Source of the DNA: a virus
Virus record (IMG/VR): IMGVR_UViG_3300036045_000005
Coordinates: 9,636-73,635 of that record
Reading direction: 5' to 3' (one strand)
Length of the DNA stretch: 64,000 bases
Part shown: in pieces, positions 1 through 64,000 of the stretch
How positions within the stretch are numbered: position 1 is the stretch's first letter
Layout: every line of letters begins with the position of its first letter
Translations under genes and position numbers: made by a program
Notes under the pieces: model-generated
The model's input: the letters and a program-made list of their open reading frames with translations, nothing else
What the model was told of the DNA's origin: nothing
Database searches by the model: none

Positions 1-88
1 AGGATTAACCCCTGTGCGGGCTAGGCCCGTTTACCGGGCGCATGGATGAACCCAGCTTTCACCCGCGCAGGAGTTGATGGATTGTAAC

Positions 89-751
89 ATGAGAATTGCT
101 AACTGGACGAAGTTATCATCTAAGGAGTTGTGGCGTACCTGGCTGACGCGGTTTGAGGGTGAGGAGGATGCGATAGTCACGGCCGTTTTCATCGGCAACC
201 GCCTGGTGAAGGATAAAGCCCGCTCAACTAAGCGCATCTTCTACAGCATCAAGGATGAGTTTCTGCGCCGCACTCAGGCCACGGGCCAACGTGTGCGCCA
301 TGAGGTAGACCACTGTTACCGTTGTGATGGCACAGGTAACGCCTATGAGGAAGAAGATGGAGTTTGTCAGCGTTGCTGTGGAGATGGTATCTGGCGAGAC
401 CGCTGGCTTTACGTCCATCGCTTTGAAGTCAACGGCCGTCCTTACTGTTTCCATTCCTACACCGAACCGGCCGTACTGCTGACCGGGCAAGGCGAAGATT
501 TGGAGAGCTACGGTGGGCAGTTCGGTGAGGAGGAATTGGCGGAACTGGCACTGCCCATGACCGGCCTGCTGCGAATGTTGCGTTATGTAGCGGCCGTGTA
601 TTGGGGTCTGGTTTTTGACGATGGACGGTACGTCCGCCCGCCACCCAAAAAGGAAACAGGTGCGGTGGAGGAAGAGACGGCCGGTTCACGGCCAATGAAT
701 CTCCGTTTCTTCTGGGTGGGGCAGCCAACGATAGGCGACATTCTATTTTGA
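89..751 (+). CDS. Hypothetical protein with DnaJ-type CxxCxGxG zinc motifs
   Basis: CYRCDGTG...CQRCCGDG. Start uncertain (74, 77 or 89). Confidence 0.65.
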   Translation: MRIANWTKLSSKELWRTWLTRFEGEEDAIVTAVFIGNRLVKDKARSTKRIFYSIKDEFLRRTQATGQRVRHEVDHCYRCDGTGNAYEEEDGVCQRCCGDGIWRDRWLYVHRFEVNGRPYCFHSYTEPAVLLTGQGEDLESYGGQFGEEELAELALPMTGLLRMLRYVAAVYWGLVFDDGRYVRPPPKKETGAVEEETAGSRPMNLRFFWVGQPTIGDILF

Positions 752-775
752 CGTGATTTACAGGAGAAAACAAAG

Positions 776-1372
776 ATGAACGTTCCACAAATAACCATGC
801 CGCCAGAGGCGGCACAATTAAAATTAGAGGCGTATCGGAAGCAATTGCGTCGTCGGGCAGATGAGGAGTATAAGGCGGCCGTTGCTGGTTATGCGGCACT
901 GGCTGCGGGCAAGCCTCTGCTGAACCTAACGGACGCTTTTAACCATGCCGGGTTGGGGGAGGACGGCCGTCCCCGCCTGGCTATCGCCCGCGCCGACCGG
1001 AAACAGGTCATGCTAGATGTCTGGCGCGACCGACGCGAGGCGGTATTCGACTCTCGCAAAAACCCGCAAGTCTTTGGCTACGTGGGCACATTGCGGATGC
1101 GTATTCCGGTGGATTTCAGCATGAACGGTGCGAAAGATGGGTATGCCCTGGTGCCCCTCGTCCCAGCCGATGTGCGGCCGATGACGGGGAGCCTGAAGGA
1201 TTTCTTCATCTTATGGGAAGTGGAGCAGTGGTCAGATCGGCCGTTGACAGCCGTACCCGATTATGACCCCCTTCTGCTCCAACATATTGCCGGAGATTTA
1301 TATGCGGTGATAGCCGAGTGGGATTTGACCCCACTTGAACGGGCCATTATGACCGGACGGCGGGTGGCGTAG
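776..1372 (+). CDS. Hypothetical phage protein
   Basis: 198-aa ORF with AGGAG RBS. Confidence 0.7.
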   Translation: MNVPQITMPPEAAQLKLEAYRKQLRRRADEEYKAAVAGYAALAAGKPLLNLTDAFNHAGLGEDGRPRLAIARADRKQVMLDVWRDRREAVFDSRKNPQVFGYVGTLRMRIPVDFSMNGAKDGYALVPLVPADVRPMTGSLKDFFILWEVEQWSDRPLTAVPDYDPLLLQHIAGDLYAVIAEWDLTPLERAIMTGRRVA

Positions 1373-1401
1373 AAAGAGAGATAGAGAAAGGGCACAGATA
1401 T

Positions 1402-1451
1402 TTGACGGCCTTGCCTCATTCAACATAGAATGGTGTGTGATTTAATCATAC
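1402..1451 (+). promoter_or_regulatory. sigma70-like promoter with operator-like inverted repeat
   Basis: TTGACG(1402)-18-TAGAAT(1426), followed by TGTGAT-TTA-ATCATA (1436-1450). Confidence 0.6.
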
Positions 1452-1470
1452 GAAGATGTGAGGCAAGACC

Positions 1471-1842
1471 ATGCAAGAGAAGTCTGGACGTGGGGGGAAA
1501 CGCCAGGGTGCTGGCCGTCGCGCCCGATATGGCAGCCCAATGCCTCGTTCCGCTTTCACCGCCCGCCCCGATCAAGTTGTTTTCTACCTGCTTCTGTCTG
1601 GAAATGAGCGCACCGTTTCGGCAGGGGTGCAACGGGCAGTACGGCGGCTGGTGGAGTCGAATGACCCGGAAGCGGCCGCACTATATGAGCAGGCGAAGTG
1701 GATGACCAAACAGGCTGAGGCGGAACTGGAGGCGGGCAAGACTGTAGGTGAGGAAGTGAAGCAAGAAGAGATATTACGCCATGTCTTAGAACACCACCTG
1801 CGGCTGGTGGCATTGTGGGAAAATCGTGAAGGGAATGGTTGA
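1471..1842 (+). CDS. Hypothetical protein
   Basis: 123-aa ORF after a promoter, GAGG RBS. Confidence 0.6.
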   Translation: MQEKSGRGGKRQGAGRRARYGSPMPRSAFTARPDQVVFYLLLSGNERTVSAGVQRAVRRLVESNDPEAAALYEQAKWMTKQAEAELEAGKTVGEEVKQEEILRHVLEHHLRLVALWENREGNG

Positions 1843-1887
1843 CGACCGTCCCCTTTTTTTGTTATCATTCAGTATGATAAAATCGGA
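1839..1887 (+). promoter_or_regulatory. Promoter with operator-like motif
   Basis: TTGACG(1839)-18-TATCAT(1863); TATGAT-AAA-ATCGGA (1873-1887). Confidence 0.55.
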
Positions 1888-1905
1888 CTAAATCAAAGGT
1901 GAGAG

Positions 1906-2121
1906 ATGACGACAAAAACTACAACCATCAAGCGAGGGCGCAAGCCGCAGTTTGACGAACCGGGCAAGCGGGATACGGCTTATCTCCCGCAATCTAACCA
2001 CGAGATTCTGGTGGCAATTGGTGACGACAATTTCAGCCGGGGAGTTCGTGTCGCCCTGGAAGCGTATCGCCGGCAATTCGGCGATGCGCCTAACCAGGAA
2101 CTCCTGGCTCAAGTAGTGTAG
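1906..2121 (+). CDS. Small basic putative DNA-binding protein (RHH-like)
   Basis: KRGRKP basic N-terminus followed by a strand-helix-helix pattern. Confidence 0.5.
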   Translation: MTTKTTTIKRGRKPQFDEPGKRDTAYLPQSNHEILVAIGDDNFSRGVRVALEAYRRQFGDAPNQELLAQVV

Positions 2122-2203
2122 GCAGCCGACCAAGCGGCTTCTTCATTCTTCTCTTCCTCTTCCTGGCGTAGACCCTGGCCCAAAACCAGGGTCTACTGCT
2201 TTA

Positions 2204-2250
2204 TTGACAACGGCTTGAAAATCGCTATAATTAAGTATGATAAAATCATA
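2204..2250 (+). promoter_or_regulatory. Consensus sigma70 promoter with perfect operator palindrome
   Basis: TTGACA(2204)-16-TATAAT(2226); TATGAT-AAA-ATCATA (2236-2250); upstream hairpin GTAGACCCTGG/CCAGGGTCTAC (2168-2196). Confidence 0.75.
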
Positions 2251-2274
2251 TATATTCAAAAGCGGGGCAAGACC

Positions 2275-3249
2275 ATGAGAGAGGCAACAGCAGCAGATAT
2301 ACCGGGTGTTAAGGGAGCATTTAATGGCACAAGCTGGACACCGGAGAAGCGGGAAGAATCGGCTATCAAAAGCTACCTGGATCATATGGTGGCTGTGAAA
2401 ATAGAGTTTGACCAGTGGCGTACTCCTGAGAACGGTACACAAATGGATGAGGCGTTAGAGGCGTATCGGGTGAAATATGCCAGCCTATACAACGCTTATC
2501 TGTCAGCGCATGGGCGCGTGGCTTCTGCCGCCATTACAGGTGGCTCGAATTTCCCCACGCGGCGGATGCAAAAGCGAGGGGCAACGGCCGACAAGCGGGT
2601 ACACGAATGGATGGGATGGAGCGATAGGCGGCTTGCCCAATTACGCGATCTGTATGACCCCAAACGGATCGCCCGCGCTGCGGCCAAAGCCCCCATTTCC
2701 TCAGACAACCCGGTGTTAGCTGTCGCCCAATTGCAAGACAGGATTGATAAGGCAGAGAAGGTTCAGGAGTTAATGAAAGCTGCCAATAAGATTGTCAGGA
2801 ATGGCAAGTTGACGGCCGAGGAAAAGGTATTGAGACTGACCACTCTTGTTGGTTCAGAACATATAGCCCGGAAATTGCTACAACCTGATTCTTGCAACCG
2901 ATTAGGATTTGCCGATTATCAACTGACCAACAACAACGCCAATATCCGCCGTATGAAAGCACGTATTGCGGAGTTGGAGTTAGCGGCGAAGCGTGAAAGC
3001 GACAGCGACCAGCGCGGCGACATTACTATTGAGCGCAACGTAAATGAAAACCGCCTGCAAATCTTCTTCCCTGACAAGCCAGTAGCGGCCGTGCGTGACG
3101 TACTCAAGAGTAACGGCTTCCACTGGTCTCCTTCCATCGGCTGTTGGCAAAGACAGCTAAATGATCATGCGACTTACGCTTTTGAGAACCATATTTGGCC
3201 GGTAATTGCCCGGCATTACGAAACCACTAACAAGGAGGAGCGGCCGTGA
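2275..3249 (+). CDS. DUF3560-like / polyvalent-protein-associated hypothetical protein
   Basis: ITGGSNFP motif, LTNNNANIRR segment and C-terminal NRLQIFFPDKP...LKSNGFHWSPS...WQR. Confidence 0.6.
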   Translation: MREATAADIPGVKGAFNGTSWTPEKREESAIKSYLDHMVAVKIEFDQWRTPENGTQMDEALEAYRVKYASLYNAYLSAHGRVASAAITGGSNFPTRRMQKRGATADKRVHEWMGWSDRRLAQLRDLYDPKRIARAAAKAPISSDNPVLAVAQLQDRIDKAEKVQELMKAANKIVRNGKLTAEEKVLRLTTLVGSEHIARKLLQPDSCNRLGFADYQLTNNNANIRRMKARIAELELAAKRESDSDQRGDITIERNVNENRLQIFFPDKPVAAVRDVLKSNGFHWSPSIGCWQRQLNDHATYAFENHIWPVIARHYETTNKEERP

Positions 3250-3500
3250 ACAACAGATTTGTTGCGATAGCCACCACCGAAGGCAGAATCACTGCAATTA
3301 CTATTCATCTGCCTGATACAACAGGCAACCACGCAACCCTTTGCGGTATGGATGGAAACGATCCACACCCGTCAGTCAATCAATCGTCTGCCACTGCACC
3401 CGCCCGCGCAAAGGTGAACTGCCCGCAATGTTATGCCTTGTGGAAAGTAGCGCAGCAATACACAAAAGCGGACTTTATCTGGACGGAGGGACGGCTGTGA
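3246..3500 (+). CDS. Small Cys/His (zinc-binding) hypothetical protein
   Basis: H...TLCG...VNCPQC; GTGA-coupled to both neighbours. Confidence 0.6.
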   Translation: MNNRFVAIATTEGRITAITIHLPDTTGNHATLCGMDGNDPHPSVNQSSATAPARAKVNCPQCYALWKVAQQYTKADFIWTEGRL

Positions 3501-4480
3501 AATCCATCACCGTCCCACCCATCATTGACACCGCCATGCGCCAGGGGGCAACGCTGGCTGTGAACATTTCCGGTGGCAAGGATGGGCAGGCAATGGCTAA
3601 CACCCTCGGCCGCCTGCACCAGGAGCGCGGCTGGGCGGGCGGCATCTTCGCCTTGCACATGGACCTGGGCCGGGCTGAATGGCCGCAGACACCCGGCCAC
3701 GTGGAGCGTATCGCCCACGAGAATGGTCTGCCCCTGGTGGTAGTCAATCGGCCGCAAGGCGATCTGGTGCAGGAGATTGCTGACCGCATGGAGAAGTTGC
3801 GCGGCACCGGCAAACCCTTCTGGCCTTCTTCTGCCAGCCGTTATTGCACGGCCGACCAGAAGCGCAGCCAGGCGGACAAGGTTTACCGCGACGTGGACGC
3901 GCACCTCGCTCCATTCTGGCCCTCAGCCTCCAGTCGCTATTGCACCGCACACCACAAAACGAACCAGGCCGATAAGGTTTATCGCCAGCACCGGATCGTC
4001 ATCAGCGCCGAGGGCATCCGCGCCGCCGAGAGCAAGACCAGAGAGAAGAAAAACCCACTGCACATGCGGGAGCAAATCACCGCCAAAGCCCTGGTCAACC
4101 TTTCCCTTGAGGATGCGCTGGCTTACCGCAACCCGGAGCAGCGGTTGGGCATCAACTGGTATCCGATTTTCGATTGGTCAATTGATGACGTATGGGCAGC
4201 CTGCGGCACGTCTGCGGCCGACCTGGAAACACGACGGGCATTGTATGCCGACGGCCGTGAGGCGGAAGCCCTGGACGGCTGGCCCTGCCACCCCGCCTAT
4301 GTCTTTGGCAACCAACGGTTAAGCTGTGCCCTGTGCGTCCTGGCAAGTGACAACGACATCCGCAATGGGGCGAAGCATCACCCGGAGCTATATGCAACCT
4401 ATCGCCAGATGGAAGAAGAAGGTGGGTCTACGTTTAAGCACGGCCGTTCATTGGCCGACATTGTGGAAGGCGATCTATGA
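3497..4480 (+). CDS. PAPS reductase-family (PP-loop, DndC-like) protein with internal 32-aa duplication
   Basis: SGGKD PP-loop, RYCT..K, GIRAAES..R, WYPIFDWS..DVW, HPAY..G..RLSCALC. Confidence 0.85.
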   Translation: MKSITVPPIIDTAMRQGATLAVNISGGKDGQAMANTLGRLHQERGWAGGIFALHMDLGRAEWPQTPGHVERIAHENGLPLVVVNRPQGDLVQEIADRMEKLRGTGKPFWPSSASRYCTADQKRSQADKVYRDVDAHLAPFWPSASSRYCTAHHKTNQADKVYRQHRIVISAEGIRAAESKTREKKNPLHMREQITAKALVNLSLEDALAYRNPEQRLGINWYPIFDWSIDDVWAACGTSAADLETRRALYADGREAEALDGWPCHPAYVFGNQRLSCALCVLASDNDIRNGAKHHPELYATYRQMEEEGGSTFKHGRSLADIVEGDL

Positions 4481-4728
4481 GCAGAACCAAACATCAACCA
4501 TCTCAAGCCGGGTTCTTTCCCAAAATAACTGTTGCTCACCAGCAGGAATGGTTGTGGACATACGATTCAGCCGGGTGGGGGATGTTTTTCACACGCCCCG
4601 CAGGGTCAAAGGAGTTGTTTTACAACCGGTTCGCGGGCACACCCAAACACCCTCGGAGCGGGCACGGGCCAGGAGAATATGTTGATGAATTTGGAAAGGT
4701 TTGTGTAGCACAGGAGCAACGGCAATGA
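4477..4728 (+). CDS. Hypothetical protein
   Basis: 83-aa ORF, ATGA-coupled on both sides. Confidence 0.55.
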   Translation: MSRTKHQPSQAGFFPKITVAHQQEWLWTYDSAGWGMFFTRPAGSKELFYNRFAGTPKHPRSGHGPGEYVDEFGKVCVAQEQRQ

Positions 4729-5702
4729 ACAGGGTTAAGCAGCAATTTCTCCTGGACAAGCGGGTGCTGTTCAATTACAGCATCACCAACGGCCGTATTG
4801 ATGGCCCGTTGGATGATGCGCCGGTCATTGTCTCCAATGGCGTTGGCACGGATTCCGTCGCGCTACTCGTCGAGTTGCACCGTGCCGCAGTGGTGCCGGA
4901 TGCCATCGTGACCGCGCTGGTGGGGCAGGGGGAATTTGGCAATGAGCATCGCCGCTTTTATCAGTACATCCCGATTTTGGAGAAGTGGTTGACTGACGTT
5001 GGCTTCCCGCCCATCACCTTTGTCTGGTATGAGATGAAGCGGCAGGCCAAACACTTTGAGTATCGAAGTCTGGCGGGGAACTGTCTGGCGAATCGGATGC
5101 TGCCCAGCATCTCCTACCGACGCAATCACAGTTGCAGCCTGAAGTACAAGGGCGCGGAGATTGACCGGTGGGTGACGGCGCGGTACGGGGAACGGCCGTG
5201 TTATCGGCTGGTGGGTTACGACTGTGGCGAAGGGCACCGCAACGCCCGTTTTAGTGCCAGGCCAACCAACAGTGCGCGAGGCAAAGACCTGTTCATTTAT
5301 CCATTGCAATATCTAGGAATGACGCGGCAGGACTGCGAGGAGGCCATCACGGCCGCCGGGTTGCCACTGCCGGGCAAATCTTCCTGTACCTTCTGTGCTT
5401 CGATGCACCCAGAAGAGATAGACGAATTGCTCCCCGATGAGTTGTGGCGCATTGTCATCCTGGAAGCCCACGCTTCGCCCAACCTGAAAACCATCAAGGG
5501 GTTGTGGGGGCATGACGGCCGGATGACAGATTACATCGTCATGCGCGGCCTGTTGCCCGCCGTCCTGGTGGCTGAGGTATGGGCGAAGTGGGCGGCCGAC
5601 GAACGGCCGTCGGAGTTGCGTGATAACCCGGATGCAATTGCAGATGTCGTGCTTTTCGAGGAATCGAGAAGGCTGGCCGATATTGTGGAGGCAGAACTGT
5701 GA
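4725..5702 (+). CDS. Second, divergent PP-loop/PAPS-reductase-like protein
   Basis: SNGVGTDS PP-loop variant, CSLKYK, VGYD.GE..R, YPL...GMTR.DC, PGKSSCTFC. Confidence 0.75.
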   Translation: MNRVKQQFLLDKRVLFNYSITNGRIDGPLDDAPVIVSNGVGTDSVALLVELHRAAVVPDAIVTALVGQGEFGNEHRRFYQYIPILEKWLTDVGFPPITFVWYEMKRQAKHFEYRSLAGNCLANRMLPSISYRRNHSCSLKYKGAEIDRWVTARYGERPCYRLVGYDCGEGHRNARFSARPTNSARGKDLFIYPLQYLGMTRQDCEEAITAAGLPLPGKSSCTFCASMHPEEIDELLPDELWRIVILEAHASPNLKTIKGLWGHDGRMTDYIVMRGLLPAVLVAEVWAKWAADERPSELRDNPDAIADVVLFEESRRLADIVEAEL

Positions 5703-6259
5703 ACGAAACATTGATCTATCGGGAGAAGGCGGTCTATATCAAACCCGGCACATTTTCCGGGTACGTCGCAATCGTCCCCAACCAAAGCGGAATCTCGCGG
5801 AAGAAATTACAACACGAAGATTGTGACGTGGTAACCGCCCTGGCGAAAGGGTGGATTGATGAGCAGTTGGATCGAGAGCTGCCGGTAACTCTCTACACCT
5901 TCGGCTACCAAAAGCAACACCCCCAAACGCTGTATGACCACTTGAAGCGTCTAGGCGCGGTACTGGTGGATATTCGTTATAGCCCGCACTCCCGCAACCC
6001 GGTTTGGAATGGGGGCAACCTGAGCATCGTTCTCGGAAATAGGTACGTCTACCTTCGCAGCCTGGGCAATGTCAATTACAACTCCGAGGAAGGCATCCGG
6101 ATCGCCGACATCGAAACAGGCGGTGCGAAGGTTGCCGCGATGATGCAGGTTGCGCCGGTCATTCTGTTGTGCGTCTGCCCGAATCCTGAGACTTGCCACC
6201 GCAAGGTGGTAGCCGATGCCCTGGCCGTGCGCTATGGCTGGCAGGTGGAGCATTTGTAG
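5699..6259 (+). CDS. DUF488-domain protein
   Basis: LYTFGY, LVDIRYSPHSR, LGN, LLC..P..CHR..VA motifs. Confidence 0.8.
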   Translation: MNETLIYREKAVYIKPGTFSGYVAIVPNQSGISRKKLQHEDCDVVTALAKGWIDEQLDRELPVTLYTFGYQKQHPQTLYDHLKRLGAVLVDIRYSPHSRNPVWNGGNLSIVLGNRYVYLRSLGNVNYNSEEGIRIADIETGGAKVAAMMQVAPVILLCVCPNPETCHRKVVADALAVRYGWQVEHL

Positions 6260-6469
6260 ATGGGTATTGAACTCTATGCGATTACCCACTACCGGGTTTT
6301 TATCGAAGTGGAGAGGCGGCTGGCAACACCCAAATGGTATTCGGTTCAGGCTGCCATTGCTTGGGTCATTAGTAATCAACTTGGCCGGAGCAAGGTTATT
6401 GGAGAGTTGGGCACAACCTCTTGTATCCATGTTGCCACCGTGATTGCAGAACAACAATGCACCAGTTAG
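6260..6469 (+). CDS. Hypothetical protein
   Basis: 69-aa ORF with GGAG RBS filling the intergenic gap. Confidence 0.4.
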   Translation: MGIELYAITHYRVFIEVERRLATPKWYSVQAAIAWVISNQLGRSKVIGELGTTSCIHVATVIAEQQCTS

Positions 6470-7110
6470 CCATTACCCTCGGCACTAAAGCCGATCTGCA
6501 TTGGGCGCAGCAGACCGTCACCGCGCATCACTGTTTGCACCAGCCCGTACACAACCAGGCACGGCCGATGGTTTACGTCCTCACCATCAACGGCTTGCGC
6601 GCTGGCTTGATGATGGTTGGTTTACCCCATGCCACCAAAAACAGAGGGTGGTGGGGCTACGATGGCCTGCCAACACAGTGGCAAGTAGTAGACCTGTGCC
6701 GTATCTGGATTGCGCCGGAGTTGCAACCAGGTGGGTATTGGGCATCACGGCGACGCGTACCCGGCTTCACTGACCGGCGCGGCATCTTCCGGCCAACCGT
6801 TGCCACCTGGTTTATCCATGAAGTGCTGGCGCGGGTGCAGCGCGACCGCGTTTCCCTCTGGCCGCCGGTCTATCTGGACAAGCCCTATCACATTCGGCTG
6901 GTCATCAGCTACCACGATCCAGCTCTGCACCGGGGAACTATCTACAAACTGGCGGGGGCGGAGCCGATGTATACGGATGAAGCAGGTACGGCCGTGCCTG
7001 GGCCATCGGGTAAATATGGCTGGTGCTGGCGATTGCCGGAACCAGATTGGAATTGGAATGAGATTGATATAGCAGGGCCGCGCACGTTGCGGCTGCCGTT
7101 GGAGGTGTAA
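6457..7110 (+). CDS. Mom-like (GNAT-fold) DNA adenine-modification protein
   Basis: HHxLH, DLCRIW and ISYHD...HRGTIY motifs, as in Mu Mom homologues. Confidence 0.7.
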   Translation: MHQLAITLGTKADLHWAQQTVTAHHCLHQPVHNQARPMVYVLTINGLRAGLMMVGLPHATKNRGWWGYDGLPTQWQVVDLCRIWIAPELQPGGYWASRRRVPGFTDRRGIFRPTVATWFIHEVLARVQRDRVSLWPPVYLDKPYHIRLVISYHDPALHRGTIYKLAGAEPMYTDEAGTAVPGPSGKYGWCWRLPEPDWNWNEIDIAGPRTLRLPLEV

Positions 7111-7111
7111 G

Positions 7112-7531
7112 GTGAAGGCGATACTTGAAGAACGAATTAAGATAAGCCAGGAGAATATAGGGCGAATGGGCAAAGACGGCCGTCCGCCCAAAATGTCCAT
7201 CCCTGTTCAGGCAACGGACGAGGATGTGTTTATTACTGAGACATTCAATATGACGGTGGCAGAGTTGGAGCGATTGCGCCAACACCGTGATGCTCTATTG
7301 GCGGCCGTCCAGGAATTAAAATCAGAGTTGATAGCGGCTCGCTGCGGGATTACGCCGCTTGCCACCAACTTTGCGGGGCCGTGTATTGCCCACGTAGGCG
7401 GAGCAGAAAAGGAATTTGCCAGTTATGCGGAAGCCCGCGCCTGGATACAGGCTAGTTTCGACGCGATGTTTCCGGCCGTTTTAGCTGCTGTTACCGGGAC
7501 GGATACACGAGGAGCAGCCAATGCCGCGTAA
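7112..7531 (+). CDS. Hypothetical protein
   Basis: 139-aa ORF with GGAGG RBS. Confidence 0.6.
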   Translation: MKAILEERIKISQENIGRMGKDGRPPKMSIPVQATDEDVFITETFNMTVAELERLRQHRDALLAAVQELKSELIAARCGITPLATNFAGPCIAHVGGAEKEFASYAEARAWIQASFDAMFPAVLAAVTGTDTRGAANAA

Positions 7532-9335
7532 AAGTTCAACACTCTCAATTACCGATATGTTTTGTGGGGCGGGCGGGAGCAGCCAGGGGGCGCGTCGCCT
7601 GGGGCTGGATGTGCAGCTTGCCATGAATCATTGGCGGCTGGCCGTCGAAACTCACAACTCGAATTTCCCTGACACCCATCACGACGTGGCCGATTTACGC
7701 ATCGTCCACCCCGGCCGTTACTGGTCAACCAACATATTACTGGCTTCGCCTGAGTGTACCAATCACTCCATTGCCAAAGGCGCGAAGCGTCGCCGGGGCC
7801 AGCTTTCGCTGCTTGAAGATGAGCAGGTGGACCCCTCGGCCGTGCGCTCTCGTGCCACCATGTGGAACGTGCCGGAATACGCCGAACACCATAATTACGA
7901 CATCATCATCGTGGAAAACGTCGTGGATGCCCGCCACTGGCGGCCGTGGGATGGCTGGCTAACGGCGATGCGCAACCTGGGTTACGAGCATGAGGTTGTC
8001 TATCTCAACAGCATGTTCGCCCACATGCGGCCGTTGCCCAACCCGCGCTATGGGGATTTTGCGCCGCAGTCACGCGACCGGCTGTACGTTGTTTTCTGGA
8101 AGAGGGGGAACAAGAAGCCGGACTTAGAGATACGGCCGTTGGCCCACTGCCCCCAACATGGCAATGTGGAGGCGGTGCAAAGCTGGAAGAAACGGCCAGG
8201 CGATCCCTTCTGGCGCTGGGGCAGGTATGGAGCGCAGTACGTCTATCGCTGCCCGCATTGCGGGCAGGAGATTACGCCCTACTACTACGCCGCCGCCAAT
8301 GCCATTGATTGGTGTTTACCAGCCGAGCGTATTGGTGACCGGGCACGGCCGCTTAAGGAGCGCACTCTGCAACGCATCCAGCGTGGGCTGGAGATGTTTG
8401 CCGGGCAGCACCTGGTGGTTGACCTGGCCTACACACACGGCCACAACAATCGGAGTGTGCCCCTCTTCCGGGCATCCCTGCCCACCCAAACAACAGCAAG
8501 TACGGCCGCGTTGCTCATGCTGCCCTTCACCGTTGAGACATTGTTCACCGATGGCGAACGGCTGCCCCGGCCGGTTGACGAGGCCCTGGCCACCCAGACA
8601 ACGCGCCAGAGTACGGCCGTTGTTACTCCGCCGTTTCTGACCAGTGTCAACTATTACGACGACATTGTGCGGGGGGTGGATGGGGCTTTGCCGACACAAA
8701 CAACAAGCGAGAAACTGGCGGTAACGTTGCCACCTTTCCTGACCATCAACTACAGCCCTGGCTATAGCAAGGCGGTTGATGAGGCTCTGGCAACCGTGAC
8801 AGCGCAAGACCATCACGGGTTGGTGATACCACCCTTCCTCCTGGGGTATGCCAACCAGGAAGGCCCGGCGAAGGGAGTGGACGAACCTCTCCGTACTTTC
8901 CATACGGAGAATGGGCAGGCATTGGTTATGCCCTTCATCGCCAGTTTGCACGGAACAACCAACGGCATGGCTCTCCCCAAAGGCGTGGATGATCCTCTCG
9001 CCACCTTTGCGGCCGGTGGCAACCATCACGGCCTTGTTGTCCCATTCACCCTCAGCTACTACGGGGCGAATGGCAATGAGCGGCCGGTTGACCGGGAGAT
9101 GGGCACGGTGACAACGACTGACCGCCACGCGCTGGTGCAGCCGGGGCAGGAAATACGAGTTGAGGACTGTGGCTTCCGCATGTTGGAGCCGGGCGAGATT
9201 GGCCGGGGGATGGCTTTCGATAACGAATATATCGTTCTAGGTAACAAGCGGGAGCAGGTGCGGCAATACGGCAATGCGGTTACGCCCATTGCCGAGGAAC
9301 TATTATTGGAGCGTTGCGTGGCGACGCTGTTGTAA
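7521..9335 (+). CDS. DNA (cytosine-5) methyltransferase with repeated variable region
   Basis: DMFCGAGG (motif I), ASPEC (IV), VENV (VI), Q.RDR (VIII), RML.P.E (IX), GNAV (X). Confidence 0.92.
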   Translation: MPRKSSTLSITDMFCGAGGSSQGARRLGLDVQLAMNHWRLAVETHNSNFPDTHHDVADLRIVHPGRYWSTNILLASPECTNHSIAKGAKRRRGQLSLLEDEQVDPSAVRSRATMWNVPEYAEHHNYDIIIVENVVDARHWRPWDGWLTAMRNLGYEHEVVYLNSMFAHMRPLPNPRYGDFAPQSRDRLYVVFWKRGNKKPDLEIRPLAHCPQHGNVEAVQSWKKRPGDPFWRWGRYGAQYVYRCPHCGQEITPYYYAAANAIDWCLPAERIGDRARPLKERTLQRIQRGLEMFAGQHLVVDLAYTHGHNNRSVPLFRASLPTQTTASTAALLMLPFTVETLFTDGERLPRPVDEALATQTTRQSTAVVTPPFLTSVNYYDDIVRGVDGALPTQTTSEKLAVTLPPFLTINYSPGYSKAVDEALATVTAQDHHGLVIPPFLLGYANQEGPAKGVDEPLRTFHTENGQALVMPFIASLHGTTNGMALPKGVDDPLATFAAGGNHHGLVVPFTLSYYGANGNERPVDREMGTVTTTDRHALVQPGQEIRVEDCGFRMLEPGEIGRGMAFDNEYIVLGNKREQVRQYGNAVTPIAEELLLERCVATLL

Positions 9336-9344
9336 GGAGCAACA

Positions 9345-9623
9345 ATGTACACATCTAAACAAAAACAATACATAGATAGCGTAGACGGCCGTGCCCACCA
9401 AAGCGCGGTGGAAATTATCGGCCAACTTGAGGCAGAGATTGCGGCAATACGGCCGGTAGCAGAAGCGGCGGCAAGCCTTCGCGCTCACAACATGAAGACC
9501 CGTCAAAAATACGGGGCAAGTCCGATAGATTCTGTGAACAAAGTCATTGGCGATCTTGTTGTTGGCCTCGAGGAAGCGGTGGATGCTGCCAGCATTGCCG
9601 GTTATTTGGAGATACGGCCGTGA
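9345..9623 (+). CDS. Hypothetical protein
   Basis: 92-aa ORF with AAGGAG RBS. Confidence 0.6.
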   Translation: MYTSKQKQYIDSVDGRAHQSAVEIIGQLEAEIAAIRPVAEAAASLRAHNMKTRQKYGASPIDSVNKVIGDLVVGLEEAVDAASIAGYLEIRP

Positions 9624-9644
9624 CCCGAATCCACTGATAGAAGG

Positions 9645-9977
9645 ATGGCAAGCATGATCTTCGAGACGCTAAACGAATCCAACGAACAGGGCGAATTACT
9701 GCTGGTGGATGGGGGGATGTGTCACTTCCACCTGCGGCGTGATGGGCAACTGACCATTCGGGAAATCATTGTACAGCACGGCCGTCAGGGGCAGGGCATT
9801 GGCGCGGCGATGCTAACCCGACTGGCCTCTCTGCCAGGAGCGACCAACCTTTTTGCTAAATGCCCGGCTAACCTGCGGGCGAATGATTGGTACAAGAGAA
9901 TGGGCTTTGTTCTGGAAGGGCAGGAAACCACCAAGAACGGCCGTGTGCTGAACCTATGGCGACTGCAATTGAACTAA
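9645..9977 (+). CDS. GNAT-family N-acetyltransferase
   Basis: RQGQGIG acyl-CoA-binding motif A and AN.WY...GF motif B. Confidence 0.85.
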   Translation: MASMIFETLNESNEQGELLLVDGGMCHFHLRRDGQLTIREIIVQHGRQGQGIGAAMLTRLASLPGATNLFAKCPANLRANDWYKRMGFVLEGQETTKNGRVLNLWRLQLN

Positions 9978-10711
9978 TCTACTGCGGCGGTGGTAATCCG
10001 CGCTTTTATGAAATCGCCAGAGATGCAGGCTTTCTTTATGGCGCACAGTTGCCGGATACTGTCTATGGCCCCCTGCACTTTGCTGACCAGGATTGGAAGA
10101 AGCCCAACCGGGATGCTTATATGGCAGCTCTGGCGCAGCACCGTCCACACATGGCTTCGGTGCTGGATTGGGAGCAACCAGAGCAATTGTCCGAAGTCCT
10201 GGATTGGGCAGAGCAAGCCACCCAGTACGTTAATGTAATCATGCTCATCCCCAAAGTGGTTGGCGGTGTTGCCCGGTTGCCCCGTATGATAGGCGGCAAA
10301 GAGGTTCGCCTAGGCTACAGTGTACCAACCAATCACGGTGGCACGGCCGTACCAGTTTGGGAGTTTCATGGCTGGCCGGTACACCTGCTTGGCGGTAGTC
10401 CGCAAGAGCAGATGGCTCTTGCCGGTGGCTATCACCGGAAGCGGAAAGCGAACCAACGCGATTTATTCCGCTCTCACCTGCATGTAATCAGCGTCGACGG
10501 AAACATGATGCAAAAAATGGCGACGCGATTTTGTGCCTTTTGGGATAGCTCGAAAACATCGCTGCGTGGGTACTGGCCCACGATTCAGGAGTTTGACGGC
10601 CGTGCCTGGGGAGATGGTGGAGCCGGTGCTGATGCCCCCTATGAGGCGTTTCGTCGGTCATGCCTGAATATCATGCAGGCATGGAAGGAGATACAAGGGA
10701 GGCAAGCATGA
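9956..10711 (+). CDS. DUF6610-like protein, TGT/DpdA-like TIM barrel
   Basis: F.D.DW, LIPK, GYSVPT, VHLLGGSP and SVDG motifs; HLLG and S.D resemble transglycosylase C-terminal motifs. Confidence 0.6.
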   Translation: MATAIELIYCGGGNPRFYEIARDAGFLYGAQLPDTVYGPLHFADQDWKKPNRDAYMAALAQHRPHMASVLDWEQPEQLSEVLDWAEQATQYVNVIMLIPKVVGGVARLPRMIGGKEVRLGYSVPTNHGGTAVPVWEFHGWPVHLLGGSPQEQMALAGGYHRKRKANQRDLFRSHLHVISVDGNMMQKMATRFCAFWDSSKTSLRGYWPTIQEFDGRAWGDGGAGADAPYEAFRRSCLNIMQAWKEIQGRQA

Positions 10712-10932
10712 AGCCAACCAATACCATCTCCCTTCAATACGCCATGATCGCTGACGAACTTGGCTCGATCAAATTCCGACAGAAGCGAGCCTCTATTTTA
10801 GGTGAAAGGCTGCTTGCTGATGACGAATACGAGGCGGTGGTTGAGCATCTGCAAACCGAAATACAGCGTCTACGCGCTCTGGGCAATGGCCGTCCCTGGC
10901 CGCAGCAGATGAGTTTGTTTTTAGGAGCATGA
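10708..10932 (+). CDS. Hypothetical protein
   Basis: GGAGG RBS, ATGA coupling, ends QMSLF (clamp-binding-like). Confidence 0.55.
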   Translation: MKPTNTISLQYAMIADELGSIKFRQKRASILGERLLADDEYEAVVEHLQTEIQRLRALGNGRPWPQQMSLFLGA

Positions 10933-10933
10933 G

Positions 10934-11440
10934 ATGAAACACGAACCAGGAATGAAAGTTTTGATAATTGAAGATTGCAGACCGGACGGCAAGGCCGCTG
11001 GTCAAATCGGGACTTATGAAGGCGATCAGCCATATTCCGTTAATGTTTCGATCTATAGCGTAGATAGGGAGTTTGACTATAAATCGTTTATGAAGTGGAA
11101 CGATGAACAAGACAATCCGCTCCCGGCATTGGGCGATGTGAATTTTGATGATGACCCTTGCCCACAACCGGAAGGAAACGATCTCCACGCTGCTTTTGAA
11201 CACTTTGAAAAATGGACGGAGTGGGCTGAACGAAATAAATACAGAATGGCTTACTACGTGGTGCGGGAGAATCCACAGATCCACCTTGATGACGGGTCTG
11301 TGATTTGGGGTATTGAATGTTGGTGGACACCAGTAGATGGTGCCCCACCATTAGAAGAAGCACAGCGTCAAACCGAAGAAACCAAGAGCTTGTTCAGGAA
11401 ACTATTAGCGGGTGAGGGTGAGGAGGAGCGGTATGAGTAA
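10934..11440 (+). CDS. Hypothetical acidic phage protein
   Basis: NPQI.LDDG.VIWG.ECWW motif; AGGAG RBS. Confidence 0.65.
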   Translation: MKHEPGMKVLIIEDCRPDGKAAGQIGTYEGDQPYSVNVSIYSVDREFDYKSFMKWNDEQDNPLPALGDVNFDDDPCPQPEGNDLHAAFEHFEKWTEWAERNKYRMAYYVVRENPQIHLDDGSVIWGIECWWTPVDGAPPLEEAQRQTEETKSLFRKLLAGEGEEERYE

Positions 11441-11693
11441 GAAAAACCCCAACAAAACCAGATGGAAAAGGCCGCGCAATAGACCAGCCAAACGTCTGGC
11501 TGAGGCTGATGAGGAACAGGTGCGCCGTTGGCACAACTTGTATGCAATAGGCATGGGTATCCGTGAAGTGGCGGCTCGTGGCGGTGTCAACCCACAGGCT
11601 CTTATTGCCCGATTTCACGAACTTGGCTACGAAGTGCGGCCGGGAGGTGGTAGCCTGCTCCGCCGCTTTAACGAACAGGAGGAACGGCCGTGA
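11433..11693 (+). CDS. Putative HTH DNA-binding protein
   Basis: LY..GM.IREVA...GV....L...F...G helix-turn-helix pattern. Confidence 0.6.
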   Translation: MSKKNPNKTRWKRPRNRPAKRLAEADEEQVRRWHNLYAIGMGIREVAARGGVNPQALIARFHELGYEVRPGGGSLLRRFNEQEERP

Positions 11694-11998
11694 CTATCTA
11701 CGTAGGCGACTTATGCCAATACCCTACACGGCACGGCCGTTGGTGCCACATGATGACCGATCAGGACGATCTGACGGAGTTACATGAGATGGCAAAGCAG
11801 TTAGGCATCCGTGCCTTCTTCCGGTCTCACCGGCTGCACCCGCATTACGACCTGGTGGCCAGCAAACGGGAGCGGGCGATTACGTTGGGCGCGGTAGCGG
11901 TGAGCAGCGAGGAAATGGTGAAGAAGTGTAGCCGGTTATTCACCCATACTTTAGATGCCCTAAACCCTATACTGGAATCAGAGGGGGAACGGCCGTGA
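11690..11998 (+). CDS. DUF4031-domain protein
   Basis: WCHM..D....ELH.MA..LG, PHYDL..SKR..AI.LGA. Confidence 0.85.
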   Translation: MTIYVGDLCQYPTRHGRWCHMMTDQDDLTELHEMAKQLGIRAFFRSHRLHPHYDLVASKRERAITLGAVAVSSEEMVKKCSRLFTHTLDALNPILESEGERP

Positions 11999-12243
11999 AC
12001 GAGCAACAATTCATGATAACGCTGGGGCAGCGCATCAGGTACGCTCGTATGCGAGCCGGGCTAACTCAGCAAAAATTATCCAAGCGAGTCGGAGTATCAC
12101 GTGCCCAAATTACCAACATCGAGCGAGGCGTGGGCGGGGCCTCACTGTGGACGATTGCTCGGATTGCTGCGGGCTGCGAGATTGATTTACATACGTTGCT
12201 CAATCCCAGTGTTTTACCGCACAGAGAGGAGGAACGGCCGTGA
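11995..12243 (+). CDS. XRE/Cro-CI-type HTH regulator
   Basis: LGQRIR.AR...GLTQ..LS..VGVSR.QI.NIERG. Confidence 0.9.
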   Translation: MNEQQFMITLGQRIRYARMRAGLTQQKLSKRVGVSRAQITNIERGVGGASLWTIARIAAGCEIDLHTLLNPSVLPHREEERP

Positions 12244-12818
12244 GCTACACTATCATCTACGCCGATCCTCCCTGGGTATTCAATAACAAAAACACTGGCG
12301 GGTCTATGATTTCTGGTGCGTCGGCACAGTACAAAGTGATGTCGGCAAGTGACATTGCGCGTTTGCCAGTCGCCTCTATTGCGGCTGACAACAGTATCCT
12401 GTTCATGTGGTGGGTTGCCAGCCAGCCACAAGAAGCCCTAGATGTGGTGCGGGGGTGGGGGTTTACGCTAAAGACCATGACCGGCTTTGTCTGGAACAAA
12501 CAGACAAAAAACGGGTTGCCCTTCTTTGGCATGGGCTTCTATACCCGGCAAGGCAGCGAGAACTGCCTGATCGCCGTCCGGGGCAAGCCACAACGGATTG
12601 ATGCTAGTGTCCGCGCAGTGGTATCTGCTCCAGTGGGTAAACACTCAGAAAAGCCGGGCATCTTCCGTGAGCGGATTGTAGAACTGATGGGCGATGTTCC
12701 GAGAGTTGAATTGTTCGCCAGATGCAAACTGCCTGGCTGGGACGTTTGGGGAAACGAGGTGAGAAGCGACATCGAATTAGAGAAAGCTGTGCCAATTGCG
12801 CCGGGGTGGAAGGAATAA
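12240..12818 (+). CDS. MT-A70 family N6-adenine methyltransferase
   Basis: IYADPPW, LFMW, WGF, HSEKP, ELFAR, GWDVWGNE. Confidence 0.93.
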   Translation: MSYTIIYADPPWVFNNKNTGGSMISGASAQYKVMSASDIARLPVASIAADNSILFMWWVASQPQEALDVVRGWGFTLKTMTGFVWNKQTKNGLPFFGMGFYTRQGSENCLIAVRGKPQRIDASVRAVVSAPVGKHSEKPGIFRERIVELMGDVPRVELFARCKLPGWDVWGNEVRSDIELEKAVPIAPGWKE

Positions 12819-12888
12819 TGCCCCATTGCGCCAGAAAATTAAATATAATAAAATCAAACTAATTCAAAACCAGACTGTGAGGGAATCC

Positions 12889-13215
12889 ATGAACAAGAGA
12901 CATCTCCCCGCTCTGATCGCCTTTTTGATTCTGTTGTCGGTGACAACGGCCGTCGCTGCCAAAACTGTGCCCGGTAAGGCGCGGCAAATCACACAAACTG
13001 GTCGGTTAACGGTGGAAGTGATTGCCGGGCAAGATACGCTGACCGCCTTATCCCTATCTGGCTTTACAGAGCCGCCGGTGGTTGTTTGTGGCGGCACAGA
13101 CCAGGTAGTGTTGGTGATGTGCCAATCGCTGGGGTCGGACGTGGCCGGAGTGTGGGTGCGTTCGGTGGAGTTCACCGGGCAGATGACCATTAACTGGATT
13201 GCTGAGGGGGAGTAA
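12889..13215 (+). CDS. Secreted small protein, H-type lectin/gp53-C-like fold (moron-like)
   Basis: Signal-peptide-like N-terminus, F..PP.VV and NWIA.G motifs, own AT-rich promoter at about 12826-12858. Confidence 0.5.
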   Translation: MNKRHLPALIAFLILLSVTTAVAAKTVPGKARQITQTGRLTVEVIAGQDTLTALSLSGFTEPPVVVCGGTDQVVLVMCQSLGSDVAGVWVRSVEFTGQMTINWIAEGE

Positions 13216-13219
13216 CCAT

Positions 13220-13843
13220 ATGGATTACGAGATTACAAAGATCGGCCACCGTCTGACTATAAAGGTTATTGACATAGGTCTCGCGGGTAGAGAGACATTA
13301 CACGGGATCGTCTTGAACCCGACCGAACGGGGTGTTGACCGGTCTGTAGTTGAGAAGTATCTCCAATCCCTCATCAATCACATCACCTATGTCCGCGAGG
13401 CTGGCCTGCAAATAGGGGTCAACCCACAACAACTAGCAGAACATGATGCCTCTAAATTCTCCCTGCAGGAGTTTCCCCAATACGCCCGTCAATACGCAGG
13501 AGATAGCGGTGATCCAGACGGCTGGGCCAACGCCTGGCTGCACCATATCCACCACAACCCCCATCATTGGCAGTATTACATCTTCCCTGACGGCTACAGC
13601 CCGAAGGGGAGCAAGGTAGAGAATGGGGCCGTGCCAATGCCGCCCCACTTCGCCCTGGAAATGGTCGCTGATTGGATGGGCGCAAGTATGGCTTACACTG
13701 GTTCGTTCGATATGACCGACTGGCTGGTTAAAAACATGTCACGTATTCGCCTGCACAGCGAAACAGCCGATTTTGTGAACAACACCCTGGATATGCTGGG
13801 CTACGCCGATGTGGTGTGGATGCAACGGTGGGCAGGTGCATGA
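13220..13843 (+). CDS. DUF5662-like HD-domain phosphohydrolase
   Basis: HDASKFS..E, WLHH...NPHHWQY, EMVADW.GAS. Confidence 0.8.
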   Translation: MDYEITKIGHRLTIKVIDIGLAGRETLHGIVLNPTERGVDRSVVEKYLQSLINHITYVREAGLQIGVNPQQLAEHDASKFSLQEFPQYARQYAGDSGDPDGWANAWLHHIHHNPHHWQYYIFPDGYSPKGSKVENGAVPMPPHFALEMVADWMGASMAYTGSFDMTDWLVKNMSRIRLHSETADFVNNTLDMLGYADVVWMQRWAGA

Positions 13844-14250
13844 GCCGAACCTCTCCTCTCTTGACATGCCCTCATTGCGGGCAATCCATGAGGCGAACAG
13901 AACCGGAACTGACAACGGCCGCCAATCATCGCTATCGTTGTCAGTGCGGCCGTTTTTATGAATGGACACCAAGCGATTCTGCTACGGATAGTAACCGATT
14001 GATCCAGATTAACTATGTTTTTGACACCACAGGTACAGCCCACCAGGAGACCATGAAAGGACCTGGTTATAGACCACGAAACCATCCCTGCCATTTCCCT
14101 GTGGCAGCCCTGGGCGAGCCTGGCGGCGGTTGCTTGATGTGCAAAGAGTGGAAACAAAATGGATACGGCAAATGGCGGCCGTATGCTATGCGCTTTTCCG
14201 ATTACCGCCACAAAACAGCGGCAGCAGCACAGCAGGAGTATTGGCAGTGA
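13840..14250 (+). CDS. Zinc-ribbon hypothetical protein
   Basis: CPHC...CQCG and C...CLMC; ATGA-coupled. Confidence 0.55.
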   Translation: MSRTSPLLTCPHCGQSMRRTEPELTTAANHRYRCQCGRFYEWTPSDSATDSNRLIQINYVFDTTGTAHQETMKGPGYRPRNHPCHFPVAALGEPGGGCLMCKEWKQNGYGKWRPYAMRFSDYRHKTAAAAQQEYWQ

Positions 14251-14262
14251 CTTTGAGGCAAC

Positions 14263-14448
14263 ATGGTAAATTGTACCCAGGCGAGTGGCAACGGCCGTTC
14301 GCCTATCCCCGATAAACAAATGGAAAAAGAATTGATGCACTTGCGACGGCAACTCTCGAACATCGTCAAGCTGGCCATCCCGGCTCTTGAAAATGTTGAG
14401 GATTTGTTGCAATTGCCGGAAGATAAACGCATCAAAATCGAACGCTAA
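14263..14448 (+). CDS. Hypothetical protein immediately upstream of the late region
   Basis: 61-aa ORF with GAGG RBS. Confidence 0.5.
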   Translation: MVNCTQASGNGRSPIPDKQMEKELMHLRRQLSNIVKLAIPALENVEDLLQLPEDKRIKIER

Positions 14449-14473
14449 CGGCGCAGAGGACTGCGCTTAACTC

Positions 14474-14541
14474 GCCCCTCTCGTAATTGACAGCGGCACA
14501 TTTGATGGACAAATGTCCTGATGGTGTGCCGCTTTTTATTT
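14474..14541 (+). promoter_or_regulatory. Late-operon leader/attenuator element, copy 1
   Basis: GCCCCTCT-N7-GACAGCGGC, stem, GCCGC-TTTTT, upstream of terS. Confidence 0.7.
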
Positions 14542-14609
14542 GCCTTCGGATAGTGATATTTGCAGGCGAATGATACAGAAGGGACTTGTGAGACGCATAG
14601 GAGCGAGAC

Positions 14610-15194
14610 GTGGCACAGCAAAACACGGCCGCAAAAATCAAACTGGCAGAGCGTCGGCAAATGGCGGCGGATTTACGCAAGACCGGCCTCTCCTTCCAGG
14701 CCATTGCCGACATGATGAGCCAGAGCCTGGGCATCCCCTATAACAAGGCGATGGCTCACCGGGATGTGGTGCATGTGCTGGACGAACTGGTGGCGAAAAC
14801 GTCGGAGACGGCCGAACAGATTTTATCGCTTGAGTTGCTGCGCCTGGATGATTTAACAGCCGCCTGGTGGCCGACGGCTGTTGGGTTAAAGCCGTTGGTG
14901 GGGGTTGACCTGGCAGACCCGGAGGCGGTCAGGCGGTGGCTTGATGCCAACCGGGAAACGCTCGATAAGGACGCTGCCAAAATCATCCTGGATGTGATGG
15001 CACGGCGGGCCAAGATGCTGGGGCTGGATAAGGAGAATGTCAACCTGTTTACCCCTAAGCCTATCGTCATGGCTCATGCTGATTTAAGCGACGTTGAGGA
15101 AGATGACCTTGACCGTATCATCGCTAACCTACAAGCAGCAGTTGGCTTCCGCCCTGGTGGAGAAGCAACGGCGGACAACGCGGCCAGCAGTTAG
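14610..15194 (+). CDS. terS: Terminase small subunit (putative)
   Basis: N-terminal HTH (LRKTGLSFQAIAD), RLDDL, RRAKMLGLD; directly upstream of terL. Confidence 0.75.
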   Translation: MAQQNTAAKIKLAERRQMAADLRKTGLSFQAIADMMSQSLGIPYNKAMAHRDVVHVLDELVAKTSETAEQILSLELLRLDDLTAAWWPTAVGLKPLVGVDLADPEAVRRWLDANRETLDKDAAKIILDVMARRAKMLGLDKENVNLFTPKPIVMAHADLSDVEEDDLDRIIANLQAAVGFRPGGEATADNAASS

Positions 15195-16770
15195 TAGCCG
15201 TCACACCCCTGGCCTTGATCTACTCTCCTGGACGGCCGTCTATCGCCGCGCCTTAAAACCCGGTGTGCCATTTGATCTGGTCAGCTACCCCTACCAAGCC
15301 GCGCTCTATGCTTGCACTGCTCAACGGATGGTGGTGATGAAGTGTGCCCAGGAGGGTATTAGCGAGTATGCGGTGAGCTACGCCATTCATGGCTGTGATC
15401 AGCGACGGGCTACGGTGTTGTATGTTTTCCCCACTGATACGGCCGTCAGCGACTTTTCTTCTGCCCGCATTGGCCCGGCGATTGAAGCCTCCAGCTATCT
15501 GGCGCGGGTTGTGGTGGATGGGGCAGGCAAGGAGAAAAGCGGCGCAGACCGAATCACCCTCAAGCGGATTCGTGACAACTTCCTGTATCTGCGTGGTGGG
15601 CACGTCAAACCGAACGGTCAGGCCCCGCAATTGAAATCGGTGGATGCGGACATCATCGTCCTGGATGAGTGGGATGAGATGGACGGCCGTGCGCCAGCGA
15701 TAGCCCGCAAACGGTTGGGCCATAGTGCCATTGCTGAGGAGCGGGACATCAGCACCCCAACCTACGTTGGTCGGGGAATTCATGCTGAGTACCTGAAATC
15801 TGACCAGCGCGAATGGCACGTGCCTTGCCCCCATTGTGGCGAACGCCAGCCCATCACCATCAACCAGGTTGTGACGGAGTGGGATCAGCTGGAACGGCCG
15901 GTTGTCTGGCATGGGATGAAAGACGGCCGTGCCTTTGCTGCCTGCCGCAAGTGCGATGGGGAATTAGACCGCCTCGCTCCCGGAGAGTGGATTGCTGGCC
16001 AACCAGGTCAGCCAGTTGCAGGCTTCCACCTTTCCAAGTTGTTCAGTCCCACCGGAAACCTGGACGCGATAGTGGCGGGTTTGCAGGAGGTGGACGAGAC
16101 GAAGCGGCGGGAGACGGTAAACCAGGATTTGGGGCTACCTTACAAACCACGCGGGGCGAACATTACCGATGTGGTGCTTGATGAGTGTCGCCGCGATTAT
16201 GCCCATGGGCCGGTGCGGGGTGAGCGGCCGTTTATGGGAGTAGATGTGGGGCGGGTGCTGCATGTGGTCATTCGTGGGCCGCGTAATTCTGACGGTGAAC
16301 GGCCGCAACGGTTTGCCGGGCATGCGGATAGCTTTGAAGAAGTCGGTCGTCTCGTTCACCAATATAACGTGCAGACGGCCGTGATTGACGCTTTGCCGGA
16401 GACCCGTAAGGCGCGAGACTTGCAAGCCAGCTTCACAGACGGCCGTGTCTGGTTGGCTTATTACACTGGCAGCGACGTGGGCACAAAGAAAGTAGAACCG
16501 GCTGATTGGAACGGCCGTGAGGGAGTGGTTAGTCTGGATAGAACCCGAATGATGGACATGACCCTGGCGCGGTTTATCGGCGGTGCGCCAGAGAACACCC
16601 TGCCTGCCTATGCTACCGACATCCCAGATTACTACGCCCAACTGAAAGCCCCGGTGCGCCAATTGGAAGATGGTATTGCCCGCTACGTGGAGAACGGGCC
16701 GGATCACTTCGCCCATGCGGAGAATTACTGCACGGCCGCCGCCCTGCGCGAAAGCTGGCTGTCATGGTAG
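15103..16770 (+). CDS. terL: Terminase large subunit, lambda GpA-like
   Basis: PYQ, KCAQEGISE Walker A variant, VLDEWD Walker B, ISTPT, SDQREWHVPCPHCG zinc motif, MGVDVG nuclease, DH.AHAENY. Confidence 0.92.
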   Translation: MTLTVSSLTYKQQLASALVEKQRRTTRPAVSSRHTPGLDLLSWTAVYRRALKPGVPFDLVSYPYQAALYACTAQRMVVMKCAQEGISEYAVSYAIHGCDQRRATVLYVFPTDTAVSDFSSARIGPAIEASSYLARVVVDGAGKEKSGADRITLKRIRDNFLYLRGGHVKPNGQAPQLKSVDADIIVLDEWDEMDGRAPAIARKRLGHSAIAEERDISTPTYVGRGIHAEYLKSDQREWHVPCPHCGERQPITINQVVTEWDQLERPVVWHGMKDGRAFAACRKCDGELDRLAPGEWIAGQPGQPVAGFHLSKLFSPTGNLDAIVAGLQEVDETKRRETVNQDLGLPYKPRGANITDVVLDECRRDYAHGPVRGERPFMGVDVGRVLHVVIRGPRNSDGERPQRFAGHADSFEEVGRLVHQYNVQTAVIDALPETRKARDLQASFTDGRVWLAYYTGSDVGTKKVEPADWNGREGVVSLDRTRMMDMTLARFIGGAPENTLPAYATDIPDYYAQLKAPVRQLEDGIARYVENGPDHFAHAENYCTAAALRESWLSW

Positions 16771-16806
16771 GAGTGGCGGGGTGGGTGCAGCCCAAAGGAG
16801 AACATC

Positions 16807-17037
16807 ATGCAAATTAAACAGTGGGTTGAACAGAAGACAGAGCGTATTACGGCGAAGGCGAGTGAAGTGCAAAGACAGGTGGCGGCAGAGACGGCCGTTG
16901 CCCGTGCTTTGGGCATCTCCGTGCGCCAACTTCGCCGCCGAATCAATCGGGAAGCGGCGAACACGGTTAGAGCCACCAAACCAGAACCACATTTCCGGGC
17001 GGGGTTGGTGGCTCGCCAGAAGAAGGCGCGGCCATGA
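16807..17037 (+). CDS. Small basic HTH-like protein
   Basis: AAGGAG RBS; VARALGISVRQLRR. Confidence 0.55.
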   Translation: MQIKQWVEQKTERITAKASEVQRQVAAETAVARALGISVRQLRRRINREAANTVRATKPEPHFRAGLVARQKKARP

Positions 17038-17270
17038 ACCGCACAGATAACCGAGCGACAAGAGCGATTAACGTCAATGATTGGGATGCCTATATTGCCC
17101 AACGCAATGCGGCGCGGCGGCGTGGGCGAAGTTTGCCGGCCGTACTGCTCGGCGCATTAACGGGGTTTGCCAGTGCCATTGTTGGCCTGGCTTTTGTGTC
17201 GTTGTTATGGGAGGCAGCGGCATGGTTACGAGGATGCTATGAAGATAGCTTCGGGCCGCGACGGCCGTAA
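17034..17270 (+). CDS. Small membrane protein
   Basis: One hydrophobic segment; ATGA coupling. Confidence 0.5.
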   Translation: MNRTDNRATRAINVNDWDAYIAQRNAARRRGRSLPAVLLGALTGFASAIVGLAFVSLLWEAAAWLRGCYEDSFGPRRP

Positions 17271-18765
17271 ACTGAACGCTTACTTGTTGGATGGCGATGG
17301 CATGAAGGATATTCCTCTGACGGCCGTCTCTTCCAGCGACATTGAACGGTGGTTCCGCAATGGCACGACTACCGCCAAAGACCCGACACAGTATTACGAA
17401 CGGGTGGTGACGCTCTTTCGTTGCGTGGAGCATCGTGCTTCTTCGCTGGCCACCATGCCGCGCCAGATCGAAAGCGTGGAAACCGGGCAGAAGGTTGCTA
17501 CTGCCAATTTCCCCTCACCGCAATTTGATGACGACGGCAAGCCGTTGACTGAGGAAAACCTGCCCTTTGAGATTGACCTGGACGATCTGCTGTGGCGCAC
17601 GGAGTTAGCGCAATGTCTGTTGGCCGCATCCTACTGGCATGTGTTAAAGAATCGGGTGAAGGTGACGGAAGTACGCTGGTTAGACCCGCGCACTATCAGC
17701 CCTAATTACACCCGCTACAAAGGTCTGGTCAGTTTCGGCCGTACCGCCAACGGTATCAACAAAACGATTCCCGTGGAGGAGATGGCTTACGTCTGGCGGC
17801 CGGGCTTGCAGGAGTTGGGGCCAGGTGTTGCCCCTGGTCAGGTGGCGGCGCGGAAAGCGGGCATTGCCGATAACATGGACAGCTTCATCGAAATCTTCTT
17901 CGAGAAGGGGGCGATGCCGACGATGGTGGTGTTTGCCGAGACACGGCCGGAGGAGCCAGAGCGTAAGCGAATTAAGAGCTACCTGGAAAAGATCATGACG
18001 GGGATTGGTAACGCTTTTGGGATTGAAGTGCTGAATTCCTCGCTCAAATTCCAGACGCTCACCCCGCCGCTCAAGGACATGATCATCCCGAATATCGAGG
18101 ACAGTGCCCAGAAGGGTATTGTAGTGGCTTTGTTGGGTGGGGCGGGTTCGGCCGTTATCGGTGGTTCGGCGAATTTCGCAACGGCCGAAGTGGAAGACAT
18201 CAACTTTTACAACAAAATCATGATCCCGGAGGCAAACCTTATCTTCCAGAAGCTGAACAAAACCTTCTTCAAATCTCAGGGGTTGAGGCTGGTGGCCCGG
18301 CCAGACCTGCTGGAGGTTTTCCAGCGGCAGGAAAGCCGGAAGGTGCTGGATGCTACCCGCCTGTTTGACCGGGGAGCGATTACGGCCGATGAGCTGCGCC
18401 AGGCGGCGGGCTACCAACCGAGCACAGCGCAAGAGAAACAAGAGGCATTAACCGGGCTGGTGGATTTGGCTCAGGCTACCGAAACACAAACTGGTGCGCT
18501 CGGCGAAGCCGAGCGCACCAGGGAAAAAGAGCAGGAAGTACGCCGTTGGGAGCGTAAGGTACTTAAGCGTTTCCCAGATGTACCACCTTACGCCATCCCC
18601 TTTGCGCCAGAGCATTTGACCTCACAGGAAGCGATTGCCATTCGCCAGGCGTTGCTGACGGCGGGGACGGCGGAGGAGGTGAAGGCGGCGTTTGCTGCCC
18701 CCTTTCGCCCCGAAAGGCCCTTTCGCGTCCACGCTCGCGTTAAAAGCGGAAGTTCATCGGGATGA
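17239..18765 (+). CDS. Portal protein (HK97-type)
   Basis: FRCV..RA..LA..P, W.DP..I, FFEKGAMP, NFATA, IT.DELR...GY; follows terL. Confidence 0.9.
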   Translation: MKIASGRDGRKLNAYLLDGDGMKDIPLTAVSSSDIERWFRNGTTTAKDPTQYYERVVTLFRCVEHRASSLATMPRQIESVETGQKVATANFPSPQFDDDGKPLTEENLPFEIDLDDLLWRTELAQCLLAASYWHVLKNRVKVTEVRWLDPRTISPNYTRYKGLVSFGRTANGINKTIPVEEMAYVWRPGLQELGPGVAPGQVAARKAGIADNMDSFIEIFFEKGAMPTMVVFAETRPEEPERKRIKSYLEKIMTGIGNAFGIEVLNSSLKFQTLTPPLKDMIIPNIEDSAQKGIVVALLGGAGSAVIGGSANFATAEVEDINFYNKIMIPEANLIFQKLNKTFFKSQGLRLVARPDLLEVFQRQESRKVLDATRLFDRGAITADELRQAAGYQPSTAQEKQEALTGLVDLAQATETQTGALGEAERTREKEQEVRRWERKVLKRFPDVPPYAIPFAPEHLTSQEAIAIRQALLTAGTAEEVKAAFAAPFRPERPFRVHARVKSGSSSG

Positions 18766-19513
18766 CAACGATGACCTGGGTGACATTGAACAGACGGCCG
18801 TCACCGATATTCATGTGGCTCTGCAAAAGCAACTGCGGGCAATTCGCAACGGGCACGGCCGTTCTGAAGATGAAATCATCGCCAGTATTGAGACCATCCT
18901 GGCGGCGAACTCCGAAGATTTACTGACGGCCGTCGCTACCCTGCTCACCAGTGGCACCGAAGCGGGTGGGGCAATGGTGGCCGACACCCTGATCGGTACG
19001 GGTATCAGCGTAGATTGGGCATTAGCAGATGCGGCCGCCAGCGAGTTTGTCCAGGGCTATAGCTTTGACCTGGTGACGGGCATTAACAATACAACGGCCA
19101 CCCGTCTGCGGGGGGTGCTGCGTAGCTGGATTGAGCAGGGTGGGGACATGGAGGAGCTGGCTAACAGCATCCGCCCCATCTTCGCCAATGAGCCAGCCAC
19201 CGCCCGGATTGAGGCAATCTTCAATGTAGACCGGGCGCAGATGATTGCCGAGACGGAAGCGACGCGGGCTTATGCTGAGGGCAAGGTGGCCGGTTACATG
19301 GCGAGTGGCCTGGCTGACCTCCCGCCGGAGCGCAAGCCGCCGGATGATAGCCATGTGCGCTGCCGCTGCGATGTGACGTTGGAGAAGCAGGAGAATGGCG
19401 AGTGGCATTGGATATGGCTGACGGCGAATGATGAACTTGTATGTGATATTTGCGGCCCGCTTCACGAACAATCTGTTGGGTTGGCGAAAGAGGCGTATGT
19501 GGTTGCTGCTTGA
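18692..19513 (+). CDS. MuF/gp7-like head morphogenesis protein (possibly fused to portal by +1 frameshift)
   Basis: RA.MIA.TE..RAY, H.RCRC and W.TA.D..VC..C..L motifs; only a TTG start, overlapping the portal end. Confidence 0.8.
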   Translation: MLPPFAPKGPFASTLALKAEVHRDDNDDLGDIEQTAVTDIHVALQKQLRAIRNGHGRSEDEIIASIETILAANSEDLLTAVATLLTSGTEAGGAMVADTLIGTGISVDWALADAAASEFVQGYSFDLVTGINNTTATRLRGVLRSWIEQGGDMEELANSIRPIFANEPATARIEAIFNVDRAQMIAETEATRAYAEGKVAGYMASGLADLPPERKPPDDSHVRCRCDVTLEKQENGEWHWIWLTANDELVCDICGPLHEQSVGLAKEAYVVAA

Positions 19514-19564
19514 TTCGTGATGACGATGCCAATATAATGTATGATTAAATCTGATTTAATCAAG
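19510..19564 (+). promoter_or_regulatory. Promoter with tandem operator-like motifs
   Basis: TTGATT(19510)-17-TATAAT(19533); TATGAT-TAA-ATCTGA overlapping TCTGAT-TTA-ATCAAG. Confidence 0.6.
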
Positions 19565-19667
19565 TTGAGTAAAAACGCAGCCACCGACCAGGCAGGACGG
19601 CCGTACCGCCTCATTTACCTGGACGGCGTGGGGCATATCCTGACACCGGCCGATTTGGAGGAACTCT

Positions 19668-19979
19668 ATGCACATTACTGCCAACGAACCGATAGCGCAA
19701 CAGGTGAGGGTTGTGCTGCTGAATGGAACGGATGTGACGGCGTTGACGACGGAGGTGGACACGAAGGAGGGGTGGGTGAAGTTGCTGTTGATGGGGGCGA
19801 ACGGCCGTATCCTGTTGGACAGTGGGTCTAACCCCATTACCTTGCAGGTTCACGGTCGGGTGGTGGTTGGCTTTCACTCCGTCTACGTTTGCCCCTCCTG
19901 TGGCCTGGGCTTTGAGTTTGCCCGTGATTGGGTGCGGCATATTGCTGCGCCCCACTTTGTAGCTGATGAGCGAATATAA
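19668..19979 (+). CDS. Hypothetical protein with C2H2-like zinc finger
   Basis: GGAGG RBS; YVCPSC...F.....W..H....H. Confidence 0.6.
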   Translation: MHITANEPIAQQVRVVLLNGTDVTALTTEVDTKEGWVKLLLMGANGRILLDSGSNPITLQVHGRVVVGFHSVYVCPSCGLGFEFARDWVRHIAAPHFVADERI

Positions 19980-20361
19980 GATTGAACTGATTGGCGATGA
20001 GGAAATCGCCGCGCTATTGGAGGTGTTGAGCAAGCCTTACTTCCTCCAGCCAGCGTTCAACCGGATTGGGGCGCGGCTTCGCACGGAGATGGCGAAGTAC
20101 CCACCACCGCCGCCCGACAGCAAATACCGGCGCACTGGCAAGCTCGGCCGTAGCTGGGCGCATGAAGTGAAAAGTAGCCTGTTTGCGATGGAGGCGATTA
20201 TCGGCAACAACACGCCTTACGCCCCAGATGTGCAGGGTGAGGGGCAGCAAGCGGGCATCCACCAGGGACGCTGGCAGACGGATCAGGAAGTGCTGGATGC
20301 CAATACCCATTTTGTGCTTGAGGAGATTGGGGAGGAAGTGGATAAGGTTTTGCGGTCGTGA
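19966..20361 (+). CDS. HK97 gp10-like neck/tail-completion protein
   Basis: YRRTGKLGRSW and GNNTPYA..V motifs. Confidence 0.75.
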   Translation: MSEYKIELIGDEEIAALLEVLSKPYFLQPAFNRIGARLRTEMAKYPPPPPDSKYRRTGKLGRSWAHEVKSSLFAMEAIIGNNTPYAPDVQGEGQQAGIHQGRWQTDQEVLDANTHFVLEEIGEEVDKVLRS

Positions 20362-20376
20362 CGGCCGTGAGGAGAC

Positions 20377-20646
20377 ATGATGTTTATCCAAGTGGGAAAA
20401 CTAACGATCAACACAGACCAAATTGTTTATGTGGAAGAGCATGATTACCAGGGGGTGGCGATGCTCACCGTCACGTTTACGCATGGTCTACCCAAGAAAT
20501 TAGTCGGGGAGGAGGCAGCGGAGTTCAAGGAGAAACTGGCGAAGGTGACAACCGATACTGTTATCCACTCTCATATAACGTTTCAGGTACCCAAAACGAA
20601 AGGGCTGACGGATAGGCTGGCCGCCTATGTGGGGAAGATAAAATGA
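20377..20646 (+). CDS. Hypothetical protein
   Basis: GAGGAG RBS; IN.D.I.YVE. Confidence 0.55.
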   Translation: MMFIQVGKLTINTDQIVYVEEHDYQGVAMLTVTFTHGLPKKLVGEEAAEFKEKLAKVTTDTVIHSHITFQVPKTKGLTDRLAAYVGKIK

Positions 20647-20999
20647 GCGACATGATCAGTGCCAAAGAAGCGGGTGAGTTGATTGGCGTTCACGCTTCCA
20701 CCATCGGCATCTGGATTCAGACGAGGCAGATAGAGGGCGCGAAGGTGGACGGCTACTGGCAGGTGCCACGGGCGGCGGCCGAGGCGAAAGCGGCTACTTA
20801 CAAACGCCCTGTCCCCACACCGGATGAACGGAGCCGAATCACCGTGAGCCGCAAACCACCGGCCAGACCGGGCATTATTGATGCAGATGCGATGCGCCGG
20901 GCCAGGGAAAAGGTGATTGCGGTTTGGTCAGAGTGTATGCCGGAGGCTGAAGCACGGCGATGGTTTGCCGAGTTATTGGAGGCGATGAAGTCTGATTGA
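20643..20999 (+). CDS. Excisionase/MerR-like HTH_17 DNA-binding protein
   Basis: IS.KEA.ELIGVH.STI..WI....I.G.KV.G.W.V. Confidence 0.75.
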   Translation: MSDMISAKEAGELIGVHASTIGIWIQTRQIEGAKVDGYWQVPRAAAEAKAATYKRPVPTPDERSRITVSRKPPARPGIIDADAMRRAREKVIAVWSECMPEAEARRWFAELLEAMKSD

Positions 21000-21100
21000 C
21001 TTTTTGTTTTGTTTCTGTAAAATTAAATCAAACAAATTCATGCCCCTCTTGGGAAACCGACAGCGGCTTGTGAGACCCCTCACAAGCCGCTTTTTTGTTG
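20996..21100 (+). promoter_or_regulatory. Promoter plus late-operon leader/attenuator element, copy 2
   Basis: TTGACT-16-TAAAAT; GCCCCTCT(21042)..GACAGCGGC; 13-bp stem at 21062-21091 with T-tract just before the capsid RBS. Confidence 0.8.
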
Positions 21101-21113
21101 TTTGGAGGTCAGT

Positions 21114-23534
21114 ATGCCTTCAGAAGAAGAAATGAAAATCGCCGCTGTGAATGACAGCACGAATGCCGTCACCACCGGCAGCGACGCGAAAGTAACCGCT
21201 ATCACCATCACCGGCACGGCCGACAGCGGCACACAAGCGACTGAGCCGACGGCCGTAGAAGCAACAACCCCAGTCGAACCAATCCCTGCGACTGAACCAG
21301 AACCGGAAGCTGGCAACGAACCGTTGAAAGCCACCGCCCTCAATGACGTAGTAAGCGCGGTGTTTAGTGCCATCTGGCGCGTGCTAGAAGCCAGCCGTGA
21401 ATATGATGCCTGGACTTCCCATGTTTACGACGGCTTTGCCATTGTCCAGAAGGGGGCCGGGTATTGGCGGGTGGATTACACCATCGTGGACGGGCAGGTG
21501 GTCTTGCAACCCCGCGAGGCGTGGACGCTGGTGGAAGCGGAGTGGGTGGAAGCCGAGCGGCTAGAGAACACCACCGTCAGCTTTGGCGGTGAGGTGAAGG
21601 CTCTAGGCGCGGGCATCGTCGGTGGCTATCTGGTGAAGTTTAGCGACGCGGACACCCCTGATCTGGAAGATGATTTCTTCGATGCGGAGACGGATTTCGG
21701 CCCGCATGAGAAGTGCCTGGTCTATTACCAGCACGGGCTGGATGCCACGTTAGGCGTGAAGCGTCTGGGCGGCAAATTCGCCAAAGGGCTGGCAAGCCTG
21801 AAGGTTGACAAGGTGGGTGTCTGGATTCAGGCACAACTTGACCTGGCCGACGAATACGAAGCGGCCGTCTACCAGCTAACGGAAATGGGTAAGATGGGCT
21901 GGTCGTCTGGCACGGCCACCCACCTGGTGCGGCGCGAATTGAAGTCAGGGAGCAACGGCCGTAAGTCGTACCACATCACCACCTGGCCGTTGGGATTGGA
22001 TGCCAGCCTGACCCCCACACCGGCCGCAGGCCCGGAACAAACCAAAGTTGTACCCCTCAAGTCTTATGCCCAGGAGCAGGCAGCCAGGCTGCCCGGCCTA
22101 AAGGCGTTGTTACAGGAGGTGAAGACTATGGCTGTCTCCACTTCAACCGCAACCGCGACGGCCGTACAACCAACCCCTGCCCCTGGTAAAGAAACAGTAA
22201 TAACCCAATCGAATAAATCGGAGGATTTCAACATGCCCCCTGAAGAACTTGAAAAATTGATTACCAACGCAGTGAAAACCGGCGTTGCCGCAGTCGGAGA
22301 AAAGGTAACGGCCTTAGAAGCCAAACTCGCTAAAGAACCGGCCGTCAATGACAGCGGCTACAACGTACCCGGCGAGGATGAAGAAAAGAAGTTTACGGAC
22401 ATCCTGTACAACGTGCGCTACGGCGGTAAGAGCGATGACGAGGTGAAACACCTGGTCATGGACGAAATAGCTGGCGGTAATTACAAGGCGTTCGTCATGG
22501 CCCAGAACATCGCCTTCGCCAAATACATCCGCTTCGGTACTGGCGAGATGGATGCGAAAGAGGTGAAGTTGCTCAAGCGGCAGGTCTTTGCCCCGGCTTA
22601 CGTCATCAAAGCGTTGCAAGACGGCATGGACATGCGCGAATTGAAGGACGCGATGGTAGAAGCGCAGGGTAGCCTGGGTGGGTACGCGGTGCCACCGAAC
22701 ATGCAGGAGAACATCGCCCGGCGTCTACCTGGCCTGACGGCCGTACGCGGTGGCGGCGCTCGTGTCATCACCCTGGTGCGTGGCAACTCCATCGAAGTGC
22801 CCGTCTATAGCGGTGGCAATGACCGCTACGTGGGCAACCTGCGCGGTCAGTGGGGAACAGAAACCCAGGCCCCAGCCGAACAAAACGCCACGCTCGGCAT
22901 GGAAACGGTTATCGCCGACATCTACACCTACAAAATCCCGATGTCTACTTCGCTGGTTGAGGATGCTTCCAACCTGACGACACTGGTAGAAGACGACGTC
23001 GTGATGACGGTAGCCATTGATGAGGATGAGGTGTTCCTGATAGGCGACGGTGTGGGAAAGCCGCTGGGCTGGTTGCCGGGTGCGGCAAACAGCCTGAGCC
23101 TGACGGAAGTCAACTCCGGTGGCGCGTCCGCTCTTACGACGGCCGGCATTAAAGCCTTAAAGCGCGGTGTGGCCTCCCAATATCGTGGCCGGGGCAGCTT
23201 TGTTGCCAATAGCGACACCTACGGCGACATCGAAGCCCTCACCGTCAGCGGCACTGGCTCAGATTTTGCCTTCGGCGACTTGAGCGAAGAGGGTACTTTG
23301 CTGCGCCGTCCCGCTTTGGAATCTGAGGCGATGCCTGACGTAGCGGCCAACGCCTTCGCCATCCTGTTCGCGGACATGAGCGGCTACTACATTGTAGACC
23401 GGGCTGGCCTGACAGTGATGCGGATGCAGGACAGTTACACAGGGATCAACAAGGTGGAGTTGCACGTGCGCAAGCGCGTTGGTGGCCGACCGGTTGAGAC
23501 CTGGAAAGCGGCCGTGCAAAAGGTGGCGGCATAG
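21114..23534 (+). CDS. Fused prohead protease-scaffold-major capsid protein (HK97 fold)
   Basis: Protease motifs GYLV.F..DL..D.F, YYQHG, GVW.QA, GWSSG; capsid motifs GGYAVP, GDG.GKPLG, FADMSGY.IVDR. Confidence 0.92.
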   Translation: MPSEEEMKIAAVNDSTNAVTTGSDAKVTAITITGTADSGTQATEPTAVEATTPVEPIPATEPEPEAGNEPLKATALNDVVSAVFSAIWRVLEASREYDAWTSHVYDGFAIVQKGAGYWRVDYTIVDGQVVLQPREAWTLVEAEWVEAERLENTTVSFGGEVKALGAGIVGGYLVKFSDADTPDLEDDFFDAETDFGPHEKCLVYYQHGLDATLGVKRLGGKFAKGLASLKVDKVGVWIQAQLDLADEYEAAVYQLTEMGKMGWSSGTATHLVRRELKSGSNGRKSYHITTWPLGLDASLTPTPAAGPEQTKVVPLKSYAQEQAARLPGLKALLQEVKTMAVSTSTATATAVQPTPAPGKETVITQSNKSEDFNMPPEELEKLITNAVKTGVAAVGEKVTALEAKLAKEPAVNDSGYNVPGEDEEKKFTDILYNVRYGGKSDDEVKHLVMDEIAGGNYKAFVMAQNIAFAKYIRFGTGEMDAKEVKLLKRQVFAPAYVIKALQDGMDMRELKDAMVEAQGSLGGYAVPPNMQENIARRLPGLTAVRGGGARVITLVRGNSIEVPVYSGGNDRYVGNLRGQWGTETQAPAEQNATLGMETVIADIYTYKIPMSTSLVEDASNLTTLVEDDVVMTVAIDEDEVFLIGDGVGKPLGWLPGAANSLSLTEVNSGGASALTTAGIKALKRGVASQYRGRGSFVANSDTYGDIEALTVSGTGSDFAFGDLSEEGTLLRRPALESEAMPDVAANAFAILFADMSGYYIVDRAGLTVMRMQDSYTGINKVELHVRKRVGGRPVETWKAAVQKVAA

Positions 23535-23547
23535 TTGCATAAAAATC

Positions 23548-23573
23548 CGGCGGGGCTGACTATCCAGCCCCGC
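23548..23573 (+). terminator. GC-rich hairpin after the capsid gene
   Basis: GGCGGGGCTG/CAGCCCCGCC inverted repeat; weak U-tract. Confidence 0.5.
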
Positions 23574-23595
23574 CCCTTTCTTGGAGGATTCTCTC

Positions 23596-24045
23596 ATGAG
23601 CATGTTACTCAATTCTATAGGCAAAGACCTGTACATCCAGGTTTTAGAGCCGGGTCTGACTGCCCTCACCAACGCGAAATTTCCCGCCTCTGGCTCTTTC
23701 ATTGATGTCTCTCGCTTCGAGCGGTTCGCGTTTCTGGTCGGTCTGGACGTGATTGCCGATGCCCTGGATTTCAAGGTACAGCAGGCGACAGCGGTCAACG
23801 GCACACCGAAAGACATCACGGGGGCAGCCGATACTGATTCAGCGGGCACTGATGACCAGAAGTGGATTGTTATCGAGGTGCAAACCCGCAAGCTGGACAT
23901 CAACAACGATTACCGATACGTCACGCTGGATGTGAGCGGTGTCAGTGGTACCGACAACGCCTGCATCGTTTTTATCGGTGTTCCGACGAAACGGCCGGTC
24001 ACGCAGCACGCCGACTTCCTGGATCACGTTATCGTCGCTGGGTAG
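23596..24045 (+). CDS. Putative head decoration/accessory protein
   Basis: GGAGG RBS, beta-rich, directly after the capsid gene. Confidence 0.6.
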   Translation: MSMLLNSIGKDLYIQVLEPGLTALTNAKFPASGSFIDVSRFERFAFLVGLDVIADALDFKVQQATAVNGTPKDITGAADTDSAGTDDQKWIVIEVQTRKLDINNDYRYVTLDVSGVSGTDNACIVFIGVPTKRPVTQHADFLDHVIVAG

Positions 24046-24114
24046 TCGCCGCCTATTGGTGGCCCATGAGGACGGCCGGCGGCACCTGGCCGTCCTCTTA
24101 TCGGGAGATAACAC

Positions 24115-24462
24115 ATGGCACGTACAGCACTAACCGTAAACGAAATTGATAAGGACGGCCTGATCGTCAGCCTTTCGGCTGCCAATGCCGATGGGCATTC
24201 TGTGGCCGCAGACCGCAATGCGGCTAGTTATATTGAAGTGCTGAACGGTAGTGGCTCGTCCATCACCGTCACCATTCAAACCCCGGCCACCGCAGGCGGG
24301 CTGGCCATTGCGGATCGTACCGTCTCCATCGGCGCAGGGGTGCGGCAAAAGATTTCATTGGAAGATCGAGACCTGTATGTTCGGGACGATGGCACGATCT
24401 ATGTGGACTTTTCGGCCGTTACCACTGTGACCTGCGGCGCGTTCAAAATCTCGAAGGACTGA
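24115..24462 (+). CDS. Putative virion structural protein
   Basis: Beta-rich; V.NG.GSSITVTI.TP. Confidence 0.6.
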   Translation: MARTALTVNEIDKDGLIVSLSAANADGHSVAADRNAASYIEVLNGSGSSITVTIQTPATAGGLAIADRTVSIGAGVRQKISLEDRDLYVRDDGTIYVDFSAVTTVTCGAFKISKD

Positions 24463-24464
24463 TA

Positions 24465-25088
24465 ATGGCCTACGCCACGCTGGAAGAGGTGATGCAGGAG
24501 ATGGGTGTGCTGGAAGAGGGCATCAATACTGATCTGTTGCAGGCCAAGATTGATGCTGCCCAGGACATCGTTGAAAACGTCACCCATCGCTGTTTTGAGG
24601 CGGATGCGGATGAAACCCGGCTGATTGATTACAGCGAGGAAACGGTGGACGGCCGCACCCTGCACCTGCCCTACGACATTTGCCAGATCGCCGAAGTGCT
24701 GAATGGTGATGGTGAGGAAGTCACGGTGAATGAGTACGTGACCACGCCGCGATTACGCACCGTCTCTAGCGGCTCTTCGGTGATGCCGGCCGTGCGTGAT
24801 GCCTGGCCCTGGTACGCGCTGACCATCAAATCTTCGGTGTCCAAAGCCTGGACGTATGAGGATGACCGGGAGGAGGCGATCAGTATCACCGGCCGGTGGG
24901 CTTTTAGCGTGACCCCGCCAGCAGCGATTAAGGCGGCCACCATTCGCCTGGCTCATTGGCTCTACATGCAGAAGGATGACCTGCGCGACCGGGAAGAGAG
25001 CGAGGTTTCGCAAGATGGGATTCTCCTGTTGATGGGCGATTTGCCCAATGACGTGCAGGCGCGGCTGCTGCCGTTTGTGAGGTTGTAA
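24465..25088 (+). CDS. Head-tail connector (gp6/gp15-like)
   Basis: MAYATLEE start, P.AIK.A...LA..LY, LP.DV...L.PF. Confidence 0.8.
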   Translation: MAYATLEEVMQEMGVLEEGINTDLLQAKIDAAQDIVENVTHRCFEADADETRLIDYSEETVDGRTLHLPYDICQIAEVLNGDGEEVTVNEYVTTPRLRTVSSGSSVMPAVRDAWPWYALTIKSSVSKAWTYEDDREEAISITGRWAFSVTPPAAIKAATIRLAHWLYMQKDDLRDREESEVSQDGILLLMGDLPNDVQARLLPFVRL

Positions 25089-25549
25089 TGTCAGACCTGG
25101 TGGGAATTCACAATGCGTTAGCCGCCCAAACCATCACGCTCACGAACGGCCGTGAGGTTCCGGCGTGGGCGTTGGATGAGGTGAAGAATAGCGTTATCTC
25201 TGACCGACTGCCGATTCGTCTGCTGCTGCCACCGGGCGCGGAAGGGGGTTCGGCCGTTGAGGGTTTTGAGATGGTCAGCTTCAAGAACGCGCAGGTCGTC
25301 TGGCGGGTGGTGGATTTGCTGCTGTACCAAACGATTGGCAAAGCGGGCGGGGTGGCGAATGTGTGGGAAGTGTTGACGGATTACGTCGCCCAATATGTCC
25401 GCTATTTTTCGACGCACCGCAAGCTCACACCCAGCGCAACGATCACCGGCTTTGCTCCACAAGCGGGTGTGTTTCAATGGCCGCGTGGCAGTGAGAACCA
25501 GTATCACGGCGTTCTGATGGCGGTGCTGGTGAGCGAAACGATTTGTTGA
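25088..25549 (+). CDS. Putative tail terminator/completion protein
   Basis: Position and size between connector and tail tube genes. Confidence 0.55.
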   Translation: MSDLVGIHNALAAQTITLTNGREVPAWALDEVKNSVISDRLPIRLLLPPGAEGGSAVEGFEMVSFKNAQVVWRVVDLLLYQTIGKAGGVANVWEVLTDYVAQYVRYFSTHRKLTPSATITGFAPQAGVFQWPRGSENQYHGVLMAVLVSETIC

Positions 25550-25577
25550 CCGCAGAGAATCTGCGACCGGAGGACGT

Positions 25578-25973
25578 ATGAACAAAGTCATTGTTACCGA
25601 AGCGGGCGATGGGTTTAAGTTTTTAGACCCGTTTGCTAAGGCGTTTAAGGTGAAAGCGGGCGAGACGGCCGTCGTTCTGAGCCAGACGTATGCCCATTCG
25701 CTGGTGAGGGATGGCTATGCTGAATGGGCAGAGGAGCCAGAACCACCACTAGCGGAAACGGAAGCGGCTGTATCCGATGAGGAAGCGACTGCTGCGCTGG
25801 TGGAAGTGGATGGCATTGGCCCCAAGACGGCCGAGAAGCTGGTAGCGGCTGGCATCCGTTCGCTGGCTGAATTGGTGGCGGCTGACCCGGCCGCTTTAGC
25901 GACAACATTGGACGTGACTGAAAGCAAGGTCGCAGCCTGGCAGGAAGCGTCCGCACAGCTTCAAGGAGAATAA
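25578..25973 (+). CDS. Helix-hairpin-helix (HHH_5/NusA-AR-like) protein
   Basis: L.EVDGIGPKTAEKL..AGI.S..EL..AD. Confidence 0.8.
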   Translation: MNKVIVTEAGDGFKFLDPFAKAFKVKAGETAVVLSQTYAHSLVRDGYAEWAEEPEPPLAETEAAVSDEEATAALVEVDGIGPKTAEKLVAAGIRSLAELVAADPAALATTLDVTESKVAAWQEASAQLQGE

Positions 25974-25975
25974 TC

Positions 25976-26449
25976 ATGGCAATATGTGAAGGTTCAAGCG
26001 GCGCAGACCTGCTGGTAGAGTATTCCGACGATCCGAGCCTGACCTGGAATGATGTCGGGCACACCTGGAACGAAGTGAATGGTGTGGTGGGTATGCTCGA
26101 CGTGACGGGCGGCGACAAGGAAGCGGCGATGAAACGCACCTTTGGCGGCAACGTCATCGCGGGTATGACTGGGGCTGGTTTGCAAAATGTCGTTCTGGAT
26201 GTGGTTTTTGAGAACGATGCCAACAGCTTCCTGGAATTCCTGACTGACACGTGGGATGGCACGGGTGAACGGTGCTATTACATTCGCTGGTCTTATAACG
26301 AGGGTGCCTCTGGCGCGTTACGACGCACGGCCAAAGTCGCCTTGCTGACCAACCCGTTTACGGGCGGTAATGCGGGTGATGCGAACCCGGTGAGCAAGCA
26401 GTTGACGCATGTGGTTGACGGTATTATTCATCGGGATGCAGTTCCTTGA
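25976..26449 (+). CDS. Major tail (tube) protein, putative
   Basis: 157 aa, strong RBS, upstream of the chaperone and tape measure genes. Confidence 0.65.
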   Translation: MAICEGSSGADLLVEYSDDPSLTWNDVGHTWNEVNGVVGMLDVTGGDKEAAMKRTFGGNVIAGMTGAGLQNVVLDVVFENDANSFLEFLTDTWDGTGERCYYIRWSYNEGASGALRRTAKVALLTNPFTGGNAGDANPVSKQLTHVVDGIIHRDAVP

Positions 26450-26451
26450 TC

Positions 26452-26481
26452 GTAAGGGGCGGATCTCAGACCCGCCCCTAT
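26452..26481. repeat. Degenerate GTAG-type REP-like hairpin
   Basis: GTAAGGGGCGG-ATCTCAGAC-CCGCCCCTAT resembles GTAGGGGCG...CGCCCCTAC REPs. Confidence 0.45.
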
Positions 26482-26496
26482 AATAGGAGATGTGCC

Positions 26497-27318
26497 GTGG
26501 GCAATCGGGAGGTCTACGTACCGCAACACGTTTTTCATACGGCCGCTGCTGAGGATTATCCGGGGGTGACGGCCGTTTCCGCCAAACTCATCTTCCCCAA
26601 CCCGTTTACATTAGGTGATTACAAACGTTGGTACCGGGCACTCATGCCGAACCTGGCGAACAAGGAAGACCCGGATAACGATGCTTTGCTGCGCGAATAC
26701 CGGGCAGCGATGACGATTGCGGCGTTGGAGGAGATAATGCCAGAGGGTGATGTTGAGCCCAACCTGCATAACCCGGATGCGTTTAATCTGCGTAATGTGG
26801 TGATTGTGGACGGCCGTGTGCCAGACGATCTACCCATCCCTTTTGCTACCTGGGTTTGTGATTGTGCCGAGGCGTATTTTGGCAGCTACGTCGTCCTGGA
26901 GAATCGCCAGACGAAGATCGCCCGGTTGACCCGCTTCCGGCTGTCATCCAACACCATTGACGTGGCCGAACCGATGCTTGCCGGTTTGTTGCCGGATTTG
27001 CAGACTTACACTGGCAGCGTGACCTTTGCAAAGGTGATGACGAAGACGAGTTATTCGCGTTGGCAAAAGTCGTTACGTGCTTTGCCCGGCGTGGAAGCCA
27101 CCGACATTGACAACACCTTCTTCATGCGCCAATACCGGGCGGCGTTGGAACTGATTGAGAGTTGGGCGGTGGGAGATATACCGTTAAAGCTGATGAAGCA
27201 CAAAGATGGGGAGGAAGCCCCTTTGCTGCTGGCCTCGTTCCTGGTGCTGGCGGCCGAGGCATATCTTGCCAAGACGATGACCTTAAAAAAAATGCCCGCG
27301 CTGTATGGGGTCACATAA
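26497..27318 (+). CDS. Tail assembly chaperone (gpG-like), internally duplicated
   Basis: Between tail tube and tape measure genes; ends at slippery TTAAAAAAAAT (27283-27293). Confidence 0.75.
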   Translation: MGNREVYVPQHVFHTAAAEDYPGVTAVSAKLIFPNPFTLGDYKRWYRALMPNLANKEDPDNDALLREYRAAMTIAALEEIMPEGDVEPNLHNPDAFNLRNVVIVDGRVPDDLPIPFATWVCDCAEAYFGSYVVLENRQTKIARLTRFRLSSNTIDVAEPMLAGLLPDLQTYTGSVTFAKVMTKTSYSRWQKSLRALPGVEATDIDNTFFMRQYRAALELIESWAVGDIPLKLMKHKDGEEAPLLLASFLVLAAEAYLAKTMTLKKMPALYGVT

Positions 27319-27608
27319 TTCGGAAGGGTCGGGATGGCCCACCGCCCTGGTCGCTGGCGTTGGCGCGGGAGTGCCTGGATTATTACGGGAATTGGTTGCA
27401 CTTCCCGCGCCCCGATGGCCCGTTGGCGCAAGATGAATATGAGATGGATTGTGTACATAATGCCTGGGCGATTGAGCGGATTTATTCTTCGGAGAAGGAT
27501 AATGAGTTCAAGCGGCGAAACGGCCGTTTCCGGCTTTGGGTAATGTCTAAATCGCCAGAGGATGAGCAAGGCGTTTGGCTATGTCCCTGGCTCGAAGATG
27601 AAGAATAA
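27285..27608 (+). CDS. gpGT-like extension reached by -1 frameshift
   Basis: The -1 frame is open from the A8 run and encodes P..GPL.QD, typical of gpT-like tails; no RBS of its own. Confidence 0.7.
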   Translation, partial: KKNARAVWGHIIRKGRDGPPPWSLALARECLDYYGNWLHFPRPDGPLAQDEYEMDCVHNAWAIERIYSSEKDNEFKRRNGRFRLWVMSKSPEDEQGVWLCPWLEDEE

Positions 27609-27610
27609 AA

Positions 27611-27645
27611 GCAAAAGCCCTGCTGGGAACAGACAGGGCTTTTGT
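27611..27645. terminator. Bidirectional intrinsic terminator
   Basis: CAAAAGCCCTG...CAGGGCTTTTG between convergent genes. Confidence 0.75.
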
Positions 27646-27704
27646 GTCTCTTGCGAGACAAGACCGACTGCATTATATGCAATTCGCCGGAGAGCTACAA
27701 CCCT

Positions 27705-28082
27705 CTATTCTACAGCGTTACCGGCCGTTGGTGTGCCTACTGCTTCTTCCTGGTAGCGCAGGTGCATCACTTGAAAGTCTTTGGTCATCACCACGTCAAA
27801 CGGCTCCCACCCGCCTTCACACAACTCCCTGAACAACCAGCGAGATATTCGCTCATCATTCCCATCTAGCCGATGTAGTTGCAAAAAACAAGTTGTGCCG
27901 GTGACATCATGTTGAACATGGCGTAACTCCACTTTGGGCGCATGTATTTTAGCCTTGTCTATCAGCCAGTCTAAAACGTCTACGTGGGTACAATATAGGT
28001 TGAGGCTGGTGTAGTTGATGAAGCCCTGCTTATCCCCCCACATCGTTTCAACGGTCATGCTCAAGTATTTGTAACGCTTCAT
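27705..28082 (-). CDS. Moron-like hypothetical protein on the opposite strand
   Basis: AGGAGG RBS and own promoter TTGACG-18-TATACT (28153-28124); the only well-supported minus-strand gene. Confidence 0.7.
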   Translation of the reverse strand: MKRYKYLSMTVETMWGDKQGFINYTSLNLYCTHVDVLDWLIDKAKIHAPKVELRHVQHDVTGTTCFLQLHRLDGNDERISRWLFRELCEGGWEPFDVVMTKDFQVMHLRYQEEAVGTPTAGNAVE

Positions 28083-28175
28083 GGGGTTCCTCCTGTTTGG
28101 TGAAACAACGCTAAGATGGGGTTAGTATAAGTGCGGTAGGGGACGGCCGTCAAACAATTCCCTTCCCCCTGCTAA

Positions 28176-28284
28176 TTGACCCCTATCCTTTGATAATGTA
28201 AAATTAAATCAAATCGAATTTAGCCCCTCTGGGAAACTTCCACAGCGGCTCGTGAGAACCCACTCACGAGCCGCCTTTTTGTTT
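28176..28284 (+). promoter_or_regulatory. Promoter plus late-operon leader/attenuator element, copy 3
   Basis: TTGACC-17-TAAAAT; GCCCCTCT(28223)..CACAGCGGC; 12-bp stem at 28245-28274 with T-tract before the tape measure start. Confidence 0.8.
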
Positions 28285-28286
28285 GA

Positions 28287-30770
28287 ATGAATGAAAAACG
28301 GCTAGGAATCCGAATCATCACCCAATACGACGGCAAGGGCGCAGGTCAAGCCGAGCAATCGGTCAAGGGCCTAAGCGGCGCCCTGGGCAATTTAGGGAAG
28401 ATTAGCGCGGCCGTTGGCGGGGCGGGGCTGCTCCTCAAGATTGGGCGGGATGCCATTCAGACAGCCAGCAATATCGAGGAGATGCAGAGCAAGTTTAACG
28501 TCGTCTTTGGCTCCTCCGGCGATAGTGTCACCAGCCAGCTTGAACAATTTGGCGAGCAGGCTAACCGTTCACTCTACGATTTACAGGGGTTTGCAGCCAG
28601 TTTCCAGGATACGTTTGTGCCGTTGGGCTTTGCCCGTGAACAGGCGGCGGAACTCTCTGTTGGCCTGACCAAACTGACCGAGGATTTAGCCAGCTTCAAC
28701 AACCTGGCCTCTTCCGATGTAGCGGCCAACCTAAGCAGTGCGCTAGTGGGCAACCATGAGGCGGTGCGCTCCTTTGGTATTGTCATCACCGAGACAACGC
28801 TCAAAGCGGAACTGGCGGCCAACGGTTGGGATAATCTGACCGGCGCGGCGTTGGAGCAGGCCAAAGTCCAGGCGCGGCTGAACATCATCATGCGTTCCAC
28901 AACGGACGCGCAAGGTGATGCGATTCGTACCTCTGATAGTTACGCCAACCAGGTGCGGGGTATGCAGGCGGCGTGGCAAGAGTTCCTGGCAACATTGGGC
29001 ACGGCCGCTCTGCCAGTAGCAACGGCCGCCGTGCAAAATCTCGCTGAAGCAGCCAGACAGGTATCCACCGACATTAAACCATCCATCGCTGCCCTCACTG
29101 GCGAATATGGCAACGCTGTTGAGGAGATGATCGCCGACAACATCCAGGGCGCAAAGACGCTGGAGGATTTGGCGGCTGAGGGCGCGAAGCTATCCAGCAC
29201 CTACAACATGCTGGGTGGCTTTGCTGGGCATGTGACTGGCACCCATCACCAGATGCGGGAGGGGATTCTGGCGACCGGTCGTGCGATGGCGGCGCAGGCA
29301 GGTTCGTTTGGTGAGTTTGAGACGGCTGTTTCTTCCTTCACCGGTGTTGCCCGGCGCGAGTTTGAACTGTATGTGGAGACGCTGGGAATGACGGTTGAGG
29401 AGTATTACAACCTGGTTCATGCGGCGGCGGCTGTCGAATCCAGCGACAAGGCCATGCTCACGGCCGCCCAGAATGTCGGCTACCAGATGGAGCAGAACAG
29501 TGAAACCCTGGCAACGGGTAGCGGTATGGCCCAGATGTATGCAGACAAAGCCATTGCTGCCGATGAAGCCTCCCGTAAGTTTGCCATTGGGCTGGAACAG
29601 CAGCGGCTGGCGACGATTGCCGCTAACACCGCTCTGGTGAGTGCATTTAACGCAACGGCCGAGCCCGTCCAGGCTTTCCTGGCAGCGCAACAACAATCCC
29701 TGGATGCTCAAGGTGAGTGGGTGACTTATACCCGGAATAACGCGGGGGAGATTGCCGACATTTCCGAGCAGTTGGCGGCCGACCTGACGGAAGACCAGCG
29801 CACAGCCTGGGAAGAAACCCTCAAGAACACAACCGAAGGTAGCGCGGAATGGCTGACTGCCTGGAAAGCGTTGCAAGCTGACCTGACCGCCACGCAACGA
29901 GCCGAACTGATCGCCCAACGTGCCGATCTAGAAGCGGCCGGTGAGACCGTCGGCTCTGCTTACACCGGCAGCATTGAGGACATGCAGGCGGCCAAAGACG
30001 CGGCCATTGAAGCGAACAACGCGATTATCGCTTCTTACCAGCAGCTGGCCCTGGAGGGCAGCCTGGCCCTGGCGGAAGCATCGCCAGACCCGGAGGCGTT
30101 GCAGCGTACCTTAGATTATGCGGTGGCGATTGGGGCGATGAGCCAGGCGGAGGCGGACTTGCGACTGGAAGCGGCGAATACCCGCCTGGAGATTGAGGCC
30201 CTGAATCAAAAGGTGGTGGAAGGCTCAATCACTACCGCAGACGCGGCCGTGATGTACGACGAGCTAACGTCCAGTCAGGGGCGGGCGGCGGATGCCTCCG
30301 GTCGGTTGACGGAAGAAGGGGCAAAAATCGGGGCTGGCTTTCTGGAATCACTGCCGGGCATTGATCAGGTCATTGAACGCCTGAACGCCCTGGACGGCCG
30401 TCACGTGCGAACGACCGTAGAAACCAATTACGTTAGCACTGGCGAACCGGGAAAGGCGGCGGGCGGGGATAAAGATGAGGAGGTTGGCTCAACCACCGGT
30501 GGGGGCGGCCGGGCATTTGGTGGGCTGGTTTATCCCAACCGCTTATACACAGTTGGCGAACGTGGGCCGGAAGTGTTCATGCCTTCAACGGCTGGACACA
30601 TCATCCCAAATCACAAATTGGGCGGGTTAGACATGGGCAGCATTAACGTCAACGGGCCGTTGATTGGTACCGTCATTCAACAACCAGGCGAATCAGCTAC
30701 CGAACTGGCAAACCGCATTAGCCAGATATTGGCTAAACGTTCCCGGCAAATTCGGGTGGCAGGAGGGTAG
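28287..30770 (+). CDS. Tape measure protein
   Basis: 827 aa, Ala-rich helical; EE..SKFNVVFG, DLASFNN, C-terminal RA.GG.V.....Y.VGE.GPE.F.P...G.IIPN. Confidence 0.92.
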   Translation: MNEKRLGIRIITQYDGKGAGQAEQSVKGLSGALGNLGKISAAVGGAGLLLKIGRDAIQTASNIEEMQSKFNVVFGSSGDSVTSQLEQFGEQANRSLYDLQGFAASFQDTFVPLGFAREQAAELSVGLTKLTEDLASFNNLASSDVAANLSSALVGNHEAVRSFGIVITETTLKAELAANGWDNLTGAALEQAKVQARLNIIMRSTTDAQGDAIRTSDSYANQVRGMQAAWQEFLATLGTAALPVATAAVQNLAEAARQVSTDIKPSIAALTGEYGNAVEEMIADNIQGAKTLEDLAAEGAKLSSTYNMLGGFAGHVTGTHHQMREGILATGRAMAAQAGSFGEFETAVSSFTGVARREFELYVETLGMTVEEYYNLVHAAAAVESSDKAMLTAAQNVGYQMEQNSETLATGSGMAQMYADKAIAADEASRKFAIGLEQQRLATIAANTALVSAFNATAEPVQAFLAAQQQSLDAQGEWVTYTRNNAGEIADISEQLAADLTEDQRTAWEETLKNTTEGSAEWLTAWKALQADLTATQRAELIAQRADLEAAGETVGSAYTGSIEDMQAAKDAAIEANNAIIASYQQLALEGSLALAEASPDPEALQRTLDYAVAIGAMSQAEADLRLEAANTRLEIEALNQKVVEGSITTADAAVMYDELTSSQGRAADASGRLTEEGAKIGAGFLESLPGIDQVIERLNALDGRHVRTTVETNYVSTGEPGKAAGGDKDEEVGSTTGGGGRAFGGLVYPNRLYTVGERGPEVFMPSTAGHIIPNHKLGGLDMGSINVNGPLIGTVIQQPGESATELANRISQILAKRSRQIRVAGG

Positions 30771-33269
30771 ATGGGCTACATCGCATACCTAAAGCGCGGC
30801 GCAAAAACACTCCGGCTGGATGAAGCACCTTTCGAGGTGGATGCGGAGAGCTTCGTCCCGCCCGCCACGCAGGAAGAACCCTTGCTCGCCTTTGGCACAA
30901 GTGCGAACCGTTACGGTGGCAGCAACAAGGTGTCTGAACGGGCGTTTGATGTGGAGTTCAATTTGCCAGTGGTGGTGACAGGGCGGAGCGAAGCGGCCGT
31001 GCGCCTGAATGGGCAGCAGTTGGCTGCCTTCCTCGAGTCGGGCACAAAGGCTGATCCCGTTTTCTTCTGCTGGAAGGGCAATGATGATGTCTCGGTGGAG
31101 CCTCTTTGGGGGCAATACGGTGCGCCTGTTCGCTACGAGATTATTCACGCGGGCACACCTCAGGTAGATGATTTTTACCGCATGGGCGACCAGCGGAAGT
31201 ATGCAGCGGGGTACAACGCAACGCTGCGGGTGAAGCCGTATGCTCAGGGCTTGCCGCAGCGATTTGGTAGTGCGGCAGGCGGGATTGTAGAAGACAATTT
31301 TGGCACGGCCGATGGCCGTTCGCGGGGGCTGATCATTCCAGAGGCCATCACGAATAAGTTCACAAACTCAGTGTTTGGGCACTCAACATGGAACAACGGA
31401 TGGACGGCCGGGAGTAGCCTGACGGCGACAGAGAACAATGACCCGGAATTTGTTCTACCGGGGACGCGGGCCAGCGCCACACTGTTTAGCAACAGCACGT
31501 CCAACAATACATTTACCCAGTCCATTAACGTGGGCAACACCAACACCCATTGCCTCAGCGTTTACGCCAAGAGACATGATGGCGGGGCGATTGATAGCAA
31601 CCCTACGGAATTTTGGTTGTATTACAACAACCAGAAGCCAAGCTATACCTACACCTATCAGGCGATAGGTAATGGCTGGTATCGGGTTTCCGTGACGGTA
31701 ACAGGGATCAATTCGGCCGTTAATACTGGTGTTCAGGTGGTAAATGGGCAGAGCATCACCGTTGCCGGTTTCCAATTGGAGCAATTGGAATATCCAACCC
31801 CGCTTTGTTACGGCGATTTACTTGGCTGCGCCTGGTCGGGAACGGCCCACGCCAGTACATCTACCCGCACAGTTGCGCGGTGGCGAATTCCCGCACCCAC
31901 TCTACTGTCTACCAATGCAGGCACATTGCGGGTTGTTGTTAAGATGTCTCAGGCTGATGATCGGCCGTTAGATGCCACATATTTCCATGACACGATTGGC
32001 GGTATGATCTTCGGTTTCAACAGCGGCGCAGCCACCTTTTTTTTCACGGATGGCACAAATACAGCCACCTCGTCGGCACAATCCTTTGACCAGGGGGATG
32101 TGCTAATTTTCCATTGCGTTTACAGCACCGGTCTGTTCGGAAGTGGTGGATTGCAGATTTACCGTGATGGCACGGAGATTGCCAGCGACAATACTTACAC
32201 ACCACGAGAGTTTGGCGATTATTTCTACCTCGGCACAACGGAAGTGGGGGGGTTCCCTGGCAACGACACGTTCTCTGATTTCGCCATTTTCGACCGGGCG
32301 TTGACGGCCGGAGAGATTTTAGCCGATGCTACCAATATCAGTGCCTTCGTCAACGGCGGCGACGGCCTGGGGCAGTGCCTCTCGCCCATCCCCTGGTTGT
32401 GGACGGATGACGGCGACGATGTGCTAGAGGGCTGCGACGACAACTGGTGTGTTATTGGGGGAATACCTGGCAACACACCCTCGTCGCGCCTGCAATTTGC
32501 TGCTAGCTACTCTACTCAGCTCTCAAATGCCCGTACATTTTGGCTAGACAACCTGCCCTTAGAACAGTTTGTAAGCCCAATGGATAACAAGTTTTACGAC
32601 CTATCTGGCGTGGCAGAAGCAGGCACGTGTGGAGGGGAGGCTGTGGCCGCCAATGTGGGTTCATCTGAGGGTGTGGTGGGTAATGCACAGGTGGCACGAC
32701 CTGACCTGCTGAGGGGGAGAGACATTCAGGTGATTGCCCGGATGAGGGACATTGGTACGGCCGTTTGGGTCAAGTTCAGGCAAGGGCTGGGTAATGATGG
32801 CCTGGACACGGATTTTAAGCCCCTAACCACCGATACCACCTACCGGCTTTACGAGATCGGTCGTTCTTATTTTGCCAGTCCAGCAAAGATGATGGATGGG
32901 GTTATTGAGGAGGTGTTGGGCGGGGCCTCTAATACCGTTAAGATTGTTGCCAGGCGTGATTCTGGTTCGCCTGCGTTGTATATTGATTACCTTGCCCTGT
33001 TGTTTAACGCCATGAAGTTGGTGGACAGGGTAGGCAACAACATCACCATCTTTTACGACAACGGTAAGGCGGTTACAAGTTCATCCACATCTTTGCCCCT
33101 GACTTTTAACGGTAACAGTGTGGAGGTATACGGCCGTTCTCTGGAGCTGCATCCCCATAAATACAACATTATCAATTGGTATCCTGGCGACAACACTACC
33201 GCGCCAGCGATTACCGTGACCTGGACTTTCCGGGGAATTTGGATAACGCCCCTTTGGTCAATTCACTAA
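30771..33269 (+). CDS. Distal tail-like protein with carbohydrate-binding and LamG-like insertions
   Basis: Follows tape measure gene; GL.I.EA.TN...N..F, GNGWYR, QLE....PTP, AIFDRALTA.EI. Confidence 0.75.
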   Translation: MGYIAYLKRGAKTLRLDEAPFEVDAESFVPPATQEEPLLAFGTSANRYGGSNKVSERAFDVEFNLPVVVTGRSEAAVRLNGQQLAAFLESGTKADPVFFCWKGNDDVSVEPLWGQYGAPVRYEIIHAGTPQVDDFYRMGDQRKYAAGYNATLRVKPYAQGLPQRFGSAAGGIVEDNFGTADGRSRGLIIPEAITNKFTNSVFGHSTWNNGWTAGSSLTATENNDPEFVLPGTRASATLFSNSTSNNTFTQSINVGNTNTHCLSVYAKRHDGGAIDSNPTEFWLYYNNQKPSYTYTYQAIGNGWYRVSVTVTGINSAVNTGVQVVNGQSITVAGFQLEQLEYPTPLCYGDLLGCAWSGTAHASTSTRTVARWRIPAPTLLSTNAGTLRVVVKMSQADDRPLDATYFHDTIGGMIFGFNSGAATFFFTDGTNTATSSAQSFDQGDVLIFHCVYSTGLFGSGGLQIYRDGTEIASDNTYTPREFGDYFYLGTTEVGGFPGNDTFSDFAIFDRALTAGEILADATNISAFVNGGDGLGQCLSPIPWLWTDDGDDVLEGCDDNWCVIGGIPGNTPSSRLQFAASYSTQLSNARTFWLDNLPLEQFVSPMDNKFYDLSGVAEAGTCGGEAVAANVGSSEGVVGNAQVARPDLLRGRDIQVIARMRDIGTAVWVKFRQGLGNDGLDTDFKPLTTDTTYRLYEIGRSYFASPAKMMDGVIEEVLGGASNTVKIVARRDSGSPALYIDYLALLFNAMKLVDRVGNNITIFYDNGKAVTSSSTSLPLTFNGNSVEVYGRSLELHPHKYNIINWYPGDNTTAPAITVTWTFRGIWITPLWSIH

Positions 33270-35761
33270 TGAGCGACTTAACCCTGGCTGCCTTCCAGAA
33301 GTTCAGCACTACGCCTCGCCTCGAGCCGGCCAACGACCTGGACGATGCCTCTATCACCCATTTGGCGCGGGGGCTGCAAGGGCCAGCCGAAGCGGAACTG
33401 TTTATCCCGCGTGAGGTAGAGACACCCTTGCTGCTAAACGGAAGTGACCGGCTGGTGATTTATGACGGGCAGACGGCCGTGCATGAAGGCATGGTGACTG
33501 GGCGCGGCTTCCAAATGGGGCAGGGGGCAGAACAAGGCGTGAGCATCGAAGCCCCTGGCTTTTGGGGGGCACTGCTGGCACGGCGCACGATTGATAAACG
33601 CTGGGCGGATAACAGACTGACGGAAGAAATCTGGACGGAAGACCTAAATGCGCAGACGAGCAAGTTTCGCCTGAACCGCCAGCATTTTCGGCTGGTCTTT
33701 ACGCCTGTAAATGGCGAGAGCTACGTGGACGGAGATATGTACGCGGTGAGTTACGGTATGCCGTCCGGCGAAACTATTAAGAAGGTGGTTTTTTCTTACG
33801 AATTTAGCGAGGTGGCCGTCTTGTCGCCTGCGGCCGCCCGCCATAACGACGACGCGGATAATGCCAACACGTTCACCGATTTGCCCACCGCTATTGACGG
33901 CGATCCAGGTACTGGCCCCAATGTCACCCTTTCTTCGGACGATTATTTGTATATCCGGGTGCCTAAAGATGTAGAGGCTGATGGTCTCCGGTTCAATGTG
34001 GGCAGTAGTGTCAACAACAACGCGGCCACTATGGGCCTGGAGAAATATACGGGCAAGCCACGAGACAACACCCCGCTTTCCGCCCAACATAACAACGGCG
34101 GCGCGTTCACCGTGTTAACCAACGCCTTTGACAACAACGCAGGCACGAGTGTCAACGTCACCCTGACCAAAGATGATTATCTCTATATCCGTTCCCACAC
34201 GGCGCAAATTCGCGGCCTACGTTTCGATCTAGGAGGAACGGTAAACACCAACGAAGCCCGTCTACGGGTGCAGCGATACAACGCGGATACTGGCGGTTGG
34301 ACATCTATTACACCGGAAGAGAATCAGGTGGAGAGTAAAGGCACCAATGACATGATGCCGTTCACCAAAGACGGTTCGCTTCTGTGGTCTGAGGATGTGG
34401 TTACTGGGGCAACAACGGTGAATGGCATGGCCGGATTGTGGTGGCGGATCACGCCATCGGCTGACCTGACGGCCGTCACCATCAACGAGATTTATGTGCT
34501 GACGGGTTGGGAGAGTGTGACGATTGCCGATGGCACGGCCTCAGGCGGGGCAACGCTGGCCCAAGACGGTGACATTACCTTTACTTATGCAGCGGACTGG
34601 AAAGAGATTCGGATCAACGACGAGCGCGGGTTCTGGTTGCGCTTACGGCCGTCGGCCACGCTGGATGCCGTCACCTTCCTGGAAATCGAACTGCTAGATC
34701 GGCAAGAATGGGAGTTGCGCCTGCGTGATCGGGGTGCAGGCACTACGATATGGAATGTGACGGCCGATGATTCAGACACGGCCACTCTAACCATTATTGC
34801 TCCCACAACCCCCCTGTATTTTGAGTTTATCTCACGAGGCAACCAACGTGGCTATGGCAATGGCACCGTTTTTGCCAGCCTGGTTAGCCTCACCGTTTAC
34901 TCGGAAACATCAGACATTAACCTGACCGAGATTGCGCGGGACTGTATTGATACCCTGTCGGCCGAAGGTGTGTTGAATAGCACCGAGGTGTATCTCAATG
35001 CACCAGCCTCTCCCCTGGCTCTGGAACCATTTCATACGGTGGGGCCAGAAAGTTGGGCCTCTATTTTATCTCGTGCTGCCTCATTCGGTGACGAAGATGG
35101 CAATGAATGGCGAGTTTATCTCCGGCCGTCTGATGATGCACCTACCCCTGACGGCCGTCCCGTGCTGGCGGTGTCGCAATACCCGGCATTGACTGAAGCA
35201 GCTTACGCGGTGACACCAGAGGAACTGGAGGCATCAGTTGAAATTATCCAGGACTTTGCCTCACTGGTGAATATGGTGGTCGTGCGCTACACAGAAGATG
35301 GTGAGGGTAGCGGCTACGTTGAATTTGAGGATGAGGCCAGCATTGAGAAATGGGGAGAGTTTCACCTGGATAGTCCATTGGATATTGGGTTTGCTTCCGA
35401 CTCTACTGCCATCGGGATTGGCACTCGTTATCTGGCGGCGCACAAAGACCCGAAGTTCATTGTTTCTGGGCCACTGCGAATGAAGGGTTACATCCGCAAT
35501 GAGGGTGGTGGGCAAACGCCTGTCGCCCAAATCAAGGCGGGGGTGAACATTCGCCTGGAGAACTTCCTGGAAGACGTGGCCCAGGTCAGCGGGGCGGGGC
35601 TGACCTTCCGCATTACGCGAGTGACGTATGACGATGTGACGGAGACGGCCGAGATTTATACCGGGTTGGTGCCAGATGCAATTGAGATATTACTGGCGCA
35701 GCAGGCATTGGGGCTGGCGGCCGTTGTTGGCGGTCAGCCAGACCAAAGGGCATGGCGATAA
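33269..35761 (+). CDS. Tail hub/tip protein with nested duplicated domain
   Basis: Position after the distal tail gene; S..KWG and I..V.YD hub-like motifs. Confidence 0.7.
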   Translation: MSDLTLAAFQKFSTTPRLEPANDLDDASITHLARGLQGPAEAELFIPREVETPLLLNGSDRLVIYDGQTAVHEGMVTGRGFQMGQGAEQGVSIEAPGFWGALLARRTIDKRWADNRLTEEIWTEDLNAQTSKFRLNRQHFRLVFTPVNGESYVDGDMYAVSYGMPSGETIKKVVFSYEFSEVAVLSPAAARHNDDADNANTFTDLPTAIDGDPGTGPNVTLSSDDYLYIRVPKDVEADGLRFNVGSSVNNNAATMGLEKYTGKPRDNTPLSAQHNNGGAFTVLTNAFDNNAGTSVNVTLTKDDYLYIRSHTAQIRGLRFDLGGTVNTNEARLRVQRYNADTGGWTSITPEENQVESKGTNDMMPFTKDGSLLWSEDVVTGATTVNGMAGLWWRITPSADLTAVTINEIYVLTGWESVTIADGTASGGATLAQDGDITFTYAADWKEIRINDERGFWLRLRPSATLDAVTFLEIELLDRQEWELRLRDRGAGTTIWNVTADDSDTATLTIIAPTTPLYFEFISRGNQRGYGNGTVFASLVSLTVYSETSDINLTEIARDCIDTLSAEGVLNSTEVYLNAPASPLALEPFHTVGPESWASILSRAASFGDEDGNEWRVYLRPSDDAPTPDGRPVLAVSQYPALTEAAYAVTPEELEASVEIIQDFASLVNMVVVRYTEDGEGSGYVEFEDEASIEKWGEFHLDSPLDIGFASDSTAIGIGTRYLAAHKDPKFIVSGPLRMKGYIRNEGGGQTPVAQIKAGVNIRLENFLEDVAQVSGAGLTFRITRVTYDDVTETAEIYTGLVPDAIEILLAQQALGLAAVVGGQPDQRAWR

Positions 35762-35958
35762 TGAAACGATGTAGATGGCCACTACTGTCATTGATTGCGT
35801 TGATAGCGATATTGGTTCTGCTCCTGGCTCAGGCACAGGCAAGTGTACGGCCGCGACTGTGGCTGATTGATCCCGGCGAAACGCGGCAGATTGGTTGTGC
35901 GGATGGCAGCCGGCCGGCCGTTGAGCAGAACGGCCGACTGTTTGCGAGTTGTCCATGA
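35761..35958 (+). CDS. Small secreted protein
   Basis: Signal peptide ending AQA; two Cys in the mature part. Confidence 0.55.
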   Translation: MKRCRWPLLSLIALIAILVLLLAQAQASVRPRLWLIDPGETRQIGCADGSRPAVEQNGRLFASCP

Positions 35959-36047
35959 CTTTGATCGTTTGCCCTTTCCTCCTTCTGCTTTTCTTGAGCA
36001 GCACATACCTGTTCTGGCGATTTGGGAAATGGCTATTCAGGGCATGA
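35955..36047 (+). CDS. 30-aa hydrophobic peptide (not in ORF track)
   Basis: MTLIVCPFLLLLFLSSTYLFWRFGKWLFRA, ATGA-coupled to the upstream gene. Confidence 0.4.
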   Translation: MTLIVCPFLLLLFLSSTYLFWRFGKWLFRA

Positions 36048-36071
36048 GGTAATTGACAACCGGAGATTATT

Positions 36072-37157
36072 ATGGCGTTTACGATTCCAAATGAAGCCGA
36101 CGCTTTTAATGCAGACCAGGCTGAACCGGACAAGGTAGACCTGGACATATTAGTGGCAGGCTACATCAATAACGGTGTGATCAACGGCTGTGCTGTTTCT
36201 GCACAAGGCTCACCCAATATGACGGTGGCGGTGGCGGCCGGGCAGGTTTGCGTGGATGGTTATTTTCCGTTTATCGCAGCGGCTAATGTCACCATTACGA
36301 CGGCTCACAGTACCAACCCGCGCATTGATTTAATTTGTGCTGATTACAATGCCGGACTTTCGGCCGTGGCGGGAACGGCGGCCGCTTCGCCTGTGCTTCC
36401 GGCCGTGCCTGCTAATAATATCTGTCTGGCGGCCGTTTACGTTCCTGCCGCAGACACGACCATTGAAAATAATCAGATAACCGACAAACGAGTTTTTGTC
36501 CTCAATAGATTTGATGAGCAGGCAGAGTTTAATGCCGGATCAACAGAGACGGGCGAGATAGGCGAATTGTGCTGGGGCGCGACGGCCGCAGGTACATCGA
36601 ATAATTCGCCGATCACGGGCACGGCAAAACATCCAGGCGTACTCAGGTTGCAGACGGGAACTACATCCGGGAACAACTCCCGCATCCATCCAGCAAACAG
36701 CGCAACAACGGCAACACTTATACCAACTGATATAGCCCGCATGAGATGGATCATCTCACCGGGCACAGTAACCACTTCCACGATCAAACTTGGTTTTGGT
36801 GTTGATCTTTCAGTGGCCACGGCTGGGGCCCTGGGATCGGCCGGGGCCTGGTTTGAGTATGATTCGGCCACCAATGCAAACTGGCGCACGGTCACGCGCC
36901 AGGCCAGCACCAGCACCACGAATACCAGCAGTGTGGCCGTCACTGCCTCAAATTGGTACGACCTGGAGATGGTGCGCTTACAGAACGGAAACTGGCAATT
37001 TGTGATCAACAAAACAATTGTCGCTACGCACAGCGCGAATTTACCGACAACGGCCAGCCTGGCCGGTGCTCTCGTGCAGACAGGTACAAGCGCGGCCCGA
37101 ATCGTAGATGTTGACTTCTACGGCGCGAATTTCAAATTGGGGCAACGGTATACATAA
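36072..37157 (+). CDS. Minor tail/receptor-binding protein
   Basis: SPNMTVAVAAG, NPRIDLI, LA.VYVPA....I....I.DKR N-terminal domain plus lectin-like C-terminal domain. Confidence 0.75.
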   Translation: MAFTIPNEADAFNADQAEPDKVDLDILVAGYINNGVINGCAVSAQGSPNMTVAVAAGQVCVDGYFPFIAAANVTITTAHSTNPRIDLICADYNAGLSAVAGTAAASPVLPAVPANNICLAAVYVPAADTTIENNQITDKRVFVLNRFDEQAEFNAGSTETGEIGELCWGATAAGTSNNSPITGTAKHPGVLRLQTGTTSGNNSRIHPANSATTATLIPTDIARMRWIISPGTVTTSTIKLGFGVDLSVATAGALGSAGAWFEYDSATNANWRTVTRQASTSTTNTSSVAVTASNWYDLEMVRLQNGNWQFVINKTIVATHSANLPTTASLAGALVQTGTSAARIVDVDFYGANFKLGQRYT

Positions 37158-37984
37158 TGGCTACTTTTGTCTTACGCAAGTCGGGAGGTGGCTCTACTCT
37201 GCGCGGTGGGGACGGGCTGAGAGGGGCGGCTGGAGGTGGTGATGTGTCCATCACCCTGGACACGCTCACGTTGGCGGGTACGGCCGTCTCACTGACAGTT
37301 GTGCCCGGCGCAGTTTCCTTAGCGATGGATACCTTGACGCTGGCCGGTTCTGTGGAAGATTTAAGCGTCATTCCTGGTGCCGTTTCTGTGCTGCTGGATG
37401 TGCTGACGCTGGCGGGCAACGTAGAGAATTTGACCGTCTTGCCCGGTGCGGTGGCTATTCTCCTGGACGTGCTGACCTTAGCCAGTTCGGTGCCGGACTT
37501 GGTGGTGAGTACCGCCGTCTCCATTCTTTTAGACCCCCTTACGCTTGCTAGTAGCGTGGAAGACCTGAATGTATTGGCCGTTACCATTATCTTCCTGAAC
37601 AGCCTGTTGCTGACCAGTACCCTGCCTGATTTGACCGTTGTGCCAGGCGGCATTGCCACTTTACTGGATGTGTTGACTTTAGCCAGCACTTTACCAGACC
37701 TAACGGTGAGTACGGCCGTTTCTATTCTGCTGGATTCCCTTACCCTGGCGGGCACGCTGCCAGACCTGACCGTTGCGCCCGGCGCGGTGGCGGTCTTGCT
37801 GGATAGCCTAACGCTGGCAAGCAGCGTTGAGGATTTAACAGTAGCCATAGGCGTGATGGCCGTCATTACCGCTTTTGGCACGGTGACATCGCCGCGACGG
37901 ACAGGCATGGTTATTTCACCGGCCAGAAGTGGCGAAGTGGAATCGCCGCGACGAGTGGGCACGGTGATTACCCAGGAGCATTAA
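37157..37984 (+). CDS. Repeat-rich virion fibre-like protein
   Basis: Nine 21-24-aa repeats of VSILLDxLTLASxxxDLTVxPGA. Confidence 0.7.
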   Translation: MATFVLRKSGGGSTLRGGDGLRGAAGGGDVSITLDTLTLAGTAVSLTVVPGAVSLAMDTLTLAGSVEDLSVIPGAVSVLLDVLTLAGNVENLTVLPGAVAILLDVLTLASSVPDLVVSTAVSILLDPLTLASSVEDLNVLAVTIIFLNSLLLTSTLPDLTVVPGGIATLLDVLTLASTLPDLTVSTAVSILLDSLTLAGTLPDLTVAPGAVAVLLDSLTLASSVEDLTVAIGVMAVITAFGTVTSPRRTGMVISPARSGEVESPRRVGTVITQEH

Positions 37985-38344
37985 ATGGCAGACAAACCAG
38001 TAGACCAGGTGGTTGGATTGCAGACGTTGACATTGCGCGGGCAGGTGATGGCGGTGGGGTCACGGCCGCCGGTGTTGGTTGACACGGCCGTTCGCGCCTA
38101 CAAAAAGCGCGTCTTCACCGATGAGCAGTGGGCGTACCTGAACACACGTAGTACGGTCGATTTGCAGCACCGTATCAGGCAGGGTTTCCTGCTAATCTGG
38201 CTGCTGCGACGGCCGGAGATGATGAATATGGTGAAGGGTGAGGCGGATCGGGTTAGCTCTAACCTGTGTTACCAGATTGAGGCGATCTGCCAGATTATCA
38301 AAAGTCGTGGAGGACAAGATGAACATCAACGATTTATCAGTTGA
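37985..38344 (+). CDS. Hypothetical protein
   Basis: AGGAG RBS; 119 aa. Confidence 0.6.
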   Translation: MADKPVDQVVGLQTLTLRGQVMAVGSRPPVLVDTAVRAYKKRVFTDEQWAYLNTRSTVDLQHRIRQGFLLIWLLRRPEMMNMVKGEADRVSSNLCYQIEAICQIIKSRGGQDEHQRFIS

Positions 38345-38513
38345 GGAGTTAGGGGCGTACCGCGATCAGCTTCAGGCAGAGATCGAGAACCTGCGAGCCA
38401 AGTACAGAGATGCGGGTTTGTTGATTGAGCAGAAGCGCAATGAGACAAAGACGGCCGAACTGAACGCGGAGATTGCCCGATTGAAGAAAGAAAAGGCGGC
38501 ATTGAAGAAGTAG
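38319..38513 (+). CDS. Small coiled-coil protein
   Basis: GGAGG RBS; heptad pattern DLSVEEL...LQAEI. Confidence 0.6.
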   Translation: MNINDLSVEELGAYRDQLQAEIENLRAKYRDAGLLIEQKRNETKTAELNAEIARLKKEKAALKK

Positions 38514-38567
38514 CCAGCCGCAAACTAGCACGGCTGTCTGATGGACGACGGCCGATGGAGGTGAATC

Positions 38568-39023
38568 ATGGCGCAAGGAGACGGCGCGATTTACAACAAC
38601 TTCAAAGAGCAGGTAATGGAGGGGGTGTTTAACCTGGCCTCTGGTGGGCACAGCTTGCAGCAAACCCTTCACACTGGCTATACACCCAACATTGATTCCC
38701 ACGCCTTGTGGGGTGATTCGGGCGTGTCGTCCACAGAGTATGGTTCTGGCTCAGGTTATACGGCCGGTGGGGTGACGCTCAGTAGCCAGGACGCGACCCA
38801 GGATAACACCAATGACCGGGGCGTGTTTGACGCGGCCGATGTGCTGTGGAGTTCGTTGGGGGCACTCTCGCCAGCCACACCCAGCCATACGCTGCTGTGG
38901 GATACCACGCCCAGCTCACCGGCCGACCCGCTCATTTGTTATTGGGAGTTGGGCAGTACGGCCACGAATGGCGGGAACTATACCCTACAGTTCGGCGCGA
39001 GCGGGATTATCTTGCTTACCTAA
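38568..39023 (+). CDS. Virion structural (fibre-anchor-like) protein
   Basis: GYTAGG.TL, FDAADV.W, GG.YT.QF...GI..L. Confidence 0.7.
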   Translation: MAQGDGAIYNNFKEQVMEGVFNLASGGHSLQQTLHTGYTPNIDSHALWGDSGVSSTEYGSGSGYTAGGVTLSSQDATQDNTNDRGVFDAADVLWSSLGALSPATPSHTLLWDTTPSSPADPLICYWELGSTATNGGNYTLQFGASGIILLT

Positions 39024-39035
39024 CAGGAGGCTTCC

Positions 39036-39779
39036 ATGAGCCTGGCAAATGCAGTTAAAGGGGCACGGCACAGCGGGCAGGAAATCACCTGGACAGATGA
39101 GAGCGGGCTGGCCGTTGACCTGACCGGGGCGACGCTCACCGGCTTTATCCAGAATCAGGCGACCGGCCGTATCCGGGTGATTGATGGCGATCTAGATTTG
39201 GTGACGGCCGACGAGGGCGTGTTTTCCTGGGACTATGGCGTAAATGATGTGCTGACGGCCGGAAAGTTCATCGTGCAGTTTGTGGCGACCTATGGAGATG
39301 GCTCAAAGGAAAAGACCGTCATTAACGAAGACCACGAGTGGACGGTTTCCGAAGCCTATGATGCCATTTCTAACGGCGATGTGATCACCATGTATATCGC
39401 CGACACCTGGAACTTTACCATCCACAATCTGGAAGATATTAGTTCCTACGAAGTGCTGACCCTGATTGTCCGCAGTCCATCACAATTGACCGACAACGAC
39501 ACCCTGCTTTACGTCCGTTCTGATGATGGCCTTATCCGCATTGGCGGCGCGGCTCCGGCTGCTGCTTCTGGCGGTTCGCTCACGATTGGCACGGGGCAGG
39601 TAACGGCTTTGATTTCTATGAGCGAGACGGCTGTGCTGACCCCATCACAGGCCAGTAGCACCAAATATCGCTGGTATGTGAAGGCATTTGATATTACACC
39701 CAACCCAGATCGAGCGTTGACGCTGGCTACCGGTCAGTTTGTCCTAAACGCGGGCGGTGTGCTGTCGGTTACGCCATAG
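39036..39779 (+). CDS. BppU-like baseplate/adaptor protein
   Basis: DE.G.AVDLTGAT, GVFSW.....DV..AG. Confidence 0.65.
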   Translation: MSLANAVKGARHSGQEITWTDESGLAVDLTGATLTGFIQNQATGRIRVIDGDLDLVTADEGVFSWDYGVNDVLTAGKFIVQFVATYGDGSKEKTVINEDHEWTVSEAYDAISNGDVITMYIADTWNFTIHNLEDISSYEVLTLIVRSPSQLTDNDTLLYVRSDDGLIRIGGAAPAAASGGSLTIGTGQVTALISMSETAVLTPSQASSTKYRWYVKAFDITPNPDRALTLATGQFVLNAGGVLSVTP

Positions 39780-39783
39780 CAAT

Positions 39784-40635
39784 ATGAAACGGGTTATTGG
39801 CCTTCTCTTGTTTTTGGTGTTATCTGGCGTGGATACGACCGATGGGGTGGGGGAGTATCACACCTTCCTGCCGCTTGTGGTTGGGCCAGAACCGAAGGCG
39901 GGCGTGGTTTGGCTGGACACCGAACCGGCCGATGTGAACATCCTGCATTTTGAGTGGTGGTATGACTACTCGTTGCGCGGCCGTGATGTGCCAGGCGTAG
40001 AGTTCGTACCGTTCTTCTGGTGTGACAAGTGGCCGCCTCATGCTTACGGCCGTAAAAGCCAGGACTATTTCGAGTTGGCCGAACGTCACCTGACACCTGA
40101 TTACAATAGCTACCTGCTCTTCCTAAATGAGCCAGACCTGACCGGCGACGACACAGGCGGCCAGTGCGATATGGAGCCACGCCGGGCGGCGTACCTGTAC
40201 AAGGCTATCCGCGAACAACTTCCACACGCCAAATTGGTAGGCCCGGCCGTTTCTCACCGCGATTATTGGAGTAACTGGCTCTGGCTGCGGACGTGGTACG
40301 GGCTGATTGACGAGATGGGGTTACGGCCGCCAGAAGTGGCCGCTATCCACACCTACATGAGCGAGAACCCGCAGTGGATTGTGGATTCTCTGTTCACGAT
40401 GCTGGCCGAGTTTCCCGGCTCGCCGGGCACAGTTTGGGTCACTGAGTTTGGGAACTGCGATCCGGCCGTTGTGCAATGGATGTTAGACACCTGGCAGGCG
40501 GACGGCCGTGTGTCCCGCTACGCTTACTTCACGGTGCGCGATTTTGAGCCGCACTGCGAGAACCTGTTTTATAACACGCCTGGCTACTCGCTCACGCCTG
40601 CTGGCCGTGTGTGGGTGAAGGAGCATCCTCGATGA
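39784..40635 (+). CDS. Secreted glycoside hydrolase (clan GH-A, GH128/Glyco_hydro_cc-like)
   Basis: Signal peptide, FLPLV motif, WWY.Y, FVP, FLNEPD (acid/base), H.Y, VWVTEFG (nucleophile), V.RYAYF. Confidence 0.8.
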   Translation: MKRVIGLLLFLVLSGVDTTDGVGEYHTFLPLVVGPEPKAGVVWLDTEPADVNILHFEWWYDYSLRGRDVPGVEFVPFFWCDKWPPHAYGRKSQDYFELAERHLTPDYNSYLLFLNEPDLTGDDTGGQCDMEPRRAAYLYKAIREQLPHAKLVGPAVSHRDYWSNWLWLRTWYGLIDEMGLRPPEVAAIHTYMSENPQWIVDSLFTMLAEFPGSPGTVWVTEFGNCDPAVVQWMLDTWQADGRVSRYAYFTVRDFEPHCENLFYNTPGYSLTPAGRVWVKEHPR

Positions 40636-41192
40636 GACGAACCCCCGGCTATATTGCCTTCCTGGTGCTTCTCCTATTAGTGGTCTGCCTGGCGCTGGTC
40701 TTGTGGATATTGCCGGCCGATCCTGGCGTGATAACGCCCACGCCCATCACGCCGCAACCGGAGACGGCCGCGCCGACGGATACAATGGAGAGCTACCCAA
40801 CGGCCACCAACCCTTCAGCCACGTCTACCTCCTCACCAACGGCCGTTGTTTTGCTGACGTTCACGGCGACACCCGCCCCGCCGACATTGACACCACCATC
40901 GTTCCCGACGGCCGTGCCTACAATGACAGCCACCTTGTCGCCGACCGCAACACAACTCCCGTTTCCCTCAGCCACACCTACGGCCACGCTGACGCGCCTG
41001 CCAGAGAGCTACGTGGTGCAGCGTGATGATTGGCTGATCAAGATAGCCATTCGGCTGTATGGCGGCCGGTGGGGTTGGGAGTGGCGGTGTTTGTATGAGC
41101 GGAACCGGGCGGTGATCGGGGATAACCCACACCTGATTTTTCGCGGCCAGGTCTTGCGGGGAATACGGCCGTGTGGAGGGCAAGGCGAATGA
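40632..41192 (+). CDS. Membrane-anchored LysM protein with Pro/Thr linker
   Basis: N-terminal TM, PT-rich stalk, YVVQ.DD.L.KIA.R.YG....W..LY..NR..IG.NP.LI..GQ.L. Confidence 0.85.
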   Translation: MRRTPGYIAFLVLLLLVVCLALVLWILPADPGVITPTPITPQPETAAPTDTMESYPTATNPSATSTSSPTAVVLLTFTATPAPPTLTPPSFPTAVPTMTATLSPTATQLPFPSATPTATLTRLPESYVVQRDDWLIKIAIRLYGGRWGWEWRCLYERNRAVIGDNPHLIFRGQVLRGIRPCGGQGE

Positions 41193-41392
41193 TGCAGCGA
41201 TTGATTGACCGGCTACTCGCGCCGCGCATCGCCCGCATCCAGGAAGCGGAGCGTGACCGCTTCCGCCGTCTGATTGGGCAGGTGATGGAGCGACATGAAT
41301 CACCGGCTGTGCTGCTGGCGGTGGGGCAGTTATTGGAATTACTCGACGAGGAATACAACCATGATGGTGACGATGGAGAGGACGGTTGTTGA
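41189..41392 (+). CDS. Hypothetical protein
   Basis: ATGA-coupled, 67 aa. Confidence 0.5.
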   Translation: MMQRLIDRLLAPRIARIQEAERDRFRRLIGQVMERHESPAVLLAVGQLLELLDEEYNHDGDDGEDGC

Positions 41393-42575
41393 AGCAACAA
41401 CTGTTGAAACGACAACGGTTGGCTGGCTGGCTGCCGCTACCAGGAGGGAGATCATCATTAACAGCTTGCTAGACCTTCAGGCAATTGTAGAACATGCCCT
41501 GGCCGGGATCACCATCGCCGACCGGGAAACCGGCGAGATCATCTACGCCAATCACGAAGCGGCCGAAATCCTCGGTCTGTCGCGTGATGATGTCAGGATG
41601 GCTGCTGGCACGTTGGTGGAACTTATCTATCTCAACGGCGATCCCTTTCCTATCTCTGAGACGGCCGTGATGAAGGCGCGACGATCCGGCCAGCGCGAAC
41701 GTGCCACATTCGGCGTGAAGTATCCTGACGGCTCTGTGCGTTGGGTTTCATCGAAGGCTGAGCCGCGCATACTGCCCGATGGCACGGCCGTGATTGTTGC
41801 CAATCTGATGGGGATTACGGACGAAATCAAAGGGCAGCAAGAGCAACTGGAAGCGCAGCGTGAACGGCTGGAGTTGGCCGAGTTGCAACAAAACGCCATT
41901 GATAATTTGAGCCACGAGATACGCACCCCGCTTAACCTGATTATGGGCTATGCGGATTTGCTGCTACACGGGACAGTACCGGATGACCGGATAGCCCACA
42001 CGTTGGGCATCATCCACCGCGAGGCTAAAGCGGTGGAGTGGATGGCCGAGACGCTCTTGTGGCTGGGCAAATTGGAATCTGGCAGCGAACTCGCATTTGA
42101 GCCATTAGACCTGACGGCCGTTGTCCGGTACCGGGCAGACGCGATCAGTCTGCTGGCTGAGCGTGAGCAAGTCGCGCTGATAATCGCTGGCGAACTGCCC
42201 GCTTGTCGCGTCTCCGGCCATGAAACCCTCCTTTCCCTGGCGATAGGCAACCTGGTTGGCAACGCCATCAAATTCACCAAGTACAGCGAAACTAGGCAGG
42301 TAACGGTCAGCCTGGAAGTGGGGGAGGGGGAGGCGACGGTCTCCGTCACCGATACCGGCATTGGTATCAAGCCTGAACATCTATCGCTCATCTTCGAGAA
42401 ATTCCGCCAGTTGGACGGTGGCAGCACCCGCAAATTCAGGGGGACGGGTATTGGGCTGCACTTTGTAAAACTCGTTGCGCAGGCCCATGGCGGCCGTGTG
42501 GAAGTGGAAAGTGAATTTGGCAAGGGGTCAACGTTCCGGTTGGTGTTGCCCCTGGAGGTCCCCCCTAGTGCATGA
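41361..42575 (+). CDS. Orphan cytoplasmic PAS-domain sensor histidine kinase
   Basis: PAS (GEIIYAN..A..ILG, DGS.RWV), H-box SHEIRTPL, N-box NLVGNAIKFT, G1 DTGIGI, F-box IFEKF.Q, G2 GTGIGL. Confidence 0.95.
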   Translation: MMVTMERTVVEATTVETTTVGWLAAATRREIIINSLLDLQAIVEHALAGITIADRETGEIIYANHEAAEILGLSRDDVRMAAGTLVELIYLNGDPFPISETAVMKARRSGQRERATFGVKYPDGSVRWVSSKAEPRILPDGTAVIVANLMGITDEIKGQQEQLEAQRERLELAELQQNAIDNLSHEIRTPLNLIMGYADLLLHGTVPDDRIAHTLGIIHREAKAVEWMAETLLWLGKLESGSELAFEPLDLTAVVRYRADAISLLAEREQVALIIAGELPACRVSGHETLLSLAIGNLVGNAIKFTKYSETRQVTVSLEVGEGEATVSVTDTGIGIKPEHLSLIFEKFRQLDGGSTRKFRGTGIGLHFVKLVAQAHGGRVEVESEFGKGSTFRLVLPLEVPPSA

Positions 42576-43196
42576 AGCAGCCCGGCAGTTAGCGCAACTG
42601 GAAGAAACATCTCGTGCCAACGGGGTGGAGATTGCGGCCGTGCATGAAGACCTGCGCGAACTCAAGGATGAATTTCGGGGACTGTTTAAGCAGCTTCGGG
42701 GCGATCTGGCCTACATGCAGAGCCTCCAATTGAAGGATGCCGAAGGGACAAAAAAAAATTGGCAAGGGTGGCCGCCTTTGTTGGAGACACTTTACTTCCC
42801 AGGCTCAACCAGATTGAGCGACAGCTAACGGAACTGGAGCGACTAAGGTTTGAATCTCTTGAACAGCGTTTGGTGGAATTGGAGAAGCGCATTGACAGGC
42901 AGGACACGCGATGGGAACGAGTAACGGCCGCGACCGGCACAGGCCGCCTGGATGCTCGTGCCGCCTTGCACCAGATGATGGTGAAGGCGTTCAGCCTGGC
43001 GGACATGGCAACCCTCTGTTTGGAGATGGACATTGAGTACGACGAGCTACCAGGCGACACCATTTCTCACAAGGTCACGTCGCTCATTGCTTACATCGGT
43101 CGGCGGAACCAACGCTCTGATGGTGAGTGGGATTTGTCAAATCTGGTGAAAAAATTGAAGGAGAAACGGCCGTCTTACAAGTGGCCGGATGTGTGA
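42568..43196 (+). CDS. Coiled-coil plus EAD7-like domain protein split by an A9 run
   Basis: ORF 42568-42828 and ORF 42759-43196 join by a -1 shift at A9 (42750-42758). C-terminal F...D+..LC.E+.I.YD.LPG.T...K...LI.Y..RR....L...L...RP...W pattern. Confidence 0.65.
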
Positions 43197-43660
43197 TGAA
43201 AGAGATTATTCAAATGATGGTCACGGCCGTGATGCTGGCAATTTCTCAGCCAGCAGACCCCACGCCGATTTTTACCCCGCCACCTGATAATTACACAGGC
43301 TCTTTGTCTCGCTACGATCCGCAGGTGATGGAGCGGGTGATTGAGTGGCGATATGAACATAATGTTCCAGCCGGATTTGACCCCTGGCCGACATACGCCA
43401 CCTATGTGGCGGTGGTGGATTGCCGCAACGTGGGCCGTTCCGGCTGGATGACCCTGACCATTGAGGGGGAGACACGGCCGCCGGAGCGAATCTATGTCAC
43501 CGATTGCGCGACACCTGGAACACCAGCTGCGGAGTGGATGGAGCGTGAGCAAATAGCGGCAGAGATAGATTACGGTTCCTGGGTGCGATTTGGCATTGAA
43601 GATGGAAAGGGAGCATGGGCTGAGATCGTGCTGGATGACGATACCATGCTCAGTAATTAG
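43196..43660 (+). CDS. Secreted RlpA-like double-psi beta-barrel protein (candidate lytic enzyme)
   Basis: Signal-like N-terminus; VAV.DC..VG, .V.DC, A.E.D motifs. Confidence 0.5.
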   Translation: MKEIIQMMVTAVMLAISQPADPTPIFTPPPDNYTGSLSRYDPQVMERVIEWRYEHNVPAGFDPWPTYATYVAVVDCRNVGRSGWMTLTIEGETRPPERIYVTDCATPGTPAAEWMEREQIAAEIDYGSWVRFGIEDGKGAWAEIVLDDDTMLSN

Positions 43661-43791
43661 TGCGGTTTCCGCGCAACCCACCTTTCTCCCTTCCCCCAGG
43701 GGTTGCGCGTTTACCGGCGGCGACGGCTTCCTCCTGGCCGTCGCCGCTCTCCATTTTACAGACGATGTAAATGGGGTAGGGGGATGAGTGT

Positions 43792-44007
43792 ATGGTCTAC
43801 GCAATTACCAAAAACAGGGTTGCTCATGTTTTGCGATTGCCCGCAGGTTTCGCCTGCGGCCGTCGCCCACATGCGTATGTAGTCACCGAGGAGATGCCTG
43901 CCGATTGTCGGCCGTGTGGTCAGTGTCGTGGTGTGATGGTGGGGGAGGGGAAACGGCCGAGGCAGCACGGCGGGCCAGGGCGGGGCGGTCTCCGGGTTAA
44001 GAAGTAA
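43792..44007 (+). CDS. Small Cys/His hypothetical protein
   Basis: H...CG...CRPCGQC; GGGGA RBS. Confidence 0.45.
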   Translation: MVYAITKNRVAHVLRLPAGFACGRRPHAYVVTEEMPADCRPCGQCRGVMVGEGKRPRQHGGPGRGGLRVKK

Positions 44008-44156
44008 TTGTATACTCGTAATAATTTGCATTAACAGGAGTATAAATAAAGGAGGGGGGGACGGGAAGCAAACCACTCCCCCAGGGGCGACGGTCGTTTA
44101 TCGCAGTTGGCAAACGGCCACTTCGGATGCCTCAGCGCAGGCTGTATAATTTACGC

Positions 44157-44306
44157 ATGGAACCAGGGACAACAACCCAGGCGGAGGCGATTGCGTTTCT
44201 CATTTGTTTTGTGGGGATAGCCTGGATTTATTGGTGCATAGCCGTGCTGTTGCTTCTGGAATGGCTTGGCCTTATCCCCCCTGCCCCGCCCCTTGAAGAA
44301 GAGTAA
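44157..44306 (+). CDS. 49-aa membrane peptide, probably leaderless (not in ORF track)
   Basis: TATAAT at 44145-44150 and ATG at 44157; long hydrophobic stretch AIAFLICFVGIAWIYWCIAVLLLLEWLGLI. Confidence 0.5.
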   Translation: MEPGTTTQAEAIAFLICFVGIAWIYWCIAVLLLLEWLGLIPPAPPLEEE

Positions 44307-44310
44307 TACG

Positions 44311-44371
44311 ATTGTAATACAATGGTGAAACAACTTTGGGATTGACGGCCGTTGTAACGTTGTGTTACAAT
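44311..44371 (+). promoter_or_regulatory. Promoter with TTGTA/TACAA operator palindromes
   Basis: TTGACG(44342)-18-TACAAT; palindromes ATTGTA-A-TACAAT (44311) and TTGTAAC-N5-GTTACAA (44352). Confidence 0.65.
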
Positions 44372-44378
44372 GCGGCGC

Positions 44379-44567
44379 ATGAGCGACACCAAAGAGGATA
44401 CAGTTCCCGTTAGAATAAGCACCGAGAAGCACAAAGAGCTACAGATTATCAGCCAGCAAACAGAATTATCACTACGCTCTCTGGTGGACAGAGCGGCTGA
44501 TTTGCTGATAGAGCATTGGGGGCAGACGGGGACTGTGCCGCCTAAGACAGAGCGTCGTTCTAAGTAG
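44379..44567 (+). CDS. Ribbon-helix-helix-like regulator (leaderless)
   Basis: VPVRIS...HKEL..IS......L..LVD.A..LL. Confidence 0.65.
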   Translation: MSDTKEDTVPVRISTEKHKELQIISQQTELSLRSLVDRAADLLIEHWGQTGTVPPKTERRSK

Positions 44568-44703
44568 ATAGCAAGTCGGCCGTGCGGGTGCTGTAACACC
44601 ACACACGGCCTGAACCGCCAGCCTGATTCACTTTGCAGCGGCCAGGTTGGTGGTCTATATCTATAGTACCTAACTTCGTACTATACGCAAAAGGTTTATT
44701 GCG

Positions 44704-44753
44704 AAGCCCGCTGTGTGGCGATCTGAGGATTGCCGACAGCGGGCTTTTTGTTT
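44704..44753 (+). terminator. Hairpin with T-tract directly before an RBS
   Basis: AAGCCCGCTG...CAGCGGGCTTTTTGTTT followed by AGGAG. Confidence 0.6.
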
Positions 44754-44764
44754 AGGAGAGCGGC

Positions 44765-44971
44765 ATGAAAAGGCAGACAAAGAAAGGCGGGCAATATCAC
44801 CTGACATCCGAAGAGGTGGAGGCGTTGACCAAAATACGCCGGCAGCACAAGCGTCGCAAGCCTCCGCAGCGGAAGGCTGCCGGGCGTGAGCGGCATCCTC
44901 TGAATAGAGATAATGTTATCGTCATCCTGCTCATCTTTATTTTTCTGTATCTCGTCCTTCAGGGGGTGTAG
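44765..44971 (+). CDS. Small basic protein with C-terminal TM
   Basis: AGGAG RBS; VIVILLIFIFLYLVL. Confidence 0.65.
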   Translation: MKRQTKKGGQYHLTSEEVEALTKIRRQHKRRKPPQRKAAGRERHPLNRDNVIVILLIFIFLYLVLQGV

Positions 44972-44972
44972 C

Positions 44973-45263
44973 ATGATAAATTGGATACCACTTCTCGCAA
45001 ACACCAACGCGCTCCAAAAGCAGGATGAATACTACACCCAACTCAGGCAGGCTCTCACCGCTCCGGCCCGCCGTTGCTTGCTGTGCGGCCGTGCCCAACC
45101 AGCCAGCACCAAAGACTGGTATGAGATTGACATTGATGCGGATGGGACGCAGTTTCTTGTCTGCCCCGACGAGGTGTCAGACAAGAGCAACGACCTGGAA
45201 GTAGCCAGAGTTTTCATCAATGTGGGGATGAAGATTCAGGAGATGCGAATGCGAAATGGATAA
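44973..45263 (+). CDS. Hypothetical zinc-binding protein
   Basis: CLLCG...VCP. Confidence 0.55.
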   Translation: MINWIPLLANTNALQKQDEYYTQLRQALTAPARRCLLCGRAQPASTKDWYEIDIDADGTQFLVCPDEVSDKSNDLEVARVFINVGMKIQEMRMRNG

Positions 45264-45669
45264 ACCAATCATCTTTCTTGCGGTGTTGGCACTTGCCCTA
45301 TGTGGTCTGGCGACGCTTGCCCTACGGCCGACGGTGGACAAGGTGGCGACGGCCGTCATCGAGGAGCAGACGCGCACCGATCCCATGGAGAGCCTGATCA
45401 CCTATTCCGCCGAAACGGAGCGCAAGACTAGCCCGATCATCTACATCTTCTGTGGCATGTTGCCGCTGGTAGTATTATTTACGGCCGTGTTCTTCATGGA
45501 ACACGCCACCGACTTTCTGCGGGAGCGTCGGCTGTCAAGGCGGAAAGGTCGGCGACACTCCCCCACCCTGCCACTCCCTCACCGGCCGGACGTATCACAT
45601 CTATACGAACCATCTCGTGTCCCCCTACCTGCCCCGCCACATGACAGTCAAGGAGATCGCCAATGGTAA
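45256..45669 (+). CDS. Two-TM membrane protein
   Basis: Two hydrophobic segments and a Pro-rich tail. Confidence 0.65.
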   Translation: MDKPIIFLAVLALALCGLATLALRPTVDKVATAVIEEQTRTDPMESLITYSAETERKTSPIIYIFCGMLPLVVLFTAVFFMEHATDFLRERRLSRRKGRRHSPTLPLPHRPDVSHLYEPSRVPLPAPPHDSQGDRQW

Positions 45670-47234
45670 AAGTGACGGCTGTCTTGCTGCTCTTCCTGCT
45701 GCTGACCGCCTGCGCCACCCCACCTGCTCAACCGGGCGCAGGGGGTTATAGTTATGATCCAGCGGTCAACGCCACTATTGCTGCGCGTGGTGCCCAGGAT
45801 GCGGCGGCGACCTATGAGGCAGTGCAACGGGCAACAACCGTATCGGTGCAGCAAACGGCTGTTGCTGCTCAGAACGCCACAGGAACGGTGCAGGCGGCGG
45901 CCACCCGGACAGCAGCGGTTGCTACCAGCACGGCCGAAAGCCTGAGCATCCAAGCTACCAGTATTGCGCTGGCGGCCGTGCAGACAGGCAACGCCATCAA
46001 CGCCCAGGCCACGCAGATCGCAGTGGTGGCCGAGCAGACTCGATTGGCCCAGGAAGCGGCTAATATCGAGATGGCTCGCGCCGACCAGCAACGACGGCTA
46101 GAAAACCAGCGCGACCGGGAGGAGATGTGGAACACCATTATCTTCCCAGCCCTGGTGTTGGTGGCGGTGTTGGTGGCTGTTGGCGGCATCGTGTATGCCG
46201 CCGTCTATATCTGGCGCCGGACGCAGCCGGTCATCCATGTGACCATCAACGGCCGTGATGTGCCGATGATCCTGGATGGACAGCGCGGTGGCTACAAATT
46301 GCTGCCGCAAAATGTGATAGGTGATGTGCTGGCGCCGCCTGCCCCGGCGAGTGCGGCCGTGCAGCCCGAACCACTACCTGCCTTGCCGGAAGGCCACGTA
46401 GTGATTGCTGGCCCAACGCGTAGCGGGAAGACAACCACCCTCCTGGCAATTTTGCAACACCGGCAAGACGTGGTGGCGATAGACCCGCACGGGGCACCAG
46501 GCAAATGGGGCGATGCCCGTATGCTTGGTGCGGGGCGCAATTTTCAGGAAATTGCAGCCTTCATGCAATGGATGGAAGCGGAATTGAATCGCCGTGCGCA
46601 AGCATTGGCGGCCGACGCAAACACCAAGTTTCCTGAGATGACAGTGGTGGCCGATGAATTACCGGCCATAGCCGATGAGCTGGGTGGAGATCGTGCCTAC
46701 AGCAGTTGGAAGAAGTGGGTGCGCGAAGGATGGAAATTCGGATTGTACTTTGTCTTTTCGTCTCAAAGTCTCCAGGTAAAGCCATTGGGACTAGAAGGCG
46801 AAAAGGACATACTGCGGAACTTCGTGGCCGCTATCGCTCTGGGCGGGGAGGCGGTTGAACGGTATCCAGATTTGGCGCGGGGGATGGAACGTCCGGCTGT
46901 GCTGCGCACACTGCGCGGGACTGCCCGTGTCATCATCCCGCAAGTGGGATCGCCATCCTCCACCTCACCGACCAATGGCTATGTCGCCCCACCGGTCATC
47001 AACCTGCCCAATCCGCGCAGCCAGGCGGAGGTAGACGGCCGTGCCATGGATGGTGTTATCGCCGAGTGCGATTCGCTCAATGACGTAGGTCGTGTGCTGA
47101 TGGATGCTGGCCCGGATGATATGGAAACACGGCCGTCTGGTCAGATGTTGCGGGAACGGGTGCGGCCGGCGTTGGCCTGGCGCATTAACTATCTGAGTTG
47201 CCCAGATTCAAGTCGGATATTGATCGGACGATAA
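45663..47234 (+). CDS. Lipoprotein-anchored, membrane-spanning FtsK/HerA-like P-loop ATPase
   Basis: Lipobox LLTAC, Ala/Thr/Gln stalk, TM, Walker A GPTRSGKT, IDPH, Walker B VVADE, REG.K.G....SSQ. Confidence 0.8.
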   Translation: MVKVTAVLLLFLLLTACATPPAQPGAGGYSYDPAVNATIAARGAQDAAATYEAVQRATTVSVQQTAVAAQNATGTVQAAATRTAAVATSTAESLSIQATSIALAAVQTGNAINAQATQIAVVAEQTRLAQEAANIEMARADQQRRLENQRDREEMWNTIIFPALVLVAVLVAVGGIVYAAVYIWRRTQPVIHVTINGRDVPMILDGQRGGYKLLPQNVIGDVLAPPAPASAAVQPEPLPALPEGHVVIAGPTRSGKTTTLLAILQHRQDVVAIDPHGAPGKWGDARMLGAGRNFQEIAAFMQWMEAELNRRAQALAADANTKFPEMTVVADELPAIADELGGDRAYSSWKKWVREGWKFGLYFVFSSQSLQVKPLGLEGEKDILRNFVAAIALGGEAVERYPDLARGMERPAVLRTLRGTARVIIPQVGSPSSTSPTNGYVAPPVINLPNPRSQAEVDGRAMDGVIAECDSLNDVGRVLMDAGPDDMETRPSGQMLRERVRPALAWRINYLSCPDSSRILIGR

Positions 47235-47243
47235 GGAGCAGAG

Positions 47244-47444
47244 ATAAGCAGCACAACGAAAGACTGGTGGCTGGAGTGTCCACATTGTGGCGGCAAGTTG
47301 GGGTTTGTGGAAAGCGCGGTGAAGAGGGGTGACCCGTTGCGAGCCAGTCTCAAAGAGGCGTGTGATTGTGGTCACTGCAAAAAACGTGTGCCAGCCAGGG
47401 CGATGCTATGGAAAACCCGCCCGCCCCAAAAAAGGCAGTGGTAG
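47244..47444 (+). CDS. Com-like zinc-ribbon protein with ATA start (not in ORF track)
   Basis: AAGGAG followed by ATA; 66 codons with CPHCG.KL...CGHCK. Confidence 0.45.
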   Translation: MSSTTKDWWLECPHCGGKLGFVESAVKRGDPLRASLKEACDCGHCKKRVPARAMLWKTRPPQKRQW

Positions 47445-47460
47445 TTTCCCCTGTTGGCAG

Positions 47461-47493
47461 ACAAAAAACCGCTGGGACACGGCGGTTTTTTGT
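47461..47493. terminator. Bidirectional terminator
   Basis: ACAAAAAACCGC...GCGGTTTTTTGT. Confidence 0.75.
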
Positions 47494-47620
47494 TGCGACG
47501 CACTGCGATAAATCTCGTCGCAATCCCCCTCCCCCATCGCACTGCGACCAGAGGTACGCACTGCGACGCATTGCGACTGCGACGCGGAAAAACAGCAACC
47601 CCCACATAGTCGCAACGCAC
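47493..47620. repeat. Cluster of (CGCAC)TGCGA repeats
   Basis: CGCACTGCGA at 47499, 47538 and 47557; CGCATTGCGA at 47567; inverted GTCGCAA at 47517 and 47609. Confidence 0.7.
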
Positions 47621-47717
47621 AAAACAGCGAATAATCTCTCGCCCCATTAGCATAAAAATCTGTTTGTTGTTGCGGAAACGGCTGTGTTCCCTGCTGCGTT
47701 TTGCCTGTGTCAATTGA

Positions 47718-47747
47718 TTGACAAAATCAAACACTTTGATTTATAAT
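47718..47747 (+). promoter_or_regulatory. Promoter with operator palindrome in the spacer
   Basis: TTGACA-18-TATAAT containing AAATCAAA-CAC-TTTGATTT. Confidence 0.75.
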
Positions 47748-47791
47748 TCAAAACACCTTGATCATTTGGTTGTAAAAAAGGAGTGTGGATC

Positions 47792-48448
47792 GTGGATAAA
47801 ATCACCTGGAAAAAGAGCAAAGTTGAGGGAAGAACTGGCGTTTCCGTGCCGTACAATGCGGTATTCAACGAGCAACTGCAAGCAGCCGTGCCTTCGGCCA
47901 AATTCGAGCGGCAACCCTCGGCCTGGTTTATAGACGAAGAAGCGAAGGAGGAGGTCATCCCCCTGCTGGAAAAATTCTACCTGAACACGTCGCGCTACCG
48001 CGTGACCTGGGACATTAAGCAGGCGGGCAACATCCTGATTGATGGCGCGCGACTGATGTGGGTCAATCGGGACCATTATAAATTCAGCCACGATCATGGC
48101 CTGGCGTTTAAGGTCGTGGAGAATACGCTGGACACCAGTGGTAGCCGCGCCAACCCTTATATTTACGGCCGTCTGGTGCTGGAAATCTCCCTGCGCGAAG
48201 GTGCGGTGATTGAGCCAGCGCCGACTGAGATGGTTGCTATGGTGGAGGATGAGACGGCCGTGCGCCCCAACCAGCTAGCCGCCTTCCCCACCAGTGACCT
48301 GGTGGCAGAGTTGGAGCGACGTGGGCAGGCCAGCGAGACGGCTGCACAGGAGGCGATTAAGGCCATCCTGACGGCCGTTGAGAAATCGAGTCGGGTACTT
48401 TTTGAAGAAGCGATTGAAAAAGCAAAGCACGTCATTGAGTACGCATAA
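47792..48448 (+). CDS. Hypothetical protein with HARP-like N-terminus
   Basis: V.VPYN..F......VP.AKF......W.I pattern; AAGGAG RBS. Confidence 0.55.
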   Translation: MDKITWKKSKVEGRTGVSVPYNAVFNEQLQAAVPSAKFERQPSAWFIDEEAKEEVIPLLEKFYLNTSRYRVTWDIKQAGNILIDGARLMWVNRDHYKFSHDHGLAFKVVENTLDTSGSRANPYIYGRLVLEISLREGAVIEPAPTEMVAMVEDETAVRPNQLAAFPTSDLVAELERRGQASETAAQEAIKAILTAVEKSSRVLFEEAIEKAKHVIEYA

Positions 48449-48459
48449 GGAAGGGCGAA

Positions 48460-48810
48460 ATGGAGCATTTACAGGTATTCATAGAGTGGGCACAAAAAGA
48501 TTATTCCCGCCTTGTTTCGGCGAAGCAGCGCAAATTTTTCGCGGATAAATTGCGGCGGGCGATGGCTGCCCACACGTTGCCTACAAACGACATGAGCGGC
48601 AGGTTTCCCTGCATCGCTTTTTTCTTCGATGCGGGCGTGGACGTGATCACCTCTACTGATTACATTTTGGTGGAGATGCCTACACCGACGGCCGCCACGC
48701 CATACGGCCGTCTCTGCGTCAACTTTGGTGAGGCGGCTTGCCAACGGTTGGGGCTGCGGTGGGGAATAAACGGTAAATACGTGGATGATAAGTCCGCTCG
48801 CCCATCATGA
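48460..48810 (+). CDS. Hypothetical protein
   Basis: AAGGAAGG RBS; coupled to the next gene. Confidence 0.55.
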   Translation: MEHLQVFIEWAQKDYSRLVSAKQRKFFADKLRRAMAAHTLPTNDMSGRFPCIAFFFDAGVDVITSTDYILVEMPTPTAATPYGRLCVNFGEAACQRLGLRWGINGKYVDDKSARPS

Positions 48811-49478
48811 GCGAGTTACTTCTTGTCCGCCCCCCTACCCCAAAGACGGCCAGCATTGCCCGTATCTCGTTTGACGGCGCGATGCTGCGTTGCTTCTTCC
48901 CGGAGAAGCGGGAGGACTTCAACCAGATCGTGAAGTGTCACAATCTGCGGTGGCAATCGCCGTATTTCGTGCGTGAGATTACAGACGACACTGACCGCCT
49001 GAATTGGACGGCCGAACTCATCCACGCGCTGCTGGCTGGCGGCTTTTGCGTGAAAGCGGATGAGAGCCTCGTCCACACGGCCGTCAATCAGAGCTACACG
49101 AAAGAACCGCGTCGCACGGTATCGGCCGTTCGGACTGACCACTCGCAGTATGGTGGCTGGTTCCGCATCTGGTGGCATCGGGACGAGGACTGCTATCAGG
49201 TAGCCAAACGGCTGCCCGGAGCGCGGTACGCCAAGCCAGTTGTGGTGGTGCCGCCCGACAGTTTCGCCGAAGTACTGGATTTTGCGGAGCGGCACGAGTT
49301 TTTGGTACGGCCGTCGGCGTTGCGTGTGGCCGATGCTGCGCGGGCCGAACTGGAAGCGGCTCTGGTGGTGAGTGTGGCTGCGCCGGTAGAGCCAGAGGTG
49401 GTACGGCCGTCCACCAAACCACCCAAACTAGAAGTTCCCGATAAGGTGGCGATAGATGAATCGCTTCTCGATGATTAG
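48807..49478 (+). CDS. SNF2-associated hypothetical protein
   Basis: AK.LPGARY...V.V......EV.DFA....F (HARP-like); overlaps the helicase start. Confidence 0.55.
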   Translation: MSELLLVRPPTPKTASIARISFDGAMLRCFFPEKREDFNQIVKCHNLRWQSPYFVREITDDTDRLNWTAELIHALLAGGFCVKADESLVHTAVNQSYTKEPRRTVSAVRTDHSQYGGWFRIWWHRDEDCYQVAKRLPGARYAKPVVVVPPDSFAEVLDFAERHEFLVRPSALRVADAARAELEAALVVSVAAPVEPEVVRPSTKPPKLEVPDKVAIDESLLDD

Positions 49479-50871
49479 TTCCCCCTACCCTCACCAGATT
49501 CCCGCCATTGAAAAGTTGTCCCGGCCGCGTGTCGGGGCGGCTTTTATGGAGATGGGCACGGGCAAGACGTTCGTGGCCTTGAACCTGGTACACAGCCGTC
49601 AGTCTCGCATCAATCGTGTCATCATCTATTGCCCGGTGTCTGGCAAGGAAACGTGGTATGAGGAAATACGCAAACACACGGATGTACGGCCGTGTGACAT
49701 CTGCCTGTTCGACGAGCGCACGAATATACGAAGCGTTCCCCGCTCTGCTTCCTGGCTAGTGATTGGCATTGAGAGCATGAGCAGTTCCGACCGCGTGGCC
49801 CTGGCCGCCCACGATCTGACGACGAGCGAGACGTTTGTCATCGCCGACGAGGGCAGCTACATCAAGGGTCATCGGGCCAGGCGGACGCAGCGCATCACTC
49901 GCTACAGCGAGGATTCGCGCTACCGGCTGCTGCTGAACGGCACACCGATTAGCCAGGGGTACGAAGACCTGTACGCCCAAATGAACTTCCTCAGCCCCAA
50001 AATCCTGGGGTACGGGTCATTCTACAGCTTCGCCGCCAACCACCTGGAATACTCCGAGAAATACAAGGGGTTGGTGGTCAGGGCGCACAACACCTCCTGG
50101 CTGGCGGCGAAGATGAACCCCTACATCTATCAGATAACCAAAGAGGAGGCGGGGCTGAACCTGCCACCGAAGCTATATGACAGCCGCTATTTCCCGCTTG
50201 CCCGTGAGCAGCGGGAGGCATATGAGCAGGCGAAATACGAAATCCTGATGGATGCGGAGGAGGTGGATAGCTACGTCATCTTCCACCTGTTCACGGTGTT
50301 GCAGCAGATCGCCAGTGGCTTTTGGAAGCGGGACGGCTGTTTGTTGGAATTCCCTCACCGGCGCGTGGAGATGTTGCTGGATTACATGGAGGATGTCGGG
50401 GATCAGGAAAAGGTCATCATCTGGACGAAGTTCCGCCACTCCGTGCGCCAGATAACGGAAGAGTTGGCCGGGAAATACGGCCGTGATTCAGTGGCGCAGT
50501 ATTACGGCGACCTGAACGAGAAGGAACGGGCGGCGGAGTTGGCCCGGTGGCGGCGAGAGGCTCGGTTCATTGTGGCAACAATGGAGACAGGTGGGCATGT
50601 GCAGACCTGGAACGAAGCGGCGTACAGCCTGTTCTATGAAAACGAATTCAAATACGCCAACCGGCTCCAGGCGGAGGACAGGAATCATCGCATCGGCCAG
50701 GGGCGACGACCGACCTATACCAACCTCTGGGCGCAGTGTGGGATTGAGGAGCGGATTGCGGCCAGCCACGCGAAGAAGGGGGACACGGTGCGAGATTTCC
50801 GGCGCGAAGTTGACAGGCTGAAGGATTTGAAGGGGAAGGAGTTGAAGAAGGCAGTCTTGGAATTACTATAA
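49456..50871 (+). CDS. SNF2-family (SF2) helicase/ATPase
   Basis: PHQ, MEMGTGKT, ADEG..IK, LNGTP, DLYAQ, KVIIW..F, QAEDRNHRIGQ. Confidence 0.93.
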   Translation: MNRFSMISSPYPHQIPAIEKLSRPRVGAAFMEMGTGKTFVALNLVHSRQSRINRVIIYCPVSGKETWYEEIRKHTDVRPCDICLFDERTNIRSVPRSASWLVIGIESMSSSDRVALAAHDLTTSETFVIADEGSYIKGHRARRTQRITRYSEDSRYRLLLNGTPISQGYEDLYAQMNFLSPKILGYGSFYSFAANHLEYSEKYKGLVVRAHNTSWLAAKMNPYIYQITKEEAGLNLPPKLYDSRYFPLAREQREAYEQAKYEILMDAEEVDSYVIFHLFTVLQQIASGFWKRDGCLLEFPHRRVEMLLDYMEDVGDQEKVIIWTKFRHSVRQITEELAGKYGRDSVAQYYGDLNEKERAAELARWRREARFIVATMETGGHVQTWNEAAYSLFYENEFKYANRLQAEDRNHRIGQGRRPTYTNLWAQCGIEERIAASHAKKGDTVRDFRREVDRLKDLKGKELKKAVLELL

Positions 50872-50878
50872 TTTGGGG

Positions 50879-50906
50879 TTGACTAATCAAAGTCTTTGAT
50901 TATACT
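50879..50906 (+). promoter_or_regulatory. Promoter with the same operator palindrome as 47718
   Basis: TTGACT-16-TATACT containing TAATCAAA-GTC-TTTGATTA. Confidence 0.7.
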
Positions 50907-50953
50907 AATAGTAGTATTACTAACGTTTATTGGACATACGTCCAAAAGGAAAG

Positions 50954-51703
50954 ATGATGAACGACATTTACAAAACAATTGGTCAGAACGAAATGGCGGA
51001 ACGTCTGGGGTTGTCAGTAGAGGAGTTGCTGGCGTTGATCCCTCAAGGGATTCCCGCCCATGCTCACCCATCATCCCATTATGGGGAGTACCGGTTCCAT
51101 GAATCTGGGGTCGAGCAGGTCAGGGCGATTGTCAATTGCCTGACTGGTGGTGGGCACGAATGGCAATTTGACCACTATTATGATACACGGCTGAAGCTGC
51201 CCGTGATGGTGTGTAAAAATTGCGGCCTGGACAGCTTCCCGTCTACGCCCTATACAGGCAACGATGCTCCCAAACTGTCAACCCCACGTGTAACAGGTGA
51301 ACCGGCCACCGAAAAACAATTGGCTTACCTGCAAAAACTGAATGCCTGGTACGCACCAGACATTACCAAACGCGAAGCCAGCGATCTGATTGACGAAGCC
51401 AAACAGCGCGTCGTCTCCCCCACCCTCTACTACGTTAAACCTATCCAGGCCACCTGTGAACGATGTGGCGTGGAATCGCCGGTTGAGGAGATGGTAGACG
51501 GTAAGGGTGGCTACGACTGGGATAATCCCGATGAGGATTTCCAGGGCAGCATCCACCTGATGAGCTATCGTTGCGCTGATGGGCATGGCTGCCAGGCTAA
51601 TCGGCAGGCAAACGCAGAGGCGGCACGAATCACAGCGGAGGTGGAGCATTACGGCCGTTATGATGACAATTCCCCTGGACAGATTGGAGGTGGAAAAATC
51701 TAA
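50954..51703 (+). CDS. Multidomain protein (HTH, zinc motifs, ATxKQ motif)
   Basis: EMAERLGLS; CKNCG; PATEKQLAYL..L.....TK.EAS.LID. Confidence 0.6.
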   Translation: MMNDIYKTIGQNEMAERLGLSVEELLALIPQGIPAHAHPSSHYGEYRFHESGVEQVRAIVNCLTGGGHEWQFDHYYDTRLKLPVMVCKNCGLDSFPSTPYTGNDAPKLSTPRVTGEPATEKQLAYLQKLNAWYAPDITKREASDLIDEAKQRVVSPTLYYVKPIQATCERCGVESPVEEMVDGKGGYDWDNPDEDFQGSIHLMSYRCADGHGCQANRQANAEAARITAEVEHYGRYDDNSPGQIGGGKI

Positions 51704-51816
51704 TAATAATCGGCCGTGCCAAGCACGGTCAATCCCGCAGACGGCCGTCACGCTGGTGGCGCGGGGTAAGCCTCCATTCGGAGGCAGGCGGCGGCCAAAA
51801 ACCTTACACAAGGAGA

Positions 51817-52605
51817 ATGGAAATGTCTGAGGTAATTTACGAATCAAGTGTATTAGTGTCCAGGGAGCGCGGGGTGTTCCGGGTGGTTGTAGTCCCGGAT
51901 GGCGGAAAGTTCTCCGTCGTCCAGATCGATCTAGACAGCGATCACAACCCCACGAACGAAACAACTGTAGCCAGGTTCCGCAAGGCGAGCAACGCTGTAG
52001 AAGCAGTTACGTATCTGGAGGCCAACGGGGATTTCCCGGAGCGTCTAAAGATTTCTGTGCGCCAGACGCAGCGTGGCGATTGGCTGGTTGTCGCTGCTCT
52101 GCAAAACAAATGCGGTATCGGTATCCACCGGTTAGGCAGCCCTGCCCCTGGATACACCACTGGGCAGCAGTACGGCCGTTATGCCAGCGAGGTAGAAGCG
52201 TGGCGGGAGGCTGCGCGACTGGCGGAGGAAAAAGATGGGGTTGTGGTTGAATGGGTGTATCCGCGACCCAACCCTCAGTTTGTAGACCTCCCCCGCCAAT
52301 ACCCAAACGAAACCCATTACGCCTCATTTGAGGAGGCGGAAGCGGACGGCTGGATTTACATCAATCCGTCGAAAACGATTGAGCATTATAACGGAGGCGT
52401 GATGTTTGCTCAGGACATTACACCAGGGAGGGCGCAAGGCTATGAGTTGGCGTTGATGATCAAACATGGTGGTCAATTGCAGCCCCGCCAGTTTGCGACC
52501 AACCAGATAATTTGGGCTGGTGGCAGATTCTCTTACCGATTCCGAACGGGCGACGTGGTGGATGCCATTAGGACGGCCCGGCGGTTTATTGATTCGCTTG
52601 CTTGA
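51817..52605 (+). CDS. Hypothetical protein
   Basis: AAGGAG RBS; 262 aa. Confidence 0.6.
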   Translation: MEMSEVIYESSVLVSRERGVFRVVVVPDGGKFSVVQIDLDSDHNPTNETTVARFRKASNAVEAVTYLEANGDFPERLKISVRQTQRGDWLVVAALQNKCGIGIHRLGSPAPGYTTGQQYGRYASEVEAWREAARLAEEKDGVVVEWVYPRPNPQFVDLPRQYPNETHYASFEEAEADGWIYINPSKTIEHYNGGVMFAQDITPGRAQGYELALMIKHGGQLQPRQFATNQIIWAGGRFSYRFRTGDVVDAIRTARRFIDSLA

Positions 52606-52648
52606 TGATGTGGACGGCCGTCACGATGACGGCCGTCCTTCTATAGCC

Positions 52649-53581
52649 ATGTACGACCTACACATATTCGACCTCGACAACACCCTGGCTTCCCGCGACC
52701 GAGACACCCTCTCCTCCGCCCCAGCCGCCTGGCTGCGCGAGCATCGGCCGCAGCGCGTGGCCATTGCCACCAATCAAGGTGGCGTGGGAATGCGCTACTG
52801 GATGGACAGTGGTGGTTTTGGTGAGCCGGAGAAGTTTCCTACGGAGACGGCCGTGCGCACCCGACTGGCCGCTATCGCCGATGCTGTTCGCGCCCTCACC
52901 GGCGGCCAGGTGCGGGTCTACATGGCCTTCAGCTACCTCTCGCAGAAAGGCAATTGGTCGCCCACTCCGCCCGGCCGCGAGGCTGAGCCTGAGTGGAGCC
53001 AGGCGTGGCGCAAGCCTAATCCTGGTATGTTGCTGCAAGCGGCGGCTGATTTTGGCGTGTCGCCAGAGCAGTGCATCTACGTTGGTGATTCCATCTCCAA
53101 TGGCAGCGATGAAGTGGCAGCAGTGGCCGCAGGTATGGCCTATATAGATGAAAAGCAACTGTTCGGCCGTGTGGTCACGGTTTCCTACCGGCGTAGCTGG
53201 CCGATTGAGTGGCTACGGCCGCATGAACGCATTGGTCTGGATGTGGCGGCTACCTATCGCCGCTTCGAGCAGGCTCTCCGCGACAACCTGATGGTTTATC
53301 ACTACATCCTGGGTATTGAGTTTGAGCCGATGGATGAGGCGGATCATGATTTCCATTTCGATGAAGCGAGCGCGGCCGTGCTGGAACACGAGATCGCATT
53401 ACGCTGGATTCGGGACATGGATATTAACAGGAGATGGCTGGTGTACCTGACGGCCGAGGAACATGCCGAAGCATTAGCCAACCACCCACAGTATTTCCCA
53501 TCACTCACTGGTGAGTTGATGGATATATATGGCCTGAGCGCGAAGGAGGCGATTGCGCTCAGGGACAAAGCGAGGCAATGA
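52649..53581 (+). CDS. HAD-IIIA phosphatase (PNK 3'-phosphatase/GmhB-like) with C-terminal extension
   Basis: FDLDNTL, ATNQGG, WRKPNPGML, YVGD. Confidence 0.85.
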   Translation: MYDLHIFDLDNTLASRDRDTLSSAPAAWLREHRPQRVAIATNQGGVGMRYWMDSGGFGEPEKFPTETAVRTRLAAIADAVRALTGGQVRVYMAFSYLSQKGNWSPTPPGREAEPEWSQAWRKPNPGMLLQAAADFGVSPEQCIYVGDSISNGSDEVAAVAAGMAYIDEKQLFGRVVTVSYRRSWPIEWLRPHERIGLDVAATYRRFEQALRDNLMVYHYILGIEFEPMDEADHDFHFDEASAAVLEHEIALRWIRDMDINRRWLVYLTAEEHAEALANHPQYFPSLTGELMDIYGLSAKEAIALRDKARQ

Positions 53582-53784
53582 TGTTACTCACAAAAGCAAT
53601 GGCGTTGGAAAAATTGAAACAATACTTGTCATTTGCTCCTGGCTCTGTGGGGACACCGGAGGAGCAGGCGGAGCAACTGGTCTATCGTCAACAGGTGGTT
53701 GATCGCATCTTCGGCGAGCGGATATTTGTCAATGATGCCGAGTTCGAGGAGGCATTAGACCGGCTGGAGAGTGGTGATGAGTGA
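53578..53784 (+). CDS. Hypothetical protein
   Basis: ATGA-coupled, 68 aa. Confidence 0.5.
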   Translation: MMLLTKAMALEKLKQYLSFAPGSVGTPEEQAEQLVYRQQVVDRIFGERIFVNDAEFEEALDRLESGDE

Positions 53785-54484
53785 GACACCAAGTTTGTTT
53801 GCCGCTACCGTCGCGGCGATTGAAGAAATGGCCGTACATCTGGCAGAACAAATTGCCAGCCTGCCTCTGGCTGACCGGGTGGACGCGCTAAATCGTGCCC
53901 GTTACGCACTGCACCAGGTCAGCCCCTTCCGCGACGAACCTGTAGACTTGGTGCTGTGGCTGGAGGAAACAGCCGTAGAGCCAAACGACTACAACCCCAA
54001 CTTCGTCCACCGGCCGGAAATGGAATTGTTGAATACCTCTATTGAGGTAGACCACCTGACGATGCCTATTCCGACACACGTGCCGAAGCGCGATGTGCTG
54101 GCCCTCATCGCCAGAAAAATAACAGGCATTATCGTGGATGGTGCTCATCGCCGCATTGTGGGCACTAGCAACAAAAAAATCGCCAAACGGTTGCATGGGT
54201 ATCTTCCTGTGACCATCACCCACACCTATACAGACAATGACCGCAAGGCATCCACTGTGCGCCACAATCGGGCGCGAGGAGTACATAAGCTGGATGGCAT
54301 GACTGACATCGTTTTGTCTATGCTGCGTAATGGCTGGACGGATGACGAAGTGGCAGCGGCAATGGGCATGGATGCAGACGAGGTGCTGCGGATGAAACAG
54401 GTGTCGGGTATTGCAAAGGCATTTCAACGGCCGAACTACAATCGCGCCTGGATTAACGATGATGGACAGGAAACCCTGGACTGA
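53777..54484 (+). CDS. ibrB: IbrB-like ParB/Srx-domain protein
   Basis: SPFRDEPVD.V.W, NDYNPN, EM.LL..SI, IVDG.HR, STVRHNRARG.H, GMD.DEVLR.KQ.SG. Confidence 0.88.
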   Translation: MSETPSLFAATVAAIEEMAVHLAEQIASLPLADRVDALNRARYALHQVSPFRDEPVDLVLWLEETAVEPNDYNPNFVHRPEMELLNTSIEVDHLTMPIPTHVPKRDVLALIARKITGIIVDGAHRRIVGTSNKKIAKRLHGYLPVTITHTYTDNDRKASTVRHNRARGVHKLDGMTDIVLSMLRNGWTDDEVAAAMGMDADEVLRMKQVSGIAKAFQRPNYNRAWINDDGQETLD

Positions 54485-55109
54485 GTGGCGCGTTGCTGGC
54501 ATTTTTGCCACCGAGCGAGATGTTTTGTTGCAGGCGGCGGCCAGCCATATGATGGCCGTTTTCGGGCTGGATGGTGTGGTCTATTTGCGCTCCAAGCGCA
54601 ACAAAGCTACGCCGCCCTATGAGCCAGCCTTCTTCCTGGAAGATATGTCTACCAATCGCTCCAATAAATTCCTGGCGGTAGCCTCGCTTTTAACCCCCAG
54701 CACGTTGTTGGTTTTTGACGACGTGGAGACGATTCGGAATTATCCGCAATCTATGACCCGGAACATCATCAATCACCTTGCGCCGCGCACCCGGTACAAA
54801 ATTATTGCCGGAAGTGCGCTGGTGACAAATGAACTGGCTGACCTATATGCCCAATTTGCGGTGCTAGACAAGCAGGTTCTTCATGCCAATCATTACTGGT
54901 GTTTTGCGGAGGAGCATCGTGAGGTATCGGTGTTTGACGGCCGTTCGGTGGTCTCTAACAAAGACGTGGATTATCTGGCGGCCAAACTGCGGCCGTTCAT
55001 CCACTTCGATTTGGAGCCAGAGAATGATGTCCAGGTGGCATTGTATGCAGCCATACGGTCTGCGCCGCTCCTGGAACGGGTACAGGATTTGTCTGACTTG
55101 AGGTTGTGA
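54462..55109 (+). CDS. Degenerate SNF2 N-lobe-like protein (no Walker A)
   Basis: LVFDD...IRN, DLYAQF..LD..VL....Y..F...H and N...LAAK+.P.I match the 49456 helicase. Confidence 0.6.
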   Translation: MDRKPWTEWRVAGIFATERDVLLQAAASHMMAVFGLDGVVYLRSKRNKATPPYEPAFFLEDMSTNRSNKFLAVASLLTPSTLLVFDDVETIRNYPQSMTRNIINHLAPRTRYKIIAGSALVTNELADLYAQFAVLDKQVLHANHYWCFAEEHREVSVFDGRSVVSNKDVDYLAAKLRPFIHFDLEPENDVQVALYAAIRSAPLLERVQDLSDLRL

Positions 55110-56170
55110 TGGGCAAGATTTATTTGATGCAAAATGTTTACGAGGCCGCCCTGGAACGGCTGGAGTTTGTGAAGCAGAACTTTGACCGGATCGTGGTGGC
55201 TTTTAGTGGCGGCAAAGATTCTACGGCCACAAGAGGATTGTCTGACGAGGTATTCCCGGAATCCGCTATCTATTTCTGGGATAAGGAAAGTAATCTGATC
55301 AGCACGGCCGAATTTGTGCGCCAGACGTTCGATTCCCTTCACCCAGGCGTGAAACCATATTGGTTCTGCCTGCGCTACAAGATGCGTAATGCGCTCAGTG
55401 TCTACGAACCGTACTGGTACTGCTGGGATGAGGCGGAGCGGGAAAAGTGGATTTACCAGCCCCCGCAACGGCTGTATGTCTATATGGCCGGGAACAACAT
55501 CCTGGAAGGCTACGATCCAGAGCGGCACAACCTGTATAAATTATTTGCCAATTACGTGAGCGAGAATGGCAAATGGCGGACGGCCGTCCTTGTTGGTTTG
55601 CGAACAGATGAGAGCCTGAACCGCTTCCGCGCCGTCACCAAACACCCCCAATTCGGGCAGGACTGGATTACCCAAACCGATGCCCTGAATTGTTACAACG
55701 TGTACCCTATCTACGATTGGAGCTTTGGTGATGTGTGGACATACATCGCCCGGAACAAACTGCCCTACGCGCCGGTCTACGACAAGATGTTCAAGGCTGG
55801 CCTGTATAAGCGGAATATGCGGATCAGCCAGTCGTTTTGTGATGTAAGCAAACAGGGTATCCCCATCATCCGCGAGATTGAGCCAGAATCTTTTGAGCGA
55901 TTTATGAATCGTGTGGCCGGGATGAACTCGCTCACTCATGTGGATTTGAGCGAAGTGCTGAAGAAGGCCAAAGAGGTAGAGTTTGACTTCCTCCTGCAAC
56001 TATACCCGGAGAAGGTGCGGCAACAGGTGGAACGGCGATTGGACAAAAGCCCGGCATTGCAGAAGGATGATCCCCACGTCATCCGGGCATTGTTGAATAA
56101 TGACATACGGCTGAAGCGGGTAAACCGGCAGCCGGTAATAGATGTGAAAGAGAGGTACAAGGACATATGA
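55109..56170 (+). CDS. ibrA: IbrA-like PAPS reductase-family protein
   Basis: NVYEAA.ERL, FSGGKDS, RNA.S...P.W..WD, VGLR.DESLNR, YPIYDW...DVW, MRISQ.F, RV.G.N. Confidence 0.88.
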   Translation: MGKIYLMQNVYEAALERLEFVKQNFDRIVVAFSGGKDSTATRGLSDEVFPESAIYFWDKESNLISTAEFVRQTFDSLHPGVKPYWFCLRYKMRNALSVYEPYWYCWDEAEREKWIYQPPQRLYVYMAGNNILEGYDPERHNLYKLFANYVSENGKWRTAVLVGLRTDESLNRFRAVTKHPQFGQDWITQTDALNCYNVYPIYDWSFGDVWTYIARNKLPYAPVYDKMFKAGLYKRNMRISQSFCDVSKQGIPIIREIEPESFERFMNRVAGMNSLTHVDLSEVLKKAKEVEFDFLLQLYPEKVRQQVERRLDKSPALQKDDPHVIRALLNNDIRLKRVNRQPVIDVKERYKDI

Positions 56171-56637
56171 GACCTGTAAAAGAATCTAAACTGGTGGTCA
56201 TCATCGGCCCGCCTGGAAGCGGGAAAACAGCTTTGCTGGATAAATACCCTGGCTACGTCCGCTTTGATAATGACCGTGTGATCGAAGCGGTTTGGGGCAG
56301 CCTGCAATACCATGCGGCCATCAAACGCATGGCAAAGGGCATGGTACGTGAGGGGTTGCGACGGGCGATGGAAGCGGGGCTGGCGGTGGTGGTACCAATT
56401 AGCGGCCGTACTCCCAAAGAGCGGTCGCGCATCATTGACATCGGGCGGCAAGCTGGCTACCACATTACGGTGGTGCGGGCGGTGGCTACGGCCGAGGAGT
56501 GCCTGGAACGGTGCAAGGCTGACCCCGAACGGCCGAAGTCAACCGACTGGAAACCGATCGTTGACCGATGGTTCGAGGTGTTCGAGCCAGTCAAAGACAG
56601 TGAGTGCGATGTTTATGAAGAGATAGAGGCAATATGA
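56167..56637 (+). CDS. AAA_33-like P-loop kinase (polynucleotide kinase-like)
   Basis: GPPGSGKT, R.D.D, R..R, EC.ER...R. Confidence 0.8.
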   Translation: MRPVKESKLVVIIGPPGSGKTALLDKYPGYVRFDNDRVIEAVWGSLQYHAAIKRMAKGMVREGLRRAMEAGLAVVVPISGRTPKERSRIIDIGRQAGYHITVVRAVATAEECLERCKADPERPKSTDWKPIVDRWFEVFEPVKDSECDVYEEIEAI

Positions 56638-57239
56638 ACAAAGCAGCTTTAAGCAAAGCAATACAAGATCGCGCAATGGAGTTGGTGGAGATACGGCCGA
56701 TGTCCGACGAGGCCAACATGCTCATCAGCCAGGCAATGGATGAACACAGCTTCCAGACCCGCCATGATGCCTACCGGTTTCTTCGCACCACCGGTCGGCT
56801 GAAAGACGTAGACACCGGCGGCGAGGTACTTAATCAGGATGAGGCCGTCGCCGCTTTGGTGGCCGAATTTAGCTGCCATAAACAAACAGCCAGAGAACAT
56901 GTCGCCAAAGCCGGACGGCGCAAACGGCACCCTGACTGGCAGCCACCAGCCTGGGGTGGATTCCGGCCTGGGGCGAGACGGCCGCGCAAATTTGTTATTG
57001 ATGTCCGCAACGGCCGTGCCATCGTGAGCAAATATGTGAATGCTGGTGTGGGGCTGATGCAGTACACAGCGGCCGTGAACTGGGAGGAGATGGAGGAGTG
57101 GGCGGCAACGGCCGTTACTGCTCAGGGGGGGGCGCTCAATATCTCTGGACAATATCGTGTGCCAGATGAGTTGCTTAAGACGGCCGTCTGGGATGATGTC
57201 AGCGAATCTCAGGAGGAGACTGATGCAAATACCGGATAA
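56634..57239 (+). CDS. Hypothetical protein
   Basis: ATGA-coupled; WGG.RPGA.RP AT-hook-like motif. Confidence 0.6.
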   Translation: MNKAALSKAIQDRAMELVEIRPMSDEANMLISQAMDEHSFQTRHDAYRFLRTTGRLKDVDTGGEVLNQDEAVAALVAEFSCHKQTAREHVAKAGRRKRHPDWQPPAWGGFRPGARRPRKFVIDVRNGRAIVSKYVNAGVGLMQYTAAVNWEEMEEWAATAVTAQGGALNISGQYRVPDELLKTAVWDDVSESQEETDANTG

Positions 57240-57384
57240 TTTGCGCGAAGCGCTAGAGGCTGGCGGGGAAATGGCCTGTTTCGCTATGGTGATCGACGAG
57301 GTCGCTGGAATCGTCATCAAGGCCACTGATAGCGACATCAAGCGGGCCATTTGCGTAGACAGTAGACAGGGGTATGATGAGAGC

Positions 57385-58167
57385 ATGAGCGAGAATCTAT
57401 TGATACCTGTTGAGCAAAAAGATGTAGCTCTATACGAAGATAACATCACGGCCGTCCGTGCTGATGACGGCCGTGTGTATGTTTCTATTCGCCATATGTG
57501 CCGTGCGCTGGGGCTGGATGAAAACGGGCAGCGTCAGCGAATGCGCCGTCATGCGGTGCTGGGACGGGGGCTAGGGGTGTGCAAAATACACACCCCTGGC
57601 GGTGCGCAAGAGACGGCCGTGTTGCGCGTTGACCTGGTTCCCCTCTGGCTCTCTGGCGTTCGCGCCAGTATGGTAAGTGAGGAGATACGGCCGAAGCTGG
57701 TGCAGTTCCAGGAGCAGGCGGCGGCGGTGTTGTGGGAGGCGTTTCAGGACGGCCGTCTATCGGCCGATTCTGATTTTGATGAGCTATTGGCCCAGGCCAG
57801 CCCGGACGCAGTGGAGGCGTACCAGGTGGCGCTGGCGGTGGTCAAGCTGGCGCGGCAGCAGATTGTGATGGAGGCGCGGCTGGATGATTACGGCCGTCGC
57901 CTGGACAACATCGAGGCTTCACTTGGCGATCCAGATCGTTATGTCAGCAAGGAGCAGGCTGCCCGCATCTCTCAGGGGGTGCGGGCTATCGGCCATGTGC
58001 TATCGAAGCGCAGCGGCCGTAGCGAGTATGGTGCGGTGTACGGCGAACTTTACCGCAGCTTCGACACGAGTAGTTACCGCGAACTTCCAGCTAGTCAGTA
58101 CGAGCAGGCCATGAAGTGGCTCAATGCCTGGTACCAGCGATTGACGAATAGCGATATTCCGTTTTGA
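57385..58167 (+). CDS. Phage antirepressor (P22_AR_N plus ORF6C-like)
   Basis: VYV.+R.+C..LGL....Q..R+, LWL.G+....V....R.KL..FQ; C-terminal VY..L...F...SY..LP..QY..A..WL. Confidence 0.85.
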   Translation: MSENLLIPVEQKDVALYEDNITAVRADDGRVYVSIRHMCRALGLDENGQRQRMRRHAVLGRGLGVCKIHTPGGAQETAVLRVDLVPLWLSGVRASMVSEEIRPKLVQFQEQAAAVLWEAFQDGRLSADSDFDELLAQASPDAVEAYQVALAVVKLARQQIVMEARLDDYGRRLDNIEASLGDPDRYVSKEQAARISQGVRAIGHVLSKRSGRSEYGAVYGELYRSFDTSSYRELPASQYEQAMKWLNAWYQRLTNSDIPF

Positions 58168-58207
58168 TGGTATAATCCACGCTGCTGTAAGACCCATTCC
58201 GCTCGTT

Positions 58208-58240
58208 GAGAAAGCCGCCACCGCAAATGGCGGCTTTCTC
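58208..58240 (+). terminator. Terminator hairpin
   Basis: GAGAAAGCCGCCA...TGGCGGCTTTCTC. Confidence 0.65.
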
Positions 58241-58380
58241 GTTTCAGGCTGTTTCTTGCCCTGGTAACAAGCCGTTTCGTTTTGTGATGCCTGCGTCCCT
58301 TCAGAGCCACCTAAAACGCGCATTGGCGAGCGTAACTCCTTTTGTGAGTGATTCCGTATGACGAAATCACACGTAGCCTG

Positions 58381-58463
58381 TTGACAATGTGGTACTCCCT
58401 GGTGTACCATACAAAATTATAGGAATACCAGCAGACACCAGCGTATGCGCTGGTGTACCATAC
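58381..58463 (+). promoter_or_regulatory. par promoter with centromere-like repeats
   Basis: TTGACA-18-TACCAT; CTGGTGTACCATAC twice (58399, 58450); palindrome ACACCAGCG-TATG-CGCTGGTGT (58435-58456). Confidence 0.7.
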
Positions 58464-58472
58464 GGAGGAAGT

Positions 58473-59330
58473 ATGTCTAAAAAGGTGATTACCGTAGAGA
58501 ATCGCAAGGGCGGCGTGGGTAAAACCACAACGGCCGTCAACCTGGCTATCGGCCTGGCGCAGCGGCTGAACGCAAATGGCGGGGGGAATGTGTTACTGAT
58601 TGACCTTGATCCGCAGAGCGACGCGGCCAGAGCATTGAGGTTGAATCCTGACGGCCGTTGTGTTAGCAAGGTGTTGACCGGCAAAGGCACTCAGGATGAG
58701 TTGCGTGAGAACGTCATGGCAACCAGCCAACCCAACGGCTACCAACGCCCCGGCCTTTTCCTGCTACCAGCCTCCGACGATCTGGCCGAAGCGAAGACCC
58801 GACTGGTGGCTGATGTAGTGGCGCGGCAAGCAACGGCCGCGCTACTGGGGCGCACTCCTCCACCCAATGCCAGTCTGACCGATGTGCTTGAGGAAAAGCT
58901 TGGCCTCTTCAAACGAGCCTTCACCTTCATTGTTCTGGATTGCCCGCCAACCCTGGACATTTTGCAGAAAGCAGTACATCAATTTGCGGACACGGCCGTT
59001 GTGCCGGTGAAACTGGATTATCATGGCACGTCGGCAACTGGCCGCCACACGACCAACATCCTGGCAGATCAGGCTGAGGGTTTAGACATCCACATCGAAG
59101 CCATCCTGCCGACGTTCGTGGAGCCCCAGCACAACCTGACCAAGCTGATGATGCGCGAATTGATTAAGGTGTATGGCCGTCACCTGATCGCCAAGCCAGT
59201 TCCCAAAACGGTGCGGGTGGCCGAGGCACCGTCATTAGGCGCGACGGTATTAGAGTACGCGCCCGATTCGGCGGCGGCCGATGCCTATTACTCCCTGGTG
59301 AACCGCGTCTATGAAGGAGCAAAAAAATGA
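58473..59330 (+). CDS. parA: ParA/Soj partition ATPase
   Basis: N.KGGVGKTT, LLIDLDPQ, VLDCPP, EAP..G. Confidence 0.93.
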   Translation: MSKKVITVENRKGGVGKTTTAVNLAIGLAQRLNANGGGNVLLIDLDPQSDAARALRLNPDGRCVSKVLTGKGTQDELRENVMATSQPNGYQRPGLFLLPASDDLAEAKTRLVADVVARQATAALLGRTPPPNASLTDVLEEKLGLFKRAFTFIVLDCPPTLDILQKAVHQFADTAVVPVKLDYHGTSATGRHTTNILADQAEGLDIHIEAILPTFVEPQHNLTKLMMRELIKVYGRHLIAKPVPKTVRVAEAPSLGATVLEYAPDSAAADAYYSLVNRVYEGAKK

Positions 59331-59665
59331 GCAACGACGATTGGATGAACCGCCTGGCTGGTGAGGCACCAATGATTGGTGGCAAACATACCCCCGCCCC
59401 GGCCCTGGTTAATGTGACGGTGGCCCAGGCAGAGCGGGCAGCCACCAGCAAGAAGGCGAAGGACGGCCGTTATCATGGACAGTACCGGCAGGTGACGCTA
59501 CGCTTACGGCCAGAAACGGTGCGTGAGGTGGAGGAGTGGGCGGCGCAGTTGGGCATCAGTAACCTGGCCGCCTTGCAGCGGTATATCATCTGGCGCGGGT
59601 TGAAGGCGTTACAGGATGGCGAACGGCCAGAGATGACCCAGCGCACAGAGATGAAGGAGTATTAG
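59327..59665 (+). CDS. Putative centromere-binding protein (type Ib, RHH-like)
   Basis: Coupled to parA; disordered N-terminus plus Q.TLRL.....E+..WA...G pattern. Confidence 0.65.
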   Translation: MSNDDWMNRLAGEAPMIGGKHTPAPALVNVTVAQAERAATSKKAKDGRYHGQYRQVTLRLRPETVREVEEWAAQLGISNLAALQRYIIWRGLKALQDGERPEMTQRTEMKEY

Positions 59666-59773
59666 CCACCCGCTACCGCAAGGAGCCAGCCCAACATAAG
59701 CCTGACTGCCCATATGTGCTGGCAAAGAGGTTGTTTAACATATAATCAATTGTTGTAATTCTCCGCATATGGA

Positions 59774-59820
59774 TTGACACGGCCGTTTTCTCTGTTAAAA
59801 TTCAGTATGATTTAATTTTA
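59774..59820 (+). promoter_or_regulatory. Promoter with operator-like motif
   Basis: TTGACA-16-TAAAAT (extended TG); TATGAT-TTA-ATTTTA. Confidence 0.65.
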
Positions 59821-59850
59821 TTATTTCAATAGGTGGACGAAATGGTACTC

Positions 59851-60396
59851 ATGCCGAAGAATATCAAGCTGGTCATCTTCGACCTGGACGGGACGATAGC
59901 CAAGCCCTTTGGTTTGGAGCTACTTCCCAACGTCGCCACCTGGTTTGCGGAGTGGCGTGGCATGGATGACCAGCTGGAGGTGGCGATAGCCACCAATCAG
60001 GGTGGTGTGGCTTACCGCTTTCACGCCCTGGAAACACAGCCAGAGACCGCCTGGAAATACCCGATGCAGGCGGACGTAGAGAACAGGCTGACTGCGCTGA
60101 CCGAGGAGCTGGGCATTGATGAGAGCCTGGTGTATGTCTCGTTCGCCTACCAGATGGGCCCAGGGCAATGGGTGCCCACGCCAATCCTGTCGGCTGGCGA
60201 TCCTCGCTGGAGCCGCAACTGGCGCAAGCCCAACCCAGGCATGTTGCAGATGGCCTTGCAAGATTGTCACCTGTTGCCCAACCAGGCGTTGATGGTTGGT
60301 GATCAGGAGAGCGACAAGGCGGCGGCAATTGCGGCCGGTGTACCCTTTGCCTGGGCCAAGCATTTCTTCCAGTTACCCATCGCTGAATACGCTTAA
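59851..60396 (+). CDS. Second HAD-IIIA phosphatase
   Basis: FDLDGT, ATNQGG, WRKPNPGML, MVGD..SD; start uncertain (59833-59851). Confidence 0.85.
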   Translation: MPKNIKLVIFDLDGTIAKPFGLELLPNVATWFAEWRGMDDQLEVAIATNQGGVAYRFHALETQPETAWKYPMQADVENRLTALTEELGIDESLVYVSFAYQMGPGQWVPTPILSAGDPRWSRNWRKPNPGMLQMALQDCHLLPNQALMVGDQESDKAAAIAAGVPFAWAKHFFQLPIAEYA

Positions 60397-60459
60397 TGTG
60401 GGAGGAGACGGCCGTGCTGGTTCGTCTCCTCCTTTTTCTATTTCTCAGGAGACAAGACC

Positions 60460-60888
60460 ATGTTTAACGAGGAGTGTCCCAATTTATCGCCCGACTTGTC
60501 GGCCGTTGCCCTGGCCCTGTTTGAGGCTGGGCGAATTTCCGTCCACGTGTCTGGTGGGGCAAAGGGTGGCCTGCTGGTGGCCGTCAGCCTCCATGCCGAT
60601 GGCGCGTACCAGTCTGGTGTGATGGTTGACTGGACGGCCGTTACTCAGTTTATCAATACGGCCGTTTACCAATTCGTCACCAGCTTTATGAACGATGTGG
60701 CCGACGAAAGCCGGACGGCCGCCGAACTGGTGAGCGTGACTGCCGATTACTTCCAGCTTCGCCGGGTCGCCATGCCGGTTAATCTGCAACTGTTGGTTTG
60801 GGCGCGGGCGGCGAAGGAGGAAGTAGATGCGGTGGAGATGACGGCCGTTCAGCCCATCATCCACAAGCTGGAGGTAGCAGTATCGTGA
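60460..60888 (+). CDS. Hypothetical protein
   Basis: AGGAG RBS; 142 aa. Confidence 0.6.
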   Translation: MFNEECPNLSPDLSAVALALFEAGRISVHVSGGAKGGLLVAVSLHADGAYQSGVMVDWTAVTQFINTAVYQFVTSFMNDVADESRTAAELVSVTADYFQLRRVAMPVNLQLLVWARAAKEEVDAVEMTAVQPIIHKLEVAVS

Positions 60889-61100
60889 AAACAGGCGTTG
60901 TGAAATTCTTTAACACCATGCGCGATTGGGGTTTCATTGCGCCCGATGATCACACGGCCGATGTCTTCGTCCACTACTCGGCCATTGAGGGCGAGGGCTT
61001 CCGCGATTTGCAGGAAGGCGACAAGGTGCGCTTTGAGGTGGTGGACAAGGGGAAGGTCTCACAGGCGCAAGATGTTCAGCGTGTGGGAGGACGGCGGTGA
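60885..61100 (+). CDS. csp: Cold-shock domain protein
   Basis: GVVKFFN...WGFI (RNP1), DVFVHYSAI (RNP2), GFR.L.EG..V.F. Confidence 0.93.
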   Translation: MKTGVVKFFNTMRDWGFIAPDDHTADVFVHYSAIEGEGFRDLQEGDKVRFEVVDKGKVSQAQDVQRVGGRR

Positions 61101-61489
61101 ACGAACTACTCGTAAGAGCAACCGAAATCAACGAAGGTGTGGATATGGTCATCCGTCGCGTCCAGGAATTTGCCGAAGTCTCCGGTGTGCCTTACCAGAC
61201 GGCGGCCGTGTACCAGACCTTCAGCCAGCAGTTGAACTATCTGCGCTGGTTGGAGCAACATCTGGCGGGTTGCCTGGAAAATTACAGCGACACACGTGGG
61301 GCAGCCTACGCTGACCTGGTGCGGCAGAGGCGCATTGTCAGCCGCTTGCGGGCGCAATTTGAGGCGGCGTATGGGGAGATGGAGAAGGTGGTGACACGGC
61401 CGTTGCCCGAATGGGTGGCCGGGCAGATGATGGATTGGGTGCTGGATGTGCATGGCGAGACGGCCGTCACTGCGTATGATGGGTTGTGA
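61097..61489 (+). CDS. Hypothetical protein
   Basis: GGAGG RBS; GTGA coupling. Confidence 0.6.
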   Translation: MNELLVRATEINEGVDMVIRRVQEFAEVSGVPYQTAAVYQTFSQQLNYLRWLEQHLAGCLENYSDTRGAAYADLVRQRRIVSRLRAQFEAAYGEMEKVVTRPLPEWVAGQMMDWVLDVHGETAVTAYDGL

Positions 61490-61508
61490 CGGCCGTTCGC
61501 CTCCTCCC

Positions 61509-61538
61509 AAAGCCGCCTTTCCGGGCGGCTTTTTTGTT
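61509..61538 (+). terminator. Intrinsic terminator
   Basis: AAAGCCGCC-TTTCCG-GGCGGCTTTTTT. Confidence 0.8.
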
Positions 61539-61740
61539 GCCTGTTTCTGCCCAAAATCGCCCGCTACAATCGCCAAAACCCCACCTAAAAGCCTAGCCCT
61601 TGTCAAATTTGACCTGAGATTGGTTACGGGCAAATTTAGGGCAACAGGGCGCAATTCAGGGGGACGGCCGATCCGCCATAAGGAGGGGGCGTTTTACACA
61701 GGGAATTAAGTATGATATAATTCTACTAATTCAAAACAAA

Positions 61741-61805
61741 GAAAAACCACCCGCAAGCCTGAGAAACTGAACGGGTGGTGATTCAAAAACTATAAGGAGT
61801 TTATG
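61741..61805 (-). ncRNA. Putative antisense RNA covering the RBS of ORF 61803
   Basis: Minus-strand TTGACA(61840)-17-TAAGAT(61817) and terminator ACCACCCG/CGGGTGGT followed by T5. Confidence 0.6.
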
Positions 61806-62138
61806 GTGAACATCTTAACCGAACTGTCCCCCACTGTCAAACATTTTGATGACGTTTACGCGGAGATGGTCTATGAGGAAATGGCTACCGCCGCCCGGCG
61901 CGTGTACGTCGAAAAAATCCTCATTGGCGTACCCATGCTGCCCTGGCCTGAGTTCGTGGCGATTTTTGGGCAGGTATACGGTACACATAACGGCGTTGAC
62001 TTGTCCGTTTTCCCCACGCCTACGCCGCCCCACATTCCTGATCCTGCTTTTGATCAATGGGTTGCCACGATGGAAGTGGAGTTTGGCGATATGAGTGACG
62101 CACAAATTCAACAGCGCATGGGAGTACACATGTTTTAA
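61803..62138 (+). CDS. Hypothetical protein
   Basis: TAAGGAG RBS; promoter TTTACA-17-TATAAT at 61693-61721. Confidence 0.65.
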   Translation: MVNILTELSPTVKHFDDVYAEMVYEEMATAARRVYVEKILIGVPMLPWPEFVAIFGQVYGTHNGVDLSVFPTPTPPHIPDPAFDQWVATMEVEFGDMSDAQIQQRMGVHMF

Positions 62139-62189
62139 GTGGTAAGGCGGCGGCTTATTAGCCGCCGCCTTATCACATTGGAGAGAACT

Positions 62190-62630
62190 ATGTCTACTCA
62201 CAGCTTGATTGCCATGAAAACAGAAGATGGCCGTTTCCAGGCGATTTATGCCCACTCCGATGGCTACCCAACGATGAACGGCTTAACCCTCATCCAACAT
62301 TACCGGACGGCCGAAATGGTCAACGCCCTATTAGACCAGGGCGACATGAGCATCTTAGGGGAAGTCATTGGCGAAAGACATTCATTTGATGCCCGTTACG
62401 ACACAAACCAATGCACCTTTTACCGCCGGGATCGGGGCGACACAAACCATAAGGCGGAAAAGGTGATGACATTGCAAGATTTGTTTGCCTGGGCAGATAG
62501 TGTTTCCGTCCGCTTTGTCTATGTGTTCAGTGATGGGAATTGGTGCTTTACACCCATCACTCTGGACGGCAAACCCACCTATCCTCACTTGCGGGCGTTG
62601 GCAGTGGAATTGGCTATGGAGATTTCCTAA
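62190..62630 (+). CDS. Conserved phage hypothetical protein
   Basis: MST.S.I...IY.H.DGYP...G..L..HY...GD.S.L...FY.RDRG motif. Confidence 0.7.
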   Translation: MSTHSLIAMKTEDGRFQAIYAHSDGYPTMNGLTLIQHYRTAEMVNALLDQGDMSILGEVIGERHSFDARYDTNQCTFYRRDRGDTNHKAEKVMTLQDLFAWADSVSVRFVYVFSDGNWCFTPITLDGKPTYPHLRALAVELAMEIS

Positions 62631-63520
62631 TGGGATACACACACTACTACCCCCAACAGCGTGATTTTGCCCCACATGAATGGGCTGAATTGACGGCCAT
62701 TACCCGATGGCTGCTGGCAAACCTGCCACCCCATAGCACCAGCGCGGGCGGGTGTTTTTCGGAGTACCCCCTGGCTATTCGTGGGTGGGATGGTGAGGGT
62801 GAACCGGAAATAAACGGCCGTGTCATCTCTTTTAACGGCGATGGTGATTTAGCCCACGAAACGTTTTGTTTAGCCCGGCGCGGTTACGGTTTTCAGTTTT
62901 GTAAAACCGCCCGCAAGCCTTATGACCTGATTGTTTGTGCTGTGCTGTTGGCAGCAATGGAGATTGCGCCCGGCACATTAGATGTTAGTTCCGATGGTGA
63001 GATACGCGGTGAGGGGTGGCAACCGGCGCGGGATTTTCTGCGAACTGTGCCACCGCCGCAAAAGGATAAACCCATGTTGACCAATGTAACCTACAACCGT
63101 TCCGAACGCCGTTATGAAGTGGATTGTGACGGCCGTCTGTTGACCTTTTCGCCCGGCGTGGACGGCCGTCAAGCCGCTTTCCGGGCTGGCGTAGAGGCGC
63201 AAAATCCCGCTCTGTACGAACTGGCAGCGAAGATGGTGATAGACAACCCGGCGATTGCTTCCCGCGTCTGGCGGGCTTGTCAGATCGTGCTAGAAGGCGG
63301 GGTAAATCTGAATGTGTCAGGTACGGCCGTTGCCACCGTTGCCAGCCAATCTTCGGCTTATGGCGATTATGTCCTGCAAGCCAGCGATGGGCTGATTGCC
63401 TGTGATTGCGAGGACTTCGCGGGTGGCACGGCCGTCTACACCGAAGGCAGTGAACAGCCTTATTGCAAGCACATTCTGGCCTTTCAATTTGCCCTATGCA
63501 CCACGCCAGAATTGGCTTAA
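62630..63520 (+). CDS. Two-domain protein with C-terminal SWIM zinc finger
   Basis: N-terminal domain MGYTHY..FNG..HETF..FCKTARKPYD; C-terminal domain CDC.DF...CKH; internal RBS/ATG at 63074. Confidence 0.7.
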   Translation: MGYTHYYPQQRDFAPHEWAELTAITRWLLANLPPHSTSAGGCFSEYPLAIRGWDGEGEPEINGRVISFNGDGDLAHETFCLARRGYGFQFCKTARKPYDLIVCAVLLAAMEIAPGTLDVSSDGEIRGEGWQPARDFLRTVPPPQKDKPMLTNVTYNRSERRYEVDCDGRLLTFSPGVDGRQAAFRAGVEAQNPALYELAAKMVIDNPAIASRVWRACQIVLEGGVNLNVSGTAVATVASQSSAYGDYVLQASDGLIACDCEDFAGGTAVYTEGSEQPYCKHILAFQFALCTTPELA

Positions 63521-63583
63521 TCAAGTTTACAAATGGGTGACGGCTGGACGGCCGTCACCCCGAACCCGATGGAGGACAATCTA

Positions 63584-64000
63584 ATGGGTAAAGATGTAAC
63601 CAAAAGAGCGGAGACGGCCGTAACCGTCGTTGACTTTAGCCCAATCAACCCTGTACCCAAAGAGGCAAAAACACCCCTGTTTGATTGGCATAACCCAAAC
63701 TTGACCTTTGATGATGTAGACCCGGCCAACTATTTCAGTATGCAGGATTTGCAGGTGTGGCTGAAAGAGCGGGGCGCGGACGGCCGTGTACTGAATGTAA
63801 CCGGGGCCAGTACGGAATGGGTGTTTGACCCGGAAAAAGGTGAAGCAACGGGCAAATGGAAACCGTGTCTGCGGTTTGCCGAGACGGAAACGATGTTGGT
63901 GATCAACCATACCCGCAAGAATCAACTGAAGGAGATGACCCACTCCCCCTTCTTGCGCGATTGGGCAAAGGTGGGACACATCGTCATTCGCCCGGACATC
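63584..64000 (+). CDS. Truncated ORF, putative OB-fold ssDNA-binding-like protein
   Basis: GGAGG RBS; open to the window end; K..L.F.E....L.IN.T....L......W pattern. Confidence 0.5.
   Translation, partial: MGKDVTKRAETAVTVVDFSPINPVPKEAKTPLFDWHNPNLTFDDVDPANYFSMQDLQVWLKERGADGRVLNVTGASTEWVFDPEKGEATGKWKPCLRFAETETMLVINHTRKNQLKEMTHSPFLRDWAKVGHIVIRPDI

Follow-up and report, generated by a model that had tools for sequence, protein, structure and literature searches.

Three late operons of a temperate phage are each headed by a leader element that looks like an undescribed cis-regulatory RNA family, an on/off switch that puts a new twist on classical attenuation logic. Every copy can form two mutually exclusive helices, an antiterminator (AT) hairpin and an intrinsic terminator (T), that compete for the same strand, and T is energetically preferred. 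We consider it somewhat probable that the switch works with a trans-acting factor and that the late genes are opened by holding AT closed. Late control in phages is understood mainly through the lambda-type Q and N proteins, RinA/Ogr activators and polymerase-binding proteins. The element points to another solution, in which the same AT/T switch heads packaging, head and tail operons, three to four times per genome, in temperate phages residing in genomes of a little-studied bacterial order.

Three copies of a leader element in one phage

We analyzed a 64-kb window, the whole stretch of DNA under study here, from a virus record of 73,635 bp; the sequencing runs containing this phage are DNA runs only. 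A search for GCCCCTCT-N5-14-ACAGCGGC returned three matches, all on the + strand (14474, 21042 and 28223), and so located all three copies of the preliminary description; 100 shuffles averaged 0.00 matches, with a maximum of 0. The whole record contains no further match. The complete design, GCCCCTCT-N8-11-ACAGCGGC followed by a hairpin and a T-tract, likewise occurs exactly three times in the 73.6-kb phage and never in shuffles. The hairpin and T-tract previously claimed for each copy are present in 3/3, and their fold z-scores range from -4.9 to -6.0. A GC-rich stem of 12-13 bp stands directly before U5-U6 in copies 2 and 3, as expected of an intrinsic terminator, and copy 1 has a longer hairpin with U5, also a predicted terminator (Table 1). 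Copies 2 and 3 share TGTAAAATTAAATCAAA, identical in both, and the compensatory T-A to C-G change between their stems is visible in the sequences.

Sigma-70-type promoters, each with 10/12 consensus matches, precede copies 2 and 3, as had been noted, and the two promoter regions have a 17-mer in common. The -10/downstream motif TA[AG]AATTAA[AG]TCAAA recurs in the related contigs L041, L112 and L119. A promoter scan found no site of at least 9/12 directly upstream of copy 1. The minus-strand gene 27705-28082 also has a promoter-like site upstream (28153 to 28124, minus strand), divergent from the copy 3 promoter.

The genes under copies 2 and 3 were confirmed as capsid and tape measure genes by PHROG matches. 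The name terS for the first gene under copy 1 derives solely from its position before terL and from conserved synteny, its homologues being placed likewise in L126 and L140; its sole family match is phrog_645, labelled RNase E. About 70 nt separate the copy 1 terminator from the GTG of this putative terS. The capsid-fusion ATG has GGAGG just upstream, and the tape-measure ATG lies 6 nt beyond the copy 3 U-tract, without a Shine-Dalgarno sequence.

Table 1. Features of the leader copies and neighboring genes (window coordinates; CM, covariance model; MFE, fold of the AT segment alone)
Feature	Position	Strand	Details
Conserved small ORF	14320..14448	+	42 aa from ATG 14320, open from 14263; directly upstream of terS-type element
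Copy 1 AT hairpin	14474..14497	+	GCCCCUCU-CG-UAAU-UG-ACAGCGGC, two C·C mismatches; MFE (((.((.(((....))).)).))), -5.6 kcal/mol
Copy 1 predicted intrinsic terminator	14492..14541	+	long hairpin AGCGGCACA...UGUGCCGCU + U5AU3; CM 55.4 bits
Putative small terminase (terS)	14610..15194	+	GTG start; first gene under copy 1; precedes terL
terL	15094-16770		
Portal	17167-18765		
Copy 2 sigma-70-type promoter	20996..21023	+	TTGACT-N16-TAAAAT; TAAATCAAA conserved right after
Copy 2 AT hairpin	21042..21067	+	GCCCCUCU-UGG-GAAA-CCG-ACAGCGGC; MFE (((.((.((((....)))).)).))), -9.3 kcal/mol
Copy 2 predicted terminator	21062..21097	+	13-bp stem + U6; CM 64.4 bits
Capsid (major head protein) fusion gene	21114..23534	+	ATG start; phrog_10, 5e-29; under copy 2
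Hairpin with weak T-tract	23549-23574		after capsid gene
Copy 3 sigma-70-type promoter	28176..28204	+	TTGACC-N17-TAAAAT
Copy 3 AT hairpin	28223..28249	+	GCCCCUCU-GGGA-AAC-UUCC-ACAGCGGC; MFE (((.((.(((((...))))).)).))), -8.7 kcal/mol
Copy 3 predicted terminator	28245..28280	+	12-bp stem, then C + U5; CM 64 bits
Tape measure gene	28287..30770	+	ATG start; phrog_1535, 1e-15; under copy 3

Two competing folds

The stretch GCCCCUCU is almost complementary to ACAGCGGC, which itself contains the 5' base of the terminator stem. Folded alone, the segment from the box to ACAGCGGC gives one hairpin with two 1x1 C·C loops in 14/14 elements (-2.3 to -9.3 kcal/mol), while full leaders take the terminator fold (computed, -24 to -32 kcal/mol), the behavior of a terminator/antiterminator switch. 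This supports the earlier proposal of an attenuation or antitermination switch and sharpens it, in that the GCCCCTCT box would be the 5' strand of an AT hairpin competing with the terminator. The shared strand, AGCGGC, is common to AT and T in 18/18 aligned elements (GGCGGC in two variants), so that the AT hairpin overlaps the terminator 5' arm in each. Every element has a single AT hairpin with a loop of 3-9 nt, and a single unpaired nucleotide separates the small hairpin from the terminator hairpin in the terminator fold. By calculation, T is more stable than AT by 5.5-12.4 kcal/mol, and a barrier of 3.3-4.7 kcal/mol separates AT plus the upper T stem from full T. This small barrier, together with the stability of T, suggests that naked RNA should terminate by default.

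We propose that each copy acts in cis as a leader RNA with these two folds. During transcription, GCCCCUCU would pair with ACAGCGGC (G-C, C-G, C-G, C·C, C-G, U-A, C·C, U-A), the helix running on into a short variable stem-loop to give a weak AT hairpin whose 3' strand AGCGGC doubles as the bottom of the 5' arm of the strong T. Once the rest of T has been made, T would capture AGCGGC from AT, and polymerase would stop before the terS, capsid or tape-measure gene. With AT held closed, the base of the T stem could not form beside the U-tract and the late genes would be expressed. The stabilizer of AT would most likely be a phage-encoded RNA-binding protein that recognizes the lower helix, which is invariant and interrupted by two C·C mismatches. 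We thus infer from sequence and computed folds that termination actually takes place at these hairpins, that a trans factor exists and that it is of this kind.

Conservation and covariation in related phages

We aligned 18 elements drawn from some 10 related phage contigs; several of these contigs sit in genomes from a single bacterial order, one of the MAGs bearing the label Anaerolinea sp. Covariation is strong in the upper stems of both AT and the terminator. For the terminator and inner stem of 12 elements, 95.8% of cells are paired against 75.2% in shuffles and 34-54% in sliding controls, with a covariation of 0.615 against 0.190 (0/500 shuffles as high), and the AT structure of all 18 is 96.5% paired against 86.1% in shuffles (0/500) and 31-58% in slid registers, although these shuffle statistics overstate independence because the elements are related sequences. 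The tail is paired in 17/18 elements against 5.85/18 expected from composition-preserving shuffles; with a C-rich upstream strand and a G-rich tail, about one third of such shuffles pair it too.

Double changes occur in all three upper AT pairs. The five lower pairs are kept through every change except in 2 cells, the changes being C to U opposite G (twice), A to G opposite U (once) and U-A to C-G (once); this lower helix is nearly invariant, and its support comes from complementarity and a few wobble-preserving changes rather than from rich covariation. Most elements were found with the exact pattern, which fixes both boxes, and variants found without it keep the design: the closing U-A pair is replaced by C-G in G001:C555, C3 to U gives G·U in G001:C497, and A to G in G032 retains U·G in AT and turns into G-C in T. 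The switch is further supported by L112, whose second, tandem terminator also has AACAGCGGC, which could be captured either by the box or by the 3' arm released from the first terminator. Both mismatch sites are C·C in 15/18 elements in the alignment as read by eye, the exceptions being one U·C and two C·A.

Such near-invariant non-Watson-Crick positions might also be expected if the AT helix itself bound a small ligand, a metal ion or protons (C·C+) and were thereby stabilized against the terminator. We find this very unlikely: conservation covers only ~8 positions on each strand and extends to no loop or junction, leaving very little for a ligand pocket, no Rfam family threshold is reached, and it is normally phage proteins that time late-gene expression, even if no protein candidate was found here. 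If true, a physico-chemical signal rather than a phage protein would open all late operons at once, through a minimal ~25-nt riboswitch governing virion production.

Placement is conserved as well. The element stands before terS in the window, L126 and L140; before capsid homologues in the window, L112, G001:C497, G125 and G151; and before the tape-measure gene in the window, L041, L134 and L137 (the last being G001:C580, where it lies upstream of a tape-measure-like ORF of 983 aa). A covariance model of the element marks late-operon starts in uncultured phage contigs.

The three pairing constraints (box, AGCGGC and GCCGCU) could suffice for conservation without a sequence-specific factor, simply by slowing sequence change. 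The elements would then be constitutively leaky terminators in which a weak AT sets a fixed read-through and shields the operons from upstream transcription. The short terminated RNAs might be by-products, or small RNAs that act in trans through a C-rich 5' seed. We regard this as rather unlikely. The calculations make the switch to T fast and strongly downhill, so that little read-through would be expected from naked RNA, yet the structural genes can be reached only through these leaders. The box, both C·C mismatches and ACAGCGGC remain constant while the capsid proteins drift to only about 29-30% identity (G125 and G151), which exceeds what tuning needs. The terminated product of copies 2 and 3 (~65 nt, estimated from promoter position) does resemble a small RNA, with a single-stranded C-rich 5' end, a small hairpin and a terminator, but directly upstream of the terS-type copies there is no promoter from which a discrete one could be made. 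Among the points made in PMC7547250 is that short terminated pR' transcripts of Stx phages can act as small RNAs. The scan of 80 ORFs against Pfam, described below, also agrees with a factor-free leader in that no factor emerged.

Known antitermination systems and candidate factors

The preferred reading, an AT/T switch with a trans factor, most resembles the RAT sites of BglG/SacY/LicT, where a weak, imperfect, mismatched hairpin overlaps the 5' arm of a terminator, termination is the default, and the bound protein stabilizes the hairpin and blocks terminator formation. Those systems control sugar operons, whereas the element heads phage structural operons and is repeated 3-4 times in each genome, the 80 ORFs scanned here yielded no CAT_RBD or PRD match, and we know of no sequence likeness between RAT and the element. 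Classical leader attenuators and riboswitch platforms similarly have mutually exclusive AT and T helices sharing one strand. Here, however, we recognized no leader-peptide control codon logic, aptamer or Rfam family, and the conserved nucleotides lie in AT itself. With Rfam 15, the window gave 0 matches at gathering thresholds, placing the element outside existing families at that level, and a search of three 3-kb loci around the copies at E <= 5 gave 5 weak matches (19-21.5 bits), none at the elements. An ANTAR-regulated leader, which needs two tandem hexaloop hairpins, of which the second overlaps the terminator, together with an ANTAR protein, was also rejected, the element having one AT hairpin of variable loop and the ORF translations scanned giving no ANTAR match.

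The preliminary description had likened the element to lambda pR'-qut-tR'. The general logic holds, as a constitutive-looking sigma-70 promoter is followed by a short terminated leader and late genes would be reached only by read-through, but the mechanism does not carry over. Lambda Q engages polymerase via a DNA site during a promoter-proximal pause, and qut occurs once per genome, whereas the element occurs several times, has covarying RNA helices and lacks an adjacent promoter in at least 10/18 cases. The 75 nt upstream of those 10/18 contain no TAnAAT hexamer, and the -10-to-box distance in the remaining 8/18 runs from about 13 to about 43 nt, which fits action as RNA rather than at a Q-type DNA site. 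It is thus extremely improbable that GCCCCTCT serves a Q-like protein as the DNA site for loading onto polymerase paused near the promoter, despite the near-consensus promoters of copies 2 and 3, the conserved sequence just after their -10 and the early terminator as in lambda; DNA binding would also leave unexplained why the boxes are held 5-13 nt apart by a covarying stem-loop, and no Q family match was found among the 80 ORF translations.

The lambda N/nut and HK022 put sites are likewise cis-acting RNA signals that head phage operons and defeat terminators, and put consists of two hairpins one unpaired nucleotide apart, like the terminator fold of the element. By analogy, the AT hairpin and C-rich strand could be a loading site where a protein and host Nus factors modify polymerase, which would then ignore this and later terminators, the overlap of AT and terminator being secondary. 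Each long late operon is indeed headed by one element, the linear conserved box followed by a small hairpin recalls boxA-boxB, and the weak-T-tract hairpin after the capsid gene could need processive read-through. In L112, one box precedes two tandem terminators. We nevertheless judge processive loading unlikely. N reads boxB sequence-specifically, and the hairpin is identical at the nut sites of one phage, yet the three copies in this genome carry small hairpins of different stem and loop (UAAU, GAAA, AAC), which excludes a fixed boxB-type hairpin; nut and put act on distant terminators without overlap, whereas the conserved 3' box here is the terminator stem itself and would not be needed at a remote loading site; and no N-like or NusG-like protein appeared among the 80 ORFs.

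In keeping with the earlier remark that no Q, N or NusG homologue is recognizable, the 80 ORF translations gave no Pfam match at E <= 0.01 to Q, N, NusG/KOW, CAT_RBD, PRD or ANTAR families (some structural ORFs were scanned against PHROGs only or not at all). Several candidate factors had been suggested. The cold-shock domain protein is real, but no link to the element was found; the HhH protein is located among tail genes and gained no support; and the Zn-ribbon ORF 13816-14250 (144 aa) has no counterpart upstream of terS in L140, the one relative read. Among the small ORFs at 13840-14448, only 14320-14448, with the motif RRQL..LE.VE..L.LP.DKR, is conserved beside terS, homologues preceding the element in L140 and L126 as well (3/3 terS-type copies), while a factor role for the group gained no support. 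This ORF, with no Pfam or PHROG match and no relatives in viral_contigs, is a candidate factor by position only, a matter of synteny rather than functional proof.

For an AT/T switch with a trans factor, the 25-nt RNA with its two conserved C·C offers a defined bait for the missing factor, which would probably be a new kind of RNA-binding antiterminator. A related yet different leader is present in two other prophages, a difference that hints at specificity classes, as among lambdoid Q/N proteins.

The leader element in the late region and in related phages

The three copies of the leader element lie where the preliminary description had placed them (table below). The pattern GCCCCTCT-N5-14-ACAGCGGC, which joins the conserved 5' and 3' boxes, matched these three sites and no others in the whole genome, as against 0 matches in 100 shuffles, and a covariance model run with filters off scored them at 55-64 bits, the next + strand match reaching 12 bits. 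All three leaders fold far more stably than their shuffles (z-scores of -4.9 to -6.0). The near-consensus promoters described before copies 2 and 3 were recovered, with 10 of 12 consensus matches each, and the sequence common to these two copies proved to be a 17-mer spanning the -10 region. The promoter scan found none directly before copy 1. We also noticed a small extra hairpin (GGCGCAG-AGGA-CUGCGCU) at or just past the stop codon of the small ORF preceding copy 1, and, by eye only, a comparable hairpin in the other two terS-type leaders (L140, L126).

A stricter pattern, combined with protein searches and the covariance model, then yielded a usable family. A loose pattern had matched at least 114 stretches of viral_contigs, mostly by chance: among the 117 matches listed, 10 had a hairpin and a T-tract, namely the phage's own three copies, four almost identical contigs whose stem is very short (L036, L038, L086, L092), and L041, L109 and L112. 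The stricter pattern matched 3 stretches in viral_contigs, 16 in metagenome_contigs and 6 in genome_contigs. Inspection by eye accepted L119, L121 (= L041), L126 and L134 (2 copies) among the metagenomic stretches as real and left L120/L131 in doubt, while the remaining 10 resemble chance hits in GC-rich sequence. Of the genomic stretches, L137 and L140 are real and 4 resemble chance. An order-wide covariance-model search gave matches in 16 of 151 genomes. Most of those at 30-35 bits were rejected as ordinary GCGGC/GCCGC terminators, and we accepted four in G001, a MAG titled Anaerolinea sp., plus those in G032, G125 and G151. The family comprises contigs L041 (= L121), L109, L112, L119, L126 and L134 (two copies and one variant), four copies on G001 contigs C213, C555, C580 and C497, and variants in G032, G125 and G151, which belong to the same order; G032 is unpublished and underlies all statements on L151. 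That more than one genome of a single order carries the element is suggestive of the host, MAG binning of phage contigs not being proof.

The position of the element is conserved. It precedes terS in the window, L126 and L140, capsid homologues in the window, L112, G001:C497, G125 and G151, and the tape-measure gene in the window, L041, L134 and L137. Since this position is kept in G125 and G151, whose capsid homologues share only ~29-30% protein identity, the proteins behind the element are less conserved than the element itself. The neighbors of the tape-measure copies vary: a divergent 125-aa gene in the window, and in G001:C580 (L147) two ORFs just upstream of the element, one of 120 aa with an HNH-endonuclease-like translation and one of 367 aa whose translation suggests a homing endonuclease or intein. 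With endonuclease-like ORFs in one phage and an unrelated divergent gene in the other, this site looks like an insertion hot spot. The variant element of L134 (GCCCCCCCU...AGGCGGC; 29.8 bits) has its own promoter, TTGAAA-N17-TATAAT, and an antirepressor homologue lies ~600 nt upstream.

A protein search showed that not all capsid homologues of the order follow the element. In G044 and G108, a sigma-70-type promoter and a different conserved leader (GAGCRUCUUGAACGCCCC...) end in a strong terminator just before the capsid gene; G007 carries a diverged form, in which the lower stem is GCCC/GGGC and the internal loop is rich in C; the capsid homologue of L118 has no leader terminator. Given the G044/G108 leader and the G007 form, this group of phages commonly shows the layout of promoter, short leader, terminator and capsid gene, in at least two sequence classes. 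The G044/G108 leader may represent another class of specificity within the same scheme of regulation, and such classes would fit cognate pairs of factor and site.

Coordinates of the leader elements and of other features. L numbers are stretches from related contigs.
Feature	Stretch	Coordinates	Setting
Element, copy 1	window	14474-14541	before putative terS
Element, copy 2	window	21042-21096	before capsid gene
Element, copy 3	window	28223-28280	before tape-measure gene
Start codon past U-tract	window	28281-28289	copy 3
Start codon past U-tract	L134	647-660	
Extra hairpin	window	14450-14467	terS-type leader
Extra hairpin	L140	~1510-1530	terS-type leader
Extra hairpin	L126	~317-335	terS-type leader
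Tandem terminators	L112	1550-1660	before capsid gene
Variant element and antirepressor homologue	L134	8700-10152	
120-aa and 367-aa ORFs	L147 (G001:C580)	3951-5413	upstream of tape-measure element
Other leader class	L169	93-172	before G044/G108 capsid homologues
Other leader class	L170	495-590 (minus strand)	before G044/G108 capsid homologues
Putative terS	window	14610-15194	late region
terL	window	15094-16770	late region
Portal	window	17167-18765	late region
Capsid fusion	window	21114-23534	late region
Tape measure	window	28287-30770	late region
Palindromic hairpin	window	23549-23574	directly 3' of capsid gene
Small ORF	window	14320-14448	directly upstream of copy 1
ORF with weak Ribosomal_S10 match	window	20643-20999	
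Cold-shock domain	window	60798-61100	
gp23	window	4701-5702	
DNA-modification genes	window	3341-9335, 12240-12818, 55106-56170	
DNA-modification genes	genome	3251-4186	
Sensor histidine kinase	window	41295-42575 (+)	
P22-type antirepressor and ParA-like ATPase	window	57157-59330	
Direct repeat	genome	1-127, 73509-73635	record ends

Two competing folds of the leader RNA

A Q-type antiterminator would act at a promoter-bound DNA site. Within the 75 nt upstream, however, a TAnAAT hexamer is absent from 10 of the 18 elements, and in the 8 that have one its distance to the box ranges from ~13 to ~43 nt. The boxes themselves are 5-13 nt apart, with intervening bases that form a covarying stem-loop. 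Together, these observations argue against such a site and for action in the transcript. The stretch TA[AG]AATTAA[AG]TCAAA, common to the promoter-bearing copies including distant relatives, would be the -10 and start region. Three further readings were dropped: the box together with ACAGCGGC as a pair of promoter elements, on account of their 5 to 13 nt spacing; the box as an anti-Shine-Dalgarno, as tape-measure copies lack a Shine-Dalgarno; and the C-rich strand as a triple helix on the stem base, as the purine strand is not homopurine.

RNAalifold on 12 elements returned the terminator and an unexpected short inter-box helix that joins the last U of GCCCCUCU, the 5' box, to the first A of ACAGCGGC. 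Across both helices, 95.8% of cells are paired versus 75.2% in shuffles, covariation is 0.615 versus 0.190 (0 of 500 shuffles as high), and slid registers reach 34-54% paired. In the terminator stem, the six basal pairs (AGCGGC/GCCGCU) are nearly invariant and the upper seven covary freely. GCCCCUCU is also a near-complement of ACAGCGGC (G-C, C-G, C-G, C·C, C-G, U-A, C·C, U-A), and this pairing runs on into the inter-box helix. In isolation, the box-to-ACAGCGGC segment adopts the same hairpin, interrupted by two 1x1 C·C loops, in all 14 elements folded (-2.3 to -9.3 kcal/mol), while the full leader folds as the terminator (-24 to -32 kcal/mol).

In an 18-element alignment, this antiterminator is 96.5% paired versus 86.1% in shuffles (0 of 500 as high) and 31-58% in slid registers. 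All of its upper three pairs show double changes. Nearly all changes in the lower five pairs preserve pairing, in a helix that varies little among elements, most of which were recruited by a pattern that fixes both boxes. The closing U-A pair becomes C-G in G001:C555, a C opposite G becomes U in G001:C497, an A to G change in G032 keeps U·G in the antiterminator and turns into G-C in the terminator, and one C·C is replaced by U·C in G125. The tail is paired in 17 of 18 elements versus 5.85 expected from shuffles, about a third of which also pair it owing to base composition; as the sequences are related, such shuffle counts are not probabilities.

For all 18 elements, the calculated direct path from the antiterminator plus upper terminator stem to the full terminator crosses a barrier of 3.3-4.7 kcal/mol, and the terminator state lies 5.5-12.4 kcal/mol below the antiterminator state. 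By these thermodynamic estimates, naked RNA should default to termination. Read-through would then need an agent that stabilizes the antiterminator or blocks invasion of its lower stem. In at least six elements (copy 3, L134, L137, L142, L152, L156) a start codon without a Shine-Dalgarno lies 5-7 nt past the U-tract, so that the terminator hairpin would fall within the ribosome footprint and the switch may gate translation of the read-through mRNA too. L112 has tandem terminators, each starting with AACAGCGGC, and a single GCCCCTCT box; on folding, either the box or the 3' arm released from the first terminator can capture the second, an arrangement that suggests a relay.

The closest logic is that of BglG/SacY/LicT at RAT hairpins and of classical attenuators, in which one strand is common to antiterminator and terminator, although the RNA sequence is unlike RAT and the 80 scanned ORFs gave no protein of that family. 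Likeness to lambda pR'-tR' goes no further than a promoter that looks constitutive and a short leader that is terminated and, unlike nut and put, the conserved RNA overlaps the terminator that it controls. Rfam 15 gave no match to the element, whether at gathering thresholds or by E-value, and full-text searches covering titles and abstract openings returned no description of such an element. Altogether, the element is a genuine cis-regulatory RNA, conserved and present in multiple copies. Of the undescribed antitermination or attenuation switch proposed earlier, the terminator/antiterminator architecture is well supported, whereas we infer its regulation by a trans factor.

Candidate trans factors

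In agreement with the preliminary description, no Q, N or NusG homologue was found, nor any KOW, CAT_RBD or ANTAR match, among 80 ORF translations scanned against Pfam and 20 scanned against PHROGs. The sole recognized RNA-binding domain in the scanned ORFs is that of the cold-shock protein (5e-24). This protein had been put forward as a factor; the domain is real, but nothing ties it to the element, and if bound to the pyrimidine-rich box it would favor termination, not read-through.

The small ORFs upstream of copy 1 had likewise been put forward. One of them (35-57 aa; product helical-looking with basic patches) is the one conserved neighbor, directly upstream of 3 of 3 terS-type copies. 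Because it would be translated before the terminator, its product would suit an autoregulatory antiterminator, a purely positional argument. Alignment found no relatives in viral_contigs, and the ESM Atlas gave a best score of 0.76 and no lead. Leader-peptide coupling through this ORF was dropped, its stop codon lying 18-25 nt before the box. Two other candidates were set aside: the ORF with a Ribosomal_S10 match (17 bits, below cut-off), which is not conserved in relatives, and gp23, which is PAPS-reductase-like and therefore probably a DNA-modification enzyme. The latter shares 70% identity with a protein on G001:C213, more than terL (60%).

The phage genome and its gene content

The IMG/VR virus record (73,635 bp, 55.8% G+C; the window covers its bases 9636-73635) carries nearly all long genes on the + strand. 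Judging by an integrase, a RusA resolvase and a replication-O-like protein in its first 9.6 kb and by a P22-type antirepressor (P22_AR_N, 2e-21), which accompanies a ParA-like ATPase, the phage is temperate. An exact direct repeat of 127 bp at the record ends has a length typical of assembly overlap, so the genome may be circular or circularly permuted, without true terminal repeats. Megablast of positions 14000-30000 against a phage database found no near relative among deposited phages, and terL as a single-protein query found none in viral_contigs. The phage is present in 4 DNA runs (sediment metagenomes, 2 studies), with no RNA run listed.

DNA-modification genes are abundant: three PAPS-reductase-like proteins, DUF488, a Mom-like match, and C5 cytosine, MT-A70 and D12 N6-adenine methylases. 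A PAS-HisKA-HATPase sensor histidine kinase (HATPase_c 3.7e-28, PAS 5e-10) is unusual cargo for a temperate phage, and a short fragment homologous to it lies near the element in L119. Finally, a GC-rich palindromic hairpin directly follows the capsid gene and has a weak T-tract on either strand; it may act as a partial terminator that sets capsid-to-tail stoichiometry.

Follow-up and report, generated by a model that had tools for sequence, protein, structure and literature searches.

A phage-encoded EAD7 domain behind a frame change at a run of nine adenines: a possible adaptor-only gene in two frames

In a sediment phage, where the block of tail and lysis genes ends and next to a histidine kinase gene, two short open reading frames overlap at a run of nine adenines, and the second of them carries an adaptor domain described from bacterial conflict systems. 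This locus raises two questions: how the second frame comes to be expressed, and what such a domain would do for a phage. We analysed a window of 64,000 nt from the phage record; all positions given below are those of the window, and all features lie on its plus strand unless stated otherwise.

The source record, recovered from sediment, covers the whole 73.6-kb genome of a tailed phage, terminal repeats included. It contains terminase, portal, major head protein and tape-measure genes, and these structural markers, together with the terminal repeats, bear out the original prediction that the element is a phage. Its terminase was at most 27% identical to that of any GenBank phage, no relative above 50% identity was found, and a word-based protein search returned the window's own cluster alone. 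Scans of viral contigs with ORF2 (the second frame), the gene downstream of it, the EAD7 protein P0120 and the terminase as queries gave no match, and neither did scans of genome contigs with the EAD7 protein P0104 and the terminase. A metagenome scan with P0120, a protein recorded from four contigs of 2–7 kb, returned only one distant EAD7 locus (L002), the DNA of P0120 itself being absent. No tRNA gene was found in the phage, and Rfam gave two sub-threshold matches only, of 18.9 bits (gathering score 50) and 14.2 bits (gathering score 270). The phage has genes of temperate type, namely a P22-type antirepressor domain and a ParA-like ATPase; no integrase was found among the scanned window ORFs, which are a subset of all ORFs.

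The EAD7 domain and its relatives

Effector-associated domains (EADs) were defined by comparative genomics as domains that couple sensors to effectors in the conflict systems of multicellular bacteria, and comparisons have been drawn with death, CARD and pyrin domains (PMC7159879; PMC8195603). The first of these papers describes them as non-enzymatic homotypic adaptors and EAD7 as a small, all-alpha domain that recruits effectors (PMC7159879). ORF2 (42759..43196), which is 145 aa long when counted from its TTG, matched the Pfam EAD7 profile (PF19960.5, profile positions 1–52 of 62) at 42966..43121, that is, over residues 70–121, with an E-value of 2.6e-16. The score of 59.6 bits is well over the curated cut-off of 32, and the Pfam check thus upheld the original assignment of this domain; by this match, the helical domain of ORF2 is almost certainly EAD7. 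A six-frame search of the whole record recovered the domain at the same place with 58.1 bits. It is the only EAD7 copy in the 73.6-kb record, and its neighbours are the histidine kinase and a protein without a family. The domain is not fused to any effector or signalling domain, helices alone being present N-terminal to it in ORF2 and in ORF1 (the first frame). Searches of ORF1 and ORF2 with Pfam, PHROG and PADLOC at an E-value of 0.001 revealed no further domain, DUF7310 appearing only at E 0.14.

In the AF2 model, ORF2 consists of one long helix (residues 2–58) and a four-helix domain (residues 62–136, mean pLDDT 91.9). The modelled EAD7 domain therefore reaches about residue 136; the Pfam match covers only profile positions 1–52 of 62 because the phage domain has an insertion before the last helix relative to its homologues. 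The EAD7 part is modelled as a bundle resembling a death fold, with four long helices rather than six. When the ORF2 model was compared with known structures, death-fold chains (CARD, death, DED and bacterial death-like) made up 23 of the 24 listed matches that cover residues 58–145, with Z-scores of 6.1–7.4, which lie below the tool's safe level for helical bundles, rmsd values of 2.3–4.1 and 69–80 aligned residues. Among the structural matches were the viral FLIP chains 2f1s_A (MC159, Z 6.3) and 5lde_B (vFLIP, Z 6.2). Foldseek gave nothing at E ≤ 0.001 against PDB and BFVD, and no solved structure was found by sequence search. A self-association test with two copies of ORF2 scored 0.01 against a mark of 0.42, which is evidence neither way.

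An exhaustive search with ORF2 gave 410 hits, every one through the EAD7 part. The closest small homologues (P0052, 117 aa; P0072, 123 aa; P0104, 123 aa; P0106, 117 aa; P0058, 103 aa; P0115, 122 aa; P0120, 146 aa) are stand-alone proteins of about the size of ORF2, in which a short helix is followed by EAD7. In no protein returned by the homologue search is EAD7 fused to an ORF1-like N-terminus, and none of 31 candidate longer proteins had such an N-terminus, the latter being weak evidence. EAD7 was absent from 50,697 GenBank phage records and was found on two other viral contigs, indicating that it is rare in phages. On one of these (L003), helix and EAD7 form a single 168-aa ORF without a shift, whose N-terminus is unlike ORF1 and whose gene follows tail-fibre-like genes and precedes one for a small membrane protein. 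On the other (L004), the EAD7 gene lies beside an integrase, a membrane protein and a C39-like endolysin-type peptidase. The literature searched held no report of an EAD-encoding phage; the architecture supplements of the two papers that define EADs (PMC7159879; PMC8195603) may list some.

The frame change at the A9 run

The histidine kinase gene (41295..42575) encodes PAS, HisKA and HATPase_c domains without a membrane segment (Pfam E-values of 5.3e-10, 1.3e-10 and 3.7e-28, respectively; PHROG 10912 'kinase', E 8.1e-49). Its stop codon overlaps the GTG start of ORF1 in GTGCATGA, and a GGAGG ribosome-binding site (42554..42558) lies 9 nt ahead of this GTG; judged from the layout, ORF1 and the kinase gene are translationally coupled. 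The response-regulator profile Response_reg (PF00072) had no match in the 73.6-kb record and matched 12 of 14 control genomes, so that, by profile search, the phage is without a response regulator for its histidine kinase. At the other end, the stop of ORF2 overlaps the ATG of the downstream gene (TGATG; 43196..43660), whose 154-aa product has a hydrophobic N-terminus and no family match. This is the last gene ahead of a terminator-like hairpin (43716..43748; a 13-pair stem including 10 G-C pairs) found by consensus scan only, which probably marks the end of a transcription unit comprising the kinase and EAD7 genes. The PADLOC defence models left ORF1, ORF2 and their neighbours unmatched except for weak kinase-domain and P-loop hits.

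ORF1 (42568..42828; position modulo 3 = 1, hence frame 1) starts at GTG, gives an 86-aa product in the zero frame and ends at a stop at 42826–42828. The A9 run (42750..42758) lies within it, is read as ACA AAA AAA AAT and is followed directly by the TTG at 42759. ORF2 is in the −1 frame (frame 0), which is open from 42690 to its stop at 43194–43196. Because it is already open at 42690, a −1 slip on the slippery heptamer A_AAA_AAA (42750–42756) or one extra A in the mRNA would fuse the two frames without a stop. That the heptamer is in the zero frame of ORF1 says little, since any phase of a nine-base run contains one. The original prediction had placed an SD-like GAAGGA motif 12 nt upstream of the run, and both the run and the motif (42732..42737) are indeed there; a second SD-like motif, GAAGGG, lies at 42742–42747. 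By analogy with known frameshift sites, GAAGGA may act as a stimulator. The same prediction had described the joining of two coiled-coil ORFs as seamless. The frames would fuse stop-free, but the word is too strong, given that the model of ORF1 is of low confidence towards its end; the residues at the junction are Gly and three Lys, with Gly and Pro later.

The A9 run is the exact point at which coding potential leaves frame 1 and enters frame 0. On a per-codon scale on which in-frame genes average 0.41 (sd 0.16), the sequence before the run scored +0.50 in frame 1 and −0.58 in frame 0. After the run, frame 1, now the tail of ORF1, scored −0.47, and frame 0 scored −0.08 in the 23-codon overlap, where the other two frames scored lower, and +0.32 thereafter. 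The switch at the run and the non-coding-like tail agree with the earlier proposal that the two ORFs behave as one coding sequence. Residues 1–63 of ORF1 are helical and coiled-coil-like, one heptad register dominating, and AF2 models a helix at residues 2–52. Residues 64–86, the frame-1 tail, contain 22% Pro plus Gly and 13% charged residues, compared with 6% and 35% in the core, and their pLDDT falls from the 50s to under 50 (blocks of 53, 48 and 43; below 50 at residues 71–73 and 75–86). In these respects the tail looks non-coding and unfolded. By our own reading of the ORF list, the coding direction around the run is that of the plus strand throughout. Taken by itself, an A9 run is no rarity: when the window was shuffled 100 times with its dinucleotide content preserved, 21 of the shuffles contained one or more runs of A9 or T9. 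What is above chance is the coincidence of the run with a frame change in coding potential.

ORF2 is without a good ribosome-binding site, although strong Shine–Dalgarno (SD) sequences at 4–9 nt prevail in this phage. In a survey of 48 genes, GGAGG or AGGAG preceded 27 and a four-base core at 4–12 nt preceded 12 more, counts that are biased upwards because the start with the best SD was chosen among the candidates. The TTG at 42759 has AAGG alone, at 12 nt, and the GTG at 42768, from which the gene callers of the source databases predict an ORF2 of 142 aa, has none. Coding in the ORF2 frame appears to begin at the A9 run and not later, since the first residues are structured (pLDDT 91–96) and align with the N-terminus of P0120, whose predicted start corresponds to the TTG/GTG of ORF2. 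A weak hairpin of nine pairs, three of them G-U (42761..42782), lies 4 nt past the heptamer; it folds with −9.5 kcal/mol, and 37 of 200 shuffles folded equally well or better. On the minus strand, a hairpin with a T-run (42776–42761) fits the terminator consensus; this candidate was rejected, as 4 such sites were found in 40500–45000 against 3.9 expected.

The only other run of at least eight adenines on the plus strand (27285–27292) lies about 1 kb upstream of the tape-measure gene. The upstream frame again reads A_AAA_AAA, and coding again changes from frame 1 to frame 0 (+0.45 before, +0.21 after); the zero frame extends past the run for 8 codons here and for 23 at A9. None of the other seven homopolymer runs of at least 7 bases marks a frame change inside a gene. 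According to published work on recoding (PMC5009743), tailed phages place the −1 frameshift of their tail-chaperone gene upstream of the tape-measure gene. The putative chaperone ORFs at the A8 run had no family match, and the parallel with tail chaperones is therefore one of position. By our own reading of the sequence, no SD-like motif is present at this putative site, and at neither A-run is the downstream hairpin better than in shuffled sequence. Taken by analogy, the A8 site suggests an internal parallel in favour of a slip at A9.

A slip at the run, its possible function and the alternatives

Given the frame change at A9, the non-coding character of the ORF1 tail, the poor SD of ORF2 and the A8 parallel, we lean, on balance, towards expression of the ORF2 frame through a slip at the run. 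Coupled to termination on the kinase gene, translation would start at GTG 42568 and give the 86-aa helical short form. At A9, a fraction of expression would enter the −1 frame, either through insertion of one A into the transcript by RNA polymerase or through a ribosome moving back one base on A_AAA_AAA. The resulting long form of ~209 aa would consist of the ORF1 helix, a linker, the second long helix and the EAD7 death-fold-like bundle, and the slip would set the ratio of short to long form. Bacterial RNA polymerase is described as slipping efficiently on runs of nine A or T, mostly by adding bases (PMC5009743), and one added A in the A9 transcript gives exactly the fused frame, which counts for a slip. 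For the ribosomal route, the same source describes A_AAA_AAA as far less shift-prone than A_AAA_AAG in E. coli (PMC5009743). This weakness of the heptamer, the hairpin of shuffle level, the frequency of A9 runs, the single ORF of L003 and the lack of any fused relative among the proteins searched are observations that run against a slip.

Lacking any enzymatic or effector portion, the long form would act by homotypic EAD–EAD binding, and for action through binding to host EAD7 proteins we see about an even chance. The most likely outcome of such binding would be that the long form occupies host EAD7 proteins so that effectors are not recruited, which would make it a dominant-negative decoy; for this direction of action, drawn from the description of EADs as homotypic adaptors (PMC7159879) and from the absence of an effector domain in the phage protein, we can offer only a tentative case. 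Taken as a whole, the reading that we prefer, namely one adaptor-only gene in two frames whose slip gives a long form serving as an EAD7 decoy, commands a little less than even confidence. A fuller version, which we consider unlikely in all its parts, would make the locus a phage counterpart of the vFLIP and CARD-only proteins: EAD7 would cap or mis-assemble the EAD7-dependent recruitment of effectors in a host immune system of multicellular type, A9 slippage would set its dose, the co-expressed kinase, which lacks a response regulator, would perhaps exert control by phosphorylation, and the short form, which would share its first helix with the long form, would tune assembly as gpG does.

The alternative that survives best, and that we regard as clearly less probable than not, is that the locus holds two separate small genes, ORF2 having its own start at TTG 42759 or GTG 42768 (142–145 aa) and the A9 run being incidental or an A-rich leader. 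The nearest homologues are indeed stand-alone proteins of 103–146 aa with the same layout of short helix and EAD7, the start of P0120 matches that of ORF2, no fused relative was found, the gene callers of the source databases start ORF2 at GTG 42768, and AAGG is present 12 nt before the TTG. The weak and distant SD at the TTG and the lack of one at the GTG nevertheless depart from the strong SDs that are the rule in this phage, and the ORF2 start cannot be moved downstream to a better one, because homology and structure extend to the first residues. Two genes would also leave ORF1 with a 23-residue tail that scores as non-coding and is modelled as unfolded, and would leave the frame change falling exactly on the window's one A9, and likewise on the A8 near the tape-measure gene. 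Overlap length was dropped as an argument against separate genes, since, with a crude choice of starts, of the 16 gene pairs that overlap in the window 4 do so by 74–86 nt; the long overlaps elsewhere are probably due to mis-assigned starts.

A second alternative keeps the expression by a slip and reverses the function: kinase and helix–EAD7 protein would form a prophage module that helps the lysogen, recruiting host effectors against superinfecting phages or timing death or lysis. Such a module would fit the temperate-type genes, the position where the tail and lysis genes end, which is a usual place for accessory genes, the similar placing of the EAD7 genes of L003 and L004, and the description of EAD7 as effector-recruiting (PMC7159879). 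It sits poorly with the lack of any relevant PADLOC match for ORF1, ORF2 and their neighbours, with a phage that has neither an effector nor a second EAD7, and with the failure to find an integrase among the scanned window ORFs, and we consider it unlikely.

Finally, a single gene with A10 (or A7) could have been broken at the DNA level by a one-base indel, whether a recent inactivating mutation, a phase-variable run whose length differs among phage genomes or an error in the assembly consensus. Replication slippage and sequencing errors both affect homopolymers more often than any other sequence, an indel in one gene would leave an equal coding signature, and the run length is known from contigs rather than reads. 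We consider this distinctly unlikely, because A9 was present in contigs of two runs (0 differences in 1201 bases, word depths of 32 and 51; the two are not independent, as both come from the same sample, which may be the source of the record), the exact 86-aa ORF1 was found in two JGI/IMG and two Logan contigs, zero-frame ORF1 retains a good start and its coupling to the kinase gene, and a second A-run with the same signature sits at the position expected of a programmed shift. Contigs of two further runs, from another sample and study, had no differences from the window at depths of 3–8; those of X3 (42352–42691 and 42790–43061) and of X4 (42352–42745 and 42866–43052) do not bridge the A9 stretch and are uninformative on its length.

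Comparison with known systems

If the preferred reading of an adaptor-only phage EAD7 is right, the protein would offer a direct handle on EAD systems and a bait for host binding partners, and, should it block host proteins, it would mean that viruses have captured immune adaptors as decoys in bacteria as they have in animals. The two-frame layout, if true, would place a recoding site of a tailed phage elsewhere than in its tail-chaperone gene; should ORF2 start by itself, a rare but ordinary accessory gene remains. The vFLIPs of animal viruses, such as MC159, are decoys that consist of death folds only, and the phage protein resembles them as a virus-encoded helical bundle of adaptor type without an effector. 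The two differ in that no sequence relationship exists between them and that the structural Z-scores are in the unsafe range for helical bundles.

Bacterial EAD7 (PF19960) has been described from NTPase-centred systems (Kaur, Burroughs, Iyer and Aravind, 2020, PMC7159879; 2021, PMC8195603), and the phage domain shares with it the profile match and a small, all-helical, non-enzymatic nature. In contrast to the bacterial domains described there, the phage domain is encoded by a virus in a single copy, and no neighbouring core component carries a cognate one; it is unfused to an effector or NTPase, stands C-terminal to coiled-coil helices in a gene split over two frames, and carries the insertion before its last helix.

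With dnaX, the phage gene shares an A-run of lysine codons, an upstream SD-like GAAGGA and a weak downstream hairpin. The −1 frameshift of E. coli dnaX takes place on A_AAA_AAG, flanked by an SD on the upstream side and a stem-loop on the downstream side. In Thermus thermophilus, dnaX relies on transcriptional slippage on a nine-base run, the same length as A9 (PMC5009743). The phage heptamer differs from that of E. coli in ending in A and not G, its hairpin is of shuffle level and the site is known from sequence alone; moreover, the shifted product is the shorter one in dnaX and would be the longer one in the phage gene. The lambda proteins gpG and gpGT share an N-terminal part, and a −1 shift close to where the short ORF ends determines their ratio (PMC5009743), which is the arrangement proposed here. 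This phage has a look-alike A_AAA_AAA site upstream of its own tape-measure gene; the EAD7 gene, unlike the lambda pair, is not a tail gene, its zero frame continues for 23 codons past the site, and its −1 frame would add an adaptor domain of signalling type.

The phage genome

The virus record is 73,635 bases long, has direct terminal repeats and is rated complete, its bases 9636-73635 forming the window, and the ORF list places coding on the + strand throughout. PHROG matches revealed a large terminase (15094-16770, +; 7.2e-85), a portal (17167-18765, +), a major head protein (21102-23534, +) and a tape-measure protein (28287-30770, +), as well as a helicase and a DNA methyltransferase. In the 810-aa head-protein ORF the match spans residues 385-799 only, the N-terminal half lying outside it. 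Given the structural-gene matches, a terminase at most 27% identical to that of any of 50,697 GenBank phage records and the lack of a close relative in any contig collection searched, the record is a tailed phage from sediment metagenomes. A P22-type antirepressor domain (57157-58167) and a ParA-like ATPase (58389-59330), both found with Pfam, hint that the phage is temperate and perhaps plasmid-like; among the window ORFs that were scanned, none matched an integrase. A 604-aa DNA methyltransferase (7521-9335) may form a DNA-modification set with two PAPS-reductase-domain proteins (3341-4480 and 55106-56170), one of which also carries DUF3440.

Two reading frames at the A9 run

A histidine kinase gene (41295-42575, +; Pfam PAS, HisKA and HATPase_c) ends in GTGCATGA, overlapping the GTG at 42568, and is coupled to ORF1, the 86-codon frame-1 ORF that this GTG opens with GGAGG 9 nt upstream. 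ORF1 reads ACA AAA AAA AAT across a run of nine A's (A9, 42750-42758) before ending at a stop codon (42826-42828). Open from 42690, frame 0 holds ORF2, with candidate starts at TTG 42759 and GTG 42768; the ORF2 stop at 43194-43196 shares bases with the ATG that starts the next gene. A -1 slip on the heptamer A_AAA_AAA (42750-42756), or one extra A in the mRNA, fuses both frames, giving Thr and two Lys, then a third Lys, then the Leu of TTG 42759. GAAGGA lies 12 nt 5' of the run. The original prediction had described this arrangement (A9, two ORFs joined by a -1 shift, and GAAGGA), and sequence inspection bore it out.

Several results favour a single gene whose two frames are joined by a slip. 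When codon usage was scored with the phage's other genes as training set (their in-frame windows average 0.41, sd 0.16), frame 1 reached +0.50 per codon over 42568-42749 and frame 0 just 5' of the run -0.58. On the 3' side frame 0 scores best (-0.08 in the 23-codon overlap, +0.32 beyond), and frame 1, at -0.47, equals the off-frame level. The last 23 residues of ORF1 include many Pro, Gly and Trp and few charged residues, unlike both the ORF1 core and ORF2; in the ORF1 model they have pLDDT values from the 50s to below 50, and residues 2-52 form a helix (pLDDT 80-93). The N-terminal residues of ORF2 are helical (pLDDT 91-96) and align with the N-terminus of a homologue, P0120; therefore, frame-0 coding starts at the A9 run. 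At TTG 42759 the Shine-Dalgarno match is limited to AAGG at 12 nt, and GTG 42768 lacks one altogether; in a survey of 48 genes, whose start choice favours good sites, 27 had GGAGG/AGGAG and 12 more a four-base core.

On balance, we lean towards expression of a long form, the ORF1-ORF2 fusion, via a slip at A9. RNA polymerase would add one A, or the ribosome would slip -1 on A_AAA_AAA; either route would yield two proteins with the first helix in common, a short form of 86 aa and a long one of about 209 aa. The same data fit both routes and cannot separate them. At nine A's, efficient slippage by bacterial RNA polymerase has been reported, mostly with bases added, and a single added A yields the fused frame here; A_AAA_AAA is described as a recognised -1 heptamer, although not the strongest in E. 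coli (PMC5009743). Against the slip, A9 by itself was present in 21 of 100 shuffles, and the hairpin 4 nt 3' of the heptamer (-9.5 kcal/mol) was equalled by 37 of 200.

That ORF1 and ORF2 are two separate genes is unlikely in our judgement, although the homologues speak for it and against the slip. An exhaustive profile-free search with ORF2 returned 410 proteins at E <= 0.001, all matching through the EAD7 part, with 27 at <= 1e-10 and the window's own cluster only at <= 1e-30. The nearest small relatives (103-146 aa) stand alone at about the size of ORF2, and in them EAD7 is preceded by a short helix and by Arg-Trp and Thr-Gly-x-Leu motifs. An ORF1-like N-terminus was found in none of the 33 ORF2 hits whose sequences were examined, and a word-based search found no longer protein with ORF1's first 63 residues among 31 candidates. 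The helix-EAD7 protein of another viral contig, L003, is a single 168-aa ORF whose N-terminus is unlike ORF1. The interpretation originally offered is partly supported: the EAD7 domain in a phage and the frame change at A9 stood, but no fused relative appeared and the hairpin did not rise above shuffles.

A DNA-level indel, phase variation or an assembly error at A9 is quite improbable, since contigs of two sequencing runs (word depths 32 and 51) carry A9 within 1201 bases identical to the window and the exact ORF1 protein recurs in two JGI/IMG and two Logan contigs. Both sequencing runs are from one sample, possibly the record's source, and neither they nor the ORF1 contigs are shown to be independent. 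Contigs from two runs of another sample and study, X3 and X4, both break inside the EAD7 gene (43062-43114), X3 ending at 43061 and X4 at 43052 and both resuming at 43115. With depths of 3-8, chance or strain variation could account for this shared break.

Just one other run of at least eight A's exists on this strand of the window (A8, 27285-27292, within 26446-27608). It holds A_AAA_AAA and reads TTA AAA AAA ATG in a frame-1 ORF whose stop follows 8 codons on. Coding potential shifts there to frame 0 (-1) for 96 codons (+0.45 before, +0.21 after); no downstream structure was better than shuffles. The tape-measure gene begins about 1 kb further on, and this is the position reported for the conserved tail-chaperone -1 frameshift (PMC5009743). 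It is probably the tail-assembly-chaperone frameshift, an assignment made by position because neither ORF matches a PHROG family. The window's remaining seven homopolymers of at least 7 bases mark no coding-frame change inside a gene; this and the A8 parallel count in favour of a slip at A9.

The EAD7 domain and its predicted fold

The domain originally called EAD7-like proved to be Pfam EAD7 (PF19960) at residues 70-121 of ORF2 (E 2.6e-16; 59.6 bits vs a cut-off of 32). A six-frame search found this single copy, and no second, in the whole record and none in 14 control genomes. The AlphaFold2 model of ORF2, built from a 40-row alignment, is confident (mean pLDDT 91.9) and has helices at 2-58, 62-77, 80-89, 102-116 and 126-136. 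Foldseek with this model returned nothing at E <= 0.001 in PDB or viral models, and no solved structure matched ORF2 by sequence. Full structural alignment against 48,161 chains listed 50 matches, 26 of them single-helix matches to residues 1-62. The other 24 span residues 58-145, and 23 of these are CARD, death, death-effector or bacterial death-like domains, two being viral FLIPs, with Z 6.1-7.4, values that can stem from common helical arrangements. For this reason, a death-like fold of the EAD7 part is coherent but not established by the model.

Possible function and occurrence in other viral contigs

Described as small domains without enzymatic activity, EADs occur once on a core NTPase-system component and again on an effector and are considered to link the two through homotypic binding (PMC7159879; PMC8195603), and EAD7 is counted among those that recruit effectors (PMC7159879). 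Pfam, PHROG and PADLOC searches found no effector or NTPase in the phage EAD7 protein. The simplest reading is that it would bind host EAD7 proteins. Blocking them as a decoy would be the most economical direction for a phage; the main alternative is that it would recruit them for the lysogen's benefit. The best cellular hit, P0006 (1145 aa), has five EAD7 repeats with an NTPase N-terminal domain, a bacterial death-like domain 1 and an Ig-like domain, and exemplifies the multi-EAD proteins that the phage protein might encounter.

The module comes after genes for a glycosyl hydrolase and a LysM-like endolysin-type protein and, with a strong terminator-like hairpin at 43716-43748 on its 3' side, is predicted to close a transcription unit. 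For the histidine kinase, no response regulator was found in the 73.6-kb genome. Further on, 45663-47234 encodes a 523-aa protein with a hydrophobic N-terminal segment, a P-loop weakly similar to FtsK/SpoIIIE, and a match to mad8 in PADLOC (2.8e-07).

A tblastn search with ORF2 found no match in the 50,697 GenBank phage records. Scanning 2.9 million viral contigs gave 29 pattern matches and confirmed two other EAD7 loci, both above the Pfam cut-off, a lower bound because a single degenerate pattern was used. The L003 gene (4731-5237) follows tail-fibre-like genes and precedes one for a small protein with two hydrophobic segments. The second locus, L004 (4998-5423), encodes a 141-aa protein with a C-terminal hydrophobic helix and lies between genes for an integrase, a membrane protein and a C39-like peptidase that matches an endolysin PHROG. 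All three viral EAD7 proteins are adaptor-only, and their genes recur among late or lysis-side accessory genes.

The literature searches returned no report of a phage-encoded EAD. Our analysis indicates that this phage encodes an EAD7 adaptor domain, probably expressed through an A-run slip.
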